Made by a program: the position numbers and the translations under genes. The notes under the pieces are model-generated. The model searched no databases. It was not told the DNA's origin and worked only from the letters and a program-made list of their open reading frames with translations. Source: a virus. From it: a DNA stretch of 64,000 nucleotides. Positions within the stretch are counted from its first letter, which is position 1. Every line of letters begins with the position of its first letter. Location of the stretch: positions 1 to 64,000 of the IMG/VR virus record IMGVR_UViG_3300043436_001797, one strand, 5' to 3'. This document shows, one piece after another, positions 1-64,000 of this stretch.

Positions 1-442
1 ATATTCTAATAGAGAACGTAGAATCACTAATTACCTCTGGACTTGTTACTCCTGTTACGTTCACCTAGTAAACTAGATTACTGAGTCAGCCTCAATCTGC
101 CTCGGGACTTAAGTCCATATCTACTGAGCATTTCAACTCTCCCTCTTATGCTACTTACATAACTGTCTTTTAATCCGTAAAGAGACCGTCCAATACCTTA
201 GTATATCAATTAGGATTACTCCCGCCACCTGATTTGTATGTATATAACTTTGTCAATTTATTGCAAACTCCACCCATTTTACACATGGTTTACAGTTATC
301 ACAACTCATTAACTGGCTCTCCACCAGTTATATACACAACAAACTTAACTGTATTTCTACAGCAGTGTAATCAACATACCTCGCGTAGTAGGCATTTACT
401 AGTTAAAAGACTTTCATTACATAAGCCTTGTAAACTATATCA

Positions 443-1246
443 TTACTTAATGACCAAAGACTTAAGTGTCTCTGGTACATTAAGACCATAATGGAACTTG
501 AACAATTTTCCGTAGCGCTCATGTTCTCTGATGGTACCACAACCGCAGTTGTCACCATGTTCAAAATGAGTACAGAAGTGGATATTGTATCCTTTCGGAG
601 GTTGCCCACAAGTTCCACCACATCCCTGAGTAAAAACAAGAACAGTCTTTCCCACAGGTACATGCTTCTTCATATGTTCCCAATAATAATCTCCACCAAA
701 GCGGAGCATATGGGATGAATACACATGTATACCCTTAATCTTCTCAGCTACATTTACCATAGTATGATGGAATCCATTGTCTCTATTGTTATAGCCAACA
801 GCTGCATCTACATACAGGTATAGTTCTGTCTTTTCATCAGGTACTAACCGCTTCTCTTCCAACGCCAAATGGGGTTGAGATAGAAGCTTCATAAAAACTC
901 TTGGATAGTTTAACTTATCCTCTACCAATACTTCAGTAGTAGCTAGACGTTTAAGTTCCCTCTCAATGAGAATCTCCTTAGCTGTCTTTTTTACTGTCCT
1001 GTCATCAAACCCAGGAGCTTTCTGCTGACCTCCAGCTTTACCTTTACCTCTAGTAGATCTAGCGTTACTTGGAGGTGGTGGGTATAACTTTCGGAGTCTG
1101 GTAGAGATAGATTGTATCAACTCTTTATTAAGAGCATTAACAATGTTGGGTGTAATAGTATACTCTATACCCTTGTAGGTATGAGTAAACTTACCCTCTG
1201 TCTCCTCGAAGTGTTTGGTAATCAACGGGTCTTGTCTAAAATGCAT
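443..1246 (-). CDS. Degenerate vWA-like partner of MoxR ATPase with Cys/His-rich C-terminus
   Basis: Follows the MoxR gene. LYLYVDAAVG and VLVFTQG resemble the vWA DxSxS and TDG strands but are degenerate. Contains CGGTCG..HFCTHFEHGDNCGCG. Confidence 0.45.
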   Translation of the reverse strand: MHFRQDPLITKHFEETEGKFTHTYKGIEYTITPNIVNALNKELIQSISTRLRKLYPPPPSNARSTRGKGKAGGQQKAPGFDDRTVKKTAKEILIERELKRLATTEVLVEDKLNYPRVFMKLLSQPHLALEEKRLVPDEKTELYLYVDAAVGYNNRDNGFHHTMVNVAEKIKGIHVYSSHMLRFGGDYYWEHMKKHVPVGKTVLVFTQGCGGTCGQPPKGYNIHFCTHFEHGDNCGCGTIREHERYGKLFKFHYGLNVPETLKSLVIK

Positions 1247-1259
1247 AGCAATTAAGGAT

Positions 1260-1294
1260 AAAAAGAAAGGGGAAGCTTAACCTCTCCCCCTTTC
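1260..1294 (-). terminator. Intrinsic terminator after the MoxR gene
   Basis: Minus strand reads GAAAGGGGGAGAGG-TTAAG-CTTCCCCTTTC followed by a T-run. Confidence 0.65.
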
Positions 1295-1323
1295 ACGAAA
1301 CCTAAACCTAACCAATGCTCTCG

Positions 1324-2187
1324 TTAGAGCATAGAACCTACATACTGGTTTGTATTCCTTGGATATCTCTGTCGTAGTCTCTGTACAAGCATATTTTGGT
1401 CATTCTCTTCCTGAGACATCTTCCATAATAGTGCTCTATACTTCATATCATACGCAGTCTTCCTCCCAATTGCTTGGGTACCAATGAAATACAACTCCTG
1501 TATCAAATCAGCTATCTGATTCTGACTAGGTTTCTTGGATACATCCAATTGCCTATAGTCAAGAACCAGGTCAATGAGGAAGTTAAACTTGCTCTCATTG
1601 TAGTCTACATTCAACATCATCTTAACCTGTTGTATAAGTTCTTCCTTTCCGGGGAACTTAAACTCACGGATTATACTAATCCTACGGTCAAGTGCATCTT
1701 CCAAGTCACGTCTCTTGTTAGAGGTAAGAACAATAAACAGGTTATTCTTATTACCCTTAACTACACCCGTGATTGGGTCATTCAGCATACATTCCTGCAT
1801 ATAACTAAGCAGGAAGGTATCTACAGATGGTTTAGCTTTATCTACCTCATCTATCAACAGCACCACCTTGTGTTCGTTAGACTTTCTAAGAGCCTGTAGT
1901 AGATAGCCATCTTTCATAGCTTCTCTACCCTTAGTCTGCTCATCGGTCATAGCGTCCACAAGAGTACCCAAATCCCAGTTATATACCAACTGATCTGCTG
2001 CTACCCCGTCATAACAGGGAGCAAAGATTAATTCTGCTTCCAATTCGGTAGCAAGGTACTTAGCAAAACTAGTTTTACCAGCACCCGGCTCACCGAATAG
2101 AAGCATACTTGGTACACACACAGTGGGATTACCAAGGAGATACTTTACATACTGAATATCAAGTTTCTTGTCCTGACTCAGTATCAT
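1324..2187 (-). CDS. MoxR-family (AAA_5-type) AAA+ ATPase
   Basis: Walker A GEPGAGKTS, Walker B VLLIDEVDKA, sensor/Arg finger LTSNKRRDLEDALDRR. Confidence 0.85.
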   Translation of the reverse strand: MILSQDKKLDIQYVKYLLGNPTVCVPSMLLFGEPGAGKTSFAKYLATELEAELIFAPCYDGVAADQLVYNWDLGTLVDAMTDEQTKGREAMKDGYLLQALRKSNEHKVVLLIDEVDKAKPSVDTFLLSYMQECMLNDPITGVVKGNKNNLFIVLTSNKRRDLEDALDRRISIIREFKFPGKEELIQQVKMMLNVDYNESKFNFLIDLVLDYRQLDVSKKPSQNQIADLIQELYFIGTQAIGRKTAYDMKYRALLWKMSQEENDQNMLVQRLRQRYPRNTNQYVGSML

Positions 2188-2690
2188 TTGTCACCTCCCT
2201 TTCTTCTCTTAAAGTTCAACATATGCTTCAGAAGTTCTTTAAGTTCTTCTGGCATACCATCCGGAATCTCTCCGTCACTACAAAGTTTCGCAGCTTCTGC
2301 ATAAGACTCAGCAAGAGCCTCATAGTGCTTAATGAAACCTTGTACAGCTAGGTACATTATGCCTTCGTACCCCAATGTCTTTTCTACGTGTTCGAATATC
2401 ATAGATTTTCTGAACCCGTCACCCTCATGCTTTTTGACATACCCAAACAATGCATCACGGAGTTTATCATGTATAGACTCCATGTCATCACCGGGCATAC
2501 CCACCGCGTTCCAGAAACTGTCAGCTTCGTGATCAAATGGACCACGGATTACAGTACTGAACTCACCCGCACCACCCTCATCGGGTAGATTGCTAGCTGC
2601 CCACATAATAGCCTTGTTGTTAATAAGATTAGTGGGAGCATTAAACAAAGCCTCCATAACCTGTGTTTTAAAGTTACTTCCCTGACTCAT
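2184..2690 (-). CDS. Hypothetical protein (168 aa)
   Basis: ORF coupled to the MoxR gene by an ATGA overlap. Confidence 0.75.
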   Translation of the reverse strand: MSQGSNFKTQVMEALFNAPTNLINNKAIMWAASNLPDEGGAGEFSTVIRGPFDHEADSFWNAVGMPGDDMESIHDKLRDALFGYVKKHEGDGFRKSMIFEHVEKTLGYEGIMYLAVQGFIKHYEALAESYAEAAKLCSDGEIPDGMPEELKELLKHMLNFKRRKGGDK

Positions 2691-2694
2691 TGTA

Positions 2695-2880
2695 TTAGAG
2701 TATTTGATTGTTATTTGATAAGATTGTAATCTCTTTCTCTATTCTAGCCTTATCATTACTAGTTAGAGGTACTTGATTGCCGGTAGTTCTACCGTTAATC
2801 TTCTCAGGTTTGGTACCCACCTGTAGTTGCTGTTGCAAACGCGCAAGAGCATTCTGTTGTCGTTCTTCTTTCTTCTTCAT
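2695..2880 (-). CDS. Small hypothetical protein (61 aa)
   Basis: Operon-like spacing and A-rich leader. Confidence 0.65.
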   Translation of the reverse strand: MKKKEERQQNALARLQQQLQVGTKPEKINGRTTGNQVPLTSNDKARIEKEITILSNNNQIL

Positions 2881-3168
2881 ATTTAGCTATTTATTGCTGT
2901 TAACTTATTTACATATCCCATCCGTACTCAGTATATACTGCTCACCCTTTGGAAATGAGTTGTGGTACGTTAAATATGAGGGTTATCTGAACTCCCACAA
3001 ACGCCAGGAACTTACTGGATATTTACCCGGTTGAAGAAAGGGTAACAATACTACTGTCTTGTATCTACACTGGACAGTCCCGCGCCAGTAGCTTACTGGA
3101 TAGGTATTACAATTTATATCCCGGAGTATATACTCAAAGCCGGCAACACCACACCAAAGCGGTTAATA

Positions 3169-3393
3169 CTATATAAGACCCCTATCTGCTTTACTGCTCA
3201 TATAGGCACCGACACCTATAATAGATATAAGACCAAATACAGCAGCATACGAGGGATGGGTAACACAAGTAAAGTATATAGACTTATCCCACGCTATCAT
3301 AGAAACAGCAATCGCGGGTAGTATGTATACAAGAGAAGTAAGTACTATATAAGAGAGTACTATAAGAAAGAGTTTAGAGAATTGCTCAAACAT
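3169..3393 (-). CDS. Small membrane protein with about 2 TM segments
   Basis: Two long hydrophobic stretches; leader contains TAAACA. Confidence 0.65.
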   Translation of the reverse strand: MFEQFSKLFLIVLSYIVLTSLVYILPAIAVSMIAWDKSIYFTCVTHPSYAAVFGLISIIGVGAYMSSKADRGLI

Positions 3394-3557
3394 ATTTTTG
3401 TGTGTGTTTAGTTAATGACTTGATTTGTAGCTATGTAGTAACTCTACAATTGGGTAGTAACAAGGAGAGACAGATGAGGCAGCATAGAAAGAGAAGAAGG
3501 TGGACACCCCCATAAAAAGAGTGTCACACCTATTGTCTGTTATACGCTAACTGACTG

Positions 3558-4106
3558 TTATTCAGTGTCTTCTCCGTCCACATCTGCACCCGGAACCTCA
3601 CTGTTCTCTTCTTCTCCACTAGTGTCGTCAGTATCTACGATGTTATCGTGTACACTTGTATCACTAGCGACGCTACTACCTAACTTACTCAGGTCTGCTG
3701 CAGTACCAGTACCCATTAACGCCCACAGTGCCTCGTCAATCTTGCTACCAAGAGTAGGATTAGCTTTACGCATACCCTGAAGTGCACCACGTAATGCTCT
3801 GTTGATGCGGAATTGTACCTTACCTTCCTTGTCTTTGTAAGAACTAATGTCTGCATCAAACCCTTCGAACTCACTTGAGTGCCAAAGTGGTATACCGTTT
3901 TCGCTCTCACGATAGTAATCCTTACCATCTGGGTTATCACGCTTGAAGCGCTTATACATACTAATCTCTTCAGGTGTAGCATCTACAACCGCGTACAGGT
4001 ACATCGGCTTAACATCGCGTACTACCTTACCGTCTACAATAACTGGAACTCCATTTACTACGCGAGAAACTCCCTTCTCGTAGTAGTCAACATACTTTAA
4101 CTTCAT
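3558..4106 (-). CDS. Early protein with acidic tail, probable paralogue of 5026..5706
   Basis: Shares YxYAV..T..KR and GxxLxxS motifs with 5026..5706; D/E-rich C-terminus. Confidence 0.75.
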   Translation of the reverse strand: MKLKYVDYYEKGVSRVVNGVPVIVDGKVVRDVKPMYLYAVVDATPEEISMYKRFKRDNPDGKDYYRESENGIPLWHSSEFEGFDADISSYKDKEGKVQFRINRALRGALQGMRKANPTLGSKIDEALWALMGTGTAADLSKLGSSVASDTSVHDNIVDTDDTSGEEENSEVPGADVDGEDTE

Positions 4107-4392
4107 TTGTTTGAACTGTTTTGAACTGTTTATAAAAGATTGATTGTTTACTTACCTAACTTACTGCTATCATGATGTTTAAATATATAATCCTGAATAC
4201 CTTGAGTAACTTGACTAAACGTGAGTACGTGAGTACCTTGAGCGGTAGTAAGTCCCAAAGTAACCGGTAGTAATCGGTAGTAAAAAGCATAAAACCCAGT
4301 CGTAGCAAAGGTTTTAAGTTAACTAGTTGATTACTAGTACAGTTGTCTAGTATTATCACCGCTGTAACACCAGTAAGACCGTTGAAAAGTGG

Positions 4393-4426
4393 AAAAAAGG
4401 GATACACCTGTGTGTGTACCCCCTTT
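4393..4426 (-). terminator. Intrinsic terminator
   Basis: Minus strand AAAGGGGGTACAC-ACACAG-GTGTATCCCTTTTTT downstream of 4449..4808. Confidence 0.6.
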
Positions 4427-4448
4427 ATTACCCGCTATCACCTGGGAT

Positions 4449-4808
4449 TTATAGTCCATATTCTGTGTCTACCACATCGTCATTTGGATCACTAGGTCCA
4501 CCGAATGTATCATCAACGATAGGTACTTGGTCGCTCTCATCATCGTCGCTGATATTGTCCAAGTTATCTACCACATCAGTTACATCGTGACACTGCGTAT
4601 GTATCTTGTAGTTGGCTAACTTGATAACCGCTAACCGTAGTGCTACATCAAAGTCCCCATTGAGAGCAGCTACTAGTACTTCATTTTCTCGTCCATTGTG
4701 TATAGTATTGTAGTCAATGAACATTGCTGCACATATGATACCGTGTGCTTCGGTATTGGTGAACGGCACTAACTGTACGCGCTCTCCGTTGGTGTGTTGT
4801 GTAATCAT
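4449..4808 (-). CDS. Early hypothetical protein with Asp-rich tail
   Basis: 119-aa ORF behind the repeated ATTATATATTTAAACA leader. Confidence 0.7.
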   Translation of the reverse strand: MITQHTNGERVQLVPFTNTEAHGIICAAMFIDYNTIHNGRENEVLVAALNGDFDVALRLAVIKLANYKIHTQCHDVTDVVDNLDNISDDDESDQVPIVDDTFGGPSDPNDDVVDTEYGL

Positions 4809-4980
4809 ACTAATACTATGCTGTTTAAATATATAATCGTGTGTAATCTTGAGTAACCGTGAGTAGTCGGTAGTAATAACTAGAGTACCCAGTAGACTTT
4901 GGGGACTTGCGCGTTCCCTGCGAAGCAGGGTGAACAGTATACGTCAGTATACTGTGATGTTTAGATATATAATGGATTGG

Positions 4981-5015
4981 AAAAAAAAACAACACCCCGA
5001 AGGGTGTTGCTTTTT
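4981..5015 (-). terminator. Intrinsic terminator with cUUCGg tetraloop
   Basis: Minus strand GCAACACCC-TTCG-GGGTGTTGTTTTTTTTT directly after the 5026..5706 stop. Confidence 0.85.
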
Positions 5016-5025
5016 ACTCGCTACG

Positions 5026-5706
5026 TTACAAGAATGGTAGCTCCTCATCGTCAGCAGGTACCTCAGGTTCTGTGTCGTTCAGACCATCGATGCTGCTGTC
5101 GCCCTCATCCTGTTCATCGACAATGACGTCTTGAGCAGGAGTGACATCCGCACCCTTGAGCAGACCTGTCGCTAGGTCCACCACAGCAGGTGTGAACTTG
5201 TCAGGAGCACCCAACGTCCCCAACGCATAGGCAACCTTGATGTCTTCACTGAGAACATCAAATAGCTGCTTGTTGCGTTTGAACAGTTCGTCTACCCGTT
5301 CAAGCAACTTCGACGGAGCAATCTTGTACCGCTCCACCGTTTGACCTGCACGCGCACCCTTCTCGAGTTTGATGTACCCATTAGGCACCAACTCACCGAA
5401 GGAGAAGTTCAGGTTGCTGTAGAACAGGATAGCACCTGGTCTATCGGACGGCACAACCTTACCGTTCCTTGTGTACGTAGCAGGTACAATGACAAAGTCG
5501 CTAGACATCTTCTGTCTTTTGATTTTGTCAATGAGTACCATGAGGTCAGCGGTGTCGCCACCTACTGCATACTCGTAACGTACCTTAGCAGTTTCGCCTG
5601 CTGTTGTCAGCTTTACTGACGCGGTGCTTGAAGGAACACCCTGTCCCTTCAAACCGTTCAACGAAGGTCTAACCTCCATTGAACGTATATACTGAGCGTA
5701 TAACAT
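5026..5706 (-). CDS. First gene of the early arm; acidic tail ending DDEELPFL (SSB C-terminal-like)
   Basis: C-terminus resembles the bacterial SSB DDDIPF tip. Visibly more GC-rich than the late arm. Confidence 0.7.
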   Translation of the reverse strand: MLYAQYIRSMEVRPSLNGLKGQGVPSSTASVKLTTAGETAKVRYEYAVGGDTADLMVLIDKIKRQKMSSDFVIVPATYTRNGKVVPSDRPGAILFYSNLNFSFGELVPNGYIKLEKGARAGQTVERYKIAPSKLLERVDELFKRNKQLFDVLSEDIKVAYALGTLGAPDKFTPAVVDLATGLLKGADVTPAQDVIVDEQDEGDSSIDGLNDTEPEVPADDEELPFL

Positions 5707-6150
5707 ACAATTGGAATGTGTTGTTTAATACCGCAACACTCACGGTAATGTGTTGTTTAATGCACCTATATAGTACCCTACATAGTGCACACCACACACA
5801 TATATACTATGTTGTTTAGTATCGGTAGTAAGTTCTATCTACTACTTACGATACACCTTTCACCATAGCGCAGCTCATGTGTTGTTTAGTTTGCACCACC
5901 CATGCACACACTTTCCTGCAGGATTTTTTTGTTGTTTCGGTCCTACGTTTCATTGTAACCTGTTGGTTTCGTGGGGGGTGGGTACCACTCCGACGGCGGT
6001 GGGGGGATCGTTTCAATACCATCCCTAACAACGCAACGCATATACAAAACCCATATCCCCACTCTGCAACGCATATATAAAATGAGGTACCCGGGGGAAT
6101 AACCCAGGGGATTATTTGTATATTTGTAGTATAATAAGTATATTTATAGT
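5707..6150. promoter_or_regulatory. Divergent control region with repeats and hairpins; possible genome terminus or origin
   Basis: Strand switch. Five TGTTGTTT copies with interspersed inverted repeats, GCAACGCATATA twice, G-runs, and TATATTTG at 6119. Confidence 0.55.
6119..6126 (+). promoter_or_regulatory. Bacteroidota housekeeping-sigma -7 element TAnnTTTG (late arm)
   Basis: TATATTTG upstream of the first late gene. The same motif is intergenic at 13842, 22819, 25793 and 46613, and TATCTTTG at 61038. Confidence 0.55.
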
Positions 6151-6480
6151 ATGCCTACAAGAACTGGTTATATAACTACTAATACGTTTGAGGGTGTATT
6201 AGAGGCGGGGGTCACCGATGTGTTTATAGGATATAGCGGGGGACTTACTAGTGTCACCCGAATTACTCTTACCAACCCTACTGTATCCGTTACCGTAAAG
6301 GTTAATATTAACCGTACTGATGGTAATAGTGTACAGGTGTATAGTTACACGCTCGCCGCGGGGGATGTTATGGTAGATACTTTTGGATATACCTTATCAT
6401 ATAATGATACCATATCAGTAGATAACTCCGATGATGGTACTGTGTGCGTAGTTAACGGATCATTTAGCCCTAGTAGATAA
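6151..6480 (+). CDS. Small beta-rich putative virion protein
   Basis: T/V/S/G-rich 109-aa ORF heading the fibre operon. Confidence 0.65.
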   Translation: MPTRTGYITTNTFEGVLEAGVTDVFIGYSGGLTSVTRITLTNPTVSVTVKVNINRTDGNSVQVYSYTLAAGDVMVDTFGYTLSYNDTISVDNSDDGTVCVVNGSFSPSR

Positions 6481-6481
6481 T

Positions 6482-9430
6482 ATGTCAGAGTTTTCAATAA
6501 ATAACCCCAACGGATATCTTGCGGGACCCCTTGGTAGTTTTCGTGTATACGGAGCTGATGGTAGATTAAAAGCTATTGGTGCCGGGGGTGGGGGTGGTGC
6601 TACCTGGGGAACTATCACCGGGGATATTCTGAACCAGACGGATCTTATTGACTACATCGCTTCTCAGACAGGCGGTGGGTTTGTTCCTGAAAGTAGAACC
6701 CTGACTATTAACGGAGAGACCTATGATCTTAGTGAGAATAGAAGCTGGACATTACCTACCGGGGGTACCGTTACAGATGTAACAGGTACGGGGACTGTAT
6801 CAGGACTTACTCTTACAGGATCAGGCACTGACTCTGTTACACTTACCCTGGGTGGATCACTAGTACTAGTAGCATCTGATATTACCACAGCTTTAGGGTA
6901 TACCCCGTATTCTGATACCAACCCAGCAGGGTTTATAACTCAGACTACTGCAGATGGACGTTACTACCCACTTACCGCTAACCCTAGTAACTACGTTACA
7001 TCTAGTACTTTAACTACGGTATTAAGTAACTACCTTACCACCTCTGATGCATCAAGTACATATCTAACTATTGTTGATGCTGGATTTACATACCAACCAA
7101 TCTTTACTACACAGAATGGTTTGACATATGGGGCTGGAGTTCTAAAACTTGGGGGAGAACTAACAGAGGCTACAACTATTACCGGAATTAATAGCCACTC
7201 ACTAGACTTTACTGATTTAGCTTCTTCTACAAATACTGCTAAGAAGTCATACTCTTTTGCTACTAGTTTTGGGGGCAACAACACTCTATTATCTTTAGAC
7301 TCAGATAATAATATTTCTACTTTCTCTCATGAGGATGCTGCAAGTGGAGATATATCAGCAATAGAACTTTTAGGGACAGAGTTAAGAGTTAAAACCCCTG
7401 ATTATACTACAGCAACTAACGGGGATGTCTTGACTCTCCTTGATAATACTACTGGGGCAGCTGAATGGCAAACTCCAACTGGGGGAGCTGGAGGTATTCT
7501 TCATGGAACAGCTGCAGGAACAGATACTTATACAGTAACAATTACTGGCGCAACCGCATATGCTGATGGTGATGCCTACCTTATTCGTTTTACTAATGGT
7601 AATACAACTAGTGCTACATTAGATATCAATGGTTTTGGAGCAGTAGATCTTTATCGCAACAATGATGGTGCTCTTATAGGAGGTGATATTGTAGATGGGG
7701 GAGAAATGTTGTGTATATATAACTCTACCACTAACAGGTTTCAAGTTATAGGTACAGCTCCCAACACTCTTCTTGGTTATGTTACCAACGGAGAATCTAT
7801 CACAATAACTAAAGGTCAAGCGGTTTATGCGTTTAGTGGTACCGGTGATAGAATGGTTGTAAAACTTGCTAATAACACCGGAGATGCTACATCAGCACAA
7901 ACAGTTGGATTAGTTTTATCTACATCTATTGGAGCAAACCAAAAAGGTTTGATTATGCTGCAAGGGTTGTTGGACGGGTTAAGCATTCTTCCCGACACTA
8001 CTTGGGATGACGGAGACCCTGTTTATCTAGATGCTACCGCAGGCGGCATTACAAAAACTAAACCCTATGCTCCTAATCACCTTGTCTATCTTGGTGTTGT
8101 AACAACAGCAAGTAATGGCAACTCAGGACGGATGTATGTTAAAGTGCAGAATGGTTATGAGCTAGATGAGCTTCATAACGTGCAGGCACAGTCTCCAACA
8201 GTTAACGATGTTCTTTACTACTTTGGAGGAACCCCTGGTCAATGGAAGACCGCATCTCTATCTACAATCTTAGGGTATACACCGGTTCCAACTACAAGAA
8301 CTCTTACTATAAACGGTAACACTCAAGATCTTTCTGTTGATAGATCATGGACTGTAACTGCTGCTAGTGGAGATTTACCTGAAATATCTGTAAGTACGTC
8401 TAACGCAAGGGAGGATAACTATGCTCCAACAGGGTGGCCAGGTACATCTGATATAGTTAAAGTTATTAGGATTAATTCTACCAACACAGACTATATGATG
8501 TGTCTTGGAGGATTAGCAAGTCCAACAGCTGGTAGAATAGTTACAATCTATAATTCATCAACAGCAAACAACTTAATAATCATTGAAAATCTATCTACCT
8601 CATCAACTGCGGCTAATAGATTTAGAATGACAGCTAATTTACCGTACTTCTTGCTTCCCAACAGAAGTGTTACATTCTTATATGATGGCACTTATTGGAC
8701 TCAGTTTTCTGCTAGCAACTCTGGCGGATTTGATTTCTTTGACGATTGCACTGGTGGAGGTTCTGGTTATGTTACAACTAGTACTGTTGGCATGTCTGGT
8801 GTACATGCTTCAGGTACAAGTGCCGGGGTAAGAAGTGGAAATTTTGGAGCCTCTGACGGTTTTGGTGAATATGGTTTACAAACAGGAACTAGCACTACAG
8901 GATTTGCATCCGTTTCTACACAAACTAGGAGAGCTGGTGGAAACAATGCATTTGGAGCATACATCGGTACCTCTGATGTACCTTATATAACAGTTTCTAA
9001 AATTGCTTTGAGCGCTTTAGCTACAGTTGCTCAAGACTACAGAGCTCACTTTGGAATGAATGGAGCGTCTTCTCTTCCTGCAAACGCACCAACAATTGGG
9101 TATTTGTGGTCTTATGAAGGTACAGCAAATTCAGCGTGGACAGCAAGAACTCAAAATACAGGAGGAACAACATCAACTGTAACTACGGGATTGACCGCTA
9201 GTGCAGCCTATGTATGGTTAGGTGTATATAAACCGGGTGGATCGACTATTAGAGATGCAGTGTATTTTTATTCAAGCAATGGAATAATATATCAAATGGC
9301 ATCCAAGTTTGTAGGAGTAACTGGTACTTATGGAGGGAGTCCTACTGTTGTAATAGGTTCGATAGCAGGAACAACAGCAAAAGAATTAATAGTAGACTGG
9401 ATAGGCACATCATTTAATCTTGCACGATGA
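6482..9430 (+). CDS. Tail/head fibre-like protein (982 aa)
   Basis: G/T/S-rich. VPxxRTLTING..DLS..RSWT occurs twice; ITTALGYTP and NGYELDELHNV fibre-type motifs. Confidence 0.7.
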   Translation: MSEFSINNPNGYLAGPLGSFRVYGADGRLKAIGAGGGGGATWGTITGDILNQTDLIDYIASQTGGGFVPESRTLTINGETYDLSENRSWTLPTGGTVTDVTGTGTVSGLTLTGSGTDSVTLTLGGSLVLVASDITTALGYTPYSDTNPAGFITQTTADGRYYPLTANPSNYVTSSTLTTVLSNYLTTSDASSTYLTIVDAGFTYQPIFTTQNGLTYGAGVLKLGGELTEATTITGINSHSLDFTDLASSTNTAKKSYSFATSFGGNNTLLSLDSDNNISTFSHEDAASGDISAIELLGTELRVKTPDYTTATNGDVLTLLDNTTGAAEWQTPTGGAGGILHGTAAGTDTYTVTITGATAYADGDAYLIRFTNGNTTSATLDINGFGAVDLYRNNDGALIGGDIVDGGEMLCIYNSTTNRFQVIGTAPNTLLGYVTNGESITITKGQAVYAFSGTGDRMVVKLANNTGDATSAQTVGLVLSTSIGANQKGLIMLQGLLDGLSILPDTTWDDGDPVYLDATAGGITKTKPYAPNHLVYLGVVTTASNGNSGRMYVKVQNGYELDELHNVQAQSPTVNDVLYYFGGTPGQWKTASLSTILGYTPVPTTRTLTINGNTQDLSVDRSWTVTAASGDLPEISVSTSNAREDNYAPTGWPGTSDIVKVIRINSTNTDYMMCLGGLASPTAGRIVTIYNSSTANNLIIIENLSTSSTAANRFRMTANLPYFLLPNRSVTFLYDGTYWTQFSASNSGGFDFFDDCTGGGSGYVTTSTVGMSGVHASGTSAGVRSGNFGASDGFGEYGLQTGTSTTGFASVSTQTRRAGGNNAFGAYIGTSDVPYITVSKIALSALATVAQDYRAHFGMNGASSLPANAPTIGYLWSYEGTANSAWTARTQNTGGTTSTVTTGLTASAAYVWLGVYKPGGSTIRDAVYFYSSNGIIYQMASKFVGVTGTYGGSPTVVIGSIAGTTAKELIVDWIGTSFNLAR

Positions 9431-9723
9431 TATACTATACATACAAAATAGATTATACGGACAATAATGGGCACGTTTCTACTGTGTCTCAAACAAGGGC
9501 TTGTGAGGATATAGACTATCCTACCAGTTTAGATGATACAAAACTTATTGTTCAGCAACAAGCATGGGCTTTGAATAACTTTAGTTTAGTAACAACGTAT
9601 ACTGAAACAACAACTAATATTACTCTAGCTCAATACAACGCTATTGTACTAGATCCAACATCAGTAGAATCTATTCCTGATTGGGATCCAAATGACCCCA
9701 TAATTCCACAATATGAAAATTAA
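9427..9723 (+). CDS. Putative fibre assembly/chaperone protein
   Basis: Small acidic ORF overlapping the fibre stop codon; assignment from position only. Confidence 0.4.
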   Translation: MIYYTYKIDYTDNNGHVSTVSQTRACEDIDYPTSLDDTKLIVQQQAWALNNFSLVTTYTETTTNITLAQYNAIVLDPTSVESIPDWDPNDPIIPQYEN

Positions 9724-11764
9724 CTCGGTAAAATTCAAAGACAAAAAGTCTTTTGACAAAAACAAAAAGAAATCTAACGTGCTTTCAATACATGAACCAT
9801 TTGGTATCATTGTATTTGAAGATAAGACTGATGTTATTCCAGATACTGCTAAAGTATCTCAGAGCAATGAAATAAATTCTTCGGAAGATCAAATTTCTAC
9901 AGGACTTGCAATAGTTATTGCAAAAAATCATGGAGAGGCTGCTAACTACTTTAGATTAAATGACATAGTAGTTAAGGATTCTTATGAATTGACTAAGACA
10001 TTCTTTGTTGAGGTTCCTGATTTTATATCATTTGATTCTTTTTATGGAAGTCTTATGTCTACCGGTATTTTTATTAGCGTAGAACCAGACTACATAGTAC
10101 CAATGGACATGGATGCTGAAACAGTATACAATGGTCATTGGCACCTTCCTAATATGAAAGCAGCAGAAGCGTGGTCTCTTTTAACAGGAGATAACACTGG
10201 AGAAGTTGCTGTATTAGATATTGCTTGTGAAACTGGACATGAGGATTTACAAGGTGCGCTTAGTTCCCTATCTTGGAACTGTGTAACTGATGGACCAGAT
10301 GTAAACCCTATATCAGATTACGAAAATCATGGAACATCCTGTACTGGAGTTATTGCTGCAGTATGTAACAACAATATCGGATCTCTTTCACTAGGCAACA
10401 ACAAACTCAAAGTGCAGTTTTTGCATATTGGTTATAACAGTACCAGTGGTGGTAGTTTCCAAACATCTGATACTATTGTAACTAGAGCAATTAACAAAGC
10501 AATTGCTAACCCAAAATGTTACGCTATCTCTATGTCATGGGGTGGTACCGGTAACTACCCAATCTTTGTAAATGCCTTAAATACAGCTAAAACTGTAGCT
10601 AGAAATGGTAAGGGTATTCCAATTTTTGCATCAAGCGGTAATCAAAACAACCCCAGCTTTACGCAAAACCCAGCAGCATATCCATCAGTAATGGCGATAG
10701 GTGCTTCTACATCTACAAATACTAGAGCTAACTTTAGTAACTACGGTCCAAAAACATTTGCAGCTGCACCCGGTGTATCTCTTTGGACAGTTGATAGAAC
10801 TGGTCCTTTAGGTTATGGTGCAGACTCTTACAAAGGATTTAGTGGTACATCTGCTTCTTGTCCTGCGATGGCTGCGGTAGCAGCTGCAGTTCTTGTAAAG
10901 AATCCAGAACTTACTGAAATGCAAGTAAGAGATATTCTGAAAAACTCATGCAGAAAGACAGGTGGATATGTATACAATGCTGATGGTTGGTCAAATGAAC
11001 TTGGTTATGGTGTGATTGACATGTTTGCTGCTGTTACTCAAGCTGCTGCAACACTTCCTGGAGAACCAACTCCTGGTCCAACACATAACTACTATGGTGC
11101 AGTTTCTAGTCCAGCTACAGTTCAGCAAGGTTCTGTTGTAAACGTAGTTTACTCTGTAATGTCTGACAAACCTGTTACTAATGATACAGTTGTTCCTGTG
11201 TTATTGTCATTTAAACGTGCAGATAATGCAAGTCTAAACTTCTATACAGGTACTGTAACTATTCTTGCGGGACAAACTTCTGCATCTGCAACCATTCCTT
11301 ACACTGTTCCTAACACATTTAGTGGAGTTTGCCAGTTTGTGCTTACAGTAGACCCTAACAATTTTGTTCAGGAGACTAATGAGAATGACAATGTAGCAAT
11401 GACATCTATCAATGTTACTCTTCCTCCTGCTCCAACTGAAGGTGTGGATCTTCTTGTTAAGATTGAAAGCTACGAGTTTCTTGATTCTACAAGAGTAAGA
11501 ATTAGATACACCTTTTCAAACGTAGGTAAAGTTGATGTTGTTAGTCTAAAAGCTACTGCTGGATTTGATGGTAAACCTGCAACTACTTGGACTAGAACGG
11601 AACTTTATAGACCCGGAACTAGTAAGTCAATGGCATCTGTGTTCCCATCAAACATGTGGGGTACATTGCCAAACACTTTCCGGATCAAGATAATTCAGGT
11701 AAATGGTGTAGCAGATGCTAATGCATCCAACAATGAAAGTTCAATAATCATAAATCCACGATAA
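9713..11764 (+). CDS. Subtilisin-like S8 serine protease with C-terminal CARDB-like domains
   Basis: Catalytic motifs VAVLD..HEDL, NHGTSCTGVIAA, SSGN and FSGTSASCP. CARDB-like VDPNNFVQETNENDN and DANASNN. Confidence 0.9.
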   Translation: MKINSVKFKDKKSFDKNKKKSNVLSIHEPFGIIVFEDKTDVIPDTAKVSQSNEINSSEDQISTGLAIVIAKNHGEAANYFRLNDIVVKDSYELTKTFFVEVPDFISFDSFYGSLMSTGIFISVEPDYIVPMDMDAETVYNGHWHLPNMKAAEAWSLLTGDNTGEVAVLDIACETGHEDLQGALSSLSWNCVTDGPDVNPISDYENHGTSCTGVIAAVCNNNIGSLSLGNNKLKVQFLHIGYNSTSGGSFQTSDTIVTRAINKAIANPKCYAISMSWGGTGNYPIFVNALNTAKTVARNGKGIPIFASSGNQNNPSFTQNPAAYPSVMAIGASTSTNTRANFSNYGPKTFAAAPGVSLWTVDRTGPLGYGADSYKGFSGTSASCPAMAAVAAAVLVKNPELTEMQVRDILKNSCRKTGGYVYNADGWSNELGYGVIDMFAAVTQAAATLPGEPTPGPTHNYYGAVSSPATVQQGSVVNVVYSVMSDKPVTNDTVVPVLLSFKRADNASLNFYTGTVTILAGQTSASATIPYTVPNTFSGVCQFVLTVDPNNFVQETNENDNVAMTSINVTLPPAPTEGVDLLVKIESYEFLDSTRVRIRYTFSNVGKVDVVSLKATAGFDGKPATTWTRTELYRPGTSKSMASVFPSNMWGTLPNTFRIKIIQVNGVADANASNNESSIIINPR

Positions 11765-11766
11765 AT

Positions 11767-12147
11767 ATGAGAGATATTTTAAAATCAATAAAGTATAAAC
11801 TACAACTCTTTGACGGGTTGTGGTCTATACCACTAGCTTTTCTAGCTTTTGTATACTTTGGGTATATAAGTACAGTATACTTTGGAGATCCATTGATCTC
11901 TATTGAGTACCTACAACAAGTTCTTTTAGCAGGACTAATCCTTGTGTTTGCTAACTTTGTTGCATTCCTTGGGGGTTACTTTAACTTCAGAGGACTTCAG
12001 AAGTACTTTTATTCTCAAGAAATTAAAGTAGAAACTAAAAACAAATTAACCGCATGGCAAAGAATAAAATTGTACTTGTGGGTTTACTTTGGATTGCTCT
12101 CCTCTTTCCTAGTAATCCTCTGGTTAGTAATGACGGCTACTGCGTAA
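11767..12147 (+). CDS. Putative holin (3 TM segments)
   Basis: Three hydrophobic helices; overlaps the endolysin gene. Confidence 0.55.
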   Translation: MRDILKSIKYKLQLFDGLWSIPLAFLAFVYFGYISTVYFGDPLISIEYLQQVLLAGLILVFANFVAFLGGYFNFRGLQKYFYSQEIKVETKNKLTAWQRIKLYLWVYFGLLSSFLVILWLVMTATA

Positions 12148-12635
12148 GGGTAACCGCATCTAGCTACGTAGGTGTAAGAGAGAAAGGAGGTAACAACAAA
12201 GGTTTTACTAAACGTGAGTTTAGACAACTTATGGTTGAACAAGGATGGAAACCAGGGTATCCCTGGTGTTCCTTCTTTGTGATGGCTATGCTTAATGAGT
12301 GCGGTGTACCTAATACTATCACGGGTTGGTCACCTACAGCATATAACCGTAAAGATGTTATTTACACAGACGGCAAGTTCTATAAATCATTTAATGATGG
12401 TGATGTACTTGTTATGACTCTGAGTTACAATGATAAACAAGGTAGCGGTAGATATAAAGGTATAGCGCATACAGGTATTGTAGATAGAATAGGTCAATAC
12501 TCAGTAAGAACTATTGAGGGTAATACCAATGAACAAGGTATGAGAGATAGTAGAACTACTGATGGGGTGTACTACAAAATAAGACCATTAACCAAAAAAC
12601 TACACATAACAAGATGGGGCAAATCTCAAAACTAA
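12054..12635 (+). CDS. CHAP-family endolysin with N-terminal signal/anchor
   Basis: PWCSFFV (catalytic Cys), AHTGIV (His), TIEGNT; hydrophobic N-terminus. Confidence 0.85.
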   Translation: MAKNKIVLVGLLWIALLFPSNPLVSNDGYCVRVTASSYVGVREKGGNNKGFTKREFRQLMVEQGWKPGYPWCSFFVMAMLNECGVPNTITGWSPTAYNRKDVIYTDGKFYKSFNDGDVLVMTLSYNDKQGSGRYKGIAHTGIVDRIGQYSVRTIEGNTNEQGMRDSRTTDGVYYKIRPLTKKLHITRWGKSQN

Positions 12636-13033
12636 CAAAAATCGGTATAGGTTTAGGGGCTACTATTCTTTTGCTGACAATTATTTTTAGTGTAAGAGCG
12701 TGTAAAAAACCTGCACCTAATCCTGCTGTAGATAGACTTAACCAGATAAATGATAGTCTGTATGATGTTATAGAAGAGAACAACAGAATAGCTAATGATC
12801 TCTATGAAAAACTTGACTCTATAACTATCATATCAGATACCATTATTCAACGACAAGAAATAACTAATAAGTACTATAGAAATGAAGTATATAACATTCT
12901 TAGCAGTAGTGATGCTGATGCCGATATTCAGTTTCGCGCAACCCTCCAAAAATCAGACTCGCTCCTTAAAAGTGGATTCTACTCCAAAACTTACGACCTA
13001 CGATCTTCAGCTAATGAATCTCAATTTCACTAG
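12614..13033 (+). CDS. Spanin-like protein, possible lipoprotein
   Basis: N-terminal hydrophobic helix ending VRA-C, then coiled coil; follows the endolysin. Confidence 0.5.
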   Translation: MGQISKLTKIGIGLGATILLLTIIFSVRACKKPAPNPAVDRLNQINDSLYDVIEENNRIANDLYEKLDSITIISDTIIQRQEITNKYYRNEVYNILSSSDADADIQFRATLQKSDSLLKSGFYSKTYDLRSSANESQFH

Positions 13034-13322
13034 CATGTGGTATTGGTATAATACTGCTATGGAGATAGACAGTTTGTACCAAATGGAGAAGCTTAAAGTT
13101 CATTACTATTCTAAGATCACTGGTATTCAAGCTAATAGCTACGAAACTCTTCAGCAGATCTATGATAATAAGCAATCTATTGAGAAAGCTATAGCTCAAG
13201 AAAAAGATAATGAGATTAAAGATCTTAAGAAAAGAAACAGAGGATTAGTGTTTCAGAATATAGGTCTAACTGTAGGGTTGGCGGGTCTAACATTTACCAC
13301 AATTTATTTTGCTTTGTTATGA
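12882..13322 (+). CDS. Second spanin-like protein (signal peptide, coiled coil, C-terminal TM)
   Basis: Overlaps the previous gene by about 150 nt in another frame; SFA-Q cleavage-like site. Confidence 0.5.
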   Translation: MKYITFLAVVMLMPIFSFAQPSKNQTRSLKVDSTPKLTTYDLQLMNLNFTSMWYWYNTAMEIDSLYQMEKLKVHYYSKITGIQANSYETLQQIYDNKQSIEKAIAQEKDNEIKDLKKRNRGLVFQNIGLTVGLAGLTFTTIYFALL

Positions 13323-13362
13323 CTTTTCTTGCTATATTGTAGTATATATATGTTTGTTTGTT

Positions 13363-13728
13363 ATGGGAACTGGTGCAGTATTCTTTGAGACAAGGGATGT
13401 AATTACTATAGTAGTTGGGGTGGCATCACTGTCAGGTCTTTATTACACACTTAAACGGTCTGTAGACAGACTAAGTACTAACTTTATCAATATGCAAGAC
13501 AATCACTCCAGAGATATGGCTGCTCTAAACCAATCTCTTAAAGAAACTAAAGAAGACTTTAACAAAAAAGAACAGAACATCTATACAAGAATAGGTGAAC
13601 TTAGAGAAGAACAAAAAAGTGCTAGCGAAAGGCTAGATATTAAAATAGACGCTATATCATCTTCGGTAAATTCTATGAATGCGTCATTAGCGGAACTTAC
13701 AGGATATTTAAAGGCAAAGAAAGATTGA
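13363..13728 (+). CDS. Membrane-anchored coiled-coil protein (lysis-associated?)
   Basis: ATG at 13363 preferred as start; one TM segment followed by heptad repeats. Confidence 0.6.
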   Translation: MGTGAVFFETRDVITIVVGVASLSGLYYTLKRSVDRLSTNFINMQDNHSRDMAALNQSLKETKEDFNKKEQNIYTRIGELREEQKSASERLDIKIDAISSSVNSMNASLAELTGYLKAKKD

Positions 13729-13779
13729 GTCGTTGTGCTCTGTTTTGTGTTTTGTTATTATTGTTTTGATGTTTAAACT

Positions 13780-13814
13780 GAAGCCCTTAGAAACGTCTAA
13801 GGGTTTCTTTTTTT
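13780..13814 (+). terminator. Intrinsic terminator ending the fibre/lysis unit
   Basis: GAAGCCCTTAGA-AACG-TCTAAGGGTTTC-TTTTTTT. Confidence 0.85.
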
Positions 13815-13870
13815 AAATGTTGTAAGTTTAAACTTTTATTGTATATTTGCGTATATATAAACTTAAAACA

Positions 13871-14170
13871 ATGGATCAAACATTTATGACAGATGAGGAT
13901 ATCGCTCAAGGTATTGAGCTTACCCCAGAAATTATTGCAGCTAGAAAAGAAGAAATGCTCAGTTTCTACAAGGAGCAGATTGAGTTTATGGACGTGCAGT
14001 TGCAGTTTGAAAAACTAGGTGCTGATATTGAAGAGCATCGTTTGAGAAGACTTGTAGCTATGGTGCGTCAAGCTCAAATCCAATCTCCACAGGAACCTCA
14101 AGAACCTGGTGAAGAACCAAAAGCTTCAGGATCTTCTGAAGAAAAAAAGAGATCATTGAAGAAGTCTTAA
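13871..14170 (+). CDS. Hypothetical coiled-coil protein
   Basis: ATG at 13871 after the TTAAAACA leader. Confidence 0.7.
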   Translation: MDQTFMTDEDIAQGIELTPEIIAARKEEMLSFYKEQIEFMDVQLQFEKLGADIEEHRLRRLVAMVRQAQIQSPQEPQEPGEEPKASGSSEEKKRSLKKS

Positions 14171-14188
14171 TTGCTAGCTTAAACCAAC

Positions 14189-14560
14189 ATGGCAATCGTT
14201 AATCAAGTACAGAAAAGAATACGCATGGAGATCTGGGACATTACTAAGTTCCAGATCGCTGTGCATTGTCAGTTAAAAGACATACCTGTTTCAACTCTTG
14301 ATCTAAATTGCTTAACCCTGCTAGCGTTATCTGGTGAACGTGAACTTACAGATTTTTGTCAGACTGCTGCTCAGAAAGAAATTTTTGGCAGCAGTCAATC
14401 TGTAAGAAACGCACTTACCAAAGCTGAAAAAAGAAGCCTTATTATAAAACAAGGTAAGGGTAAAAAGAAGATTAGGATAAACCCAGAGTTGAAAATACAA
14501 ACTGAAGGGAATATTCTACTAGATTATAAAATAGTCAGAGTTGAATCCCAAAAAGTTTAA
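14189..14560 (+). CDS. Winged-helix DNA-binding protein (RepL-like position in crAss-like phages)
   Basis: SSQSVRNALTKAEKRSLIIK..IRINP fits a wHTH pattern; gene order. Confidence 0.55.
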   Translation: MAIVNQVQKRIRMEIWDITKFQIAVHCQLKDIPVSTLDLNCLTLLALSGERELTDFCQTAAQKEIFGSSQSVRNALTKAEKRSLIIKQGKGKKKIRINPELKIQTEGNILLDYKIVRVESQKV

Positions 14561-14942
14561 AAATATACTAGAGGAAATCATTAAAGATATTGATTGCGAT
14601 AAGCAACTAGTATCTGATGTGATGGATTTCTATTGGACAAACGTCAGAAAAAGCATAGTTACTGTAGCACACCCTAGAATAAACATAGAAAGTTTGGGTG
14701 CATTTAGGGTAAAATCAACCATTCTGCAAAAGACTATAACCAAGTATAAGGTGACAATGCATGGTTTTAAGAACCCTGATTTTGCTAAATACCCTAGGTA
14801 TCAAAGTCTAAAAGACAGACTTGAGATTTTAGAGAAAGCTGCAGTACAGCTTAAAAGTGAAATAGACAGACATAGACAATTAAAAACCACCAGATATGGC
14901 GACACTATTAGAGGTTTGGAAGAAGAGGGGCAAGATACTTGA
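14541..14942 (+). CDS. IHF/HU-like DNA-binding protein
   Basis: Helix-helix then RINIESLGAFRVK (HU I..FG.F motif); basic. Confidence 0.6.
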   Translation: MNPKKFKNILEEIIKDIDCDKQLVSDVMDFYWTNVRKSIVTVAHPRINIESLGAFRVKSTILQKTITKYKVTMHGFKNPDFAKYPRYQSLKDRLEILEKAAVQLKSEIDRHRQLKTTRYGDTIRGLEEEGQDT

Positions 14943-15213
14943 GGGTATCAAAAACTCTATATTTAAAGATGAACATGTTGAAGAAATTGCAGCAGAACGG
15001 AATAAAATATGTCAAGACTGTTCTGATATTGACAGAAGCGGTGACAAGTGTTTTGCTCCCGGAACTCAACCCTGTTGTGGCGTATGCGGTTGTTCACTCA
15101 AGTTTTTACAAAGGTCTCTATCGTCGAAATGTTCGGCGGGTAAATGGGAGGCTGTACTTACTGAAGAGGAGGAAGAAGCGCTTAATAAAAAACTTGAAAA
15201 AGATGCCAGTTAA
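14896..15213 (+). CDS. Cys-rich Zn-binding protein
   Basis: R..ICQDC..C..CCGVCGC..C..GKW pattern. Confidence 0.65.
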   Translation: MATLLEVWKKRGKILEGIKNSIFKDEHVEEIAAERNKICQDCSDIDRSGDKCFAPGTQPCCGVCGCSLKFLQRSLSSKCSAGKWEAVLTEEEEEALNKKLEKDAS

Positions 15214-16012
15214 ATTTCTACCGGATGAGCATAAGTACGTTAGTATTGATCCTTCCGAGAATATAAAGTGGACTAGTGTCACAACTGTGATATCTAATTA
15301 CAAAGAGCATTTTGACGCGGATGCTATTGCTATAAAGTCTGCAAAGAATAAAAAAAGCAAGTGGTATGGTATGTCTCCCGAAGAGATAAAAGATGCTTGG
15401 AAAGCTGAGTCAGATAGAGCAATTAACCTAGGAACCTGGTACCATAATCAAAGGGAGTCCGACATATTAGGTTGCTCTACTATTAATAGAGACGGACTTG
15501 ATCTTAAAATAGTAAAGTCTTTAGAAGTAGATGGGGTAAAAACAGCTCCTAATCAAAAGTTAGATAATGGTATTTATCCTGAGCACTTTGTATATCTAAA
15601 ATCAGCAGGTATCTGTGGACAATCTGATAGAGTAGAAATTGTAAACGGAAGAGTTGATATATATGATTACAAGACAAACAAGGAGATCAAAAAAGAATCG
15701 TACAAAAACTGGGAAGGAATATCTAAAAAGATGCTTCATCCAGTATCTCATCTTGATGATTGTAACTATAATCATTATGCTCTTCAGCTTAGTCTATACC
15801 TATATATGATTCTGAAGCATAACCCGAAACTAAAACCGGGTAAGTTGCTGTTAGACCATGTAATATTTGAAGACGAAGGTGTTGATGATAAAGGCAATAA
15901 AATCCATAAATTAGATATAGAAGGTCGTCCTATTATTAAAAACATTGATAGACACGAGCTACCTTATTTAAAGACTGAGGTTATTGCCATAATTAATCAC
16001 ATGAAAGAATGA
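15203..16012 (+). CDS. PD-(D/E)XK nuclease (Cas4/exonuclease-like)
   Basis: GTWYH, E..GICGQSD, DYKT and YALQLSLY motifs; ATG at 15203 preferred as start. Confidence 0.8.
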   Translation: MPVKFLPDEHKYVSIDPSENIKWTSVTTVISNYKEHFDADAIAIKSAKNKKSKWYGMSPEEIKDAWKAESDRAINLGTWYHNQRESDILGCSTINRDGLDLKIVKSLEVDGVKTAPNQKLDNGIYPEHFVYLKSAGICGQSDRVEIVNGRVDIYDYKTNKEIKKESYKNWEGISKKMLHPVSHLDDCNYNHYALQLSLYLYMILKHNPKLKPGKLLLDHVIFEDEGVDDKGNKIHKLDIEGRPIIKNIDRHELPYLKTEVIAIINHMKE

Positions 16013-16203
16013 TTGTCCAGTTAAATCCAATGATTCCTATAAAACGTGTAAAGGATGACATGGAAGGATATGCGTTTCTTGTCATAGACTATAGTCAGGA
16101 GCACGACATTTTATTTACATGTGCAATGGATGATGGGGAGATTTGGACGCTGAATAATAAAGAGATAAGATTTTGTAAGAATATAAGCTTAGACAGAAAA
16201 TGA
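16009..16203 (+). CDS. Small hypothetical protein
   Basis: Coupled by ATGA overlaps on both sides. Confidence 0.7.
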   Translation: MIVQLNPMIPIKRVKDDMEGYAFLVIDYSQEHDILFTCAMDDGEIWTLNNKEIRFCKNISLDRK

Positions 16204-16718
16204 TTGTAAAGTTATTTGACATACAGAACGGAATAGTTATACCAACAGAACATTGCTATACTCTTACGACCTTAAAGAAAATAATGGATAATCACCCAGA
16301 TGATTACCTTAAGATTTATCAGTATATATTTTATATGACATGTCCAAACCCAGATACAAATCCGTTTTTTAATTTATCTGAGGTAGACAAAGAAGAGATA
16401 ATCCTAGCTGAAATAGATGCTGAGTTTTCTACCGATGATGCAGATATAATAGGAGCAATTAAGTTCTGCTCTGATATGTATGAGACACCTACGTCTAGAG
16501 CATACAAAGGGATCAAGCAAATGCTTGATAAACTAGCTACTTACATGGAAAAAACTGAAATAACACACGGTAGAGATGGCAATATCAATTCACTCGTCAG
16601 CGCAGCAGCAAAATTCCAGCAAATCCGCGAGAGCTACAAAGGTGCTTACAAAGACCTCCAGGATGAACAAAAAAGTCAAGTTAGAGGAGGACAAGGTCTT
16701 GCATACGACCAGTTATAA
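16200..16718 (+). CDS. Helical protein upstream of the terminase (terminase small subunit candidate)
   Basis: Position and helical C-terminus ending VRGGQGLAYD; function inferred only. Confidence 0.45.
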   Translation: MIVKLFDIQNGIVIPTEHCYTLTTLKKIMDNHPDDYLKIYQYIFYMTCPNPDTNPFFNLSEVDKEEIILAEIDAEFSTDDADIIGAIKFCSDMYETPTSRAYKGIKQMLDKLATYMEKTEITHGRDGNINSLVSAAAKFQQIRESYKGAYKDLQDEQKSQVRGGQGLAYDQL

Positions 16719-17115
16719 AGGTAAGTTTTTTGTAATCGATGTAGAACTGTATAACTGCCAGTTTCTGGTTAGTATAAATCAGGATAACGAAGATCTTGTT
16801 ATATCTCTTATTGAAGCCCGTGTTTTATATTCTGCAGAAGATCCTGAGTTAAAAGACTACATGGAGCACTTTATAGGAATGGAAAAAAACCACCTTGCTA
16901 GAACAGTAAAACATGATAATGGAGTAATTAGCATTAAGATAAATAAGTTTGATAAGAATGACGTTAATAATATGGCGACATTGGTTCACGAGTTATCACA
17001 TGCTGTAATGTTTACCTTTGATAGAATAGGTATGCCGCATAATACAGATACTGATGAAGCGTATAGTTATTTGCTAGGATTTTTAATGAAGAAGTTTTTT
17101 GAGAACGTAGGATAA
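16699..17115 (+). CDS. HExxH zinc metallopeptidase-like protein
   Basis: LVHELSHA..DEAYSYL. TTG start at 16699 chosen to minimise overlap. Confidence 0.65.
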   Translation: MHTTSYKGKFFVIDVELYNCQFLVSINQDNEDLVISLIEARVLYSAEDPELKDYMEHFIGMEKNHLARTVKHDNGVISIKINKFDKNDVNNMATLVHELSHAVMFTFDRIGMPHNTDTDEAYSYLLGFLMKKFFENVG

Positions 17116-17131
17116 CCTCTATCTTTATAGT

Positions 17132-17794
17132 ATGGCTAAGACAAACATCGAAAAGACACCTCCAAAAGGAGAGATCAAGTTCTCAATTACTCTTTCAGAA
17201 GAACAGAAAAAAGCTAAAGAACTGATTATCAGTACACCTTATAATTTTCTTATTGGATATGCTGGTAGTGGTAAGACTTTAGTTGCTGTACAGATAGCCC
17301 TAGATCTTTACTTTAAGAGAAGAGTAAATAAGATTATTATAACCAGACCTACAGTTTCTACTGAGGATAATGGGTTTCTTCCTGGTTCTGAGAAGGAAAA
17401 GATGGAACCATGGTTAGTTCCGATTAAGTCTAATATGAGAAAAGTCTATGACAAACCTGATATCCTAAACAAGATGGAAGAGGAAGGTCAAATAGAACTT
17501 GTGTCCCTTAGTCACTTTAGAGGTAGAACCTTTGAGAACGCTGTGTGTATAATAGATGAGTTTCAGAATCTAACTAAAGCACAATTACAAATGTGCGTAG
17601 GTAGATTAGGTAAGGGTTCTATCATGATATTTACAGGTGATTTACAGCAGATTGACCTTAAGATAAAAAGTGATTCTGCTATTCATGATATTCCTAAAAT
17701 TGAAAAATCAGCATTTGTAAATAAGATAGTTCTTACAGAGAATCATAGACATGAAGCTCTAAATGAAATACTCAAACTATTAAATGAGTACTGA
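17132..17794 (+). CDS. phoH: PhoH-family ATPase
   Basis: GYAGSGKT, ITRP, GFLPG..EKM, RGRTF, IIDEFQN, GDLQQID. Confidence 0.92.
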   Translation: MAKTNIEKTPPKGEIKFSITLSEEQKKAKELIISTPYNFLIGYAGSGKTLVAVQIALDLYFKRRVNKIIITRPTVSTEDNGFLPGSEKEKMEPWLVPIKSNMRKVYDKPDILNKMEEEGQIELVSLSHFRGRTFENAVCIIDEFQNLTKAQLQMCVGRLGKGSIMIFTGDLQQIDLKIKSDSAIHDIPKIEKSAFVNKIVLTENHRHEALNEILKLLNEY

Positions 17795-20000
17795 AATCTA
17801 CGAACATATACCCACTTACAGCAATGGAGAATGGAGCTACACAGATTTTGAAAGTAGAAAAGATTTCTATGAATTCTGCTTCTCAATCTTTAAAGAACCT
17901 GGGCAATATGAATTTGATGAAGTATCTCAACTGTTTAACGAACAAGCACGTCTGTTTAATAAAAACGGAATTTATTGCACAGCACCATCTGGAACTAAAG
18001 ACTTTATAAAATACTGGGATACTGAAAAAGAAAAGTGTAGAAAGGGTGTGATATATAAATCAGGTACCAAATCTTGGTATATCACCCGTGACTACTACAT
18101 GTGGTTGAACTTTCTTCCTATCTTCAATAAAGAAACACAGAAGTACGGATTTGCTGATGTACGTGATGCACAGTATCACATGGCTCTTTATGAGATACTT
18201 GCAGAACTAGATTATAAGCACTGTGCTATTCTAAAGAAACGTCAGATTGCTAGCTCTTATTTCCATTGTGGCAAACTCATAAATCAAATATGGTTTGAGG
18301 AAGGGGTTACCCTAAAGATGGGAGCTAGTCTCAAGGATTATATCAATGAGAAAGGTAGCTGGAAGTTTTTAAATGAATATGAATCATTCTTAAATAAACA
18401 TACAGCTTGGTATAGACCTATGAACCCCAACAAAACAATGTTCTGGCAACAGAAGATTGAGATATCAAACTTTGTTGGTGGACAGAAGAGAAAGACTGAG
18501 ATAGGTCTAAAGGGTGTAATCCAAGCAATGTCTTTTGAGAAAAGCCCTACTACGGGTGTCGGTGGTCCTACTAAATACTTCTTTCACGAAGAAGCTGGTA
18601 TTGCACCAAAGATGAATCAGACCTACGAATACTTACGACCTGCACTTAGATCTGGTATGATTACCACAGGTACATTTATAGCAGCAGGTTCTGTCGGTGA
18701 CTTGAGTCAGTGTGACCCGCTTAAAAAGCTGATCCTACACCCGGAAGCGAATGATATATATGCTGTCTTTTCTGATCTTATAGATAATAAAGGAACAATA
18801 GGAACAACAGGTTTATTTATACCTGAACAGTGGTCTATGCCACCATATGTAGATAAGTATGGTAATTCACAGGTTCCTGAAGCACTTAAAGCGCTTGACG
18901 ATTTATTTGCTAAATGGAAGAAAGAACTGGATCCTCAGGAATACCAACTCCGTATATCTCAGCACCCTAGAAATGTAAAAGAGGCATTTGACTTTAGAAC
19001 CTTGTCTCTATTTCCTGCACATTTGGTCACAGGTCAAATGCATAGAATAGATGATAAAGAATATCCCTATGAGTTTCTAGATATTTACAGAAACATACAA
19101 GGTGGTGTTGAGGTGCAGACTACTAATAAGATGCCTATCATGGAGTTCCCGGTTACTAAAAATACCGAGGATAAAACAGGTACACTAGTAGTATGGGAAA
19201 GACCTGTAAAGGATCCCGAGTTTGGTATGTACTACGCTTCTATTGACCCCGTGTCAGAAGGTAAGACAACTACCTCAGAATCACTGTGTTCCATTTATAT
19301 TTATAAAACTCCTGTAGAAGTAACTAAAAATAATGGTTCCGAGATACAGACATATATCGAAAGAGACAAGATTGTAGCTGCTTGGTGTGGTCGTTTTGAC
19401 GATATTAAAAAGACTCATGAGAGACTTGAATTAATTATAGAGTGGTATAACGCGTGGACAATAGTGGAAAATAACATCCCGCAGTTTATTACTTATATGA
19501 TTGATAGGAAAAAGCAGCGTTATCTGGTACCCAGAAGTCAGATATTATTCTTAAAAGATATTGGTGCAAACGCTAACGTTTATCAAGAATATGGGTGGAG
19601 AAATACAGGCACTCTATTTAAGAGTCACATGATTAGCTACGCTATTGATTTTTTAACTGAGGAACTAGATCAAGAAGTTACATCAGAAGGTAAAGTTGTA
19701 AAGACTACTTACGGTATAGAAAGGATACCAGACCCTATGCTTTTAAAAGAAATGATGGAGTATAGGGATGGAGTAAACGTCGATAGATTAGTATCATTTG
19801 CTGCATTAATAGCTTTTGCTAAAGTCCAACAAGCAAACAGAGGATATAAAAAGAGATACGAGGAGACGGAGAATGTAAAAAAGTTGGATAATAATGATAA
19901 ATTCAGTAAATTAATTAGGAGCCCGTTTCGTCATATTGGCGGATCTGGTAATACTTTTGGCATGAGGGTTCCTAAACAACCGTTCAGAAATTTAAGATAA
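17784..20000 (+). CDS. terL: Terminase large subunit
   Basis: LKKRQIASS (Walker A variant), FFHEEAG (Walker B), nuclease motifs ASIDP and NVDRLVS; lies before the portal. Confidence 0.88.
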   Translation: MSTEIYEHIPTYSNGEWSYTDFESRKDFYEFCFSIFKEPGQYEFDEVSQLFNEQARLFNKNGIYCTAPSGTKDFIKYWDTEKEKCRKGVIYKSGTKSWYITRDYYMWLNFLPIFNKETQKYGFADVRDAQYHMALYEILAELDYKHCAILKKRQIASSYFHCGKLINQIWFEEGVTLKMGASLKDYINEKGSWKFLNEYESFLNKHTAWYRPMNPNKTMFWQQKIEISNFVGGQKRKTEIGLKGVIQAMSFEKSPTTGVGGPTKYFFHEEAGIAPKMNQTYEYLRPALRSGMITTGTFIAAGSVGDLSQCDPLKKLILHPEANDIYAVFSDLIDNKGTIGTTGLFIPEQWSMPPYVDKYGNSQVPEALKALDDLFAKWKKELDPQEYQLRISQHPRNVKEAFDFRTLSLFPAHLVTGQMHRIDDKEYPYEFLDIYRNIQGGVEVQTTNKMPIMEFPVTKNTEDKTGTLVVWERPVKDPEFGMYYASIDPVSEGKTTTSESLCSIYIYKTPVEVTKNNGSEIQTYIERDKIVAAWCGRFDDIKKTHERLELIIEWYNAWTIVENNIPQFITYMIDRKKQRYLVPRSQILFLKDIGANANVYQEYGWRNTGTLFKSHMISYAIDFLTEELDQEVTSEGKVVKTTYGIERIPDPMLLKEMMEYRDGVNVDRLVSFAALIAFAKVQQANRGYKKRYEETENVKKLDNNDKFSKLIRSPFRHIGGSGNTFGMRVPKQPFRNLR

Positions 20001-20001
20001 T

Positions 20002-22764
20002 ATGCAAGTATATAACGCCCTACAAGTTAAAGCAGGTGCTAAGACAGAGTACAACAAAATGGGTACTCTCAATCAGCCTATACAATTTTTACCTAGATCT
20101 AAAAAAGATGAAGATTGGGCAGCATGGTGTCTAGATTGGTTGGAGTGGCAAGGATTAAAGATGGTGCGCAGAAATGCACGTCGTCTTATGAAGAACTACA
20201 AACTTGCAAAAGGACTTATTGATAGAACTGACTATGTAATTGAAGAGGATAACGAGTACGCAGATTTAATTGATACTCTAACTAAAGAGGATGCATCTGC
20301 ACTAGAATTAAAATTCTATCCTATTATCCCCAATGTAATTAATACCCTTACTGCTGAATTTTCTAAAAGAGTTACTAGAGTAACTTATGGTGCTGTAGAT
20401 GAATACTCCTACAATGAAATGTTGGAGCAAAAGAAAGCAGAAGTAGAACAGTTATTGGTTAGCGATGCTAAGCGTAAAATAACTGAAAGAATGCTGATGA
20501 TGGGTGCAGATCCAGAGAGTCCTGAGTTTAAAGAACAAACATCTCCAGAAGCATTAAGAAGTTTACCTGAAATTGAAGCATTCTATCAGAAGGATTACCG
20601 CTCAATGATTGAACAGTGGGCGGAACATCAGCACCGTGTAGATAATGAGCGTTTTCATATAGATGAATTAGAAGAGCGTGGTTTCCGTGATCTTCTCATT
20701 GCAGACAGAGAATTCTGGCACTTTAAGATGATGGAGGATGACTATGATGTAGAGTTGTGGAATCCAGTACTTACATTCTATCAAAAAGCTCCTGAGACTA
20801 GATATATTTCTGACGGTAACTGGGTTGGTAAGTATGATATGATGACTGTTGCTGATGTCATTGACAAGTATGGTTGGTTGATGACAGATAAGCAAATGGA
20901 AGCAATAGAACTTATCTACCCGGTAAGATCTGCCGGTTATCCTATTCAGGGTTATCAGAATGATGGTGCTTATTACGATGGTACAAAGTCACATGAGTGG
21001 AATACTAACATGCCATCACTTGGTTACAGACAGTTTACTTCTATGTGGGATAGTGCTGTCTATGGCGGTGATATTGTAAACTGGATCATGATGGAGAACG
21101 AAGACTACCTAGACATGGGTATGTCTAACCTTCTTCGTGTTACTACAGTATATTGGAAGTCGCAAAGACGTGTAGGACATCTTACTAAGATTACATTATC
21201 CGGTGATGTCATTACAGAGATTGTTGATGAAGATTATAAAGTTACAGATAAACCTGAGTACAACACTTCACTTATAAAGAATAAAACCAAACACACTCTT
21301 GTATTTGGTGAGCATATAGACTGGATCTGGATTAACCAGGTTTGGGGTGGTGTAAAGATTGGTCCGAACAGACCTACATTCTGGGGTACAAATAACCCTG
21401 GTGGTATTACCCCTATTTATTTAGGTATAAATCAGAATCACATTGGACCACTTAAGTTCCAATTTAAAGGTGATAATTCACTCTATGGATGTAAACTTCC
21501 TGTAGAAGGTTCAGTATTCTCTGATAGAAATACTTACTCAAGGTCTCTTGTTGACCTTATGAAACCTTTCCAGATTGCTTACAACATTGTAAATAATCAG
21601 ATTGCTGATATCCTAGTAGATGAATTAGGTACAGTGATTATGCTTGACCAGAACTCTTTACCAAGACACTCACTGGGAGAAGATTGGGGAAAGGGTAACT
21701 TTGCTAAAGCATATGTAGCAATGAAGAACTTCCAGATGTTACCTCTGGATACGTCTATTACTAATACTGAGAATGCTCTAAACTTTAACCATTTCCAGAA
21801 ACTGGATATGTCACAGACTGAGCGTCTGATGTCTAGGATTCAATTAGCTCAGTACTTTAAACAGCAAGCATTTGAGGTAATTGGTATTACCCCGCAGCGC
21901 TTAGGTCAAGAGATATCAAGACAAACTGCTACCGGTATAGAGCAATCTATCAACGCTAGTTATGCACAGACTGAATCTTACTTTATTCAGCACTGTGACT
22001 ACTTGATGCCTAGAGTACACCAGATGCGTACAGACTTGTCTCAGTACTACCATTCTACAAAACCTTCAGCAAGACTGAATTATATAACTTCTCTTGATGA
22101 GAGAAAAAACTTTGAGATAAATGGTACTGATTTCTTGCTCCGCGATATTAATGTGTTTGCTACTACTAAAGCCAACCAGAGAGCTATTCTTGAACAGCTT
22201 AAGCAGCTTGCTCTTAACAATAATACTGCTGGTGCTAGTATCTATGATCTGGGTAATATTCTTAAGTCTGATTCTATTTCTGAAGTTACGCACATTCTCA
22301 AACAAACGGAGAAGAAAGCAGACCAAGTAAGACAACAGGATATGCAGCAACAGCAACAGATGCAGGAACAAATGATTCAAGCTAAGCAGCAAGAAGAGCA
22401 GCTTAAGAGACAGTTTGAAGCATCTGAGAAAGATAAAGACAGACAAGCTGAAATTATAGTAGCTCAAATAAGATCTGCAGGATACGGAGCTATGATGGAT
22501 ATTAATGAGAATAAGCAGTCTGACTACATGGATGCAATGGATCAAATTCAGAAGTCTGAAAACTACCAGAACACTATGGATCTTAATCGTGAGAAGGAAG
22601 CTAACAAGATGATGCAGTCTAGAGAGAAGTTGAATATTGAAAGAGAGAAAATAAATGCTCAGAGAGAAATAGCAAATACTCAGTTACGGATAGCTCAAGA
22701 GAATAAAAACAGGTTTGATGCACCCAACAAAACTGAACAAAAGGACAAAAAGAAGAAGAACTAG
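20002..22764 (+). CDS. Portal protein
   Basis: 920 aa following TerL; YPIIPNVINTL..E, GITPQRLG and a Gln-rich C-terminal coiled coil. Confidence 0.85.
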   Translation: MQVYNALQVKAGAKTEYNKMGTLNQPIQFLPRSKKDEDWAAWCLDWLEWQGLKMVRRNARRLMKNYKLAKGLIDRTDYVIEEDNEYADLIDTLTKEDASALELKFYPIIPNVINTLTAEFSKRVTRVTYGAVDEYSYNEMLEQKKAEVEQLLVSDAKRKITERMLMMGADPESPEFKEQTSPEALRSLPEIEAFYQKDYRSMIEQWAEHQHRVDNERFHIDELEERGFRDLLIADREFWHFKMMEDDYDVELWNPVLTFYQKAPETRYISDGNWVGKYDMMTVADVIDKYGWLMTDKQMEAIELIYPVRSAGYPIQGYQNDGAYYDGTKSHEWNTNMPSLGYRQFTSMWDSAVYGGDIVNWIMMENEDYLDMGMSNLLRVTTVYWKSQRRVGHLTKITLSGDVITEIVDEDYKVTDKPEYNTSLIKNKTKHTLVFGEHIDWIWINQVWGGVKIGPNRPTFWGTNNPGGITPIYLGINQNHIGPLKFQFKGDNSLYGCKLPVEGSVFSDRNTYSRSLVDLMKPFQIAYNIVNNQIADILVDELGTVIMLDQNSLPRHSLGEDWGKGNFAKAYVAMKNFQMLPLDTSITNTENALNFNHFQKLDMSQTERLMSRIQLAQYFKQQAFEVIGITPQRLGQEISRQTATGIEQSINASYAQTESYFIQHCDYLMPRVHQMRTDLSQYYHSTKPSARLNYITSLDERKNFEINGTDFLLRDINVFATTKANQRAILEQLKQLALNNNTAGASIYDLGNILKSDSISEVTHILKQTEKKADQVRQQDMQQQQQMQEQMIQAKQQEEQLKRQFEASEKDKDRQAEIIVAQIRSAGYGAMMDINENKQSDYMDAMDQIQKSENYQNTMDLNREKEANKMMQSREKLNIEREKINAQREIANTQLRIAQENKNRFDAPNKTEQKDKKKKN

Positions 22765-22869
22765 CTATATTCTCCGTTTTATTTACATAAAGCAAAAAAT
22801 TTTTAAAGTTTAGGTGTATATATTTGTCTATATTATTAGTGTGCATTTTAATTAAACCAACAAAAAAAC

Positions 22870-24093
22870 ATGAGTAAAACAGAAGATAATACCGTTGTTG
22901 AGCAGGTCGATATCGACTTGGACAACATACTTGGTATGCCCGGAGCTGAAAGCATAATGCTTCCTGAAGAAAAGAAACCTAATGTATTTTCTGCAGGTAA
23001 ACCCGATCTTTCTTTTATGGAAAAATCAGAAGACAAAGATGATTCTGGTGAAAGTAAAGAAGAGGGTGCTGAAAAGTTTACAGATGTACTCAAAGATTTA
23101 GATCCTGAAGATGCTTCTTTAGGAAAGCAATTTGACGAAGAGGATACCAAAAAAGCTCCTGGACGTGCAAAAATTGCTAAAGATGGTACAGTAGAGTTAG
23201 TAAAGAAGTTAATTGACGCGGGTCAATTAATTCCTTTTGATGACGAAAAGTCTATCGAAGACTACTCTATAAATGATTTTGAAGAACTGCTTCAAGCAAA
23301 TTTTGAAGAAAGAGAAAACAAAATTCGTCAAAGTACGCCAGCAGAGTTTTTTGAATCTCTTCCTGAAGAGCTCCAGGTAGCTGCTAAATATGTAGCTGAC
23401 GGAGGTCAAGATCTAAAAGGATTGTTCAGAGTTCTTTCTCATGTAGAAGAAACATTTGAGCTGAATCCTGCGGAACCTAATCACCAAGAAAGAATTGTAA
23501 GAGAGTATCTTACAGCTACAAACTTTGGTACCGCTGAAGAAATCGAAGAAGAAATCGACAGTTGGAAAGATAGAGATGAACTAGAAGCTAAAGCTAATAA
23601 GTTCAAACCAAAGTTGGATGCTATGCAAGCTAAAGTGGTTCAACAAAAGCTTGCACAACAAGAGCAAATGAAAAGACAACAAGCTGCACAAGCACAAGCT
23701 TATATGCAGAATGTATATAATACAATTGCTCCTGGTGAACTTAATGGTTTGAAACTAGATCGCAAAACACAAGAAATGTTATATGGCGGTTTGGTTCAAC
23801 CATCTTATCCTAGTATTAGTGGCAGACCTACTAATTTGCTGGGACACCTTCTAGAGAAATATCAATATGTAGAACCAAATCATGCTCTTATTGCAGAAGC
23901 TCTTTGGTTACTAGCTGATCCTCAGTCTTATAAAACTAAGATTATGGATCAAGCTCAGAAAGTGCAGGTTGAAAAAACAGCACGTATGCTAAAGACAGAA
24001 GAAGCAAGAAGAAGTACAGGTTCACCTATTGTAGAGAAAGAAGAAGTGAAGCAAAGAACGATTAAACGTAATAATAACTTTTTTAAACGCTAA
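22870..24093 (+). CDS. Acidic scaffold-like protein
   Basis: Acidic helical protein between portal and capsid genes. Confidence 0.55.
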   Translation: MSKTEDNTVVEQVDIDLDNILGMPGAESIMLPEEKKPNVFSAGKPDLSFMEKSEDKDDSGESKEEGAEKFTDVLKDLDPEDASLGKQFDEEDTKKAPGRAKIAKDGTVELVKKLIDAGQLIPFDDEKSIEDYSINDFEELLQANFEERENKIRQSTPAEFFESLPEELQVAAKYVADGGQDLKGLFRVLSHVEETFELNPAEPNHQERIVREYLTATNFGTAEEIEEEIDSWKDRDELEAKANKFKPKLDAMQAKVVQQKLAQQEQMKRQQAAQAQAYMQNVYNTIAPGELNGLKLDRKTQEMLYGGLVQPSYPSISGRPTNLLGHLLEKYQYVEPNHALIAEALWLLADPQSYKTKIMDQAQKVQVEKTARMLKTEEARRSTGSPIVEKEEVKQRTIKRNNNFFKR

Positions 24094-24122
24094 TTAATTA
24101 ACCTTTTATAATTTAAGTTAAA

Positions 24123-25751
24123 ATGGCAACTCCAGTTTTAAATAATGGTATATTTCTACGAGATACCAACTACGCAGCTAGTTCACACGTAGATTCATAC
24201 CACTTAGTTAACATGTTAAAGAATGCAGAACCAATGGACATGGGTCCAGTGGATCTGTGGGCAATGGCACAAAAAGTCGAAATGCCTCTTTACCAAATGT
24301 CTAGCTTTGGTGGTAAGAATGTGATCATGGTTGACAACGCAAGAGGTGAGTACAAGTGGCAGACTCCAGTTGTACAAGATCTTCCTTACGTTATTGAAGA
24401 TATTGAACCAAGCAATACTGTTAAAGGTATTGATGGCAGTACCTTTAAAATTAAACTTTCACGTCGTGAGTTCGGTCATGGTGATATTATCACTTATGAC
24501 AAGTACAACGGTGTGGAAATGTACATTGTTCCTGATCAGGATATTCTTCCAATGGGTGATGGTTTTATTTACACAGTACAACTTGTAAATAACGACAACA
24601 CTAAGTTCTTGGAAAACAAGTATCTTGCATCTGGTACTAAAGTATTCCGCAAAGGTTCTGCTCGTGGTGAGTACGGAGAGCGTTTCTCTGATATTCAAAT
24701 CCAGTCAGGTTTCCGCGAATTCTACAACTTTGTAGGTGGTGCTGAAGCTCACGTACACTACTCTATTTCATCTCGCGCTGATCTTATGATCAAAGGTGGT
24801 ATGAATGCAGATGGTACTGTACCTGTAACTGAAATCTGGAGAAACTTCGACCAGAACATGGATCCTTCTATCACTAACCTTGAGAACATGGTTAGCCGTA
24901 TGGGTAAGGAGTATGTTAAAAAGGCGATGTCAAACGGTAACCTTTCTCGTACTTTCTTGACTACAATGGAAGCTGCTCACTTGACTAAAGTAGCAAGCGA
25001 CATTGAAACCTACTTGATGTGGGGACAAGGTGGTAGAGTTCGTCAAGACGGTCCAGATGATGTAAGATTGTCTGTGGGTCTTTGGAGACAGCTTGACAAC
25101 TCATTCAAGCGTGTATACAACAAGTCAGGTTTCAACCTTGATTTGTTCCGCTCTGAAATCTACAACTTCTATGCTGGTAAGGTTGAATTTAAGGGTCCAG
25201 ATCCTAAGCGTCAACTGATCGTACAAACCGGTATGGGTGGTATGAGAATGGTTAACGAAGCTATCAAGAAAGAGGCAGTTAACTCAGGTTTGGTTATCCA
25301 AGCTGCTGATAACGCTGGTATCGGTGCTATCACTGGTAAGGGTATGGATCTCGGATTTGGTTTTGCATACACTTCTTACGTTATCCCATTCTTGGCAAAC
25401 GTGAAGTTTGTATTGAACCCTGCTTTCGATAACATCCACACTAATGACATTGAAAACCCAATCATTGACGGTTTCCCATTGTCTTCTTACAACTTCATCA
25501 TCTTCGATATCACTGACAACACTAACGACAATATCTTCTTGTTGAAGTTGTCTTGGGATAACCAATTGAAGTGGTGGTACCAAAACGGTACAATGGACTA
25601 CATGGGTCGTACCCAAGGATTCCAGTCTTCTGGACAGTTCAATGGATACCGTGTATATATGACACAAACAATGCCTGCAATTTGGGTAAAAGACCCAACC
25701 AAGGTGTTGAAGATCGTTATGAGAAACCCTGTAACCGGCGGATCATTCTAA
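24123..25751 (+). CDS. Major capsid protein
   Basis: 542 aa in canonical position with strongly biased codons (AAC/TTC/GGT), followed by a terminator. Confidence 0.8.
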   Translation: MATPVLNNGIFLRDTNYAASSHVDSYHLVNMLKNAEPMDMGPVDLWAMAQKVEMPLYQMSSFGGKNVIMVDNARGEYKWQTPVVQDLPYVIEDIEPSNTVKGIDGSTFKIKLSRREFGHGDIITYDKYNGVEMYIVPDQDILPMGDGFIYTVQLVNNDNTKFLENKYLASGTKVFRKGSARGEYGERFSDIQIQSGFREFYNFVGGAEAHVHYSISSRADLMIKGGMNADGTVPVTEIWRNFDQNMDPSITNLENMVSRMGKEYVKKAMSNGNLSRTFLTTMEAAHLTKVASDIETYLMWGQGGRVRQDGPDDVRLSVGLWRQLDNSFKRVYNKSGFNLDLFRSEIYNFYAGKVEFKGPDPKRQLIVQTGMGGMRMVNEAIKKEAVNSGLVIQAADNAGIGAITGKGMDLGFGFAYTSYVIPFLANVKFVLNPAFDNIHTNDIENPIIDGFPLSSYNFIIFDITDNTNDNIFLLKLSWDNQLKWWYQNGTMDYMGRTQGFQSSGQFNGYRVYMTQTMPAIWVKDPTKVLKIVMRNPVTGGSF

Positions 25752-25764
25752 TGATTTTAACTAT

Positions 25765-25794
25765 AAAAGGGGGAGGGAAACCTCCCCTCTTTTA
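25765..25794 (+). terminator. Intrinsic terminator after the capsid gene
   Basis: AAAAGGGGGAGG-GAAA-CCTCCCCTCTTTT. Confidence 0.8.
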
Positions 25795-25823
25795 TATTTG
25801 TAAACCTTTTAATTTTTAAAACA

Positions 25824-26039
25824 ATGAACGAGTATAAAAATCCAATTAAAAAAATGTGGCAGCAAGCTAACCAACCCATTGTGGATGGTAACAATGTACA
25901 GCTTGCACACACAGTAGGTACAGCAGCACCTACTACAACTCCTGCTAAAGTAGGTTTGTTGTTTATTGACACTACTAACGCTGCAGTATATATTTCTACA
26001 GGAACTACTGATTCTGGTGACTGGACAGCTTTAACATAA
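25824..26039 (+). CDS. Small virion protein (head fibre/decoration-like)
   Basis: APTTTPAKVGLLFIDTTNAAVYISTG..DW resembles fibre beta-motifs; shares a leader motif with the capsid genes. Confidence 0.55.
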   Translation: MNEYKNPIKKMWQQANQPIVDGNNVQLAHTVGTAAPTTTPAKVGLLFIDTTNAAVYISTGTTDSGDWTALT

Positions 26040-26061
26040 TAACTTTTATAAACCAACAAAA

Positions 26062-27081
26062 ATGAGTGATACTTTTACAATTGTGCAAACTCCAGGTATT
26101 AAATCTGGACCTATTGCAATCCGTCCATTCTTTAATCAAAATGTCTCTAACATGGGACTTGAAAAGTATGGATTATCTTTATTTGAGGGAGTTTTTCATG
26201 AAGAACAACTTGCATGTATTGAGCAGAACGGTGTGAAGCGATACATTACAGGTCTGAATGAATTTGCTCCTGAAGTTAAAATGATTAGAGACGAAGATCA
26301 GAAGAAAGCTAAAATTAATGAGATTCGTGCTGCTGTATCTGAACTAGAAAAAGAGATGGCAGCAAATCCGATTGAAGTGTCTGATCCACATTTCTGGAGC
26401 AAAGTAAAATTATTACGCCCTGAGAATGATGATTTCTGGACCAAGATTACATTGAGGTGTGGAAACACCCCAATGTTTCTTGATCCGGTAAAAGATCCTT
26501 TTGATAGAATTAGACTTTATGCTATTGAAGCAGGTGGGTTTAGCATCGTCGCAAAGAGCTATGAGGAGGCTAAAAACAAACCTACTCCAGTTAAATTTTA
26601 TTTAGATAAATACGAAGAAACCGCTGGAACTAAAACTGAAGTTAAAAAACTTCGTAACAAAGCTCTTGCTGAGCTTCAGAAGTTGTTTGATAAGAATCCA
26701 GTTAAGATGATGTACGTAGCAAAGATTGTAGACATTAATAGTGTTCAGTATAAGAAGTCTACACCAAATGATGTTATCTACGATAATATGGATATTTATA
26801 TCAATGGTGAAGGTTCTGAGACGAGTCCTACAAGAGCGGCTCAAACTTTCTTAGATACCGTAAACCTTGATATGGAAACACTAAAACTAAAGTCAGTTAT
26901 TAGAGATGCTAACTACTTAAGGTATATTGTTACCAAACCGGATGGATTTATTTACCATGCTTCGTCATCAACAATGCTTGGTAGAAATCCATCAGATGTT
27001 TTAGAATATCTGAAGAATCCTTTGAATGAAGAGATCCTGAAAGATCTATTAAAGTCAACCGAAAAATACTGGAATCAATAA
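26062..27081 (+). CDS. Protein downstream of the capsid gene (339 aa)
   Basis: Long ORF in the conserved post-capsid position; function unknown. Confidence 0.7.
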   Translation: MSDTFTIVQTPGIKSGPIAIRPFFNQNVSNMGLEKYGLSLFEGVFHEEQLACIEQNGVKRYITGLNEFAPEVKMIRDEDQKKAKINEIRAAVSELEKEMAANPIEVSDPHFWSKVKLLRPENDDFWTKITLRCGNTPMFLDPVKDPFDRIRLYAIEAGGFSIVAKSYEEAKNKPTPVKFYLDKYEETAGTKTEVKKLRNKALAELQKLFDKNPVKMMYVAKIVDINSVQYKKSTPNDVIYDNMDIYINGEGSETSPTRAAQTFLDTVNLDMETLKLKSVIRDANYLRYIVTKPDGFIYHASSSTMLGRNPSDVLEYLKNPLNEEILKDLLKSTEKYWNQ

Positions 27082-27245
27082 TGGGAAACATGCTATATCA
27101 AGCTTCTGACAATATGAGTACTGTCAAAGGCGATAAGACTGCTAAGTACAGCAATGCTGCTACAAATCTTTCTTTAACAAATTCTCCAGACCTAACCAAA
27201 TCTTTACTAAATTATAGTAAAGCAAGTAATTATGGCGGCAAGTAA
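27081..27245 (+). CDS. 54-aa protein ending NYGGK (not in the ORF track)
   Basis: Manually translated MGNMLYQ...SNYGGK; TAATG coupling. Confidence 0.6.
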   Translation: MGNMLYQASDNMSTVKGDKTAKYSNAATNLSLTNSPDLTKSLLNYSKASNYGGK

Positions 27246-27390
27246 AAAACAAATGATTAAGCGCAAAGATGGATCCTACAGTCAACGAGGACTGTGGGAT
27301 AATATCCGCGCTAACAAAGGTTCTGGTAAGAAACCTACCAAGCAAATGCTAGAACAAGAAAAGAAAATTAAATCAAAAACCAAAAAGTAA
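27232..27390 (+). CDS. 52-aa Lys-rich protein (not in the ORF track)
   Basis: MAASKKQMIKRKDGSYSQRGLWDNIRANKGSGKKPTKQMLEQEKKIKSKTKK. Confidence 0.7.
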   Translation: MAASKKQMIKRKDGSYSQRGLWDNIRANKGSGKKPTKQMLEQEKKIKSKTKK

Positions 27391-27602
27391 TGGCTGCTAA
27401 AAAGTCAACCAGTAAAAAGTCTTCCCCTGTGGTATCTATGTCATCTAAAGCAGAGATGCGTAAGTGGGAGGTAGAATCTGCTATGAATACACTTCGTAGA
27501 GCAGATGAAATCCGTAAGGATGCTAAGATGATGGGTGATGTAAAGAAACTTGCACAAGAGCAAATTAAAATGTTAGGTGGTATTGCTAACCCTAAAAAGT
27601 AA
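27390..27602 (+). CDS. Small Lys-rich protein
   Basis: TAATG coupling; contains KMLGG. Confidence 0.7.
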   Translation: MAAKKSTSKKSSPVVSMSSKAEMRKWEVESAMNTLRRADEIRKDAKMMGDVKKLAQEQIKMLGGIANPKK

Positions 27603-27847
27603 TGGCAAAGAAAGTTAAAGTAACAGCGGGTGGTGAGAAGCATGTAGTCTATAAGAAGACTACTAAACGCGGTAAAGGAGAACCCGGTGATATTATGGTG
27701 AACCACCCTACCAAAGATAAAGGTAAGTGGGATACCATAAACCTAACTAAGATTGGTAGAGCAAAGACAGTAGCAGAAGGTGTAGCATCCACTAAAAAGT
27801 GGCACAAGGATAACCCTGATTACAAGTACAAAAAGAAGAAAAAGTAA
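27602..27847 (+). CDS. Small Lys-rich protein
   Basis: TAATG coupling; poly-K tail. Confidence 0.7.
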   Translation: MAKKVKVTAGGEKHVVYKKTTKRGKGEPGDIMVNHPTKDKGKWDTINLTKIGRAKTVAEGVASTKKWHKDNPDYKYKKKKK

Positions 27848-27848
27848 T

Positions 27849-28097
27849 ATGGCAAAGTCACCTGCATGGCAAAGAAAAGAGGGTAAGTCACCAAGTGGTG
27901 GACTTAACGCTAAGGGTAGAGCTTCCTACAATAAGGAAACAGGAGGTAACCTTAAAGCACCACAACCTGAAGGTGGTTCTAGAAAGAAGTCATTTTGTGC
28001 AAGAATGTCCGGGATGAAAAAGAAGCTTACTTCTAGCAAAACAGCTAATGATCCAGATAGCAGGATTAATAAAGCTTTGCGTAAGTGGAAATGTTAA
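27849..28097 (+). CDS. Small basic protein (DUF6321-like)
   Basis: SPSGGLNAKGRASYN..RKKSFCARM..KW; family recalled from aquatic phages, not searched. Confidence 0.65.
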   Translation: MAKSPAWQRKEGKSPSGGLNAKGRASYNKETGGNLKAPQPEGGSRKKSFCARMSGMKKKLTSSKTANDPDSRINKALRKWKC

Positions 28098-28114
28098 TGT
28101 AAATTAGTAATACT

Positions 28115-28330
28115 ATGGCAAAGAAATCAAAGTCTCCATTACCAAAAAAACTACTTGGTGGAGGTGGTAAAGAAGACAAGTATAGCGGATTAGGATTTAA
28201 TCCTGCTGCTCCTGGAATGTTTAATATGGGTAAAAGGACAGCAGCTCTTGGAGCTTATGTGAGTAAGAACGGTATACCCGGAATGAAAAAAGGTGGTTCT
28301 ACTAAATCTAAAAAAAGAAATGAAAAGTAA
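28115..28330 (+). CDS. Small Lys/Gly-rich protein
   Basis: KLLGG and MKKGG motifs. Confidence 0.65.
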   Translation: MAKKSKSPLPKKLLGGGGKEDKYSGLGFNPAAPGMFNMGKRTAALGAYVSKNGIPGMKKGGSTKSKKRNEK

Positions 28331-28499
28331 ATGCATGCAGTGCGGTGGCGCTAAAAAAATGAAAGCAGGTGGTGCTAGTGAATCCTTTAAAAAACTTGCA
28401 CCTCCTTATGATAAAGCTACCTATGCTGATAAAATTGCTGGCGCTAAAAAGAATGCCGGTACAATGAAAAAAGGTGGTGCTGTAAAAAAGAAGAAGTAA
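28320..28499 (+). CDS. Small Lys-rich protein
   Basis: ATG at 28320; MKAGG and MKKGG motifs. Confidence 0.65.
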   Translation: MKSKCMQCGGAKKMKAGGASESFKKLAPPYDKATYADKIAGAKKNAGTMKKGGAVKKKK

Positions 28500-28810
28500 T
28501 GAAAAAGAAGCTTAAAAAATATCAGTCACAGGGTGAAGTTAAACGCAAGGGGTACATGACTCCTGTTGCTCCAAAAGATACCACTGGCTACGGAAGTGCA
28601 GCTGACAGAATAAGAAAAGCGCTTGAAAAAAGAGACCCAGGTTTTTATAAAACTCCTGAAAGTGTAGGAGGAAAATCAGGAAATATTGATCCTAAGTTTG
28701 CGATAGATCCTAAAAAAGTAGGTGCTAAGTCTGGTGATATTGATCCAGGATTTAACAAGAGTGTGCCTAAGAAAAAGTTAGGTGGCACAAATAAAAAGAA
28801 AAAGAAGTAA
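28499..28810 (+). CDS. Lys-rich protein starting LKKYQSQGEV
   Basis: GxKSGxIDP repeated; contains KKLGG. Confidence 0.7.
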   Translation: MKKKLKKYQSQGEVKRKGYMTPVAPKDTTGYGSAADRIRKALEKRDPGFYKTPESVGGKSGNIDPKFAIDPKKVGAKSGDIDPGFNKSVPKKKLGGTNKKKKK

Positions 28811-28974
28811 TGGCAAAAGATAAAAAGTGGATTCAAAGCGCTACTGCTAGCATCAAGCGTAGAGGTACAGAGGGAGTCTGCACCGGATCTAAATTTGGTA
28901 GCTCATCTTGTCCCGCTGGTAGCAAGAGATACAATCTTGCTAAGACTTTTAGAAAGATGGCTAAGAAAAAGTAA
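28810..28974 (+). CDS. 54-aa basic protein (not in the ORF track)
   Basis: MAKDKKWIQSATASIKRRGTEGVC...RYNLAKTFRKMAKKK. Confidence 0.7.
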   Translation: MAKDKKWIQSATASIKRRGTEGVCTGSKFGSSSCPAGSKRYNLAKTFRKMAKKK

Positions 28975-28995
28975 TCTATAAATTCTATATATAAA

Positions 28996-29190
28996 ATGAA
29001 AAAGTATATGACAGGTGGTGTAGCTAATCCTAATACAAAAGCTACAGTTCAGAAAGTAGCTGGTTCAAAAGGTGCAGGTACTACTAAATCTACCAAAGCT
29101 ACTGTAGATAAAAAAGCAACTGGTAGAACAGGTGGTGGTAACAAACCCGCTTCTGTTGAGCCTAAGAGCAAGAAGAAAAACGTTAAGTAA
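28996..29190 (+). CDS. Small Lys/Thr-rich protein
   Basis: Starts MKKYMTGG; TKATV repeated. Confidence 0.65.
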   Translation: MKKYMTGGVANPNTKATVQKVAGSKGAGTTKSTKATVDKKATGRTGGGNKPASVEPKSKKKNVK

Positions 29191-29894
29191 TGTTAAACAG
29201 TACCCTTAGATTAAAGATTCAACAGCGGTTAAACAAACTCGCTAGTCAGGACTACGATAATATCGAGTGCTGGCAAATTGTTGAAGCTTTTAATAAAGCT
29301 CAAATCGAATGGGTACGTAGACAAATCATGGGTCGTAATGCTGCGCAAGCAGGTGCAGAACAAACTGTACGAAAGATTGATGATTTGCAAAACTTGCTTA
29401 CACCACTTTCCCTTACTTCATTAAACGCGGGAGACTACTATTTAACCAATCCTCTACCAAATAACTATCTAGAGTATCACAAGCTAGACATAACAGCTAC
29501 AAAAGACTGCTGTACAGATCCAAAAGATCTTATAGTTTATTTGGTTGAGGAGGTTAATAGCAGCGTTCTTCTTAGAGATGAGTTACGCAAACCAAATTTT
29601 GAGTGGGCGGAGACTTTTTGCACAGTTGTAAATAATGCCATCAGAGTATATACAAACGGTGAGTTTGAAATAAGAGATGTTACTCTGATGTATTATAGAC
29701 AACCTCGTCGTATAGCAATTGCTAACTGCGGTGATCCATATACCGGTGCAATAACTACGACAGATGTAGAATGCGAGTTTCGAGATGATATTGCTGAAGT
29801 ATTGGTTGACGCTGCTGCATCTATATTAGCAGCTGACATAGAATCATTTAGTCAGTATACTCGTACTTCACAACAATCAGAAACTAATACATAA
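29190..29894 (+). CDS. Tail ring/adaptor protein
   Basis: LNKLAS..FNKAQ..YYRQP..EVLVDAA pattern typical of crAss-type ring proteins; gene order. Confidence 0.6.
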   Translation: MLNSTLRLKIQQRLNKLASQDYDNIECWQIVEAFNKAQIEWVRRQIMGRNAAQAGAEQTVRKIDDLQNLLTPLSLTSLNAGDYYLTNPLPNNYLEYHKLDITATKDCCTDPKDLIVYLVEEVNSSVLLRDELRKPNFEWAETFCTVVNNAIRVYTNGEFEIRDVTLMYYRQPRRIAIANCGDPYTGAITTTDVECEFRDDIAEVLVDAAASILAADIESFSQYTRTSQQSETNT

Positions 29895-29896
29895 TT

Positions 29897-30346
29897 ATGG
29901 AAAATAATGTTTTAAGAAGATCCCTTAAGACTGGATCACAACAATCACAGAGCGCGTCTTCTAGCAGCAAAGGTGCTGACATGGGGAAACTTGTTTCAGA
30001 ATTTTTGGAAGCAGTAACTTCTGTGCATAAAGCTCATCTTAAAATTACAGGTCCTGGTTCATATGCTGCACATACAGCAATGGGTGCATTTTATGATGAA
30101 ATCGGAGATCTTGCTGACTCTATTGCTGAGTCATACCAGGGAGTAACCGAGACGCTGTTAAATATTCCAGCTACTCAACAAGCTTCCTTTACTAGTGCGG
30201 GAGACTGCGTAAACTTCTTGAATGACCTCTACCAAAAGGTGGATGCTGCTCAAAAAGCTTGTGCTTATTCTGAGATTATTAATGACTTAGACAATGTCAA
30301 GTCACTGATTAACGGCACTAAGTATAAACTAATTTTCTTGAAATAA
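29897..30346 (+). CDS. Ferritin/Dps-like four-helix protein
   Basis: H..HL..GSYAAH..FYD..D.IAE.YQG..KYKL.FL. Confidence 0.7.
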   Translation: MENNVLRRSLKTGSQQSQSASSSSKGADMGKLVSEFLEAVTSVHKAHLKITGPGSYAAHTAMGAFYDEIGDLADSIAESYQGVTETLLNIPATQQASFTSAGDCVNFLNDLYQKVDAAQKACAYSEIINDLDNVKSLINGTKYKLIFLK

Positions 30347-30418
30347 TTTGGAAGTTCTAAAAGGATTTCCTATATTAACTATATATTTTTGTTTGTAACC
30401 CTTTAATTTTTTAAAACA

Positions 30419-31771
30419 ATGGCTTATTTTAATCATGCCTTTCACAAAGTGTTTTTAGCAACAAATGCTACTGACGCTTATGTTACTACAGGTAATGCTC
30501 GTGCTCTTTTACCTGCTCAAGTTGGTTTTTATGCTGCTCCAAACAAAGGAGTAACTAATAACAACACTCCAGATGCTTTGGTTGTCCCTGGTACTAACGA
30601 CTGTCCACTTGTTTTGGCGCAAGGTTCTATTTACGCTAGCGACAAAATTGGTCCTTTCCACGGAGGATACAAAGAAACTTCAAAATCAAAAATCATCAAT
30701 CCTAAGTATGTAACAGGATTTTGGAGAGTTAATGCTTGTGGTATTCGTCAAGAGTCTATTTCTGTTGGAACAACCTTTGACACTACTACTGCGACAACTA
30801 TTTCTCCTTGCACTGAGGGTGCTGATTTTGAATTTAAATGTGGGGAGACTTACTACCTTCGCGTAGATATCAAAGGTTCTCCAGCACTTCGCTACCTTTC
30901 TAGAAATGACTATTTTACAGCTAGTGCTTATACTGGTTGCTGCGATGAAAATAATACTCCAGCTAATCCTTTGCTTGTTTATATTAACTGGGCATATCAG
31001 TTGTTGAATTCTCCTTTGACGAATCCTTTCATCAGAATTAGAATTCAATACGGTGCTGCTGGTGCTAATACTTTGAATCCTGCAGGATTGGTAACAGCTA
31101 ACTGGTTTACATCTGCTGCTGCTGACTTGCAAATTTTGAATAACTACATTACTGGAGCACTTGCTATTCCTAGCGCAACTATTGCTGGATTTATCATTCA
31201 GGGTGCTTATGTAGACACTCAGTTCGGTGACTGTACTTTCTACCCAAATGATGCTTTGCAAGCTTACTTGGAGCCAGTTAAGTTGTATGCATCTATGGTT
31301 GACTACAATGGTGATCCATGTGCATTTACAGGTATTTGCGTAAGAAATAGCTGTCTTGGTCGTCAAGGTATGGGTTATGGTGAAAGCATTGTTCGTCGCT
31401 TGATTTTGTCAGAAGGATATGCTCAGTCTCCTTTCTATACTGGACGTGATCTTCGTATTCGTGAGATTACCCAAGGTTACAATGTTACTGATGCAATTGA
31501 CCGCGGACTTGCTACAACTGCTCAATACGACAGCGTATTTATTCAGCATAGTGTTCCACGTTTCAACAATCCTACTGGTACATTTGACAATGATCAGTAT
31601 TTGTTGGAAATTGTATTCCCAACAGGTAGTGCAGATGCTACAACATTCTGTACTAACGTAGGAACTTGGTTGACTGATAACGGTAGCGCTTGTATCCTTG
31701 AAGCAGGTTCTGCAGAGCTTTATGCTTGTGCAGATAACAGTGCTATATGCGATAACGCAGCTTTGGATTAA
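30419..31771 (+). CDS. Abundant structural protein (auxiliary capsid-like)
   Basis: Capsid-type leader, its own terminator, biased codons, gene order. Confidence 0.55.
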   Translation: MAYFNHAFHKVFLATNATDAYVTTGNARALLPAQVGFYAAPNKGVTNNNTPDALVVPGTNDCPLVLAQGSIYASDKIGPFHGGYKETSKSKIINPKYVTGFWRVNACGIRQESISVGTTFDTTTATTISPCTEGADFEFKCGETYYLRVDIKGSPALRYLSRNDYFTASAYTGCCDENNTPANPLLVYINWAYQLLNSPLTNPFIRIRIQYGAAGANTLNPAGLVTANWFTSAAADLQILNNYITGALAIPSATIAGFIIQGAYVDTQFGDCTFYPNDALQAYLEPVKLYASMVDYNGDPCAFTGICVRNSCLGRQGMGYGESIVRRLILSEGYAQSPFYTGRDLRIREITQGYNVTDAIDRGLATTAQYDSVFIQHSVPRFNNPTGTFDNDQYLLEIVFPTGSADATTFCTNVGTWLTDNGSACILEAGSAELYACADNSAICDNAALD

Positions 31772-31786
31772 TATTTGACTAATAAT

Positions 31787-31823
31787 AAAAAGGGAGAGGG
31801 AGTTATACTCTCCTCTCCTTTTT
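31787..31823 (+). terminator. Intrinsic terminator
   Basis: AAAAAGGGAGAGGGAG-TTATA-CTCTCCTCTCCTTTTT. Confidence 0.75.
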
Positions 31824-31836
31824 AATTTATATACAC

Positions 31837-32397
31837 ATGGATAAACATCAGTTAGCTTTAGATATCCCCGATACACTATCAGGTTGTATATTTCGCGTAG
31901 TTGACGCTAGTATTTATAGCTCAGCTGGAGTAGTAGATTGTACTAGATTGGATATAACTCCTCCCGGATTTACATCTCCATTCTATATGTCTAACTTAGA
32001 GACTGGTTTTATTGCAAACCTTACCGCTTGCAATATTGGTCTGCAGACGGCTAACTGTGGGAATACCTACAATGACTTTGCAGATGGTGTCTACAATGTC
32101 AAGTATAGTATTAATGATAGTCCTGATGTATATGTTGAATACAATCATTTAAGAATTACTTCTGCATTAAATCAGATAAATGATTTACTTTGTTGTTTAA
32201 ATTTGCAAGCATGTGACCCACAAGGTCCTGTAAAAGATAAACTAAAAGAAGTTCAATTGCTTGACACTTTTTTAAAAGCAGCTAAAGCAAAAGTAGAATA
32301 CTGCAATAGTATAGATCAAGGTATGGATATGTACAGATATGTAGTAAAGAAATTAAACAAACTTGCTTGCGGCTGCGGTTGTTCATCATGTAACTAA
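31837..32397 (+). CDS. Tail-hub-like structural protein
   Basis: DGVYNVKYSI motif and helical C-terminus ending CGCGCSSC; gene order. Confidence 0.5.
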   Translation: MDKHQLALDIPDTLSGCIFRVVDASIYSSAGVVDCTRLDITPPGFTSPFYMSNLETGFIANLTACNIGLQTANCGNTYNDFADGVYNVKYSINDSPDVYVEYNHLRITSALNQINDLLCCLNLQACDPQGPVKDKLKEVQLLDTFLKAAKAKVEYCNSIDQGMDMYRYVVKKLNKLACGCGCSSCN

Positions 32398-32412
32398 TTA
32401 AACCAATATATT

Positions 32413-32556
32413 ATGTCACAGTGTCCAAATTGCGGAGCAGCTATGAGCTGCGGATGTCAAAAGAAAGTACTTTCTAATGGTAAAATAGGATGTACTAAAT
32501 GTGTTAATCAAACTTCTACAGCAGAGGCAAAAGAAACTGAAACTAAGAAAGAATAA
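32413..32556 (+). CDS. 47-aa Cys-rich protein (not in the ORF track)
   Basis: MSQCPNCGAAMSCGCQ..GCTKC; TAAACCAA leader and TAATG coupling. Confidence 0.7.
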   Translation: MSQCPNCGAAMSCGCQKKVLSNGKIGCTKCVNQTSTAEAKETETKKE

Positions 32557-35354
32557 TGGCAACAAGATCGTATGTTTTAGCAACAGGGGCTAATTATTTA
32601 AAAGTATCTGATGATCAGGGGTTGACATGGGAAACCATTACCCCCTCAGGTTATCCGTCAAATCTTGCAAATATTACCTCTATTGCAGCTAGTACTTTTG
32701 ATCCTTACAAAGCTCTTATAACATCATCTAGTGAAGGACTATGGTCTACAACAGATGGTGGTGTTTCTTTTACCCAAGTTCCTGGAACCGGAGGTGTTTC
32801 ACTTTACTCAGTAAATTATCTTGATGGTGTTAGAATTGTAGCAGTTGGTTCAGAAGTATACCGATCTTTTAATGGAGGTACATCATTTACATTAACTGGC
32901 GTAACTCCTGCATCTTTATATGGATCCTCAGGACCAAACATATATTTTAGAAATGTACATTTTGGTTCAAACTTTATAGGGTTTGCCTCTATTTTTGATA
33001 AAATCTATAAGACCTATAACACAGGTCTTACTTGGGAATCCACTAATAGTAATGCAGCTATTGTAGCCGGAAAGTTTGTTGTTGGAATTATACATCTGAA
33101 TGATACTAATGTTGTTATTGCTCTTGTTGAGGATAGCGGTGTGTATGTTTCATTAGATGGGGGTATTAGCTTCTCTCTTTCAACAGCAACACCAGTAATA
33201 GATCTTAATACTAGTTTTATATCAACAGCGGGTCAAAGTGCAGGTACATGGATAATTGATTCTAATCAAGATATTTACTACAGTTCTGGTAGTGGTCTTG
33301 GATATACTTTAGTAGGTAATTATCCTTTTGGCGCTCCTTTAGAACAAGCTGTATTTGGTTTCAGTGGTTCAAATGCTATATTTATTGGTGCTGGTATTAC
33401 TAGCGCATCTACTACTATTCACACAACACAAAATGGTGGTGCAACTTTAAATGAAGAAGCAAATTACACAGGTATTGCAAAAGCATTATCATCCACACTT
33501 GACTATGAGTGTGGTGAATGTCCTGGTAAATCTGATTTTAACCCTCAAACAGGGTTTTGTGAAGACACTGAATTAGCAGGACCTATATGTCCTCCTGGTT
33601 ATATATATGACCCTGTTGCTAATACTTGTACTGGACAAGGAGCTGAAGGATCAATTGATATAGTAGTTTCTAGAGATAATTCTGGATCTGTATTAAGTAA
33701 TAGCAATTATTGTTCTTATACAAATGGTTCAGAATGGGGTCAAATGAACGCCATGCTGAGCGATGTTGTAGTTGGTTTGTCTGCAGGATTATCTGCAGGA
33801 ACTACTCAAATTGCTGTTGGTGACTGGTCTAGTTGCGGAGCTGCTGGTAACCAATCTACTATTGTTCTGGGATTAACAAGTAATGAGACAAGTATTAATA
33901 ACGCTATTTGTGCAGCTCGTAGTTATAATGGAGGTACTTGTCAAACAATAGGTCTTTGCGCTGCCTATAATGAACTTATAAATGGTAGCACAGCAAATCC
34001 GTCAGCTGAAAAGATGTTAATTTTAGTCACTGACGGAAAACCGAGGATATCAGATCCGTGTTCAGTTCTACCATATCCCGCTAGCTCTGGTATAGGTGAT
34101 TTTGCAGACGCAGAAAATACAAGATCTTTAGCTGAGCAAATTAAACAACAAGGTGTAAGATTAGTACTTGTTGTTTTAGGTGAACCTGACGAAAGACAAG
34201 ATGTCTATGACAGTTTGGTACAACCTATTGGGAACACCTATCTTAGTAGTCAGTTGACATATCCTCCCGTACCTAGTTTAGATGACAATGGTAATCTTCT
34301 TTATTTTGAATCTGATTTTACTAATTCCCAAGCACTTGTTCAAAATATTATAAATAGCCTTACTACTGAAGTAACTATACCTGCACCCACTTGTGAAAAT
34401 TGCACTATATATGTTGATCCTGGTGATGGTACAGCATATTTTCAGTCTAATGTGCAGTATGATTTTATCCCATGTTGCTATAAACTAAGTAGCTGTGATA
34501 GTGCTACTGAAATTTATTCTAATACAGATCTTTCTCAGTATGATGGACAAGTTGTAAATATTGCTGGACAGGAAGGATGTTTTTCCATATCTCAACTTAG
34601 TTCAGTATGTATAGAAGATGCTCAGGAGGTTACTGTTACAACAGTTTATGGAAGTTGTGAAACATGTCTTCCATCTTTTAAACTATATAACTGTAAGGAT
34701 ACTAATATATCAATTCAGACATCTAATACACAGTTTGAAGCACTTTTAGGAAAAACTGTAAAGCTTGTTGAATATCCTGGTGACTGCTGGCAAGTAGGAC
34801 CAAATAGCGAAAAAACATTACCACTAGAACCCTTAACACCTAGTGGTGAACCTTTCCAGACATGTATTGAGTGTGATCCAAAAGAGTATGGTTTGACAAA
34901 TTGTGTTAATGGGGTATCTGTTGCGTCCACTGTTGATCTTTCAGCATATGTGGGTAAGGTTATAAAAGCGGATAACTTTCCAGGACTTTGCTTTACAGTA
35001 GAGGAAAATCCTTGTGATTGTTTAAAGATAACTATTAATGGACAGGTTTATAACATTGACAGAGAGCAGAACCTTTTCAATGGAAAACCTTACTTTCAGT
35101 TTATAACAGCAAGTCAGCTATCTATTGTTTTGGCATATGACAGCAATGAAACAAGATGGGAGGTTTATAATCCAGAAACACAAGCTATCTATTTTTATTC
35201 TAACTTGAATATAGAATGCCCGATAACAAGTGTATGGGAAAGAGTAGATCCTAATTTTCCAGGAAATATTACCACTGAAGCGTGTCCATTGCCTATATTG
35301 AATATATCTGTAACAGAAGAATTTGCTAGTTGTGAGCCTTGTGTAAATTGTTAA
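32556..35354 (+). CDS. Multidomain adhesin-like protein: Asp-box propeller, vWA domain, Cys-rich repeats
   Basis: Asp-boxes SDDQGLTW, TTDGGVSF, SLDGGISF; MIDAS DNSGS..GGT..VTDG; Y.L.NC..DLS.Y.G.V repeats. Confidence 0.75.
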   Translation: MATRSYVLATGANYLKVSDDQGLTWETITPSGYPSNLANITSIAASTFDPYKALITSSSEGLWSTTDGGVSFTQVPGTGGVSLYSVNYLDGVRIVAVGSEVYRSFNGGTSFTLTGVTPASLYGSSGPNIYFRNVHFGSNFIGFASIFDKIYKTYNTGLTWESTNSNAAIVAGKFVVGIIHLNDTNVVIALVEDSGVYVSLDGGISFSLSTATPVIDLNTSFISTAGQSAGTWIIDSNQDIYYSSGSGLGYTLVGNYPFGAPLEQAVFGFSGSNAIFIGAGITSASTTIHTTQNGGATLNEEANYTGIAKALSSTLDYECGECPGKSDFNPQTGFCEDTELAGPICPPGYIYDPVANTCTGQGAEGSIDIVVSRDNSGSVLSNSNYCSYTNGSEWGQMNAMLSDVVVGLSAGLSAGTTQIAVGDWSSCGAAGNQSTIVLGLTSNETSINNAICAARSYNGGTCQTIGLCAAYNELINGSTANPSAEKMLILVTDGKPRISDPCSVLPYPASSGIGDFADAENTRSLAEQIKQQGVRLVLVVLGEPDERQDVYDSLVQPIGNTYLSSQLTYPPVPSLDDNGNLLYFESDFTNSQALVQNIINSLTTEVTIPAPTCENCTIYVDPGDGTAYFQSNVQYDFIPCCYKLSSCDSATEIYSNTDLSQYDGQVVNIAGQEGCFSISQLSSVCIEDAQEVTVTTVYGSCETCLPSFKLYNCKDTNISIQTSNTQFEALLGKTVKLVEYPGDCWQVGPNSEKTLPLEPLTPSGEPFQTCIECDPKEYGLTNCVNGVSVASTVDLSAYVGKVIKADNFPGLCFTVEENPCDCLKITINGQVYNIDREQNLFNGKPYFQFITASQLSIVLAYDSNETRWEVYNPETQAIYFYSNLNIECPITSVWERVDPNFPGNITTEACPLPILNISVTEEFASCEPCVNC

Positions 35355-35364
35355 AATAAAAGAA

Positions 35365-36561
35365 ATGACCAGTTCCTGTATATGTGTAACTCTGAATAGT
35401 TGTCTAACCGGGCAACCTGTTTACTATTATACTTGTAAGCAGTCATCTGCGCAAACTGTTTTTATTACGGGATTAGCTCAGGGTCAGTTAATTGAGATTA
35501 ATGATGCAGCTAACTTTCCTGAGACATATTACACTTTCCAAAGTTTTTGTTCAATTCCTGGTGCACCATCTCCAGAATGTACAACATGTACTAATGCATC
35601 TAATAGAATAACAGATGACGCAGGACTCTCCATAAACTTTTGGATTAAGTCTAATCAAGCAACATGTCCTACAGACGATCCTTACAACGATGTATATGTA
35701 CTAACAAACTGCTTAGCAAATGTTGTTGTATCTAATGTAGATACTATTGTAGACTCTCCGCAACTAGCTTTAGTTACTTCAAGCAATCTGTTTCTATATG
35801 TAAACATGATTGTGAAAATAGAAGGTTATGATGACAACTGCTATGAGGTTTCTGGACCATTTACTCCTGGTGAAGGAGCATCACTTCGTCCTGCATATAC
35901 AATAGTTGATGCATATAGCACTTGTGAGTGTTGTTTACCACCTCCACCGCCTCCCGGTTGCTGTGAAATACCTAAGTATACACAGAAACCTGCTAAAGAT
36001 TTCTTTAGAATAACAGTATCTGATGCTGAGATTAAAGCAAATACAAACTTTGCAAACAACTATTACAAGTTGTTTATGGGTATTAAGCATGGTGTGCATA
36101 GTTGCTGCACAGGTATAGATTATGATAAACTCTGGATAGACAAAGAAATTGCTGATCTAGAAAGTATAAACTATAGTACTTGTCAGGTAATTCTTCCTAC
36201 TCTATGTGTATTTGTTACTGGAAACGATATCTGTGGTTCTCAGGTTGCTACTTATAATGATTTCATTAACGGAAAGTGGTCATTTAAGTTTACTAGAGCT
36301 ACTGGTATAAATGGTATAATTTACTGGGATATTCAGAATAGTTACTGGGTGATTGAAAATGAAGATACAGGTGTGATAGCAGCTAAACTGTTGATTAACA
36401 GTGACTATCCTATTGGTACAAATGACCAATGGGTACTTGTAAATAAGTCAGCGTGTCTATCACCTGACTGTGGTTTATCTACATGGACTGTAGACTGTTC
36501 TTACTATGATGCAGATCCATGTGACAATTGCAACGAACCACAAAATGTTGTAGCAGAATAG
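35365..36561 (+). CDS. Cys-rich structural protein sharing modules with 32556..35354
   Basis: YVLTNC..VKIEGY..CY repeat and INGK..W domain. Confidence 0.65.
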   Translation: MTSSCICVTLNSCLTGQPVYYYTCKQSSAQTVFITGLAQGQLIEINDAANFPETYYTFQSFCSIPGAPSPECTTCTNASNRITDDAGLSINFWIKSNQATCPTDDPYNDVYVLTNCLANVVVSNVDTIVDSPQLALVTSSNLFLYVNMIVKIEGYDDNCYEVSGPFTPGEGASLRPAYTIVDAYSTCECCLPPPPPPGCCEIPKYTQKPAKDFFRITVSDAEIKANTNFANNYYKLFMGIKHGVHSCCTGIDYDKLWIDKEIADLESINYSTCQVILPTLCVFVTGNDICGSQVATYNDFINGKWSFKFTRATGINGIIYWDIQNSYWVIENEDTGVIAAKLLINSDYPIGTNDQWVLVNKSACLSPDCGLSTWTVDCSYYDADPCDNCNEPQNVVAE

Positions 36562-36585
36562 AAAAATAATTAGTATATTAAAGAT

Positions 36586-38241
36586 ATGGGCGTTCCTGTA
36601 AAATCAAACAATACACAACAAGGGTGTAATCCAATATCATCTAACTGTGTAATCTGGCAAGGACCAGATATTCCATGCATCACCTTATGCACAGGAGATT
36701 CTGTTAGTGACGTTGTTGCTAAGATGGCAACAGAGTTATGCGAGATAACTGATCAATTAAACATTAGTCTTTTAGACTTATCTTGCTTTAATCCACTCTA
36801 TCCTACTCCTCAGAATTTCCAGGATGTAATGCAGATTATTCTTAACAAAGTCTGCGCCTTAGAAAATGGAACCGCTGCTGATGGTACAAGTAGCGCAGGA
36901 TGTCCTTCTGATTGTATAGTAACCGTAGCACCTTGTCTTCAGACACAAGACTATTTGGGTAACACAATCACTACAATGTCTTTGCAGGATTATGTGATTC
37001 TTATAGGTAATAGAATTTGTACTATTCTTACCAGTATTGCTGGTTTGCAACTTCAGATTGATAATCTAAATGTAAGAGTTACAAATATTGAAAACAATAC
37101 TGGTGGTGGTGGTAGTGGAAGTTCTTCTTTTAATGTTACCAGCGAGTGTGTTACTCAAGGAAGTGTACCTTTACAAGAGTATATAAATGCGCTAGATCTT
37201 GCTTTTTGCCTGTTGCAAGCTAATACAGGTACTACTGCACAATTTACTAGCGCAGATTCAGCTTCAGCATGTGTTAACCAAAACAGTGTGCAGATGGCTA
37301 ACCCACCCCAAATTATGGGTGGTTATCAATCACCTCCGTGGATAGCTTCTCCCCAAACTGCATATCAGCATATACAAAATCTTTGGGTTGCTATTTGTGA
37401 TATCAGAACAGGGTTGACAAATCTTAGAGAGCAGCTGACTGCATGTTGTGCACCATCAGCACCATGCCCTACTAATTTACCTATACCTCAAATATATCTT
37501 AATAAAAGCACTGTTGACGATTATCTCTATTTTAGGGTTTCAGGAAATACAACTGGTGCAACTACACCAAATGCTATTGTGCTTGGTGGAGAGGAATGGG
37601 TGCTTTCAAGATTTGAAGGTACTGTTGTTCCTTCTGCTACTGGTGTTGCATCACAAATAAATGTATCTATTCCTAATATTACATTTACCACTCAGATAAG
37701 TTATACTAATAGCGACGATGGAAGTAACCCATTAGCTAGTGTTAGTGGTATAGGTGTTTCTATTCAAGTTCAAGCTCTAGGAACATTTTATTGGAAAAAT
37801 GTTACAACTAATCAAGAATGTGGTGTTTCAGCCGGAAATAATCCAACACTAGTTAATCAATATGCTGTATCAACTTATGGTTGTCCTTCATTTGGCGGAC
37901 CATCGCCATCTCTTTCTGTAGTAGCTGGTTCCACTAGTGCATGTAGTCTCGCTACAGGTGGAAGCGTTACCGTATCTGTTATTAGTCCAATTGCATTCTT
38001 AAGTGGTCCTGGTGTAACACAGTCTAGTATGCCTGTAAGTGTTACTTACACAAATACTTCAAATATATCTGTAACACAGCAAACAATATTTAACAGCGGC
38101 ACTCAGAGCTTTACTATTCCTAGTGGTATTAAATGCGGTACTACTGTTTCAGTTAGTGTTGGTAATATAAGTCAAGGTAATGCACAAAGGTTTCCCGAAT
38201 GCAGCAACAGCGGTAGCGTAACTTTACCAGCAGGAACTTAA
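36586..38241 (+). CDS. Cys-rich fibre-like protein
   Basis: CVIWQGPDIPC..GD..V N-terminal motif, coiled coil, beta-rich C-terminus. Confidence 0.6.
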   Translation: MGVPVKSNNTQQGCNPISSNCVIWQGPDIPCITLCTGDSVSDVVAKMATELCEITDQLNISLLDLSCFNPLYPTPQNFQDVMQIILNKVCALENGTAADGTSSAGCPSDCIVTVAPCLQTQDYLGNTITTMSLQDYVILIGNRICTILTSIAGLQLQIDNLNVRVTNIENNTGGGGSGSSSFNVTSECVTQGSVPLQEYINALDLAFCLLQANTGTTAQFTSADSASACVNQNSVQMANPPQIMGGYQSPPWIASPQTAYQHIQNLWVAICDIRTGLTNLREQLTACCAPSAPCPTNLPIPQIYLNKSTVDDYLYFRVSGNTTGATTPNAIVLGGEEWVLSRFEGTVVPSATGVASQINVSIPNITFTTQISYTNSDDGSNPLASVSGIGVSIQVQALGTFYWKNVTTNQECGVSAGNNPTLVNQYAVSTYGCPSFGGPSPSLSVVAGSTSACSLATGGSVTVSVISPIAFLSGPGVTQSSMPVSVTYTNTSNISVTQQTIFNSGTQSFTIPSGIKCGTTVSVSVGNISQGNAQRFPECSNSGSVTLPAGT

Positions 38242-38268
38242 GTATAATAATAATTAAAAAGATAAATA

Positions 38269-38826
38269 ATGGCTTGCTCAAATAATACAAGTACTAGTAC
38301 AAGTGGTGGATGCGGTTGTGGATGTACTCCCGCTAGCCAGGTAGCACCTCCATGCGCACCTCCTTGTGAGTCAAAGGTTGCCGGAAACTGCATGGAGTAT
38401 ATCAATGCTGCTTGTGCGGTAATGAATGATAGTATCCAGCAGTACAGTATTGAAAAAGGAGATACAGTAGAATCTGTGTTTCAAAGATTGATTCTTGCTA
38501 TTACGAATCCGGGTTGTGTTACAGCAGCAGGTGTATCTTACTCACCAATTCCACTTCAAAGCACAAATGTTACTAACTCTACTATAAGTATTACTTGGGG
38601 AGCATCGGATCCTAATCCTAGTGGAGATCCTGCATATGAAGTTCAGTATAAAATAAATGATCCAGCTATAGGTACATGGACATCACTTCCATTGCAAAGT
38701 ACTACCACAGCTACAATAACAGGTCTTCTAGCAATGAACTCTTATTTGATAAGAGTAAGACCTACTTATTCTGACGGAAATAATAACACTTGTTATTCAG
38801 TAAGTATAATTGTAACTACAGCATAA
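38269..38826 (+). CDS. Fibronectin type III domain protein
   Basis: TNVTNSTISITW..YEVQYK..W..ATITGL..SYLIRVR. Confidence 0.75.
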   Translation: MACSNNTSTSTSGGCGCGCTPASQVAPPCAPPCESKVAGNCMEYINAACAVMNDSIQQYSIEKGDTVESVFQRLILAITNPGCVTAAGVSYSPIPLQSTNVTNSTISITWGASDPNPSGDPAYEVQYKINDPAIGTWTSLPLQSTTTATITGLLAMNSYLIRVRPTYSDGNNNTCYSVSIIVTTA

Positions 38827-38827
38827 T

Positions 38828-41800
38828 ATGCCAATTTGTAATAATCAATATCCTACTGGAGGAACACCTGCTCCAAATCCTAGTGTTGGTACTTCAGGAC
38901 CTAACGTATCTATTACATCCGCAAATGTAGAAATAATTTATCCTACTATTATAATAAATAATAGTACTACTGGTACGCAAAAACAATGGTTTGCTGCTAA
39001 TCTAGTTGGTGCAGAAGTTTTTACTCTTAATTTTTTACCAAGTGATATAAACTGGTTTGGAACACTAAGAGCAGCTAGCCCTGCAGACAATGGTATTGGT
39101 AATACCGAAGCTGCTGTTCTTAATAACACTGCATCTGCTAAATTATGTGAGTCAGGTTTTTTGTATAAACCTGATTGTATTCAAAATATTAACAATTGGT
39201 TAGCTAGTACAGCAGGGGTGGCAGCAGTGGGTGCAGGTTGGAGGGTTGCTACACAAGCAGATTTTGAGCATTTGCTTGAGGCATTAGATCCGTTATCTGA
39301 TGCAAATTCTACATTTAAACTTAGAAATACATCTACATCGGGTAATGCCACTATTAATACACAATGGCTTTCTACTTCTACTGCACCACCAGCAGGTGTA
39401 ACTTTAAACTACTCAGGTTTTAATGCTTTTGCTGCTGGTGCAAGAGTAATAACAACAGCAACGCCTCAAAGCGGAGGTTCGATTAATTTTAATGGAAGAT
39501 TTGTAGCCTGGTGGTTAGGTCCATCAACACCTGGTGGAACAGATAATCAGTATAATGTAACTGGTTTTGCTAAAGCTTTTTATAAATCGGTATCTATCTG
39601 GAATAGAGGAGATCAACCACAAGGTGCAACAAATCCAGCTAACTCATTAAAATTTAATATAGCAGGTAGTAGTACTAACCCAGGTTTAACCTCTGGGACT
39701 TATATTTCTAATGACCCTAATGTAGGTAACTCAATACGTTTAGTAAGAGATTGGGTTAATCCGGATTGTCCTGATCTAACAACATCAGATGCTTTAAATC
39801 CCACTCTTGTAGCTGCAGGAGCGTATGAGCCTGTTACATTTGACCAGACAGTATATCCATCTATTTGGATAGGTGCTCAAAAATGGGTAGCATCAAACCT
39901 TGTAGAAACTCTTGCACCAGGTTTAACTCTTGTTGATGATGGTACCTGGAAAACATTAGGCGATAATTATGTACCAGCATATACTTATTGTAATATAAAT
40001 ACTGAGTTGTTAGATTGCAAACAAGGGTATTTATTTAATTATTCCGCAGGTGTTGCAATAAACAATTATTTAGTAGGCCAAGGTATTAATCAGAAATATA
40101 GAGTTCCTTCTAATGATGACTTTAATGAATTAGTAGATTATTTAGGAGGTGCATCTGTAGCAGGAGGTAAACTAAAATCAAATACCCCTACTCCGACAAC
40201 TTATTGGGATGCACCTAATACTGGAGCAGATAACAGTTCTGGATTTTCAGCAATTCATAATGGGGTAGCATCAGTTAATAATACTCCTCCAATAGAGCTG
40301 GAGTTTACAAATTGTGGACCAATTAATAGAGTTGGCGCTACTTATAGAAGTCGTGATGAAAATAGTACATTTCCAGGAAGTTCTGCACTCATAGAGTTGA
40401 CTAACTCTAGCGATAATTCTTCAATTTATGAGGTCCAGAACTATTTAGGTCATGCAATAAGATTAGTTATACCTAGTATACCAGTTACAATAGTATTTGC
40501 TGGACCGGGTACTGGTTCGGCTACAGTAACAGGTGTAGATAGCACTATAACTGATACAGGTACATCTGGATTTGTAATAAGACTTAGAAATGGGGAAGAC
40601 TTAACTGTTATTGCTACACCAGATTCTCCATATGTAACAGGCTCTATTAATGTAACAGATGGGGTTCCTTCAGGGGTTCCTCAAACAACCCCTATTGCCG
40701 GTGGACTACAGGTTAATGGTTTATCAGAAGCAATAACTGTAACTATTACATTTACCAATCCTCCTGCACCAGCATCATGCAATCCTTGCACTTTTAGTCA
40801 ATTAAATTCGGGATTGACATATGGTAGTGTCACAGTAAATAGTGTATGCTACCCAACTTTACAAATTGGTTCTCTTGAGGTTACTACATACAACCTTACG
40901 GTAAGAGATCTTAGTACTTTTCTTTTTCCGGGCGTACCTTTTATTACTAATGCTGCAGGATGGGTAAGTGCGGGTTCTAGTAGTTCTGCTGCCTGTACTT
41001 TTACAAACTTTGCAAATAATTCACTGTCTAATAGTACAAATGAAAATACTTGTGCTACAGGACTACTTTTTAATCACCATGCTATAGCTCTTATTAATGC
41101 TTATCTAAGCGCTAATAATCCGGGATGGCGTGTACTTACAGAGTGTGATGCTAAGCATATAAAAAATAGGGTTTCAATTGATCTTTCAGTAGGATGTCCT
41201 GCAAATGGTTTAGGTGTAGGAGCTATTAACGTAGGTGGAAATGGTTTAGCAGGTAATGCATCAGATGAATGTCTTCAGAATGATGATTTCAACCCTTCTG
41301 GTTTAGGTGCTACTTTAATGTCTGCTGGTGGCACTACTGATAATGCTGCTGCTAATAATGATTCCGGCTATACTTTAGTTAAAACAGGATATATAAATGA
41401 CACCGGTAGTTTTAGTGGTCCTGTTAATTCAAATATTTGGACTAGTACTTCAGCAGATAAACAATACGCTAATGGTAGTTCTACTGTTTATGATGGTTAT
41501 GCTTGGAGAGGTTTTGCAGCAGATTTAGGGAGTGGTGGAGAAACTTATATAGATCATATTCCAAATTTACCATCTTGGGGTTTTGCTCTTAGACTGTGCC
41601 AAACTATAGATACCCCCTACGATTTTACTGGTACTCATAATGTTAGTTTAGATACAGGTGTTTTGGTAGCTGGCGTACCTATATCAGGCGCTACAAGTAC
41701 AATTGATTATAACAATAGTTACGGAACTTGGAGAATCAATAAGTGTAGAGATATAGTTAATAACGTTACTGCTACAGCTGGTATAAACGATGTTGCTCCA

Positions 41801-44800
41801 GGTTGGGATAAACTTAATGGTACAACAGCTAATCCTGATACAGGTCAAATTGTTGTTAGATTTTCTGGGATACCTGCAGCACCAGGAACATATACTTGGT
41901 ATCTTCCTATAGGTTGTGATATAATTCCGATCACAAGGGAAATAATTCCTGATCCTGGTTCAATAACAGATTTAATTTGTGGTGCTGCTGCATCTAGTCT
42001 TACTGGTGTTTTATTTGAAGGTGACGATGCTTCAGGTATAACCTTTACTGTAAGTTATACTGGAGGCAATGGTGGGGATTATGCTGCACAAAGTATTTTA
42101 TCTACTGGAGTAGCTGGTCTTACGGCAACTCTTGCTGCAGGAAGCTTTGCTAGTGGTTCGGGAACTTTAACGTACACACTTTCAGGTACTCCTGCTGATG
42201 GCGGTACAGCATCTTTTGCTTTAAGTTTTCCTGGTCCAAATAGTACTACTGTATCCTGCACTGTTATTTTAGATGTTGAAGAAGTAATCCTAATTACATT
42301 TTTAGGATGTAACAGCGCTACATATACTCCTAATACTCCTCCTTTTTATGTCAGTACACCACTAAATGAAAACATTTCTATAGCGTATGCTGCGTCTAAT
42401 AGTGGAGAATATGCAGGAGATACATTTGCATCAACAGGTCTTACAGGATTAACCCTTACTCTAAATCCAACTACTGTAACTAGTTCTGGTTCATTTACAG
42501 GAACAATAACAGGTATAGCGGGTCAAACAGGTACAGCAATTTTTACTATATGTATAGGTGGGTATAACGGACAAGGTCAGTTCTGTTGCACTTTATCAGT
42601 ACCTATTGTAGAAATTCCTTCAGGAGTAGAGCAATTAGATTGTGCAAATGCTGTATTTACCGGAACTGTTTCATTTCCTGGAAGTTACGCTGCCGGAAAT
42701 AATATTACTATTACTATACCTTACATTGGTGGAAATGGTGGTGGATATCCTTATACAGCATTTTCATCCACAGGTATAACCGGTCTTACAATGTCAGCAC
42801 CTGCAGGGAACTTTGCAGGTAGTCAAACTACTCCACAAAATGGTACTATTCTTTTTACAGTAATAGGTACTCCGAGTGGAATAGGTAATGCTGTATTTGA
42901 TATTGAAATTGGAGGTCAAACTTGTCAGATAGAACTACCTGTAGTAGAATTACCCGGGGATGCCAATCTAAATTGCGGAGCTGCTACTACAAGTTCTCAA
43001 GTACTTTCCGGACAATCTGTTAATGGTATAACATTGTCCATACCATATACAGGAGGTAATGGAGGAACATATGACTCTCAAATCATACAATCTACACCAG
43101 CAGGAGTTACTGCATCATTAGCTCCTGGAACTCTTGCTGTAGGTTCTGGTGTTTTAGTACTATCTCTTACTGGTACAATGCCTGCTGGATTTATACCGAT
43201 TACATTTCAGTTTGCATTTCCAGTAGGTTCACCTGCTTGTACTATTACACTAACTCCTCCGATTGAAGATGGTACAGCAGACTTAGACTGTAACAGTTTA
43301 AGTGTTGTTGGTACAATTACGTATCCTGATCCAATACCTGTAAACAACCCCATTATACTTTATATAAACTATACTAACAGTAATGGTGGATCATACCCTG
43401 CAGCAACATTTACTTCAGCTTTAGGTGGAGTACTTGGTTTAACTGCAACTCTTGAAGCTGGTCAGTTTGCATTAGGATTTGGACAATTACAATTAACAGT
43501 AACTGGTACTCCGCAAAGTTCCGGTACAGCATATTTTGATATTACAATAGGAGGAACAACTTGTACTTTTGATATACCTGTTGAACCACCTATCGGTGAT
43601 ATAGATCAGTTAAATTGTAATCCTAGTTCCATTGCTGTTACCGGAACTTTGGTAAATGGACAAGTTGCTTCAGGAGTAACATTTACAGTTCCTTATGCAG
43701 GATCTAACGGGGGCACTTATCCTGCAAATACTGCTAACTCTTTAAGTATAGTTACAGGACTTACTGCAACTTTAGCTTCAGGTATATTTAACGAACCTAA
43801 TGGAACAGTTACTTACACGGTAACAGGAACACCACTGGGTTCAGGTCCTGCTACATTTCCTATTACTGTTGCAAACCAGTCATGTACAATATTACTTACA
43901 GTAGATCCTATACCAGGGACAGCAGATTTAGACTGTGCTAATGCTACATTTAGTGCTACTCCTGTACAAGGTTTTTCTACTTCTGTAACAGGAAATATTC
44001 CTTATACCAATGGTAACGGAGGATATTATGATACTTATACCGATACTGTAGATGGATTAACATTAACTATTAACGATGGGTATTTTAATAATGGTTCAGG
44101 ATCTGTTCCATTTACTATTCAAGGTATACCCACTGTATCAGGAACAATCACATTTACTAATATTCAGGTAGGTGACCAAACCTGTAATTTAACCATTACT
44201 GTTTCAGAACCGCCTCCTATTATTGACGATCTACTCTGTGATCAAGCGGTTATAACCGGATCATTAGTAATAAATGAAGTTGCTTCTGGTGTAACTATTA
44301 CAATCCCTTACGAGGGAAGCAATGGGCAACCTTATCCTGAAGATAGTAGTAACTCTACTGGAATTACAGGATTAACTGCTACTACCCCTGCTGGTGTATT
44401 AACTGATCCTACAGGTGAATTAATATACACAGTTACAGGTACTCCGACTACTAGCGGTGTAGCAACGTTTACTATAACCATAGGCACACAGACCTGTGTT
44501 ATTAGTATACCTGTAAGTCCTCCTAACTTCTTTGGTCCTGAAGAGCCCTCTCCTTGTGAAGAAGTTACTTACACGGATCCTGGTTGTGAAGTATTAACTG
44601 ATACCTGTACAATTCTTTTCAATGGTACTGAAGTAGTATACACTACAATAAGTACTACTGATCCTTGTCAGGTATCTTTTCAGGTTCCTTGCGATGCTCC
44701 ACCTAATGAGGTTGCTATTGTAACTTTCTTAGATTGTGAGGATAATATAATTACAACTGAAGAATTACCTATTGGTGATAAGTTACCATCTTATCTTTCA

Positions 44801-46537
44801 CAAACTGCAGGATGTCCTGGTGATGAAGTTACTTTATTAGACACAGGTTGCACATTTGCAACTAGCGTCACAAACATTCAAGTTTGCTACCCTGGATCAA
44901 CAGGTTGTATTTCTATAGGTCCCGGTACACTTTTAAACTCAAGTCTTCCTTTACCTTGTTCTATTGCATTCACAATACCTGTACCTTCACCAGCACCGTT
45001 TTATCCGGTTGATGTTCAAATTGTATTTGAAGGTTCGTCAGGAGTTTTAGAACAATTTGACTTTACAGTTGAAAATTGCGCTGACACAGAAAACAGTTTT
45101 GAACCTATTGGTTGTGCACTTCCTGGTGACGAAGTTACTTTTACTAATCCTAACTGCAACTTAGTAAGTCCAGATTTTAGTGAGCTGCTTGTAGGAGGAA
45201 TTAGTGCTGCAATAGTAAGTGTTAATAATACTCCTCCATGTTCTGTAACGTTCTTGATTCCTGATGAGACAAGTTCAGGTTTACAGGAAATACAGTTTAT
45301 AGACGATCTTGGTAACTTATTAGGTACTGAAGAATACTCTGTTGCCGCAGAAGGTGTTGGTTCTAATTACACTGTTACGTTTACTCCTCAAATTGACACT
45401 TGTCATAGAATATACTTCCGTACAACTCAAGAAGAGTATTGTTACTATCAAGCAGATGGACCTTTTGAAGTCGGTGTACCTGTAACAGTTACTATTGATT
45501 TGCAGGATTATGCTGAGTGTTTGGTTACTGTTCCACCGACTAGTTGTGATGATAATATAATAGTTACAGGTTACATACAACCATGCTGTACTAATGAAGA
45601 TGCTCTAGATAATAGAGTAGAAATGAACTGTGTACAGTATGCTGCAACAGATTGTGGACTATACTCTGTAGTATGTAACTCATCTAATTGCGGTACGTTT
45701 ACTAAATCAAACTGTTTTGCATCAGGTTGTACTGGAATAAACGATCTCACTGAATATGCATTTAGAGGTAATGCAGGGATACCTAGCAATACAGTATATG
45801 TATGTTCTGAAGGAAATGGTGTTCAAAACACTACTAATTCCACGTACACTATAACTAAGTTGTCCTCTGTTGTAGCTAAAGCTTATGGACTAAATATACT
45901 ACAAGCTTATCCTTTTCAACCTTCTACTATTTACTGGACAAATAATGCAAGTGTTGAATGGAATCCTGCCGGAACATGTTCTTTTGTCGGTGATCATGTA
46001 TATGTTCCAGAAAATACTACTACAGGTACTGTCTTAAGCGCAGTTATTTTAACAGTAGGGACTACATACGAGTTTACTTTTAGTATGTTTTCTAACTTAG
46101 CTAACATTATTAGTTTTACTTCCGGGCTAGGTAACACCGTTTCTGTATCAAGTCCTGGTGGATCTTATCCTCCTGTTGGAACAACTTATCAAATCACAGC
46201 AGGATCTACAGGAAGACTTTCGATTAGTATCCCTTCTGTAGGAAAAGGTACTTGTTTTCAGCTAACTGGATTAAGAGTAGTTCAAACAGGAATAAGAGCA
46301 ACATGCTGCACATGTTTCGGTGCTGAGGTTATCTTAGATTTACCTGAAGATGGACCTACTTCTATAGAAGTATACTATACTCAGTGTACTGATGATGGTC
46401 CCCAGATTGCAACAACTACACTAACAAATTCTGTAAATGTAATAAACTGCTGTACTTATGGTAGTGTGTTTCCTGTAAATAGGTTTGATGTAGATTATAT
46501 AACATCACTTGTCTACTTGATTAATTCAGGTTGTTGA
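38828..46537 (+). CDS. Giant adhesin/fibre (2569 aa): 3 Fib_succ_major-like domains, 8 Ig-like repeats, IPT-like repeats
   Basis: W.A.NL..G.L(Y/F)..GWRV..(D)F..L..SGF..G.SIRL three times; LxC..Y.G.NGG.Y..GTP..C eight times; (P)G/CxEVT three times. Confidence 0.75.
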   Translation: MPICNNQYPTGGTPAPNPSVGTSGPNVSITSANVEIIYPTIIINNSTTGTQKQWFAANLVGAEVFTLNFLPSDINWFGTLRAASPADNGIGNTEAAVLNNTASAKLCESGFLYKPDCIQNINNWLASTAGVAAVGAGWRVATQADFEHLLEALDPLSDANSTFKLRNTSTSGNATINTQWLSTSTAPPAGVTLNYSGFNAFAAGARVITTATPQSGGSINFNGRFVAWWLGPSTPGGTDNQYNVTGFAKAFYKSVSIWNRGDQPQGATNPANSLKFNIAGSSTNPGLTSGTYISNDPNVGNSIRLVRDWVNPDCPDLTTSDALNPTLVAAGAYEPVTFDQTVYPSIWIGAQKWVASNLVETLAPGLTLVDDGTWKTLGDNYVPAYTYCNINTELLDCKQGYLFNYSAGVAINNYLVGQGINQKYRVPSNDDFNELVDYLGGASVAGGKLKSNTPTPTTYWDAPNTGADNSSGFSAIHNGVASVNNTPPIELEFTNCGPINRVGATYRSRDENSTFPGSSALIELTNSSDNSSIYEVQNYLGHAIRLVIPSIPVTIVFAGPGTGSATVTGVDSTITDTGTSGFVIRLRNGEDLTVIATPDSPYVTGSINVTDGVPSGVPQTTPIAGGLQVNGLSEAITVTITFTNPPAPASCNPCTFSQLNSGLTYGSVTVNSVCYPTLQIGSLEVTTYNLTVRDLSTFLFPGVPFITNAAGWVSAGSSSSAACTFTNFANNSLSNSTNENTCATGLLFNHHAIALINAYLSANNPGWRVLTECDAKHIKNRVSIDLSVGCPANGLGVGAINVGGNGLAGNASDECLQNDDFNPSGLGATLMSAGGTTDNAAANNDSGYTLVKTGYINDTGSFSGPVNSNIWTSTSADKQYANGSSTVYDGYAWRGFAADLGSGGETYIDHIPNLPSWGFALRLCQTIDTPYDFTGTHNVSLDTGVLVAGVPISGATSTIDYNNSYGTWRINKCRDIVNNVTATAGINDVAPGWDKLNGTTANPDTGQIVVRFSGIPAAPGTYTWYLPIGCDIIPITREIIPDPGSITDLICGAAASSLTGVLFEGDDASGITFTVSYTGGNGGDYAAQSILSTGVAGLTATLAAGSFASGSGTLTYTLSGTPADGGTASFALSFPGPNSTTVSCTVILDVEEVILITFLGCNSATYTPNTPPFYVSTPLNENISIAYAASNSGEYAGDTFASTGLTGLTLTLNPTTVTSSGSFTGTITGIAGQTGTAIFTICIGGYNGQGQFCCTLSVPIVEIPSGVEQLDCANAVFTGTVSFPGSYAAGNNITITIPYIGGNGGGYPYTAFSSTGITGLTMSAPAGNFAGSQTTPQNGTILFTVIGTPSGIGNAVFDIEIGGQTCQIELPVVELPGDANLNCGAATTSSQVLSGQSVNGITLSIPYTGGNGGTYDSQIIQSTPAGVTASLAPGTLAVGSGVLVLSLTGTMPAGFIPITFQFAFPVGSPACTITLTPPIEDGTADLDCNSLSVVGTITYPDPIPVNNPIILYINYTNSNGGSYPAATFTSALGGVLGLTATLEAGQFALGFGQLQLTVTGTPQSSGTAYFDITIGGTTCTFDIPVEPPIGDIDQLNCNPSSIAVTGTLVNGQVASGVTFTVPYAGSNGGTYPANTANSLSIVTGLTATLASGIFNEPNGTVTYTVTGTPLGSGPATFPITVANQSCTILLTVDPIPGTADLDCANATFSATPVQGFSTSVTGNIPYTNGNGGYYDTYTDTVDGLTLTINDGYFNNGSGSVPFTIQGIPTVSGTITFTNIQVGDQTCNLTITVSEPPPIIDDLLCDQAVITGSLVINEVASGVTITIPYEGSNGQPYPEDSSNSTGITGLTATTPAGVLTDPTGELIYTVTGTPTTSGVATFTITIGTQTCVISIPVSPPNFFGPEEPSPCEEVTYTDPGCEVLTDTCTILFNGTEVVYTTISTTDPCQVSFQVPCDAPPNEVAIVTFLDCEDNIITTEELPIGDKLPSYLSQTAGCPGDEVTLLDTGCTFATSVTNIQVCYPGSTGCISIGPGTLLNSSLPLPCSIAFTIPVPSPAPFYPVDVQIVFEGSSGVLEQFDFTVENCADTENSFEPIGCALPGDEVTFTNPNCNLVSPDFSELLVGGISAAIVSVNNTPPCSVTFLIPDETSSGLQEIQFIDDLGNLLGTEEYSVAAEGVGSNYTVTFTPQIDTCHRIYFRTTQEEYCYYQADGPFEVGVPVTVTIDLQDYAECLVTVPPTSCDDNIIVTGYIQPCCTNEDALDNRVEMNCVQYAATDCGLYSVVCNSSNCGTFTKSNCFASGCTGINDLTEYAFRGNAGIPSNTVYVCSEGNGVQNTTNSTYTITKLSSVVAKAYGLNILQAYPFQPSTIYWTNNASVEWNPAGTCSFVGDHVYVPENTTTGTVLSAVILTVGTTYEFTFSMFSNLANIISFTSGLGNTVSVSSPGGSYPPVGTTYQITAGSTGRLSISIPSVGKGTCFQLTGLRVVQTGIRATCCTCFGAEVILDLPEDGPTSIEVYYTQCTDDGPQIATTTLTNSVNVINCCTYGSVFPVNRFDVDYITSLVYLINSGC

Positions 46538-46545
46538 TAATACTG

Positions 46546-46610
46546 AGTCTAGCTTTTGTTGGTTTAAGCAAGACTGCTACAAAGAGCCTTGGGTAAAACC
46601 GAGGCTTTTT
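46546..46610 (+). ncRNA. Candidate 3'-UTR small RNA: seed-loop hairpin plus terminator
   Basis: Stem AGTCT-A-GCTT / AAGC-A-AGACT with loop TTGTTGGTTT, followed by the terminator hairpin. Complementary to late-gene leaders. Confidence 0.4.
46581..46610 (+). terminator. Intrinsic terminator
   Basis: AGCCTTGG-GTAAAA-CCGAGGCT-TTTT. Confidence 0.8.
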
Positions 46611-46655
46611 GGTATATTTGTTTTTATAATCGACTAAAATTTACTAAATTATATT

Positions 46656-47249
46656 ATGATGAGGAACTTTAGAAAACCGGATCTTGCTGCTCCCCGATTC
46701 AGACCAAAAGCTTTCAATGTTCTAAATAAAGAACTCTGGAAAGAATTTAAGGAGAAGTACCCGAAGTATAAAGATCTTACTTACATGGACTTCAAGAAGA
46801 TTATAAAGCTAAGTAACCAGAAGTTCTGGGAAAAGGTAATCTCTTATAGAGATGGTGTTGAGTTACCTGAGAGTCTAGGTTTTATTTTTATAGGTACGTG
46901 TACATCTCAGAACCCTAAAAGAAAAAACATAAACTATGGTAAATCAATCAAGTACGGGTTTGAGGTAAGCAACAACAATCTTATTTCTGACGGAAAGCTA
47001 GCTAAGATTTTTTATACAAACTACGCGGTTAAGTATAAAGTTAGAGATAGAGAGATCTGGACGTTTACTCCTTGTAGATCTTTTAAGAGACAGGTTGCTA
47101 AGACATATCCAGAAAACTGGGAAAAGTATATTGAGGTTCCGGATAATCTTAAGATATCCAGATTGTATAATGAACTGATTTCTAAAGACGTAGAAAAGAA
47201 AGAAGTCTCATCAGCAATTATAAACTATAACGAATTTGATTTAAGCTAA
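46656..47249 (+). CDS. IHF/HU-like basic protein
   Basis: GVELPESLGFIFI..FTPCRSFKR, HU-like arms; gene order before the tail genes. Confidence 0.6.
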   Translation: MMRNFRKPDLAAPRFRPKAFNVLNKELWKEFKEKYPKYKDLTYMDFKKIIKLSNQKFWEKVISYRDGVELPESLGFIFIGTCTSQNPKRKNINYGKSIKYGFEVSNNNLISDGKLAKIFYTNYAVKYKVRDREIWTFTPCRSFKRQVAKTYPENWEKYIEVPDNLKISRLYNELISKDVEKKEVSSAIINYNEFDLS

Positions 47250-47923
47250 TGACTACAATAGGAGAGAGCATATCAAGGGTTAGAAACTTGGTAAAAGCAG
47301 CAAAGCAGGATGCTTTTATGACTGATAGATTTATCTACAGTCTTATTGTAAAGTATGCTAAGTTGTTGATTAAGAGACAAGACGCTCTTAATGTAAGACT
47401 TAAGTTCGCAAGTCTTTTTAGAACTCTCCCTTGTGTAGAGTTAATTGAGACCGACAGAGTTGAAGCTTGTTGCGGAAGCTTACCTGACACTTGTAAGGTA
47501 ATGCGCACTAAGGAAAAGATTCCAGTACCTTTTGAGGGAGCTTATGGTGCTTTTATTAGAACGGTCTCATCTATAGACGGATCAGTTGAGGTTTACAGAA
47601 CTCAACCCGCTCAATTTACATCTATGACTAAGACTACTGCTTTTAAGTACAACAAGCAGAAGTACTACTGGTATATGAATGGTTATTTATATCTACCGAA
47701 CATTGAGTGGGAAAGCATTTTGCTAGAAGGGATATTTGAACAAGACATTGCAATATTTACATGTGCTGCTGACGGTATTTGTAAAATACGCCAGAATGAT
47801 ATCTTAGGTATTCCTGATGACTTGTTTGCTGAGATTGAGCAACAGGTTATGTCGCAGTTGTTGGGTACTGCACAACTTCCAACGGATATTAATATTTCTG
47901 ATAAACAAAACGTTCTAAGATAA
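47249..47923 (+). CDS. Tail ring protein
   Basis: TDRFI..R..LPCVEL..YLY..EGIFE pattern; gene order. Confidence 0.6.
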   Translation: MTTIGESISRVRNLVKAAKQDAFMTDRFIYSLIVKYAKLLIKRQDALNVRLKFASLFRTLPCVELIETDRVEACCGSLPDTCKVMRTKEKIPVPFEGAYGAFIRTVSSIDGSVEVYRTQPAQFTSMTKTTAFKYNKQKYYWYMNGYLYLPNIEWESILLEGIFEQDIAIFTCAADGICKIRQNDILGIPDDLFAEIEQQVMSQLLGTAQLPTDINISDKQNVLR

Positions 47924-48837
47924 TGGATTACAACTACACCCTGAAATACAGGACCTTTGATTCTCTTCTTGAGGATGTTAAGATGGATCTTAGAAACTTG
48001 TCAGCTGATACAAGTATTGAACCCGGACAACTTATCAAAGTAGCGCGTAAGTGTAACTACGATTTGGGTCTTCGTATTCAAAGAAGTAGAGAGACTGTTC
48101 TTGAGATAGAAAAAGGTAAAGCTCGTCTACCTGAAGATTTTCAGGTAATGAACTTTGCTCTTATGTGCGGTAACTATGTTGTAGTAGAAGTTCCCCCACA
48201 GGGAACTAACGTTCAAGAAGTCACTCCAGGATATAGACCTTGGATAGATGCTAACCTTTGTTCTGATGTAAATGGAACGTGTCCGGAAACAACTTGTATG
48301 ACTGAATGCAATCAGTCGTATAAGCTTATCCAGATGGTAAACTCAGTACGTAGAGAATATACTACTTTCTCTCCTATCACTTTTAGAAGCTCTCAGTTTA
48401 TAGATGTTGATTGTCCAAACACCTGTTCACCTCGTTGGCAGAACAGAGATGAAGCGTACATCAAAGATGGTTGGGTGTTTACAAACTTTACTGACGGACA
48501 TGTGTACATTAACTATCAAGCAGATATGGTTGATGATGAAGGTAATCTTATAGTACCAGATCATCCCATGTTGAATGAATACTATGAATATTCTTTGAAG
48601 AAGAGAATACTAGAAAACCTTGTAATGGATAATGTAAACGTTACAGGTCAATATCAACTTGTATCTGCTGAACATAGAGTTGCTAGAAACGCAGCGTTTA
48701 GTATTGTGAATACTCCTAACTTCTCTGAGATGATGAAGGTGTGGGCGATGAACAGAAAAGCAATGTACTCTAAGTACTACAATATGTTTAAGAGCTACTA
48801 CTACCCTCTTAATTTACGAGTTAATAACGCTATTTAA
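47923..48837 (+). CDS. Tail tubular/adaptor ring protein
   Basis: LEIEKGKARLPEDF..TNF.DG.VYINY..DDEG..VPD; immediately before the muzzle gene. Confidence 0.65.
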   Translation: MDYNYTLKYRTFDSLLEDVKMDLRNLSADTSIEPGQLIKVARKCNYDLGLRIQRSRETVLEIEKGKARLPEDFQVMNFALMCGNYVVVEVPPQGTNVQEVTPGYRPWIDANLCSDVNGTCPETTCMTECNQSYKLIQMVNSVRREYTTFSPITFRSSQFIDVDCPNTCSPRWQNRDEAYIKDGWVFTNFTDGHVYINYQADMVDDEGNLIVPDHPMLNEYYEYSLKKRILENLVMDNVNVTGQYQLVSAEHRVARNAAFSIVNTPNFSEMMKVWAMNRKAMYSKYYNMFKSYYYPLNLRVNNAI

Positions 48838-48839
48838 TT

Positions 48840-51800
48840 ATGGCAAAGAAACAAGGTAATACTCCAGAATCTGGAATCAGTTCTAACTCAGGATCTTTTA
48901 CCAAAGGTCTTGTAAGAGACTTTGATGAAAACTTTGATCCCGAAAGTTCATGGCCATACGCACGTAACGCTTCAAACAATTCTAAAGAAGGTGATGTTGG
49001 TGTCTTAGGTAATGAACCATCAAACTCTGCATGCGGAGTTGCTCCCTACACAGTTATTGGTAGAATATTTTTATTCAATGCTTACTGGGCAATATTTTCT
49101 ACCGATGATAGCAACTCTGAAATAGGTGTGTATGATGAGTCCCTCTGTCAATATAGAACTGTAGTTAACCAAAAATGTCTAAACTTTAGGAAACTAAATC
49201 TAGTAACAGGGGTAGCTAAAGAAAACTTTGATTGTCAGTGGGCGGTTTATTTTGCTGATGGTAGAAATCCAGACAGATATATAAACATAGGTAACCCCGC
49301 ACTGTGGCCAGATACACCATACCTTGGTAATAACTATTATCAAAATAATGTACTGTGGCCAGGTGTACAGTGGATACAAGACTGTCAAATTATAAACAGT
49401 TGTACAATATGTGAAAATACCAACAGTTTAGATTGTGAAGAAATCAGAATCAATAAACTTGTTAATACCCCTTGTGTTAAAGTTAGCGCTAAAGAAGGTG
49501 GCGGTAACCTAGCTAATGGTTCTTATGTTGCTTTTATAGCATACTTAGAAAATGGTCAGAAGTATGGAGACTATACATCACCCTCTAACGTACAACCTAT
49601 ATTTGATCACGACAATCTTGGTGGTTCAATTACTGTAGAAGTATCTAATCTTGAAAATAAGTCTTTTACTGAGTTTGAACTAGTTATTGCTGCGACAGTA
49701 AATGGGCAAACTGTAGCAAGAAGAATAGGTCAATATGCTTGTTCCGATGGACCTGTATTGGTATATCTTGATAGTATAAACGACTCGTTACCTACGGTAC
49801 CTCTTGAGTTACTTCCTATAAGATCACCATTGTATGAAACATCAGATTCTATTTTTGAAACTGGAAGCTACCTTCTTAAAATAGGTCCTCGTACAACTTT
49901 TGATTTTAACTATCAACCACTGGCAAATCAAATTGAAGCTAAGTGGGCAATTGTAAGATATCCGTCAGATTATTACAAGAGTGTAGGTAGCAACACAGGT
50001 TATATGCGTGATGAGGTATATTCATTTTTTATAAGATGGATTTACGCAACAGGAGAAAAATCTAAGTCATATCATATTCCTGGAAAGATTGGAGATAGTA
50101 AGGATACTACACAATCTATAGGTATATACTCAGCAGAACTAGAATACGGTTTTGAAAAAGAAAATACAGCTACTATAACTAGTACGACTACATATTCTTT
50201 ATCAGATGGTGGTGTTGTAATAGCTGAAGGTACAATGGGTTACTGGCAATCTTCTGAAAAGTATCCAGATAGAAATCCTGAGGTTTGGAATTCTAGTTAT
50301 GATCCTAGAATATCAGGTACAAGTCAAACTACATGGGATCTTTGTAACCAACCTATCCGACATCATAAGATGCCGGAAGATGTTATTTCTAATGATTTAA
50401 AATATACAAGAGCTGTTATTTTAGATTCTGCTGGTAATATTGTTCCATCACCTAAGTACACTGGAGCTACTCACATTCAGATAGTTGGTGTAAAGTTTTC
50501 AAACATTAAACCTCCTGTTTATATAGACGATGATGGAAATACTAAGGTTATTCCTGGTATTGTTGGTTATGAGATTCTTCGTGGATCACGAACAGGAAAC
50601 AAGTCCATTATAGCAAAGGGTATTATAAACAATATGCGGAGCTATACTGATATTGATGATACAGAAGGTCTTTATGCAAACTATCCGTTTAATCCTGTAA
50701 AGGATATAAGTGGAACAATTGATCCTACACTATCAATTACTCCGGTTAATGGTAATGGTAGTAATTACACCCCTGTAACAGAATCACATGTAAAGAAAAA
50801 CTTTTTAACCTTTCATTCTCCGGACACTAGTTTCTATAAACCTTTCTTAGCTGTAAAAGAATTAAAACTTTATACAGAGTTAGGAAATCCTGGTAATGCA
50901 AAAGGAACATTTGAACCAGTACCCGGACATCCCAAGGAAAAACTTTTAAGCAATGTTTCATCTACAACAGCAATGATACTTGGTATAGCTGAAGCAATCT
51001 TTGCAATGAAAGGTGAAGAAGGATGGGAAGGAGAAGAATCAAGATCACTTAATATAGGTCTTGGTGGTACGATGGTTATGCCAACCCCAGGAGGAGTCTT
51101 TGGTGCACCTAGTTTGATGTATCCAACTTTCGGTGTACCTGGTGGTAATGTGTATGAAGGACTTAAACAAGCACAGGTGCTTGGACAAACAGGTCTCAGT
51201 GCATCAGCTCAAGGATTGACAGGTGGTTTAATGTCATTAGGTGGAGCGGGTATGGTGACAGGTAATAATGCTCAGTTATTTTACATGGGCGATAAACTTG
51301 CATCAAATGGGTACGCACTTGCAGGGGGATATATGGGACCTACAAGAAGAAGAATGCACAAAGAAGGTGTTATGTCAGGTCTTCCACTTATAGCAAATAT
51401 TTTTGCGGTTGTTCCTACATTGTATACACTAGCTACAAACGCAGCATCTAAAACAATTGACCTAATATATGCTTTTGTAAAAGCTCGTAGTTATGTCTAT
51501 AGATTTATTTCCCACGGGTTTTTACATAAAGACAATTTACCGCCAGCATCCAGAAGGCATTATATAAATGATGTCGCATATTTAAATGAAGGTTTTAATA
51601 TGTTTGGTGGGTATAAGATCAATAATATTAACAGATTTAAAACTACAGTATTAACTACCGCAAATGATGTGGCGTTACCTAACATTGTAGATAATACAGG
51701 TGTAAGCATTAGCAGAAATGTAAGTTCTAATGTTACAGCTGCTACAATGGATCCATCGCTTACAGGGAAACCGGCTAGTGCTCCTGTAGCAGAACTTATA

Positions 51801-54101
51801 AAAACTATATCTATAACAGCATCTTGTTTTTATGCTGGTTTAAAAATTAGATTTAGAAACCAATACGGACAATTAGATCAGATTAGACAAATACCTTTAC
51901 CATGTCCGCATATTGTTAATAACAATAAACCTATTCCGGATTCTGCTATTGATGCTCCAGTAGGGTCCACTGTTACTATATTTAATGCTAATTACTCAAC
52001 TGATGTTTTATTTGGAGGTGACACATATATAGGCAGATACACAGAAAAGAATACTTTCTTTTATTTCTATGATTGGTTATATGGTCAACCTGATGAAACC
52101 CCATTTAATTATAGGGCTAAGTACTTGGGTTTATATCCTCGTTACTTTGCAGACTTTAGTAGATATGATATAGATGGGTTAATACCCACAATGCTGCAAA
52201 AGTTTAATCAACCTAATACATGGGATACACCCGCTAATCAAGTTAACTTAGAACAGGAATCTACACCCGTAGGTTTACTAGGATTAGTACGTATGGCTTT
52301 TAATAATGTATTACCTAATTTAATTGGTAATGCAGATGATAATAGTTATAGCAGCGGCGATAATAAATTTTCATTTTCTATAAGAAGAGGTTTCATGTAT
52401 CTCTTTAGCTCAGGTGTAAGGGATTTCTTTGTAGAATCTGATATTAACGTAGACCAAAGAGACTGGGGTGAACTTGATGAACAAAAACACTTTGAGGTTC
52501 TTTCTGACCTTAAAACATTGTTTGATACTAGAATTATTAGATTTGGTAACTACTACAAGATTGACCCATCTATTTCAGTATCAAAGCTTTACTACAGTGT
52601 AGTATCTTGGGGTAACATGCAAGATAGAGACTATAATCCTATGGTATCTGCTCTATGTTATAAGTACTTACCTAACAGAGTTATCTACTCGTTACCTACA
52701 GTTCTTGAAGGAAAGAAAGATGGTTGGAGAATATTCTTACCAAACAACTATAGAGACTTTAAGTCTAAGGTTACTGCTATTAGACCTATAGGTAAGAACG
52801 GAGCATTGATGCTCTTTGATAGAGATAGTCCCGTACAGATTCAGGGTACCGAAACTCTTGAGTCTGATATGGGAACTAAGATTACAGTAGGTGATGGTGC
52901 ACTGTTTAATAAACCGTTACAAGCACTTACAAACACAGACCAATCTTATGAGTATGGATCTTGTCAAGATAAGTTTTCAATTCTAAATACACCAGCAGGT
53001 ATCTACTGGGTATCTCAGTCTCTCGGAAAAATATTTTCAATAGGAAGCGGACTAGAAGAGATATCTGCTTCTGGTATGCGTTGGTGGTTTAGTAAGTTTT
53101 TACCTTACAGAATACTAGAGGATTTTCCAAACTTTGAAGCTACAGATAATCCGGTAATTGGTGTAGGTTGTCAAGCTGTTTATGATAACGACTTCTTGAT
53201 GATTTACTTTACTAAGAAGGACTATGAGCTTAGAAAAGATTTACCTGCGGGAATCAGTCTTACATATGTTGGTGGTGTAGATTTTATCTTGAACACAGGT
53301 GGTTCTTCGGGATCTTCTGGAGATAAAAATAATACAAGACCTAATGCTGCTAAAATTAAGTTAGGAGATCCTAATTACTTTAACGATGTATCATGGACAA
53401 TATCATATGACCCTAAGTCAAAAGCTTGGATCTCTTTCCACGATTGGCATCCGACAATGATGATCCCTAGTAACCAGAACTTTATAACTATTAATGATAA
53501 TACTTTCTGGAGACATAATAGTCGCACTGATAGTTTCTGTAACTATTATGGGGTTGATTATCCATTCCAGGTAGAGTATGTGGTAGATACAGGACAGACA
53601 GTAAATACTTTAAAGAGTATAGAATACTTACTTGAGTCATATGTATACGATATAGATGGTATTGATAGATTCCAGCTTTTAGACTTTAACTTTGATGAAC
53701 TTATTGTATATAACTCTGAACAAGTTTCTGGACAACTTAATCTCAATATGGCACCTAAGGATAATCCTTTTGCTAGATTGAATTATCCTGCTGTAACTGG
53801 TGCGGGGATAAATATTATGTACGAGAAAGTAGAGCAGAAGTTTAGAGTAAATCAGTTCTGGGACGTTACTGCAAATAGAGGCGAGTATGATGTAAATATT
53901 CAAAGACCGATTTGGTTAACTGGATGGGATGGATATAAGCGATCTTTGAATCCTGCTAACTTGAATTATGCTAAGTCAGTATTTGAAAGAAAGAAGTTTA
54001 GACATTACTACAACAACGTTCTGTTTACCAGAAAGGTTTCGGGTAATGCTAAAATGCTAATGAAGATATCTAACAACAAAAACTTGCTGTCACCGCGATG
54101 A
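48840..54101 (+). CDS. Tail stabilisation/muzzle protein (P22 gp10-like)
   Basis: 1753 aa; F.KGL.RD..ARN..G..GNE, YMRDEVYSF, NQYG, FGGDTYI, WTISY..WISFHDW. Confidence 0.75.
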   Translation: MAKKQGNTPESGISSNSGSFTKGLVRDFDENFDPESSWPYARNASNNSKEGDVGVLGNEPSNSACGVAPYTVIGRIFLFNAYWAIFSTDDSNSEIGVYDESLCQYRTVVNQKCLNFRKLNLVTGVAKENFDCQWAVYFADGRNPDRYINIGNPALWPDTPYLGNNYYQNNVLWPGVQWIQDCQIINSCTICENTNSLDCEEIRINKLVNTPCVKVSAKEGGGNLANGSYVAFIAYLENGQKYGDYTSPSNVQPIFDHDNLGGSITVEVSNLENKSFTEFELVIAATVNGQTVARRIGQYACSDGPVLVYLDSINDSLPTVPLELLPIRSPLYETSDSIFETGSYLLKIGPRTTFDFNYQPLANQIEAKWAIVRYPSDYYKSVGSNTGYMRDEVYSFFIRWIYATGEKSKSYHIPGKIGDSKDTTQSIGIYSAELEYGFEKENTATITSTTTYSLSDGGVVIAEGTMGYWQSSEKYPDRNPEVWNSSYDPRISGTSQTTWDLCNQPIRHHKMPEDVISNDLKYTRAVILDSAGNIVPSPKYTGATHIQIVGVKFSNIKPPVYIDDDGNTKVIPGIVGYEILRGSRTGNKSIIAKGIINNMRSYTDIDDTEGLYANYPFNPVKDISGTIDPTLSITPVNGNGSNYTPVTESHVKKNFLTFHSPDTSFYKPFLAVKELKLYTELGNPGNAKGTFEPVPGHPKEKLLSNVSSTTAMILGIAEAIFAMKGEEGWEGEESRSLNIGLGGTMVMPTPGGVFGAPSLMYPTFGVPGGNVYEGLKQAQVLGQTGLSASAQGLTGGLMSLGGAGMVTGNNAQLFYMGDKLASNGYALAGGYMGPTRRRMHKEGVMSGLPLIANIFAVVPTLYTLATNAASKTIDLIYAFVKARSYVYRFISHGFLHKDNLPPASRRHYINDVAYLNEGFNMFGGYKINNINRFKTTVLTTANDVALPNIVDNTGVSISRNVSSNVTAATMDPSLTGKPASAPVAELIKTISITASCFYAGLKIRFRNQYGQLDQIRQIPLPCPHIVNNNKPIPDSAIDAPVGSTVTIFNANYSTDVLFGGDTYIGRYTEKNTFFYFYDWLYGQPDETPFNYRAKYLGLYPRYFADFSRYDIDGLIPTMLQKFNQPNTWDTPANQVNLEQESTPVGLLGLVRMAFNNVLPNLIGNADDNSYSSGDNKFSFSIRRGFMYLFSSGVRDFFVESDINVDQRDWGELDEQKHFEVLSDLKTLFDTRIIRFGNYYKIDPSISVSKLYYSVVSWGNMQDRDYNPMVSALCYKYLPNRVIYSLPTVLEGKKDGWRIFLPNNYRDFKSKVTAIRPIGKNGALMLFDRDSPVQIQGTETLESDMGTKITVGDGALFNKPLQALTNTDQSYEYGSCQDKFSILNTPAGIYWVSQSLGKIFSIGSGLEEISASGMRWWFSKFLPYRILEDFPNFEATDNPVIGVGCQAVYDNDFLMIYFTKKDYELRKDLPAGISLTYVGGVDFILNTGGSSGSSGDKNNTRPNAAKIKLGDPNYFNDVSWTISYDPKSKAWISFHDWHPTMMIPSNQNFITINDNTFWRHNSRTDSFCNYYGVDYPFQVEYVVDTGQTVNTLKSIEYLLESYVYDIDGIDRFQLLDFNFDELIVYNSEQVSGQLNLNMAPKDNPFARLNYPAVTGAGINIMYEKVEQKFRVNQFWDVTANRGEYDVNIQRPIWLTGWDGYKRSLNPANLNYAKSVFERKKFRHYYNNVLFTRKVSGNAKMLMKISNNKNLLSPR

Positions 54102-57100
54102 AAGTTTCTAAGACAGGTTATAAGAAAAACTCTAAGGATAAGAACGAACCATCATTGCTTATCCCCTCTAATAGAATTACTATGAAGGGTGTAGAGTTTC
54201 CCGTGTACGGAATAGATGATACAGGATACTCTCAAATGATGTATCCTGGTTTAGATTACTCGTTTCCAGGTAGTTATGTTTATGAACTTCCTATGGCAAA
54301 AGAAGGTGGATACATACTTCCGGGTAGATATAAAAATCCAGAAGGTAACTGGTTGAATAAATATCAGTCAGATAAAAAATCAGGTCAGGTAAAAAATTAC
54401 TGGACATGGAATCCTAAAGCTACTTCCGAAAGAGATAGTATTCAAAATATTGCCGGCAATATATTAAACTATGAAATTCTAAGAGGTGGTCCAGGGGGTA
54501 GCCCGCTCACTTACTACAGTGATCCTGAGTATATGAATACCTTGATGAATGATATATATCCGCAAGTTAAAAAAATGATGCCTAATGCTACTCCCGTAGA
54601 AATGGGGGAAGCTATGGATCTTATTTTTAATAGTGGTTGGGATAAGAGCAATAAAAAAATATTAGTAGATCCTAGAGCATATGCTATACAAGAATACTAT
54701 AGAGTACATGATAAATCCAAACTAGATAAAGAAGGAAACTGGGCAGGTAGAAAAGCTACCCCCGGTACATTTGATAGTGAGTATGCTAACACTGTTGGTA
54801 AACTTTCTGAAAATGAAAGAAGGATTATGATGAATAAAGGGAGAGACTGGTTTTATCAACATAGAGCTCCTAAAGGATCAACCTGGGATTTAAAAACGCA
54901 AGGTGCTTATCCAGACTATGGAGCTACCTGGTATGGAAGAATATGGAATACTAATGATTACGCTCCATTTAATCCGAATAATCCTAAATTTATTTATCCG
55001 TATAAAACAGGCGGTGAAAAATGGTTAGATAAGTATCAAGGTAAAACTAGCGCTAGTGAGGTAAGTTCTTTAAAAGAAGAATCATATAGAACACCTTGGT
55101 GGAATCCTGAAAATTCATCTGAATGGAATCCAGCATGGACATCAGATCCAATTAGACAGAATGCACAAGCAGAGTTTCCGGGTACATATGTATTACCTAC
55201 TGTAGAGATTACAGATGAAAAACCGCAAAGGTTTAAAGATCAAGAAACTGCTGCCGTAGTTAGACAAGTTCTTCCAGATAGAACTATCTTATCAGCATCA
55301 GATGATCCAGAGAAAACATATGAGGATTTTATAAATAGTTCTCGTAACTATCGCAATGCAAAATTAAATGATACTCTAATAGATATAACTGATAAACCAA
55401 TGGGATGGTTTACTTTTAATACAATCCCAGGAGAGAAATACACAGATATATTAGGAAATAACTATATAGAAGTAAATAGGGGTGGAACAGGTAAACCAGA
55501 AGACTATGCTAAAAACTGGAAAACCAGAATGCAGGATCCTAAAGATACTTTTAGAAATAGTGATTATGCTGAAGACGCTGGAAGTTATTACCATAGTAAA
55601 GATATTCCAGCATTCTATGGTATAGAAAATAATAAGTTTAAAGTTGGAAACCCTGGAGATTTTAAAGATGATACAGTAATTGTTCCAGTAAGAAATAGCA
55701 CAACTCCATATAGTAAAGTCGAAGTTGAAAAAGGACTGTTTAAAGATAATTTATATACATATGATAAAGACGGAAATAAAATATGGAACTTACGGAATAA
55801 ACAAAAGTTTTTAGTACATTCTCCGGTAACAAATAGAACAATCTTTATATCTAAGGACAGTTACGAAAATCAAAATTCCAAAGAAAGTTATGCCACAACA
55901 AAAAAATCACTAGATGATTTTTCAAAAAATAATCCAGATGCTTATATCATATCTCTAGATGAAGGTAGATTTCGTGCCTACATGAATTCACCAGAAGGTT
56001 TAGATGATGAAAGTTTTAAGACCTGGAATGCATTTTCTGGTACAGTACTACATAATTATTTAGAAGGACTCGGTAAGGAAGCAGTAGATCATGGTCCCGG
56101 TACATCGGGTTCTCCTTTATATTCTCCTGTAGGTGATGAAAGATATGGATATAATCTAGGTATTCTAAAACAAAAACATGGAGGATGGCTAGATAAATAT
56201 CAATCTAAGACTACATCTGGTTCTGTTTCTAAATCTGGTCCAAGAATTGAAAACTTACCGCTTCAGAAGGTTGATAACAAACTAGAAATAGCATACGATG
56301 GAAGCACGGTATACCTACGTAAAATAGGTGAAGATAAGTTTACTACACTTAGTCCAGAAAAGTCTAAAGCTTTTATTCAGAAGTATCAAGAGCATATACC
56401 ACCTAGTTATTCTAAGGTTGAAGAACAGAAGAAAAAGCAAGCAGCTTATAATGCAAAGGTAGCTGCTGAAAAGAAAGAGATGGATGAGCTTCTTAAGTAC
56501 ACTCCATTAAAACTTACTAAAGAAGAAAAGGATAGAGTTCTAAAAGAGTCTAAAGATGCGCGAGCTGAACTAGCTGAGAAGAGTTGGTTAGACACAGCAT
56601 GGGATGCTACTAAAAGTGCATATGAATCTTTACCAGATGTTTCAGATTTTACTAACGCGGTTAAAGGTGCATATGAGTCTTTGCCTGATGCAGAAAATGT
56701 AATTAAGTTGATGAATTTATCAAACGAGGCAACAAAACTAGCAGCAGCTTATGCTTGGAATTATAAGATACCTGAAAATGATATACCTGGTTTAAGAAGT
56801 TTCGGTGAGCTTTCACCAAAAGAAATATATCAAAGTTTTGAAAATAGATTTATAGAAAAAAACTTTGGTGAGGATACACCAACAGGTGAGTCAAATATTG
56901 AAGAGCTTAATCTGATGTCAGAAGAAGATGTAACTTCTGGAACTTCAGATATGGAACAGTTAAATAAAAGTAGAGCTAAGTACGGACCACAGCGATTACC
57001 CGCAAGAAGAGATTCTAGAGGTAATATGTTACCATCATATCAACCTATTGGTGGAAATGATTCACTAGCTAGATTTAGCTACACATTTAACAATGATATT

Positions 57101-60100
57101 CTAGGTGCTGATACTTTACCTCCTACTCACTTTGTTACACCTAAAGTAAAAGAACTTACAGGAAATCCATCTAGACCAAGAAAATGGGAGAACGCATTTG
57201 CTGTAGGTGATTTCTTGAGAGATGCTGATATAACTGAAAATCAGTTTTATCACCCAGATAAATATTATGTGGGTACTTCTCTTAGCGCACTTCGTAATAG
57301 TGACCTAGGTATAAAAAGCAATAAACTCATAAGCGCTAGTAATCAACTACTTAATGATCCTGAAAAATACTGGGCGGTGTATAAATGGGATCCTGAAAAT
57401 CCTGCAGCAGCATGGGTTAGGTATATGAAAACTAATGAGATTAAGTCTAAGAAAGATCAGTTAGAAAAACAAGGATGGCATCTTGATATGCCTGTATCAG
57501 GTCAACATAGATTTGATGATGTTGATTGGGAAGGCAAAGGTTCAGACACAGGTTATAAAGCAGATTCAGAATGGGTACCGCTTAAAAAAGGTGCTAAAAA
57601 CATAAAGAGTCAAAAAGACGTAAATCATACTTATATACCACAGGGAACTAAAAAAGGTCAAGATAAAACATCCTATAATTTATTCTCTGGTGGATCTATA
57701 ACTTTTGTATGGACTGATCCTGAGACTAATGAAAAACTTGCGTCAACAGTAGCCGGTTCAGTTTCTGACATGAAACAGTATGGTGAAAAACTTAAAAAAG
57801 ATTATGGATTAAAAGAAGGTGATCTTGATATCATATACCATGATACAGGATCCTACTCCGCTAAACCAGCAGCTAAAAATGGTACATTATACTACGATCA
57901 ATGGAAAGACTTTAACGCATATAACAAAGGCTATTCCGGCGCAGCACTGATAGTACCTACACAAAATTGGTTAGAGAACTGGACACCTAATAAAAAAGAA
58001 GGAGGACAATTAGATAAGTACCAATCTGAGAATACAGGTGCTATAAAAAAAGGATGGCATCAAAAAGTTTATAATGATCCTATTGCATTTGCAAAAGCTA
58101 ATAAAGCTTTTAACGATAGTCTTAATCTTAGCAAAAGAAGTTACGAGCTTCTTAAGGATATAGCTCCTAACAGCTCATATAAAAGTAATATTCCCTATGA
58201 AGATGTACATTGGACAGCTGATGGACCAGGTGGTTATTTTATAGATAATGTTGACTTTGGTAGGCAGTTTTTAGGTTTAAATTACTTAACCGATACTAAT
58301 TTTAGAATACCTGGTACAAAAGAGCAACTTATCTTAGAAGAAGCTTTTTCAAAAAGAATAAAACCAATAGGTTTTAATACAACTGACGTTCCAGTACCTA
58401 TTTATAAACTACCAACTGAAGAACCTGTGTATGAAGAACTTAAAAACTTACCTTATCTAGATGCAAAATTGGAGCGTCCTGATTTTAACTTAGATATAGG
58501 TAAACCACCGGTAAAGTCTCAGGGTATTAGAATTAGACCTATGATGACTGCTGATCAAGCTACTAGTACTGGTCAGTATCAATCCGGTAAGTATATGTGG
58601 GATCCAGAAACAAAATCCTGGAAAGTCAAAATGCTAAGTCCTGAAACTCAACAAGAAAACAGAAAAGAGGTTAGAATAGGGATTAAAAAAAATGGTGGAT
58701 GGCTAGATAAATACCAAGATGGTAAAGAAGTAAATAAACCTGTTAGCGCAACATGGTCGGATGAGTTTGGTACTTACATGCTTCCCGAAGTAACTGTAAA
58801 ACCATCCATTAGTCCTGAAGCAACTCGAGCAATACTGAATAGAGAAGCGGGTATGTCTATTTCGCCTGCTCCGTCTGCGGTTGATAGAAGAGTAGCACAA
58901 ACTCAGTACATGTTATCTAACCCACTTGATGCGCTTGGTCATTACTCTAGATATGGTTATGTTCCGCAAGGAAACCTGGGTAACTATGGTATGAGAGAAA
59001 AATCAAGTCCTGTTGGTCAATTACTAATGGACTTCAATCCATACAACTGGGCAAACGCTGCATACAGAGCTGCTATAAGAGGTGGGGATCCTGATACGTA
59101 TACAACAGTTCCTGGTGCTATTAATATGGGTGCAGATTTAGCTGAAGCACTTCCTGTTATTTCTGAACTAGGTCCTTTGCTTAAAGGTGCTAAATCTGCG
59201 ACAGGTGAAGCAGGTAAATATCTTACAGCAAAAACTCCTTTAAAGTATACATACAGATTAAATCCCGAGGCTAGAGGTAGTGTATTCAAACCCTGGGATA
59301 ACAGCATGGGATACCGTGTGGTTAATCAAGAAGGTTATGATGATGCCGTAAAAAGTTTTCTGGTAAGATCAAATCCAAAAGGAGATAATACATTATTTTC
59401 AAGACCTACAGGTTTTCCTTCTTTTGCTAAAGGAAAACCTAGCAAGAACTTTTTTAAGACGGATAATACACCTCATTATATAATGGAAACAGATATTCCA
59501 CTGTATGCAAGAGGGGAAGCAAATCCAGTTACAGGGATACCGATTAAAAGTAGTCATGGAGCAGCAAGACCTATTGATCCTATAACCGGTGAAACCCTAA
59601 CTTCATTTCCAATAGAGGATCTAAACGCTATATATAGCGCACAACCCCATTGGTTAAAAGGTTATCAGCGTGTTTGGCAATCACCTAAAAATATTCAAGA
59701 ATTAGGTAATTTAACATTAGGAAAAAACATTGCTACATCGGGAGCCTTTAATAGAGGTGTCTATGAGTTGCCAGATTATCCTGGATATTTGTTAAAATAT
59801 GAAGATACGGATTTAGTTAGAAATATGGCTTTGCGTGATATTGATGATCTAAATTTTGCCGATCTTCAAATGAATCTAAACTCTTCAAATGTAGGAAAAG
59901 TAATCAAACACTTTAAAAAACAAACTCATCCTATTGATCCAATGCTTGCAGGTAGAGATATGGAAGGATATCTGCTGCGCAGGATGCAAGGTAAACCACT
60001 AGCTACACTACAATTAGATAGATTAAAAGATATTCCAGAAAGTGCTTTTATTCAGTATGCAAAAGATTATGATAATTTAGTTCAACAGAAACTAGCAATG

Positions 60101-61033
60101 GATAATTACGGGCATAATGTACTTTATGATCCAGAAGATGAAGTGTTTAAATTTATAGATTTATCTCCGGAGGCTAACTCTAATATGAGTGATTTTTGGA
60201 GTGAACATGTGATTGATAATATAAACTCTAAAATGCCTAGAGAAAAACAACTAACAGGTATTAAAGGAGCTATTCTTAACCAAATAGATAATAATGTAAA
60301 CATTAATATTGAAAAAGCTATGAAGGATCTTCCTGAAGATGCTGATTTGGAATATGCTGACAAATTAAGAATTGGGATGGAGTTATTGGGTCAAGCTAAA
60401 AAGAATAGAGTAAAAAGAGAATTAGAAAAAGCAGGTTATAAAAAACTAGGTGGGTGGCTTGATAAATATCAAATAAAAGGTGAAGTAACTCCTCCTGCTA
60501 ATCTCCCTTGGATTAATGGTGCAAGCATACCTCAAAAGCAATCGGTAGAGCAACAAGTTAATGCTTGGTTAGGTGAACCAATGAAAAGAGCTGCAGAGGA
60601 AGCGGAGAGAAGAGCTGAACAAGGGGAAGATGCAGGTGACTCTTTTAGACACTCTAATGCAGGTAGATTAACTCGTGAAGAGCTAGAAAAAAAGTTTCCT
60701 GAACTTATGTTGTATACAGGTATTCCACAAGTTGCATCATTCTTAGGAGCTACAGCTTTAGGTATTGGTCATGAGGTAGTAGCACCTAATAGATCTCCGG
60801 ATTATTCTTGGTGGGATACAGCTAGAGAAGCAGGAGAAGACATTATCAACAATACCATAGGAGCAACGGGTTTATTTTCAGAAGAAGATCTTTATAACAT
60901 GTATCTGAACAACCAATTACCTGATGGATATGGTAAAGGAAATATGTACTTCAAACAGAAAAAAGGAGGAGAAATGTCCCCAAGTATGGGATATTTTAAC
61001 TATATTGGTGGATATAGGGGTATGTTGCCTTAA
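54098..61033 (+). CDS. Modular cargo/effector polyprotein (2311 aa)
   Basis: Six [WQ]L[DN]KYQ linkers, five directly preceded by KxGG. GH108-like, ART-like, kinase-like and DUF6973-like segments. Confidence 0.7.
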   Translation: MKVSKTGYKKNSKDKNEPSLLIPSNRITMKGVEFPVYGIDDTGYSQMMYPGLDYSFPGSYVYELPMAKEGGYILPGRYKNPEGNWLNKYQSDKKSGQVKNYWTWNPKATSERDSIQNIAGNILNYEILRGGPGGSPLTYYSDPEYMNTLMNDIYPQVKKMMPNATPVEMGEAMDLIFNSGWDKSNKKILVDPRAYAIQEYYRVHDKSKLDKEGNWAGRKATPGTFDSEYANTVGKLSENERRIMMNKGRDWFYQHRAPKGSTWDLKTQGAYPDYGATWYGRIWNTNDYAPFNPNNPKFIYPYKTGGEKWLDKYQGKTSASEVSSLKEESYRTPWWNPENSSEWNPAWTSDPIRQNAQAEFPGTYVLPTVEITDEKPQRFKDQETAAVVRQVLPDRTILSASDDPEKTYEDFINSSRNYRNAKLNDTLIDITDKPMGWFTFNTIPGEKYTDILGNNYIEVNRGGTGKPEDYAKNWKTRMQDPKDTFRNSDYAEDAGSYYHSKDIPAFYGIENNKFKVGNPGDFKDDTVIVPVRNSTTPYSKVEVEKGLFKDNLYTYDKDGNKIWNLRNKQKFLVHSPVTNRTIFISKDSYENQNSKESYATTKKSLDDFSKNNPDAYIISLDEGRFRAYMNSPEGLDDESFKTWNAFSGTVLHNYLEGLGKEAVDHGPGTSGSPLYSPVGDERYGYNLGILKQKHGGWLDKYQSKTTSGSVSKSGPRIENLPLQKVDNKLEIAYDGSTVYLRKIGEDKFTTLSPEKSKAFIQKYQEHIPPSYSKVEEQKKKQAAYNAKVAAEKKEMDELLKYTPLKLTKEEKDRVLKESKDARAELAEKSWLDTAWDATKSAYESLPDVSDFTNAVKGAYESLPDAENVIKLMNLSNEATKLAAAYAWNYKIPENDIPGLRSFGELSPKEIYQSFENRFIEKNFGEDTPTGESNIEELNLMSEEDVTSGTSDMEQLNKSRAKYGPQRLPARRDSRGNMLPSYQPIGGNDSLARFSYTFNNDILGADTLPPTHFVTPKVKELTGNPSRPRKWENAFAVGDFLRDADITENQFYHPDKYYVGTSLSALRNSDLGIKSNKLISASNQLLNDPEKYWAVYKWDPENPAAAWVRYMKTNEIKSKKDQLEKQGWHLDMPVSGQHRFDDVDWEGKGSDTGYKADSEWVPLKKGAKNIKSQKDVNHTYIPQGTKKGQDKTSYNLFSGGSITFVWTDPETNEKLASTVAGSVSDMKQYGEKLKKDYGLKEGDLDIIYHDTGSYSAKPAAKNGTLYYDQWKDFNAYNKGYSGAALIVPTQNWLENWTPNKKEGGQLDKYQSENTGAIKKGWHQKVYNDPIAFAKANKAFNDSLNLSKRSYELLKDIAPNSSYKSNIPYEDVHWTADGPGGYFIDNVDFGRQFLGLNYLTDTNFRIPGTKEQLILEEAFSKRIKPIGFNTTDVPVPIYKLPTEEPVYEELKNLPYLDAKLERPDFNLDIGKPPVKSQGIRIRPMMTADQATSTGQYQSGKYMWDPETKSWKVKMLSPETQQENRKEVRIGIKKNGGWLDKYQDGKEVNKPVSATWSDEFGTYMLPEVTVKPSISPEATRAILNREAGMSISPAPSAVDRRVAQTQYMLSNPLDALGHYSRYGYVPQGNLGNYGMREKSSPVGQLLMDFNPYNWANAAYRAAIRGGDPDTYTTVPGAINMGADLAEALPVISELGPLLKGAKSATGEAGKYLTAKTPLKYTYRLNPEARGSVFKPWDNSMGYRVVNQEGYDDAVKSFLVRSNPKGDNTLFSRPTGFPSFAKGKPSKNFFKTDNTPHYIMETDIPLYARGEANPVTGIPIKSSHGAARPIDPITGETLTSFPIEDLNAIYSAQPHWLKGYQRVWQSPKNIQELGNLTLGKNIATSGAFNRGVYELPDYPGYLLKYEDTDLVRNMALRDIDDLNFADLQMNLNSSNVGKVIKHFKKQTHPIDPMLAGRDMEGYLLRRMQGKPLATLQLDRLKDIPESAFIQYAKDYDNLVQQKLAMDNYGHNVLYDPEDEVFKFIDLSPEANSNMSDFWSEHVIDNINSKMPREKQLTGIKGAILNQIDNNVNINIEKAMKDLPEDADLEYADKLRIGMELLGQAKKNRVKRELEKAGYKKLGGWLDKYQIKGEVTPPANLPWINGASIPQKQSVEQQVNAWLGEPMKRAAEEAERRAEQGEDAGDSFRHSNAGRLTREELEKKFPELMLYTGIPQVASFLGATALGIGHEVVAPNRSPDYSWWDTAREAGEDIINNTIGATGLFSEEDLYNMYLNNQLPDGYGKGNMYFKQKKGGEMSPSMGYFNYIGGYRGMLP

Positions 61034-61064
61034 TGATTATCTTTGACTTACAAATAATTCTAGT

Positions 61065-62714
61065 ATGAAAAAAGAATTTTTAAAAATGGCTGGTGTAAAA
61101 ACAGAGCAAGAGTTCTATCGTAAGTATCCTAATGAAAAGGATTTCTTTGAAGCTCATCCAGATGCTTTGAAAAAACTAGCTCGTGGTGGTGAGGCATATC
61201 CACAAACTGCTACTATGGATAACTTCTTTAGTTACGGGGTACCAGTTCCACCTACTTACTATGCACATGGTGGTGCATTCCCTATGGCACAATCAGAGGA
61301 ACAGTTCTTCTCACCTTTCTATGGAAACGTACCTAACCCATACAACAAAGCTATGGGTGGAAGCTCTGAAGCGTATCCTCAGTCAATGTCTTTCCCATAT
61401 GGAAACACTGGCAGAAGCACACACTTTATGATGGAAGACGGTGGGGATATGCCAGAAGAACAAACTCTACCAAAGATGGGAGTCAATGGTAAACTCCTAG
61501 AGTTTGTAGGTACTGTTAAAAATACAGCTGCTAATAAACTAAACAGCAATCTTGCTAAATACGGTAAGGTAAAGAACCCAGAGCAGTATGAGTTTGAGAA
61601 AGCTAAATGGGGAGGTAATCTAAAAGAATATCAGACTAAGGAAACTGCAGGTGGTATTGACGATGTTGAATTGGTTGCTAAAAAAGGTCCAATTTTTGAA
61701 CCGCTGAATCTTCCTAAAGTTGATACTAATTCTGATGTGCCAGGAACCGCTAATTACTATGGAGAATATTCTCAAGGATATGGATCACCCTCTTTTACAA
61801 ATTGTTTTCCTGGAAATCCTAACTGCAATCAAGTATACGGTCAACTTCCTCCAGAATACTATAATGATATAGACTACCTGCGCGGTAGAAGAAGACCGTA
61901 TAGGGACTTTGATATCCGCGGTAAAGGTATGTTTGGTAAATATAGATCGACTGGTTGGTTGAAAGATGAGTATGGTTTAGAAGGACTGAGACAAATGGGG
62001 ATGACAGACATGCAGGAAAGTAATCCTAAATGGTGGCAGTTGTTAAAGCGTCCTACTAAAACATACATTTTTGACAGACAATATCAGCAACAGGGTCCTA
62101 ACGGGGAGTACAAATACAATCCAGTAAAAATTTACGATAAAGATGGAATGCCTGATCATAAAGCTCAAAACGCTTATGAGAATATGCTTAAACCAGGAAA
62201 TGAAAAGGATATGGGATTCTTTGCTAGGATGTTTCATAAATCAGGTAATGTAACTGGTCAAGGAAGAGATGTAATGCCAGGAACACCTTCAGATCCTAAT
62301 GCTGAGATGTCTCCTCAAATGACAAGTGCATTTGATTATAAAGGATATAATCCAAATTACTCTGAAGCAAGAAATCAGATTTTCCAAAATAAAAGACAAA
62401 AAATAGGAAAGCAGCTAGATAAACTTTATCAAAAAAGAGCCGATATGGAGGATATGGGTCTTACTATTTCTGATAAAGATGAGCGTAAAATGAAAAGACT
62501 AGGTAATAGATTTAACCGCAAAGGAACTGGTAAAGGAGTAAACTATAGTTTTGATACTTATGAAGAACCTACACCTGCTCCTGGATTTGCTTATGGTGGA
62601 TATACAACATATGCAAAAGGTGGCTCATACAACGCAGGAGATGTCGTAGATATGACTCCTGAAGAGTTGCAGAGATTTATTGAAATGGGCGGTCAAGTAG
62701 AATTCTTAGACTAA
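61065..62714 (+). CDS. Putative cargo protein with multiple xxxGG motifs
   Basis: LARGG, YAHGG, KAMGG, MEDGG, AKWGG, FAYGG, YAKGG, IEMGG. Confidence 0.7.
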   Translation: MKKEFLKMAGVKTEQEFYRKYPNEKDFFEAHPDALKKLARGGEAYPQTATMDNFFSYGVPVPPTYYAHGGAFPMAQSEEQFFSPFYGNVPNPYNKAMGGSSEAYPQSMSFPYGNTGRSTHFMMEDGGDMPEEQTLPKMGVNGKLLEFVGTVKNTAANKLNSNLAKYGKVKNPEQYEFEKAKWGGNLKEYQTKETAGGIDDVELVAKKGPIFEPLNLPKVDTNSDVPGTANYYGEYSQGYGSPSFTNCFPGNPNCNQVYGQLPPEYYNDIDYLRGRRRPYRDFDIRGKGMFGKYRSTGWLKDEYGLEGLRQMGMTDMQESNPKWWQLLKRPTKTYIFDRQYQQQGPNGEYKYNPVKIYDKDGMPDHKAQNAYENMLKPGNEKDMGFFARMFHKSGNVTGQGRDVMPGTPSDPNAEMSPQMTSAFDYKGYNPNYSEARNQIFQNKRQKIGKQLDKLYQKRADMEDMGLTISDKDERKMKRLGNRFNRKGTGKGVNYSFDTYEEPTPAPGFAYGGYTTYAKGGSYNAGDVVDMTPEELQRFIEMGGQVEFLD

Positions 62715-62719
62715 TTACA

Positions 62720-64000
62720 ATGAAAGTTAGAATCACAAAAGCTCCTAAACTTAGAAAGTATCAAACGGATGTTACACCTGGTCAAGTTATGCCTGCTGCA
62801 ACACCGTCAGACTATAACAACTATAGAGATGCCAGCTGGTTTCAACCATGGGAAGGAGTAGATATGAGTCAGTTTCCCAATGGCATAGATCCAATGGGAG
62901 GAGAGTTTACTACGGGTAAACAGAGATCTCTATATTATACCATAAGAGATGGGAAACAAGAACTCTACCCACCACATCAGAAAGTTGCTCATGCAATGGA
63001 TCACAGGGGAATCTCAGGTATACGTTTTTATCAACGTCCTGGTGATGATGGAGCTGGCAGCAATGGTGGTGATGCAGGATATGGTGACGATGCTGAAATG
63101 GGAGATTCTTATATGGCAGATCCTTATGCAGAAAAGAATGCGTATAGGGCTAAAATGCGGGATGAGTACAATCAATTAAGTACAGAACCGCAAGAAGGTT
63201 TTGAGACATGGTTGCATAATAAGGGAGATTATCTAAATTATTCGGGGTTATCCGGTGATTCAAATCAAACAAGTTTAGAGCAGAAAGATCAAGGTCTTAC
63301 TGATTATAGAACTGGTATGCCGGATTTTAAGTCTGGAAATGGTAGTGGTGCTGGTAGTGGTTTTGGTAATTCTGGTGGCACCGGTTCTACTGGTGGTGCT
63401 GGTTCTGGTCCTGCTGGTCCTACTGGTACTGGTTCTAGTAGCGGTGGTGGTGGTGATTCAGGATCTGTTAATACTATTGGTGGAGGAGGAGGGGGAGGTG
63501 ATTTGAAATCTGCTGGTATGCCGCAAGATCAAGGTTTTCACGGAGTTGTAAAAGAAAAAGGTCGGTCAAAGCTCGGTAAGTTCATTAGAGGTTTAGGACC
63601 TCAAAAGGGAATGGATGCTTACATAAACAGACAAAATGCTAAAGACTTTGTTACGGGATTTGCTGAGTATAAAGGTAAGGTTGATATGGATAAGGAAGCT
63701 GTCAAAGGTTTCCATATGTCGCAACCTATTGCCGCATCTACCCAGGGTACCTTTGATCCCAACAGCATGAACAACTTTACTCCTGGTATGCTAAATACAG
63801 TACCGTCTACAGGAGATTTTGCAATGGCACCTAATATGCCTATGGGTGCATATGGTGGTCAGTTTATGGCATATGGTGGTAGAGTGTTTAATCAGGTAGC
63901 ACCAAATGCTTTACCCGATAGAACATCTGAACCTAGAATAGCAGTATCAAACACACTGCAACCAGTACCTAGAGAGCTTGCTAATATCGAAGCAGAGAAA
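62720..64000 (+). CDS. Cargo protein (crAss cargo-1-like), truncated by the window end; not in the ORF track
   Basis: Manually translated open frame MKVRITKAPKLRKYQTDVTPGQV...GAYGGQFMAYGG...ANIEAEK; Gly/Ser-rich tract at about 63330-63500. Confidence 0.75.
   Translation, partial: MKVRITKAPKLRKYQTDVTPGQVMPAATPSDYNNYRDASWFQPWEGVDMSQFPNGIDPMGGEFTTGKQRSLYYTIRDGKQELYPPHQKVAHAMDHRGISGIRFYQRPGDDGAGSNGGDAGYGDDAEMGDSYMADPYAEKNAYRAKMRDEYNQLSTEPQEGFETWLHNKGDYLNYSGLSGDSNQTSLEQKDQGLTDYRTGMPDFKSGNGSGAGSGFGNSGGTGSTGGAGSGPAGPTGTGSSSGGGGDSGSVNTIGGGGGGGDLKSAGMPQDQGFHGVVKEKGRSKLGKFIRGLGPQKGMDAYINRQNAKDFVTGFAEYKGKVDMDKEAVKGFHMSQPIAASTQGTFDPNSMNNFTPGMLNTVPSTGDFAMAPNMPMGAYGGQFMAYGGRVFNQVAPNALPDRTSEPRIAVSNTLQPVPRELANIEAEK

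Follow-up and report, generated by a model that had tools for sequence, protein, structure and literature searches.

A conserved hairpin in the 3' untranslated region of a phage fibre gene carries a loop complementary to the leaders of genes flanking the capsid gene

The giant fibre-like gene of a Crassvirales-type phage is followed by a hairpin that is a real, conserved and structured plus-strand element of its 3' untranslated region (UTR), and the loop of this hairpin is complementary to the translation start regions of a small set of genes of the same phage. As judged from the sequences of this phage and its relatives, the 3' end of the fibre mRNA, or a fragment of it, would repress the translation of two putative head-assembly genes by pairing with their leaders, a reading to which we assign a probability of about 0.6.

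A Hairpin and an Intrinsic Terminator Follow the Fibre Gene

The window, i.e. the whole stretch of DNA that was analysed, comprises the first 64 kb (64,000 nucleotides) of an 81.8-kb IMG/VR virus record. It derives from a Crassvirales-type phage, as indicated by the match of its capsid gene (24123-25751) to the Pfam family Crass_capsid (5.6e-31) and by the PHROG match of its portal gene, and its cultured relatives are distant, with a portal identity of at most 32%. Several giant ORFs are present in the window, and one of them carries the element described here. The relevant features are the following:

20002-22764, portal gene, PHROG match at 1.3e-95.
38828..46537, plus strand, ORF of a giant fibre-like gene (2569 aa), Pfam Fib_succ_major at 1.7e-20, with the hairpin in its 3' UTR.
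46546..46575, plus strand, anti-leader hairpin, with a stem of 5 bp, a 1x1 mismatch and 4 bp.
46556..46565, plus strand, loop UUGUUGGUUU, the proposed seed, extended to 14 nt (46554-46567) if two U-A pairs open.
46580..46611, plus strand, intrinsic terminator shared with the fibre mRNA, arms CAAAGAGCCUUGG / CCGAGGCUUUUUG, then a U run.
46656..47249, plus strand, 197-aa gene downstream of the hairpin, used as the syntenic anchor for finding relatives.

The stop codon of the fibre ORF is located at 46535-46537, and the hairpin begins 9 nt beyond it. On the plus strand the stem (46546-46575) reads AGUCU.GCUU / AAGC.AGACU and closes a 10-nt loop, which was unpaired in both the minimum-energy and the centroid folds. 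The G+C-rich stem and the U run that follow on the coding strand at 46580-46611 are those of an intrinsic (Rho-independent) terminator. When the hairpin and the terminator were folded together (78 nt), a free energy of -30.5 kcal/mol was obtained (z = -5.0), which none of 200 shuffled sequences reached, and the opposite strand gave -19.7 kcal/mol. Sequence and fold therefore confirm the terminator-linked hairpin that a first-pass annotation of this DNA, made from the letters and their ORFs, had placed at 46546-46575. The same annotation had noted that no minus-strand ATG is close by, and none was found within the 23 nt inspected beyond the motif.

No Rfam 15 family was matched between 46000 and 47000, the best score being 19.1 bits where the gathering score is 60, with all E values above 3, and a megablast of the segment 44000-49000 against a phage collection returned no match. 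The placement of the element is that of a 3'-UTR-derived sRNA, i.e. it lies 3' of the stop codon and ends at the parental intrinsic terminator, and the same placement was observed in the relatives and in the cultured Cellulophaga phage phi4:1.

The Loop Is Invariant and the Stem Is Maintained by Compensatory Changes

Relatives were collected from IMG/VR through the 197-aa protein; 98 were confirmed and 80 loci were kept, from which 38 distinct hairpin versions were aligned, with the reservation that the relatives share kinship and that counts of sequences do not represent independent events. In nearly every locus the two-part element formed by the hairpin and the terminator was located 0.1-1.5 kb upstream of the homologue of the 197-aa gene. 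The hairpin was always 3' of the fibre gene and upstream of that homologue, and in every relative listed a terminator lay 3' of the hairpin after a gap of 4-10 nt. The loop core GTTGGT was invariant in 38/38 distinct versions, as the antisense role proposed for the loop in the first-pass annotation would lead one to expect, and the flanking Ts were at least 90% conserved; the stems had no common sequence. The 25 loci that failed the filter contained no further loop variant.

The 38 hairpins have 28 distinct 5-nt 5' arms, and in an arm-swap test each hairpin's own arms paired at 4.84 of 5 positions, compared with 2.33 of 5 for arms taken from other sequences. A covariance model was also built from six copies of the same geometry, and it retrieved 25 copies (18 of them distinct) at E <=0.06. 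On the resulting alignment, 7/7 stem pairs had changed on both sides, and pairing was observed in 95.9% of the cells versus 71.0% in shuffles (0/500 reached the observed value) and 30-55% in slid controls; this alignment was fitted to the covariance model and hence favours structure, a bias of which the arm-swap test is free. When the model was run on 15 whole records (1.42 Mb), 11 hairpin matches were obtained, at most one per genome and 10 of them at E <=0.69, and the best extra match turned out to be a leader read backwards. The model is narrow, i.e. versions with long loops are missed or score low, and the window's own copy reached 13.3 bits as a loop-only match; at E <=5 the 15-genome search did not include the hairpins of the relatives G005, G007, G011 and G012, though these were seen by other inspection. 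RNAalifold on a plain MAFFT alignment of the 38 sequences detected the terminator helix alone, with 9 covarying pairs, because the loop lengths of the hairpins differ. The plus-strand hairpin was the more stable one in 28/38 cases, with a mean of -8.87 versus -6.94 kcal/mol.

The 3' ends of the fibre genes differ between close relatives right up to the hairpin, and conservation starts at the hairpin foot. Therefore, the element has no conserved private promoter and is part of the 3' UTR of the fibre mRNA. The lack of a conserved upstream promoter argues for a putative RNA that is generated by processing or that acts as part of the mRNA.

The Loop Is Complementary to the Start Regions of Several Genes

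The sites complementary to the loop, and the terminators that lie between them and the fibre gene, are located as follows:

22852..22865, plus strand, leader site of the 407-aa gene (22870-24093), which lies between the portal and capsid genes; duplex of -15.5 kcal/mol, rank 1/54.
26049..26061, plus strand, site in the leader of the 339-aa gene (26062-27081), a gene that lies downstream of the capsid gene; 13 nt adjoining the ATG at 26062, -15.1 kcal/mol, rank 2/54.
14177..14189, plus strand, leader site of the 123-aa gene (14189-14560); 13 nt including the A of the ATG, -12.6 kcal/mol, rank 3/54.
32398..32406, plus strand, weak 9-nt site TTAAACCAA, 7 nt upstream of the ATG that opens a 47-codon Cys-rich ORF (32413-32556).
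25769..25793, plus strand, strong terminator after the capsid gene, which together with 31798-31814 separates the targets from the transcription unit of the hairpin.
31798..31814, plus strand, terminator that divides the head module from the tail/fibre module.

Positions 46554-46567 are the exact reverse complement of 22852-22865 (14/14), a site followed by the ATG at 22870, and positions 46557-46569, read directly, are that of 14177-14189; all four loop matches that had been reported from the first reading are present in the sequence. Of the duplexes folded between the loop and the start region of each of the record's 54 ORFs, the best three reached -15.5, -15.1 and -12.6 kcal/mol, the next one -8.4 and the mean -5.9 kcal/mol, and these three belong to the genes named in that first reading, encoding the 407-, 339- and 123-aa products.

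The motif AAACCAACA is present in the window in 5 copies against 0.94 expected, a number that 0/100 shuffles reached, and all 3 copies on the plus strand are located directly before an ATG, an excess and a start-adjacent location that are in agreement with the proposed link to start codons. The length of the match is a different matter. The window contains 32 pairs of exact inverted 14-mers and 30 shuffles contained 24.6 (sd 7.3), so that the 14-nt match is not significant by its length alone. Chance as the whole explanation was rejected solely on conservation and co-variation, the 14-nt match itself being at chance level.

The Leader Motif Is Confined to a Small Set of Orthologous Genes

To the record of the window we added 19 related records taken whole, which made 20 genomes with 1,855 ORFs. 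In these genomes AACCAAC was found 71 times at -25 to -1 against 3.7 expected, a ratio that no other of the 30 top-ranked 7-mers listed attained; general A-rich words before starts were enriched about 9- to 13-fold. Just before an ATG opening at least 40 codons lay 91 of the 414 occurrences of AACCAAC, a larger proportion than for any other of the 35 permutations of its letters, and the distance between motif and ATG peaked at 2-6 nt (49/91). The idea that the motif belongs to start codons would have failed had it been equally frequent elsewhere, and it withstood both the enrichment analysis and the permutation ranking. Many of the leaders are short and are located 3' of a conserved promoter-like block.

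The distribution of the motif among orthologues was uneven. ACCAAC is present in 16/19 leaders of the 339-aa gene orthologues, often in 2-3 tandem copies, and in 15/19 leaders of the 407-aa gene orthologues, and it was found in 0/19 leaders each of the capsid, portal, p234 and p186 genes; the p450 leaders also gave 0/19, a count affected by several unreliable start calls. The leader motif of the 123-aa gene is kept in 5/17 orthologues (G000, G004, G009, G010 and G030), and small Cys-rich ORFs at the position of 32413-32556 carry the full motif in, for example, G002, G003, G004, G005 and G008. This confinement to a small fixed set of orthologues indicates that the predicted regulon consists of the capsid gene's two neighbours, and neither the late genes in general nor merely the highly expressed genes. 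The first-pass annotation had described the loop as antisense to late-gene translation starts and had proposed a regulon of complementary leaders. Such a regulon is indeed conserved in relatives on a small defined gene set, and the wording about late genes holds for the two capsid-flanking genes and, in some genomes, for the 123-aa and ~50-aa genes as well; it does not hold for the capsid gene, the portal gene or three other genes of the head module.

Regarding the products of the two genes, the 407-aa and 339-aa proteins had no PHROG or Pfam match, a PDB profile search returned just weak armadillo-repeat noise (E >=0.02), and the ESM Atlas placed both in unnamed viral clusters. The designation of the 22870-24093 product as a scaffold, which had been used from the outset, is unproven after the Pfam, PHROG and PDB searches; it is a guess based on an acidic, helical-looking, Q/A/K-rich sequence. 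In the records of the phages phi4:1 and phi14:2, the genes at the two capsid-flanking positions are those without a virion mass-spectrometry note, an annotation pattern that may point to assembly factors, a scaffold for instance.

Loop and Leaders Change Together

Because the core is invariant on both sides, co-variation can be judged only at its edges, and only rare variants are informative. A further 80 loci were gathered with a profile of the 224-aa neighbour, and one of them, G041, has the loop UUUAUUGGUUUU, with a G-to-A change. In this genome the leaders of the 407-aa, 339-aa and 47-aa genes all read AACCAAU (C-to-U), AACCAAC being present in no start region, and the same three leaders took the first 3 places when 29 start regions were ranked against its own loop. 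A loop G accepts C or U and a loop A requires U, so that the pattern of G041 is as expected for pairing. In a second variant, G042, the loop ends in GGUUA and 4/5 regulon leaders read UAACCAAC, which starts with UAACC, and not AAACCAAC (AAACC). Together with phi4:1, described below, these genomes provide the co-variation of loop and leaders across related phages that had been put forward as a check on the proposed regulon, and the seed thus has the properties of that of a 3'-UTR-derived base-pairing sRNA, being conserved, complementary to start regions and co-varying.

In agreement with these observations, the pairing of each loop with the 407-aa leader of its own genome (-11.96 kcal/mol) was slightly stronger than cross-genome pairing (-11.21 kcal/mol; permutation p = 0.007). 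The same comparison gave p = 0.096 for the 339-aa leader and no effect for three control genes, and the gains of own- over cross-genome energies were small (0.4-0.75 kcal/mol). There are also genomes in which the loop is kept and the leaders have diverged, i.e. G020, G024 and G029, whose leaders read AACCAAA and create an A-G clash, and G012, whose leaders are weak. The loop is therefore better conserved than the leaders, and something beyond these leaders may constrain it.

A Variant of the Element Is Present in the Cultured Phage phi4:1

The cultured Cellulophaga phage phi4:1 shares about 27% portal identity with the phage of the window and has the same synteny. The gene at the fibre position, annotated as tail fiber protein, is followed by a 113-nt gap and then by homologues of the 224-aa (8e-16), 304-aa and giant proteins. 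Within this gap lie a hairpin, with the loop UUUUUGGUUUUU, and a terminator, and leaders reading AAAACCAAAAA are found at the corresponding positions. When this loop was compared with 179 start regions, the gene after the capsid gene (AAAACCAAAAAC) ranked 1, the gene before it (AAAAACCAUAAAA) ranked 6, and the capsid gene ranked 44/179. The hairpin of phi4:1 was first found via the complement of the leaders; starting from synteny alone yields the same single hairpin, and therefore the rank test is independent of the leader-based search. BLASTP of the 339-aa and 407-aa proteins against their phi4:1 counterparts revealed no similarity, and the genes are equivalent by position only.

Two further phages were inspected. 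In phi14:2, a true member of the Crassvirales, the leaders of g092 and g090 contain no ACCAAC-type tag, and none of 10 hairpin-plus-terminator candidates was seen by inspection to mirror these leaders. The Leptolyngbya phage Lbo-JY46 has a syntenic hairpin-like sequence, UUUGUUGGUUG, followed by a terminator. The match to its leaders is poor (ranks 6 and 19 of 150) and the minimum-energy fold leaves the loop unexposed, and an assignment of this look-alike to the same element is supported neither by the fold nor by the leaders.

Proposed Mode of Action and Alternative Explanations

According to passages of PMC7366714, A residues at -3, -6 and -11 to -15 underlie start-site choice in Bacteroidota, and A-rich start regions free of Shine-Dalgarno sequences, as well as sRNA pairing at such regions, are documented in Bacteroides. 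Excerpts of 10.1101/2020.03.07.982082 describe phi14:2's middle and late genes as being transcribed by the polymerase of the host from -35/-10-like promoters.

In the mechanism that we propose, the hairpin and the terminator would constitute the 3' end of the tail-fibre mRNA, and the hairpin would either stay on this mRNA or accumulate as a fragment of about 65-75 nt protected by the terminator. The single-stranded loop, (U)UUGUUGGUUU, is predicted to pair with an (A)AACCAACA(A) tag located 0-8 nt before the AUG, the targets being the two neighbours of the capsid gene, i.e. the 407-aa and 339-aa genes, and, in the phage studied here, also the 123-aa gene. Depending on the gene, a duplex of 10-14 bp over about -18 to +1 would occlude the A-rich zone of start choice, and strong transcription of the tail-fibre operon would consequently lead to less translation of the head-assembly proteins. 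Reduced translation appears to be the likeliest effect because the duplex covers the A-rich stretch used for start choice, and the interaction should take place between molecules because the targets are separated from the fibre operon by strong terminators (25769-25793 and 31798-31814). We infer that the hairpin RNA would act in trans and, by analogy, that it would repress rather than activate.

The same pairing might work in the reverse direction, with abundant head-gene leaders kissing the loop and thereby altering how efficiently the terminator works or how stable the fibre mRNA is; the fibre and cargo genes would in this way be coupled to the expression of the head genes. Sequence alone is blind to which partner regulates, the hairpin is always a few nt from the terminator, and tandem copies of the leader motif would make good titrators. 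Nevertheless, the relatives have a promoter-like block 3' of the terminator, so that the downstream genes need no read-through, and the motif is fixed 0-8 nt from the ATG, as would be the case for a target of translational control and not for a diffusible signal. We consider regulation of the fibre mRNA by the leaders unlikely.

A second possibility is that the hairpin is a 3' element recognised by the transcription machinery or by a protein, e.g. a boxB/nut-like site, a processing or stability element or an aid to termination, and that the complementarity to the leaders is functionless. The constant place beside the terminator, the chance level of the 14-nt inverted match and the fact that the loop outlasts the leaders in G012, G020, G024, G029 and Lbo-JY46 would agree with such an element. 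It would leave unexplained, however, the joint change of loop and leaders in G041 (three leaders), G042 and phi4:1, and also the finding that the complement of the loop is, of the A/C 7-mers, the one most associated with starts and is restricted to the same pair of orthologous genes. In boxB/nut-type sites a phage antiterminator protein binds the conserved loop of a hairpin; the boxB loop is a 5-nt GNRA-like loop, and the loop of the phage hairpin has 10-14 nt. On balance, a functionless complementarity seems improbable to us.

If the proposed pairing of RNA and leader does occur, it might activate translation, either by protecting the message from nucleases or by recruiting ribosomes in place of the missing Shine-Dalgarno pairing. 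The motif lies 2-6 nt before the AUG, which resembles Shine-Dalgarno spacing, and the hosts of the related cultured phages are Bacteroidota, in which passages of PMC7366714 describe no use of Shine-Dalgarno sequences. However, a duplex over -1 to -14 usually blocks 30S binding, and the capsid gene, which is the most highly expressed gene of phi14:2 according to excerpts of 10.1101/2020.03.07.982082, lacks the motif. Activation is for these reasons regarded as very unlikely. We place equally little trust in the broader notion that the hairpin RNA could be a phage stand-in for the anti-Shine-Dalgarno sequence that licenses AACCAAC-tagged messages, within a wider "anti-leader" class in Bacteroidota phages. 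The loop as a mimic of a stretch of 16S rRNA was considered and dropped.

Finally, as regards the alternative raised in the first-pass annotation itself, it is highly improbable that AAACCAACA/TGTTGGTTT is a double-stranded DNA site bound in either orientation by a phage regulator, as might be suggested by the one oppositely oriented copy and by the tandem copies before the 339-aa gene, which are 10-16 bp apart and near one helical turn in several genomes, since the stems differ yet stay paired, which means that pairing of one strand is selected, the plus strand folds better and a site within a hairpin loop would be single-stranded, the spacing is kept to the ATG, even at intercistronic locations, and not to promoters, and the loop G-to-A change is met by a leader C-to-U change, which is complementarity and not site identity.

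Relation to Known Antisense RNAs and Significance

The repressor RNA that we propose resembles OppZ and CarZ of Vibrio cholerae, as described in PMC7398697, in being located at the 3' end of an operon with the parental terminator and in having a short conserved seed against start regions, with inhibition of translation as the expected outcome here. The operon with which OppZ and CarZ pair is their own, and in their proteobacterial host both depend on RNase E and Hfq (PMC7398697). In contrast, the phage hairpin is viral, its seed is borne by a loop, and its predicted targets are in other, terminator-separated transcription units. GibS of Bacteroides thetaiotaomicron represses by pairing with a start-codon region, as stated in parts of PMC7366714; like it, the phage element is AU-rich and its pairing is predicted around A-rich starts that lack a Shine-Dalgarno sequence. 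GibS differs in its unstructured 5' seed of 30-50 nt, its intergenic location with a promoter of its own, its cellular origin and its metabolic targets (parts of PMC7366714).

Relative to these sRNAs, the candidate would differ in being viral and in having distant head-assembly genes and start regions without Shine-Dalgarno sequences as its predicted targets. A literature search found no description of this hairpin-leader element, and a term search in the text of a 2025 review of phage sRNAs gave no "crAss", "Bacteroid" or "capsid". Post-transcriptional control is almost unexplored in crAss-related phages and in phages of Bacteroidota generally. If true, the proposed repression would represent a clear case of a lytic phage RNA that sets the ratio of head-assembly proteins, and a natural example of base pairing that addresses start regions lacking Shine-Dalgarno sequences. 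The idea lends itself to direct testing, given that the cultured phage phi4:1 carries a variant and that its host, Cellulophaga baltica, is culturable.

Loop-displayed antisense RNAs of the P1/P7 c4, P22 sar and CopA/RNAI type recognise a start region by means of a conserved loop on a stable stem. These RNAs belong to temperate phages or plasmids and act on immunity or replication genes, mostly in cis or nearby, whereas the phage studied here is of the lytic type and its candidate head-assembly targets are about 20 kb away; in Rfam, including the C4 family, nothing scored above ~19 bits at the locus. Kissing loops follow the YUNR U-turn rule. The seed of the phage element is located in a hairpin loop, as in kissing-type RNAs, and by inspection its UUUG and UUGG fit the YUNR U-turn.

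Leaders and promoters of the late genes

The leader motif, an AACCAAC-type tag before the ATG, was found in two or three tandem copies, spaced 10-16 nt apart, in the leaders of the 339-aa orthologues of many genomes, three related records being given here as examples, and the leader of the 339-aa gene of the window carries a single copy.

G004:40130-40147, G005:37087-37105 and G010:44294-44325, tandem leader motifs before 339-aa orthologues
Window 32413-32556, 47-codon Cys-rich ORF with zinc-ribbon-like CxxC pairs
L015-L082 (relative loci around the 197-aa gene), around 2950-3000, and likewise ahead of the orthologues of the 407-aa gene, promoter-like block with conserved sequence TTTTGTA(A/T)ATTATAATGTA(GTC)

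The 47-codon ORF is missing from the ORF list because the list had a minimum of 60 aa. It overlaps the ATG of the next gene through TAATG, and its counterparts in the relatives were found to have the full leader motif.

The promoter-like block lies 5-30 nt before the ATG of many late genes, which implies that their leaders are very short. A study of Cellulophaga phage phi14:2 describes middle and late promoters that the host polymerase uses (10.1101/2020.03.07.982082), and the block is similar to these promoters.

Genes flanking the capsid gene

In the cultured Cellulophaga phages phi4:1 (NC_021788) and phi14:2 (NC_021806), the genes that adjoin the capsid gene, one on each side (gp065 and gp063 in the former, g092 and g090 in the latter), are recorded without a virion mass-spectrometry note, which all the remaining genes of the capsid block have in both phages. 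These missing notes in the annotation suggest that the four capsid-flanking genes encode non-virion assembly proteins. The 407-aa protein of the window (P0001, 22870-24093) has an acidic N-terminal half, a basic C-terminus, a helical-looking stretch rich in Q, A and K, and an LLEKYQ motif.

Variants of the hairpin

L029, L044, L056, L067 and similar loci of relatives, about 1590-1660, extended hairpin of one subclade
PP438436.1 (Leptolyngbya phage Lbo-JY46), minus strand, about 91600-91660, AU-only candidate hairpin in an intergenic stretch, containing UUUGUUGGUUG

In this subclade, the hairpin gains an internal loop and, on its outer side, a second helix, the sequence of which is variable too, and therefore the RNA would be bigger there than in the window. 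The candidate of Lbo-JY46, a phage of a cyanobacterium, is followed by a strong terminator and lies 1.7-2.4 kb upstream of genes homologous to the 224-aa gene and the 197-aa gene; its fold is weak, and so is its match to the leaders.

Repeats in the divergent region

Minus strand of window 5716-5940, motif (T)AAACAACA(CA)T in five copies

These copies correspond to the leader motif minus one C. They are interleaved with short hairpins and are located where the leftward gene block and the rightward one diverge, and the repeats may represent early promoters or an origin.

Follow-up and report, generated by a model that had tools for sequence, protein, structure and literature searches.

The locus

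The window considered here is the whole stretch of viral DNA analysed, 64,000 nt in length, and it belongs to a record of 81,817 nt that is estimated to be 68% complete; all features described below lie on the + strand. The DNA comes from an uncultured phage of the crAss-like group, whose members rank among the most abundant of known viruses. Genes for tail ring protein 2 (47249-47923; Pfam PF25702, 1.1e-20), tail ring protein 1 (47923-48837; PF24228, 4.1e-13) and the muzzle protein (48840-54101; PF25731, 1.7e-27) are followed directly by a single open reading frame, P0001 (54098..61033), which translates without a stop into 2311 aa and whose start overlaps the stop of the muzzle gene by 4 nt. 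The gene after it (61065..62714) encodes 549 aa with no Pfam family and is not crAss_CARGO2. In crAss001 the muzzle gene gp44 is followed by the cargo genes gp45/gp46 (PMC10172136), and P0001 occupies the slot that cargo protein C1 (gp45) fills in that phage, right after the muzzle gene, as the earlier note on this DNA had placed it. The product, a putative cassette-built virion cargo, is probably packed into the particle and delivered at infection, the grounds for this reading being the gene position and crAss001.

The structural precedent of crAss001 serves as an analogy, because P0001 has no detectable sequence relation to gp45: BLASTP between the two gave nothing below E 0.1, hhalign of the N-terminal β module against gp45 gave a probability of 0.7%, and the crAss_CARG1 profile (PF25725) had no match at E ≤ 5 in P0001, P0045 or P0046, with gp45 as the control at 2.3e-66. 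Profile scans of P0001 returned no Pfam family at E ≤ 0.01 and no PHROG family, phmmer against PDB sequences gave 0 matches at E ≤ 1, and tblastn against 50,697 phage records gave no match; when P0001 was used as the query for related loci in IMG/VR, 7 pattern matches were obtained and 0 confirmed. The C-terminal half alone has 532 relatives at E ≤ 0.001, counted as cluster representatives.

A chain of dissimilar modules

P0001 is punctuated by a short peptide, and the seven segments between its copies are mutually dissimilar (best pairwise BLASTP E-value 0.33), which bears out the earlier description of them as unrelated; the accompanying claim that several resemble enzymes agrees with at least two predicted folds, one lysozyme-like and one protein-kinase-like. 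A 47-row whole-length alignment (A2) was dropped because it superimposed non-homologous modules, and alignments of single regions (A3, A4 and A5) were used. The chain opens with a small β module (54140..54295, aa 15-66) of six strands (AF2 pLDDT 75-84); in a 52-fragment alignment it appears as a chassis part common to most relatives and internal in some, and its signature is present in 81 of 203 stored proteins. Module 2 (54425..54976, aa 110-293) is predicted to be helical and lysozyme-superfamily-like, of a GH108/chitosanase-like kind (AF2 pLDDT 83-96). VIA-align related it to chitosanases, SagA, 2nr7, 2ikb and endolysins at Z 4.3-6.9, the tool's caution line being Z 8, and the best 13 rows were all (13/13) chitosanases, GH108-type proteins, VgrG3 hydrolase or endolysins; the Glu of its YE..GG stretch is invariant in the alignment. 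Module 2 had no Pfam match and no PDB sequence match, a profile from A5 searched against the PDB gave only a chance row (E 0.68), and the AF2 model of aa 1-320 had 0 Foldseek matches in the PDB at E ≤ 0.001.

Of the relatives compared, P0039 and P0043 alone have module 3 (55040..56173, aa 315-692). Module 4 (56204..57994, aa 703-1299) contains internal break points around aa 980-1000, and its last part (aa 1116-1291) is widely shared among relatives; it is followed by module 5 (58025..58687, aa 1310-1530) and by module 6a (58718..59650, aa 1541-1851), which is poorly modelled (pLDDT about 30) and of which the stretch around aa 1690-1860 is again widely shared. An ESM Atlas search with aa 1541-1860 gave best scores of 0.84, 0.80 and 0.77, the last to PF14021 (TNT) and all under 0.9, and an ART-like reading of aa 1735-1858 is a weak lead. 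The region at 59672..60445 (aa 1859-2116; AF2 pLDDT 60-82) is modelled as a bilobal kinase fold with the Lys, the D-x4-N loop and the DFG-like Asp in order. Foldseek gave at least 500 PDB matches at E ≤ 0.001, among them GCN2 (9.4e-6), OspG (3.3e-5) and PknB; the best 50 of these were protein-kinase domains or kinase-domain-containing enzymes. The A4 consensus retains YLLKYE, DNxGxNV and FKFIDL, and the region is taken as a protein-kinase-like module. The C-terminal module 7 (60473..61030, aa 2126-2311) is widely shared, and a search of the ESM Atlas with it gave nothing above 0.76. About 1,200 aa of P0001 are without a fold assignment.

A recurring peptide between the modules

The peptide [W/Q]L[D/N]KYQ occurs in six copies, each where the earlier note had located it: WLNKYQ at 54350..54367 (aa 85-90), WLDKYQ at 55022..55039 (aa 309-314) and 56186..56203 (aa 697-702), QLDKYQ at 58007..58024 (aa 1304-1309), and WLDKYQ at 58700..58717 (aa 1535-1540) and 60455..60472 (aa 2120-2125). 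The K-x-G-G starts that had been listed with them (55004, 56174, 57995, 58688 and 60443) are exact, the last KKGG being residues 2288-2291, at nt 60959. GG immediately precedes the motif in four of the six copies; copy 1 is preceded by EGN, with a GG 15 residues upstream, and copy 2 by GGEK. A probable seventh, variant junction, WLKGYQ, is read at 59651..59668 (aa 1852-1857), where W, L, G and Y are each at least 90% conserved in A4; a position matrix derived from 206 occurrences of the motif in relatives gives it -1.0, so that it is not scored as a motif. By the same matrix the six sites score 17.0-33.2 bits and the next best site of P0001 4.1, against a mean best score of 1.2 in 200 shuffles of the protein (95th percentile 8.5, with one outlier at 22.6). 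L[DN]KY[QK] occurs nowhere else in the six frames of the window, and a looser pattern was absent from the rest of the ORFs that have 100 aa or more and extend beyond nt 60000 of the record.

The codons vary among the six copies (Leu TTG/TTA/CTA/CTT, Lys AAA/AAG, Tyr TAT/TAC, Gln CAG/CAA), so the repeat is kept at the protein level and a DNA-level repeat was rejected. Each of the four copies that fall within the two AF2 models forms a short helix, in a stretch of pLDDT below 50 that lies between better-modelled parts: copy 1 is a lone helix (85-90) in surroundings of pLDDT below 50, copy 2 a helix (309-313) in a low-pLDDT stretch, copy 5 a helix at model residues 16-21, also of low pLDDT, and copy 6 a short helix in a low-pLDDT stretch. 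The low values in the linkers may stem in part from thin alignments (24 + 12 rows, some misaligned), and the models suggest that the linkers separate folded parts rather than sitting inside them, as had been proposed. The glycines that flank the motif lie within a Gly/Ser/Lys-rich linker that is predicted to be disordered.

A short aromatic, glycine-flanked peptide in such a setting would be compatible with an epitope directed at the host, in which an envelope or cytoplasmic factor of the host reads the peptide after ejection and pulls the chain in or places its modules. Colicins carry short Tol/TonB boxes in disordered translocation domains, and a phage cargo, too, has to cross an envelope. 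Colicins need a single box, however, and the same motif is found in phages from many samples, so that a host epitope would need one very conserved target. We regard this explanation as very unlikely.

The peptide in relatives and at free ends

The linker peptide is conserved in relatives, another expectation of the earlier note that holds: among 51 instances from 22 of 38 long proteins, P0001 included, W-L-x-K-Y is kept in 49-51, and after it the conserved stretch W-L-D-K-Y-Q continues with small or acidic residues. A loose pattern found 302 instances in 114 of 201 relatives, compared with 19.0 in shuffles, and the motif is present in hundreds of cluster representatives and in two crAss-like lineages. 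In the second of these, from IMG/VR, a 288-aa gene stands between the run of ring 2, ring 1 and muzzle genes and the gene of a motif-bracketed protein. None of the papers searched contains WLDKYQ, WLNKYQ or GGWLDKY.

The motif also stands at the ends of proteins. It forms the C-terminal end in 63 of the 201 relatives, the N-terminal start in 27 and both in 15, and the relatives that begin M-x-WLDKY fit the earlier suggestion of a common WLDKYQ tag. The C-terminal copies have exactly one residue after the Tyr in 55 of 63, and it is Lys in 41, whereas at inner copies (n=212) the residue after the Tyr is Gln in 104 and Lys in 6. Of 36 IMG/VR loci found with the pattern GGWLDKYQ, which demanded the Gln, 18 have an ORF that stops right after the motif. 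These comparisons show the peptide to be under selection as protein sequence and to be retained at the extreme N- and C-termini of individual relatives. In most relatives module 7 is followed by a terminal ..GWLDNYK tag; P0001 is without it, and this was counted against reading the peptide as a handle.

The gene that comes after motif-bracketed proteins in other crAss-like contigs has near-invariant first residues, about 40 in number, shared with the product of 61065..62714, which begins MKKEFLKMAGVKTEQEFYRKYP. Among 203 stored proteins, 0 have this N-terminal domain fused to a motif protein, and a predicted complex of the first 60 residues of the next protein with aa 1520-1569 of P0001, modelled without controls, scored 0.09 against a mark of 0.32 and counts neither for nor against an interaction.

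Cassette exchange at the motifs

The relatives are mosaics, and the ends of their BLASTP similarity to P0001 cluster at the motifs. Among 462 inner ends from 292 matches in 199 relatives, 138 (29.9%) fall no more than 15 aa from a motif and 207 (44.8%) no more than 20 aa from one, where uniform placement would give 8.3% and 10.9%; the enrichment is descriptive, because the relatives are kin and the ends of BLAST matches are not independent. Relatives with a break within 20 aa number 78 at copy 1, 20 at copy 2, 5 at copy 3, 45 at copy 4, 20 at copy 5 and 33 at copy 6, and 44 break ends fall in aa 1851-1875, at the WLKGYQ junction; further break points lie elsewhere than at a motif (aa 51-75, 976-1000 and 1651-1725). 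Domains carried by the relatives include Amidase_2, Phage_lysozyme2, YkuD, NlpC/P60, PG_binding_1, SET and SLT. Module swapping at the linkers, which the earlier note had put forward for comparison among orthologues, does occur, and across these relatives the peptide marks sites of cassette exchange.

The clustering of breaks is also what would be expected of a passive joint, a peptide neither bound nor cut that serves as a conserved hinge or helix cap, allowing neighbouring cassettes to fold and unfold independently for passage through the tail, and as a common in-frame seam for recombination. The linkers of some relatives hold tandem motif pairs, which together with the motif-ended genes resemble products of fusion and fission at a seam, and in distant relatives different short sequences (WLDQY, WLDTY, PKAQxG) serve as seams in the same manner. 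A hinge, however, needs no invariant W-L-x-x-Y, and it leaves the strict placement at protein ends and the Lys rule unexplained; the differing codons weaken the idea further, as the seam then offers little DNA identity for recombination. A passive joint is thus an improbable account of the peptide.

Proposed cleavage at or near the peptide

The earlier note had proposed that the chain is cut at Gly-Gly to release its modules. Gly-Gly-directed maturation is known from the adenovirus protease, ASFV pS273R and the Ulp1-like C48 peptidases, whose specificity lies before the cut and whose GG is invariant. P0001 resembles their substrates in being a long multi-module viral protein with GG before four of six motifs, but in its group the GG is dispensable (of the 51 instances, 27 have G at -2 and 30 at -1), the near-invariant residues, W-L-x-K-Y, follow it, and no such protease was found: a six-frame scan of the 81,817-nt record, estimated at 68% complete, with the C5, C48 and C39 profiles (PF00770, PF02902 and PF03412, C39 being the class for double-glycine leaders) gave 0 matches at E ≤ 1. 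Nor is a cut needed at the free ends of the 63 + 27 relatives, and cutting directed by Gly-Gly is not borne out.

A broader form of this model, with the position of the cut left open (GG|W, Y|Q or Q|x), would have a protease of the phage or the host cut the chain at the motif or beside it, either inside the head or once the cargo has been ejected, and free enzymes that share one end peptide. The motifs lie in linkers predicted to be exposed, and the modules that they separate would work at different sites, the cell wall and the cytoplasm; W-L-D-K-Y-Q with its small or acidic followers matches in length the sites that sequence-specific proteases recognise; and the natural C-termini, right after Tyr plus one residue, fall where a product would end. 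An S8 subtilase is encoded by the phage, Peptidase_S8 being the only peptidase in a Pfam tally of the 38 window ORFs. Leu at P4 and Tyr at P1 would suit a subtilase. Against this, the S8 gene was found in one of five other motif-bearing phage records and is absent from the 98%- and 100%-complete ones, and it was rejected as the motif's protease. P0001 itself has no peptidase-type Pfam family at E ≤ 5, zincin-like MPTase included, although its residues without a fold assignment may hide one. If the motif served only to separate modules it should be lost from free ends, yet it is kept there, and the C-terminal copies follow an end rule of their own. In crAss001 one chain of C1 is modelled, from tail to capsid, and the available text of that study makes no mention of C1 cleavage (PMC10172136).

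Processing was also part of the concept of polyvalent proteins, which are predicted to be delivered with the DNA and split into units, and whose common element is a zincin-like MPTase presumed to carry out the processing (Iyer et al. 2017; PMC5512222). Like those proteins, as far as the accessible part of that paper describes them, P0001 has at least two predicted unrelated effector-type domains beside virion genes (the lysozyme-like one at moderate Z), with a putative lysozyme-type domain among its modules and strong mosaicism and domain shuffling among its relatives. It differs in that the MPTase is not detected by Pfam and that a conserved junction peptide is present; in the same part of the paper no conserved junction or terminal peptide is described, and the word 'linker' occurs 0 times (PMC5512222). 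Taken as a whole, we hold processing at the motif to be unlikely, and WLDKYQ looks more like a handle or tag than a cutting site.

A candidate docking or loading handle

The explanation that we favour, tentatively and at a little less than an even chance, is that WLDKYQ acts as a module-autonomous tag of this cassette-built cargo protein, and most likely as the handle by which a putative virion partner docks or loads it. P0001 would be a polyvalent protein made of a chassis (the N-terminal small β module and the shared C-terminal module), exchangeable cassettes (lysozyme-like, protein-kinase-like and at least three further modules) and floppy linkers, each containing one short W-L-(D/N)-K-Y-Q peptide, for which an isolated helix of one or two turns is predicted. 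During assembly a virion component would grip the peptide, and the handle would load or order, into the cargo space, whatever stands between two tags. The chain could then stay in one piece and thread out N to C, and the tag model needs no cut. A handle would need one or two copies, and six per chain can as easily be read as separators.

For crAss001 C1, threading out through the tail has been proposed, the portal-bound part is given as residues 425-552, and cargo storage zones are described with the mechanism left hypothetical (Bayfield et al. 2023; PMC10172136). C1 is a long, partly disordered virion protein encoded directly after the muzzle gene; P0001, known from its gene, has the same position and is long, with linkers predicted to be floppy. 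Both have glycine-ended punctuation, which in C1 includes a GGWL that opens the portal-bound domain: gp45 contains GGWL twice, and the copy at residues 427-430 opens the Pfam CARG1 domain (424-555). At the same site, the C1 proteins of six other gut crass phages have GG followed by a hydrophobic residue and L/I in five and G-G-Y-M in the sixth, and all six have [FY]-[AS]-x-G-G after the CARG1 domain. P0001 differs in being 2.7 times longer, with enzyme-like cassettes, and the full W-L-D-K-Y-Q and its use at protein ends belong to the P0001 group and are absent from crAss001 C1; the available text of the crAss001 study does not describe such a peptide (PMC10172136).

Short peptides common to proteins of the head interior have parallels elsewhere. 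Internal proteins of T4 carry a capsid targeting sequence, and inner-body proteins of phiKZ are processed by a head protease at a short motif; in those systems a single tag stands at the N-terminus and is taken off by a known prohead protease. The P0001 group likewise has one short peptide common to its modules, but places it between modules as well as at the two protein ends, with no known prohead protease. Internal virion or ejection proteins of the T7 gp16 type are ejected and carry a cell-wall hydrolase, and one motif-bracketed relative has an SLT domain and database matches that include 'internal virion protein D'; to our knowledge the T7 type has a single fixed architecture, with no cassette exchange and no junction peptide.

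Implications for crAss-like phages

A six-residue peptide at cassette borders and protein ends offers a concrete handle on how these phages choose, store and eject their cargo, and WLDKYQ would help to predict which modules are injected, including a putative virion-borne protein-kinase-like domain. It is possible, though more doubtful than the handle itself, that a large crAss-like branch uses W-L-D-K-Y as a general loading code, permitting plug-in delivery of arbitrary enzymes before the DNA. Any peptide-flanked cassette, whether a separate gene or a bead of a polyprotein, would then be captured by a single putative virion component, kept in the cargo space and ejected in its turn, and the enzymes delivered into the host ahead of the DNA would include cell-wall hydrolases and kinases. 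If the peptide is indeed a loading tag, WLDKYQ could serve to bring foreign proteins into such phages.

Genomic context of P0001

The putative cargo protein P0001 (2311 aa) is encoded by an open reading frame that runs from 54098 to 61033 (+) without a stop codon. Its start overlaps by 4 nt the stop of the muzzle protein gene (PF25731, 1.7e-27) directly upstream, and the genes for crassvirus tail ring protein 2 (PF25702, 1.1e-20) and ring protein 1 (PF24228, 4.1e-13) also lie upstream; the window further encodes a crassvirus major capsid protein at 24123-25751 and, according to the PHROG tally, a portal at 17784-20000 and a terminase. Downstream of the crAss001 muzzle gene gp44 come gp45 and gp46, whose products were detected in virions and named cargo proteins 1 and 2 (available text of Bayfield et al. 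2023, PMC10172136). Since the muzzle gene stands directly 5′ of P0001, this order places P0001 in the cargo slot, and the ring and muzzle matches agree with the position after the muzzle gene that the earlier note had given. It is the gene position that suggests that P0001 is packaged in the virion.

Several neighbouring genes were also recorded. Within the virion gene block, 32556-35354 (+) encodes a 932-aa product with a von Willebrand factor A domain and a weak Sortilin-Vps10 match, and upstream of the ring genes a 2569-aa protein with a Fibrobacter succinogenes major domain (38828-46537, +; PF09603, 1.7e-20) is a likely tail fibre or receptor-binding protein. In the gene after P0001 (61065-62714, +), the first ~40 residues (61065-61190; M-K-x-x-x-L-K-x-A-G-V-K-x-E-x-E-F-Y-x-K-x-P...) are near-invariant in two crAss-like lineages, as compared in the window and loci L004, L007, L008, L010, L011, L013 and L021; this start closes with a KKAQxG-type joint, and the remaining protein is only 20-24% identical. 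Past the window end, the whole virus record (G000, 62720-81817) holds four more giant ORFs (1136, 1126, 1852 and 2231 aa, the last reaching the record end), from all of which the motif is absent; they occupy the place of the virion RNA polymerase subunits in crAss001.

The motif in P0001

A pattern search for [W/Q]L[D/N]KYQ found six copies on the plus strand, at residues 85, 309, 697, 1304, 1535 and 2120; K-x-G-G precedes five of them, and a final KKGG is found at residues 2288-2291; every site listed in the earlier note was recovered. Six-frame translation of the window gave no further match, and no other ORF of 100 aa or more extending beyond nt 60000 of the 81,817-nt record contained a looser pattern. 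When scored with a matrix built from 206 motif instances of relatives, the six sites reached 17.0-33.2 bits, compared with 4.1 for the next-best position, whilst the best score per shuffle (n = 200) had a mean of 1.2 and a 95th percentile of 8.5, with a single outlier at 22.6. The codons differ among the six copies; conservation is thus of the peptide, and a DNA-level repeat is rejected. The segments between the motifs are, as proposed, mutually unrelated (best BLASTP E-value 0.33). A degenerate second W-L-E-N-W lies 13 residues ahead of motif 4, GGQLDKYQ (57968-58024, +); tandem pairs are clear in some relatives (NWLNKY-AGGGDISIPDLSRPK-WLDKYQ) and, judged from sequence, look like the trace of an end tag fused to a start tag.

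Modules and predicted folds

Neither Pfam nor PHROGs gave P0001 a family name. For aa 1-320, AF2 (alignment A3, 24 rows, mean pLDDT 68) predicted a six-stranded beta module (aa 15-66, pLDDT 75-84), a linker (aa 69-109, ~33) where motif 1 forms an isolated helix (85-90), a helical domain (aa 110-285, 83-96) and a low-confidence tail with motif 2 as a lone helix (309-313). The helical domain had no Foldseek match; in all-against-all structural alignment its best 13 rows reached Z 4.3-6.9, below the tool's caution line of Z 8, and were mutually consistent, comprising chitosanases, the GH108-type SagA/2nr7/2ikb, Sen1395, the VgrG3 wall hydrolase and phage endolysins. The Glu of its Y-E-x-x-x-G-G is invariant in ten sequences, and the domain is putatively lysozyme-like.

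The model of aa 1520-2135 (alignment A4, 12 rows, mean pLDDT 50) is poor over aa 1520-1802 and usable over aa 1859-2116 (59672-60445, +; pLDDT 60-82). For the latter, Foldseek returned at least 500 PDB matches at E <= 0.001, and the 50 listed are protein-kinase domains or kinase-domain-containing enzymes, including GCN2 (9.4e-6), the Shigella effector kinase OspG (3.3e-5) and PknB; OspG is the nearest small match. The A4 consensus has a Lys (YLLKYE), a D-x4-N loop (DNxGxNV) and a DFG-like Asp in FKFIDL, all kept in relatives, and the region is predicted to be a protein-kinase-like fold within a putative injected protein. Like motifs 1 and 2, motifs 5 and 6 form short helices where model confidence is low, and thus all four modelled copies lie in linkers between domains and not inside them. 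The earlier note saw enzyme motifs in several segments; enzyme-like folds, lysozyme-like and kinase-like, are predicted for at least two. The modules at aa 315-692, 703-1299, 1310-1530, 1541-1851 and 2126-2311 have no fold assignment, the last two giving weak Atlas leads only.

Exchange of modules among relatives

Word-indexed searches yielded 37 longer and 24 shorter relatives of P0001, and 532 cluster representatives matched aa 1112-2311 in exhaustive phmmer (E <= 0.001), 150 of them listed. No single alignment with the 37 + 24 relatives covers more than 37% of P0001; the proteins have single modules in common, in varied order and with other partners, which are mostly cell-wall enzymes (Amidase_2, Phage_lysozyme2, YkuD, NlpC/P60, PG_binding_1, SLT) and include a SET domain. 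Module swapping at the linkers was examined with 292 BLASTP matches from 199 relatives, leaving out P0052 (an identical window fragment) and P0063 (the subtilase), and the 462 match ends lying >30 aa inside the P0001 termini were counted as breaks. These concentrate at the motifs, as expected of swapping: 138 (29.9%) fall within 15 aa of one, against 8.3% under a uniform expectation, and 207 (44.8% vs 10.9%) within 20 aa, figures for which no probability is given because match ends are not independent. Relatives with breaks at motifs 1 to 6 number 78, 20, 5, 45, 20 and 33. Break clusters off the six motifs lie at aa 51-75, 976-1000, 1651-1725 and 1851-1875; the last coincides with W-L-K-G-Y-Q (aa 1852-1857), which has conservation of 90% or more at W, L, G and Y in A4 and is probably a seventh, variant joint.

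Among 38 long proteins, P0001 included, the strict pattern has 51 instances in 22 proteins, with L and Y in all 51, W in 49, K in 48 and D/N in 47. The looser pattern occurs 302 times, in 114 of 201 relatives (19.0 in shuffled sequences). Distant relatives have other short joints, WLDQY, WLDTY and [LV]PKAQxG, at times as one piece, GGWLDSYDVPKAQNG.

The motif at protein ends

The motif forms the C-terminal end in 63 of the 201 relatives, the N-terminal end, after Met and 0-3 residues, in 27, and both in 15. At the C-terminus a single residue follows the Tyr in 55 of the 63 (Lys 41, Asn 10, Glu 3, Gln 1) and four more stop at Tyr, whilst inner copies have Gln there in 104/212 and Lys in 6/212. 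Back-translated GGWLDKYQ was found in 36 IMG/VR contigs (about one chance match expected, by rough estimate and not tool-computed), and in 18 of them the ORF terminates immediately after the motif, the Gln being fixed by the scan pattern; several such ORFs start M-x-x-WLDKY. These contigs are a second crAss-like lineage, with the gene order ring 2, ring 1, muzzle (PF25731, 2.1e-36), a 288-aa gene, a motif-bracketed protein of 258-800 aa that contains the beta module of the P0001 N-terminus, and finally a gene whose near-invariant first ~40 residues match the start of the window ORF 61065-62714.

Cutting site or tag

The Gly-Gly-directed cutting put forward in the earlier note is not upheld. 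G precedes the motif in only 30 of 51 instances at -1 and 27 at -2, the remainder having GGSxK or DLSRPx ahead of W; the conserved residues follow GG, and GG itself is dispensable. In adenovirus-type and ASFV-type sites it is the other way round: GG is invariant and specificity resides on its N-terminal side. Peptidase C5, C48 and C39 profiles had no match in six frames of the record (estimated 68% complete). The sole peptidase among the 38 window ORFs is a 683-aa S8 subtilase with a CARDB domain (9713-11764, +; Peptidase_S8 7.8e-36, CARDB 2.1e-10), upstream of the packaging genes; its gene is present in a close relative's record and was not found in four further crAss-like records that carry the motif, of which two are 98% and 100% complete. 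Moreover, a mere separator has no reason to persist at free ends, where the motif persists with an end rule of its own.

Processing at Y|Q or after Q, by a phage or host protease, would suit both the length of the conserved stretch, which matches that of a specific protease site, and the natural C-termini, which fall exactly at these positions; with no conserved GG, no cognate cysteine protease found, an S8 gene that does not accompany the motif, and motif and end rule kept at free ends, it is conceivable but doubtful. A passive hinge and recombination seam, for a peptide that lies in linkers and marks exchange points, is unlikely. WLDKYQ is under selection at the peptide level and persists at free ends too, and overall we prefer to read it as a tag; that it is a host-directed epitope seems more improbable still.

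Relation to known cargo proteins

The crAss001 cargo protein gp45 (L038, 6988-9516) has no WLDKY. It has GGWL twice (residues 155-158 and 427-430), the second near the start of its Pfam CARG1 domain at residue 424 and of the portal-bound domain (425-552) of the cryo-EM model (PMC10172136, available text). Of six other gut crass C1 proteins, five have G-G-hydrophobic-L/I at the CARG1-domain start (the sixth G-G-Y-M) and all have [FY]-[AS]-x-G-G directly after it; such bracketing makes glycine-ended punctuation of structured pieces a crass cargo trait. In gp45, five [FY]-x-G-G or [FY]-G-G pieces, together with GGWL, border the helix that binds the tail barrel and the domain that binds the portal. 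In this one case with a solved structure, GGWL shows order at the portal, and a single uncut chain is modelled by the authors from tail to capsid (PMC10172136, available text). P0001 and gp45 have no detectable homology, and the comparison is therefore one of analogy.

The building plan of P0001 falls within that of polyvalent proteins (Iyer et al. 2017, PMC5512222) and of the cargo proteins of Bayfield et al. (2023, PMC10172136). In the available text of the former 'linker' is not used, and in that of the latter cleavage or proteolysis is not mentioned; a conserved junction and end peptide is absent from the available text of both. The motif was not found in the literature searched. On the preferred reading, WLDKYQ would be a handle by which a virion component docks or loads the protein, such that anything flanked by the tag would be stored as cargo.

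Follow-up and report, generated by a model that had tools for sequence, protein, structure and literature searches.

The giant protein and its modules

The analysed window, 64,000 nucleotides of DNA from an uncultured freshwater crAss-like phage, contains an ORF encoding a giant multi-module protein of 2311 residues (P0001), one module of which is a kinase-like domain (Table 1). No further ORF of at least 80 residues overlaps positions 59700-60440 on either strand. Sequence searches with the full-length protein against Pfam, PHROG, and the PDB return no match, and a Pfam scan at E≤1 recognises no polyvalent-protein domain in it. P0001 has 12 relatives with lengths of 1287-2575 residues, among which P0008 carries an ART-PolyVal domain and a PG_binding_1 domain, and P0006 a glucosaminidase. 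Seven of seven more distant kinase-bearing proteins that were scanned display no other recognised domain.

The kinase module adjoins an upstream conserved domain that is found without the kinase in P0011-P0014, and for which single-sequence structure prediction yields a pLDDT of only 30.5. The segment formed by these two domains is bracketed by two copies of a GG-WLDKYQ linker. In P0008 and P0010, too, this linker comes immediately after the kinase module, and in P0006 it is found ~46 residues beyond the aligned kinase stretch. The kinase appears to be one exchangeable module within a giant multi-module protein.

A preliminary description of this DNA had read five kinase motifs, in the right order, between positions 59700 and 60440. 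All five strings do lie in a single frame of the 2311-residue ORF and in the order given, and the range agrees well with the core domain, which starts at position 59714 and ends at 60337, and with the end of the confidently modelled module at residue 2114 (position 60439). The core comprises the N-lobe strands, the hinge, helix alpha-E, the catalytic and Mg loops, and the first helix thereafter.

Table 1. Features of P0001 and of its kinase module (positions counted from the first nucleotide of the window; model residues are those of the AlphaFold2 model)
Feature	Residues	Positions	Strand	Remarks
ORF of the giant multi-module protein P0001	2311 aa	54098-61033	+	contains the kinase domain
Linker motif KNGG-WLDKYQ		58688-58717	+	start of the segment with upstream domain and kinase
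Upstream conserved domain	1685-1862	59150-59683	+	C-terminal end is the PHWLKGYQ stretch; adjoins the kinase
Core kinase-like domain	1873-2080	59714-60337	+	stretch common to distant family members
Beta1-turn-beta2, glycine-rich loop equivalent	1877-1890	59726-59767	+	G1882, N1885, G1887; strands are model residues 28-30 and 36-41
IATSGAFNRGVY (Gly loop string)	1878-1889	59729-59764	+	
YLLKY	1897-1901	59786-59800	+	
Beta-3 lysine, predicted to bind ATP phosphate	K1900	59795-59797	+	inside model strand 48-54
YLLRRMQG, beta-5 and hinge	1958-1965	59969-59992	+	last residue is the invariant G1965; model strand 106-112
MDNYGHNVLY	2001-2010	60098-60127	+	
Catalytic loop D-x4-N	D2002-N2007	60101-60118	+	pairs with D-x4-N of NleH1/NleH2 in the profile alignment
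FKFIDL	2017-2022	60146-60163	+	
Predicted metal-binding Asp	D2021	60158-60160	+	DFG-equivalent motif, here D-L-S-P; the profile alignment places it opposite the Asp in I-D-I-S of NleH1/NleH2
Two long helices	2048-2076 and 2084-2111	60239-60430	+	at the place of the standard C-lobe; model residues 199-227 and 235-262, pLDDT about 97-98
Linker motif KLGG-WLDKYQ		60443-60472	+	immediately 3' of the kinase module

Fold of the kinase module

With an input of 36 sequences, AlphaFold2 returns a model with a pLDDT of 94.8 and a pTM of 0.89, the core block reaching pLDDT values of 87-98 from model residue 11 onward. The N-lobe is normal, with a Gly-rich turn and a beta-3 Lys, and is followed by the hinge, alpha-E, the D-x4-N loop, and a DFG-type Asp. 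Beyond this Asp the model holds only three helices, one short and two long; it possesses neither an activation segment nor a standard C-lobe. The second long helix is kept only among the closer relatives. Of the hallmarks of the PKL superfamily, the model shows the bilobal kinase core, with its five-stranded N-lobe sheet, hinge, alpha-E, and catalytic and Mg-binding loops, and the family keeps the beta-3 Lys, D-x4-N, and the DFG-type Asp.

Foldseek finds at least 500 PDB matches at E≤1e-3, the best at 1.2e-6, and the first 50 ranks are all protein kinases with a probability of 1.00; the TM-scores against full kinases are just 0.35-0.49. VIA-align compared 48,161 chains, and 48 of the 50 best rows listed are titled kinases or pseudokinases. 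Although a Z of 7-8 is possible without kinship, the best Z-score here is 10.8, and Z≥8 is attained by 116 chains. OspG aligns over 158 of 169 residues (Z 9.6) and NleH1 over 152 of 160 (Z 9.4), the latter with 21% identity, the highest among the matches listed. A fold search of BFVD gives kinases or nidovirus polyproteins as its only named rows. Residues ~1873-2114 thus almost certainly adopt a minimal protein kinase fold. The kinase-like fold and the motif roles proposed in the preliminary description, which had pointed to AlphaFold as a check, are borne out by this confident, kinase-like model and by the fold searches, as well as by the family conservation and the profile match to NleH1/NleH2 described below. 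A predicted fold unlike that of a kinase, which the description had named as grounds for refutation, is the opposite of what the model gives.

Conservation of the active site

At E≤1e-3 the kinase domain is found in 49 cluster representatives, of which 19 reach E≤1e-10. More than half of the representatives (26/49) exceed 1000 residues, and the position of the domain within them varies. Across 36 aligned domain copies, G1882, K1900, G1965, N2007, and D2021 are invariant. D2002 is kept in 35 copies, the remaining one having a Glu, as is G2005; N1885 and G1887 are each kept in 34, and P2024 in 32, while a Leu or Ile directly follows D2021 in 30. A wider local alignment was used to check the five key columns together: G, K, D, N, and D are all kept in 48 of the 49 rows spanning them, and the single exception has a Glu replacing the catalytic Asp. 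Judged from this conservation, the motif pattern is more than chance. Because all the residues for Mg-ATP binding and phosphate transfer are fixed across the family, activity is the most likely state of the domain, which is probably a true phosphotransferase.

Kinase folds can also serve other chemistries, as in SelO and SidJ, which use them for AMPylation or glutamylation, and atypical minimal kinases are prone to such shifts. The module might accordingly catalyze AMPylation, glutamylation, or ATP hydrolysis only, or be an inactive pseudokinase acting as a scaffold or packing module. The pseudokinase domains of JAK2, TYK2, and ULK4 are indeed among the VIA-align matches listed, and no conserved alpha-C Glu is identified: judged from the 36-copy alignment and the model, the short helices that follow beta-3 lack an acidic residue kept across the family. 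Position 1902, two residues past K1900, is a Glu in 28 of the 36 copies and an Asp in four. Against both possibilities, the canonical set of Lys, Asp-x4-Asn, and Asp is complete in all rows but one, and a scaffold would not be expected to keep the residues of ordinary phosphotransfer. A changed chemistry or a dead enzyme is thus very improbable. Nine variant sites from four lake or freshwater runs leave every invariant residue untouched; four of them are silent and the other five cause mild replacements, a pattern that lends weak support to a functional kinase.

Relation to known kinases

Searched against the PDB, the family profile matches NleH1 (E 1.7e-5) and NleH2 (6.3e-5), then OspG (0.064), the next family being ASK1 (0.069). 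The alignment includes the catalytic loop as well as the DFG Asp and the Trp after it. In the Atlas, an OspG-family cluster is the sole named neighbor, with a score of 0.94. Pfam assigns the kinase domain of P0001 to no family at E≤1, OspG_kinase included, and the OspG_kinase family (PF22303) matches just two of the 36 family members, with a best E of 0.044. NleH1, NleH2, and OspG are, by profile and by model, the nearest solved relatives, closer than T7 gp0.7.

NleH1/NleH2 of EHEC/EPEC and OspG of Shigella are type III effectors of known structure (PDB ID: 4lrj, 4lrk, 4o96, 4q5h). Like the phage module, they are minimal kinases of ~170-200 residues in which the activation segment and subdomains VIII-XI are absent, as described for OspG (PMC12756638), and they share with it the Lys, the D-x4-N loop, and a DFG equivalent of the I-D-x-S type with a conserved Trp after it. 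Their chains overlap the phage model almost entirely, the latter possessing an additional C-terminal helix past the OspG overlap. According to the same report, OspG autophosphorylates and phosphorylates CAND1 despite lacking subdomains VIII-XI, and is fully active only together with a eukaryotic E2~ubiquitin partner (PMC12756638). The effectors are small secreted proteins with a type III signal, whereas the phage kinase is a module of a 2311-residue protein. Since the context is that of a phage virion-module gene, type III secretion and eukaryotic targets are not expected here. The target of the phage kinase would be bacterial and, unlike for OspG, no E2~ubiquitin activator would be at hand; we know of no activator of this type in bacteria.

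Protein-kinase-like folds are also found in enzymes acting on small molecules, such as WbdD, Kdo kinase, and the aminoglycoside phosphotransferases. The substrate could likewise be a small molecule or an envelope precursor (a sugar, a lipid, a polysaccharide end, or an antibiotic-like compound) instead of a protein. The family profile has a weak match to the kinase domain of WbdD (E 0.29-0.34), the relatives of P0001 carry cell-wall enzymes (the glucosaminidase and the PG-binding domain), and the model of the minimal domain shows no obvious C-lobe for binding a peptide. However, protein kinases account for both the significant sequence matches (NleH1/2) and the most complete structural overlaps (OspG, NleH1), and the 50 VIA-align matches listed include no aminoglycoside, choline, or Kdo kinase. 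The periplasm, moreover, is devoid of ATP, and an envelope role would therefore still require entry into the cytoplasm. This makes a small-molecule substrate improbable. By analogy with its relatives, the kinase may well phosphorylate proteins, most likely as a Ser/Thr or dual-specificity enzyme judged by NleH1/2 and OspG.

Kinases devoid of a C-lobe were predicted in 2017 in phage "polyvalent proteins" (Iyer et al., PMC5512222), so the idea of such phage kinases is already known. The Kinase-PolyVal domain (PF18762) is described there as a Ser/Thr/Tyr-type kinase that has lost its C-terminal subdomain and kept its active site, located within very large multidomain proteins that are encoded by conjugative elements and by (pro)phages infecting Bacteroidetes-type hosts, and predicted to modify host proteins upon entry (PMC5512222). 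Its sister domain ART-PolyVal is the one present in P0008. PF18762 nevertheless has no match at E≤10 anywhere in the 81.8-kb genome, and none at E≤1 among the 36 family members. Kinase-PolyVal is marked by a Glu preceding strand 2, by a Gln located in the final N-lobe strand, and by an insert that separates a conserved His from the Asp (PMC5512222). Compared with that description, the phage family has an Asn before strand 2 (34/36) in place of the Glu, places its Gln (26/36; His in P0001) in an earlier strand (model residues 86-93), and has no conserved His before D2002. By sequence and model, the phage kinase represents a new sequence family of the C-lobe-less kind predicted for polyvalent proteins.

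The preliminary description had also invoked T7 gp0.7 (T7K), a comparison that holds as a functional precedent for a phage protein kinase and fails as kinship: hhalign with the family profile gives a probability of 0.65% (E 0.088) over 53 columns, spanning the Gly loop and Lys only. T7K is described as acting very early on host proteins, phosphorylating most of the proteome, and disarming defence systems (PMC13645617). Its motif is D-P-V, against D-L-S-P in the phage family, and it possesses a C-terminal shut-off/DNA-binding domain (PMC13645617). It is made after entry, whereas the phage enzyme would arrive ready-made.

Genome context and delivery

The terminase of the phage is nearest to those of crAss-like phages and of Flavobacterium and Cellulophaga phages. 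Upstream of P0001, ORFs match head-protein and structural PHROGs. The adjoining upstream gene, encoding 1753 residues, has matches to PHROGs annotated as "virion structural protein" (E 2e-42) and to gp042 of Cellulophaga phage phi4:1, which is annotated from virion MS/MS; the genes after gp042 likewise encode virion proteins. Downstream of P0001 comes a run of ORFs of 1126 to at least 2231 residues, and the gene order is identical on a second phage contig. P0001 is thus located where crassvirus cargo proteins are encoded, in a late block after the tail genes and adjoining other giant virion proteins. Neither of the cultured relatives FPSV-S29 and phi4:1 has the kinase itself, and tblastn does not find it in any of 50,697 deposited phage records; it is therefore optional, and no cultured system is at hand. 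The full P0001 also has no sequence match in any deposited phage.

In PhicrAss001, gp45, gp46, gp47, gp49, and gp50 are large proteins encoded past the tail genes, stored in the particle, and thought to be expelled into the host, crassvirus particles holding megadaltons of cargo (PMC10172136). The word "kinase" has 0 occurrences in that paper. Ready-made enzymes delivered by virions have a classic example in T4 Alt, a packed ADP-ribosyltransferase (named in PMC5512222). The NleH/OspG kinases, too, reach the inside of a foreign cell through an injection device, a parallel to the delivery proposed for the phage kinase.

The kinase might instead be active and undelivered, with a late role in the infected cell such as phosphorylating itself or other cargo or virion proteins as the particle is assembled, or packaging of the giant protein might not take place at all; the proposed packaging and delivery are deduced solely from gene order and from the relatives of its neighbors. 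Against this, MS/MS identifies the giant proteins encoded at the same position in related phages as parts of the virion, crassvirus particles hold cargo in the megadalton range (PMC10172136), and in the relatives of P0001 the kinase is joined to ART-PolyVal and to domains that degrade the cell wall, a combination typical of injected polyvalent proteins (PMC5512222). A purely late or unpackaged role is thus quite improbable, and delivery of the kinase by the virion is somewhat favored by the gene order and the neighbors' relatives.

Proposed action in the host

The overall best explanation, to which we assign a probability of roughly 60%, is that of a minimal and active kinase packed in the virion as cargo and delivered into the host. 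The giant protein would be packed in the particle and would enter the cell ahead of or together with the DNA. Cutting at the flanking GG-WLDKYQ linkers would perhaps come first; once in the cytoplasm, the kinase would regain its fold and phosphorylate proteins of the host, or phage proteins injected along with it, preceding any phage gene expression. The phage may in this way bring a ready-made kinase into its host. The preliminary description had taken P0001 for a cargo polyprotein and the kinase for a means of host takeover or anti-defence, which would be putative roles.

A broader reading, speculative and unlikely, joins a packaged and constitutively active kinase with the descent of NleH/OspG from phage cargo-kinase modules. 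The pre-made kinase would flood the host with phosphorylation within the first seconds, preceding phage transcription. If true, it would be the packaged counterpart of T7K's broad anti-defence action, and a weapon of phage-bacterium conflict would have been re-used against animal cells through the NleH/OspG of enteric pathogens. The NleH and OspG genes are located on prophages and on a virulence plasmid.

Sequence of the kinase-like region

The preliminary description had placed a protein-kinase-like domain at positions 59700-60440, reading it from five quoted motifs. This region lies within a single long ORF of the + strand (54098..61033) coding for a 2311-residue protein, P0001, and no rival ORF of 80 residues or more occurs there on either strand. 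All five motifs are present in one frame of P0001, in the order claimed (see table).

Features of the P0001 protein and PHROG matches elsewhere in the window
Feature	Window positions	P0001 residues	Strand	Remark
IATSGAFNRGVY		1878-1889	+	quoted string, in frame
YLLKY		1897-1901	+	quoted string, in frame
YLLRRMQG		1958-1965	+	quoted string, in frame
MDNYGHNVLY		2001-2010	+	quoted string, in frame
FKFIDL		2017-2022	+	quoted string, in frame
Upstream conserved domain	59150-59683	1685-1862	+	directly before kinase
GG-WLDKYQ linkers		1531-1540 and 2116-2125	+	bracket the kinase-holding segment
Head-protein PHROG match	24123-25751			
Virion-structural PHROG matches	47249-48837			

A HMMER search over 1.84 billion cluster representatives retrieves 49 proteins at E<=1e-3, of which 19 reach E<=1e-10 and 6 reach E<=1e-30. 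They share a core spanning query residues ~24-230, i.e., residues 1873-2079 of P0001. More than half of them (26 of 49) exceed 1000 residues, and the domain sits at their start, middle, or end. Across the 36 aligned domain copies (alignment A1), residues G1882, K1900, G1965, N2007, and D2021 (P0001 numbering) are invariant; 35 copies retain D2002 and G2005, and 34 retain N1885 and G1887. In a wider local alignment, G, K, D, N, and D occupy the five key columns in 48 of the 49 rows that span all of them (five partial rows being excluded); the lone exception carries a Glu in place of the catalytic Asp. The family signature reads G-x-F-N-x-G-V-Y ... K-x-E ... G ... D-x-x-G-x-N ... D-[LI]-S-P, and no alpha-C Glu was identified in the family. 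Since the conserved columns are the positions that a kinase requires, the roles first given to the motifs by eye are backed by evolution across the family.

Single-sequence searches with the domain return no Pfam family at E<=1, no PHROGs match, and no PDB match by phmmer at E<=10; seven distant kinase-bearing proteins match no Pfam family either. Tblastn against 50,697 phage records yields zero matches with the domain, the whole P0001, or two short family members as queries, and megablast of 24 kb of the DNA finds no match among deposited phage genomes. Zero loci are recovered in viral or genome contigs with the single domain as query. An alignment of eight sequences, A2, recovers one IMG/VR locus and two metagenome loci, and none across 185,579 species (one genome per species). 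Word-index homologue searches added one short and two new long proteins.

Nine variant sites were found in the kinase stretch across four metagenome runs, with low depths and contigs as data; in runs X4 and X5, contigs leave parts of the stretch uncovered. Four are silent and five are mild replacements (D1947E, L1959V, L1960M, I2071V, and E2080K), L1960M being a change to the family majority residue. Every invariant residue is spared, which lends the kinase reading weak support.

Fold of the kinase-like domain

AlphaFold2 run on A1 returns a model with a mean pLDDT of 94.8 and a pTM of 0.89. In the model, strands 28-30, 36-41, and 48-54 carry the Gly-rich turn and the Lys, and a strand at 106-112 runs up to the hinge Gly. 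D153 (D2002), N158 (N2007), and D172 (D2021) sit on short strands that come after helix 132-147. Beyond D172, all that remains is one short and two long helices (the latter at 199-227 and 235-262); the activation segment and the standard C-lobe are missing.

Foldseek against the PDB reports 500 or more matches at E<=1e-3 (best E 1.2e-6), and all of those listed are protein kinases. The low TM-scores (0.35-0.49) are expected, because half of the target has no counterpart in the model. With VIA-align, 116 of 48,161 representative chains reach Z>=8, the best being PknS (Z 10.8). Kinase or pseudokinase titles account for 48 of the 50 matches listed, and the remaining two (9fqr_Xr and the Pan2-Pan3 entry) belong to large complexes. 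The alignments cover OspG (158 of 169 residues; Z 9.6, rmsd 3.8) and NleH1 (152 of 160; Z 9.4, 21% identity) nearly end-to-end, and RIO1 and RIO2 score Z 9.3-9.5. Among viral models, a BFVD fold search gives 226 matches at E<=1e-3; the named ones are kinases, mostly from giant viruses, with one cyanophage kinase and three nidovirus polyproteins. The kinase-like fold anticipated in the preliminary description is thus recovered, both in model confidence and in the identity of the structural matches. Sequence conservation and the predicted model together show that this giant late-block protein contains a minimal kinase fold whose canonical active site is conserved.

Relationship to known kinases

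The A1 profile was compared with all PDB sequences. It matches NleH1 (E 1.7e-5), then NleH2 and a third NleH-type effector kinase (6.3e-5), and more weakly OspG (E 0.064), ASK1 (0.07), and WbdD (0.3). The profile alignment spans the hinge, alpha-E, the D-x4-N loop, the DFG-type Asp, and the Trp after this Asp. In a protein-language-model Atlas, the family neighbours 29 unnamed viral clusters and a sole named one, the OspG-family cluster (score 0.94). Minimal type III effector kinases are therefore the nearest characterised relatives, and an evolutionary link between the phage family and the NleH/OspG effector kinases is possible. The Pfam OspG_kinase model matches just 2 of the 36 family members (best E 0.044). 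OspG provides a precedent for activity of such a stripped kinase core (PMC12756638), but its activator is eukaryotic, which counts against the proposed function here.

The kinases of polyvalent proteins that are devoid of a C-lobe are modelled in Pfam as Kinase-PolyVal (PF18762). No family member (0 of 36) matches this model at E<=1, and a search of the whole 81.8-kb genome finds no match at E<=10. As described in PMC5512222, Kinase-PolyVal is marked by a Glu preceding strand 2, by a Gln in the final strand of the N-lobe, and by an insert that separates a conserved His from the Asp. Compared on this published description only, the phage family does not display these marks: strand 2 is preceded by Asn, the Gln falls in an earlier strand, and the His is not conserved. 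Kinship with the T7 gp0.7 kinase, cited as a precedent in the preliminary description, is rejected, as hhalign detects no relationship (probability 0.65%, E 0.088). Where T7 gp0.7 has a D-P-V motif (PMC13645617), the phage family has D-L-S-P.

The kind itself, a phage polyvalent protein with a kinase that lacks the C-lobe, has been predicted before: Iyer et al. forecast it in 2017 and likened the kinase to that of T7 (PMC5512222). What is new, judging from sequence, is a kinase family that the Pfam OspG_kinase and Kinase-PolyVal models leave undetected and that is nearest to NleH/OspG, together with the placement of such kinases in crAss-like cargo-type proteins. A search of the main text of open-access papers found no report of a kinase in a crassvirus cargo or particle. 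The 49-representative family is unnamed, undetected by Pfam and PHROGs, and missing from deposited phage genomes.

Phage, host, and gene neighbourhood

CrAss-like phages are abundant, mostly without cultured members, and the roles of their giant cargo proteins are, to our knowledge, largely undefined. The window (GC 37.7%) is the initial 64 kb of a viral contig of 81.8 kb, whose completeness is estimated at 68%. The large terminase is closest to those of crAss-like gut phages (~26% identity), with further matches to Flavobacterium, Cellulophaga, and Bacteroides phages. On terminase sequence, the phage is a distant crAss-like phage, and we infer that its host is probably a member of the Bacteroidota. 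DNA near-identical to window 58700-60700 occurs in lake-water, freshwater, and plankton metagenomes of several studies, and, not counting the likely source, three runs of three different studies contain at least half of the sampled words; the population is thus a freshwater and not a gut one.

The 1753-residue gene directly before P0001 matches "virion structural protein" PHROGs (E 2e-42), as well as gp042 of Cellulophaga phage phi4:1 and the "structural protein" of FPSV-S29. In phi4:1, the annotation of gp042 and the next four genes is based on MS/MS of virions. Downstream of P0001 lie ORFs of 549, 1136, 1126, 1852, and >2231 residues, and the four giant ones have no PHROGs match. P0001 and its 1753- and 2569-residue neighbours have no PDB match by phmmer. 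The gene order is repeated on a 113-kb IMG/VR contig, where a 1727-residue ORF precedes a 2473-residue ORF with the kinase. The cargo proteins inside PhicrAss001 particles amount to ~5.5 MDa and are believed to leave the particle in a partly unfolded state; the paper on them (PMC10172136) mentions no kinase.

Modules of P0001 and its relatives

Relatives of P0001 combine the kinase with varied modules: PG_binding_1 and ART-PolyVal in P0008, a glucosaminidase in P0006. The conserved domain upstream of the kinase is paired with it in closer relatives. It occurs without the kinase in P0011-P0014, which have only this domain in common with P0001, followed by unrelated sequence. The kinase is not found in FPSV-S29 or phi4:1. 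These mixed arrangements and absences indicate that the kinase is an optional, exchangeable module. The upstream domain displays the conserved stretches Y-R-V, R-S, R-P-T-G-F-P-S-F, E-T-x-x-P, R-G-E-x-N-P-V-T-G, and P-H-W-L-K-G-Y. Its single-sequence fold prediction has too low a confidence to be used (pLDDT 30.5).

An eight-residue motif, GGWLDKYQ and close variants, usually preceded by K-x-G-G, borders unrelated segments of P0001, in which six copies start at residues 83, 307, 695, 1302, 1533, and 2118. It immediately follows the kinase module in P0008 and P0010, lies ~46 residues past the aligned kinase stretch in P0006, and stands at the extreme C-terminus of seven family proteins or the N-terminus of two. 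Synonymous codons differ among the six P0001 copies, so that selection acts on the peptide and the copies are not DNA repeats. The motif could serve as a signal for cleavage, docking, or packaging.

Proposed function

The following steps are inferred and ranked by falling confidence. The kinase module is predicted to bind Mg-ATP and transfer phosphate, by analogy with the stripped core of OspG. Its predicted substrates are proteins. P0001 would be packed in the particle and expelled into the cell, perhaps after cleavage at the GG-WLDKYQ linkers. There, the kinase may alter host or co-injected proteins ahead of phage transcription, for takeover or counter-defence, in the manner of the T7 kinase, recently shown to be a broad anti-defence tool (PMC13645617). 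Besides the eukaryotic activator of OspG, the failure to identify an alpha-C Glu and the lack of a cultured relative weigh against this scheme. If true, a kinase arriving with the DNA would precede the action of any expressed counter-defence. The expressible module of ~250 residues offers a test case for the 2017 prediction of working kinases in polyvalent proteins (PMC5512222).

Other sequence features

Past its last linker, P0001 ends with a further module (window 60700-61033, ~residues 2170-2311) containing a D-S-F-R-H-S-N-A-G-R stretch and a Gly-rich tail terminating in K-K-G-G-E-M. The last ORF of the contig (>2231 residues) ends at the contig edge (genome 75125-81817, beyond the window; 13126-19818 in L008) and has an S-D-F-D-I-D-K stretch near residue 2205. 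This D-x-D-x-D pattern might be where a virion RNA polymerase of the crAss type binds its metal.
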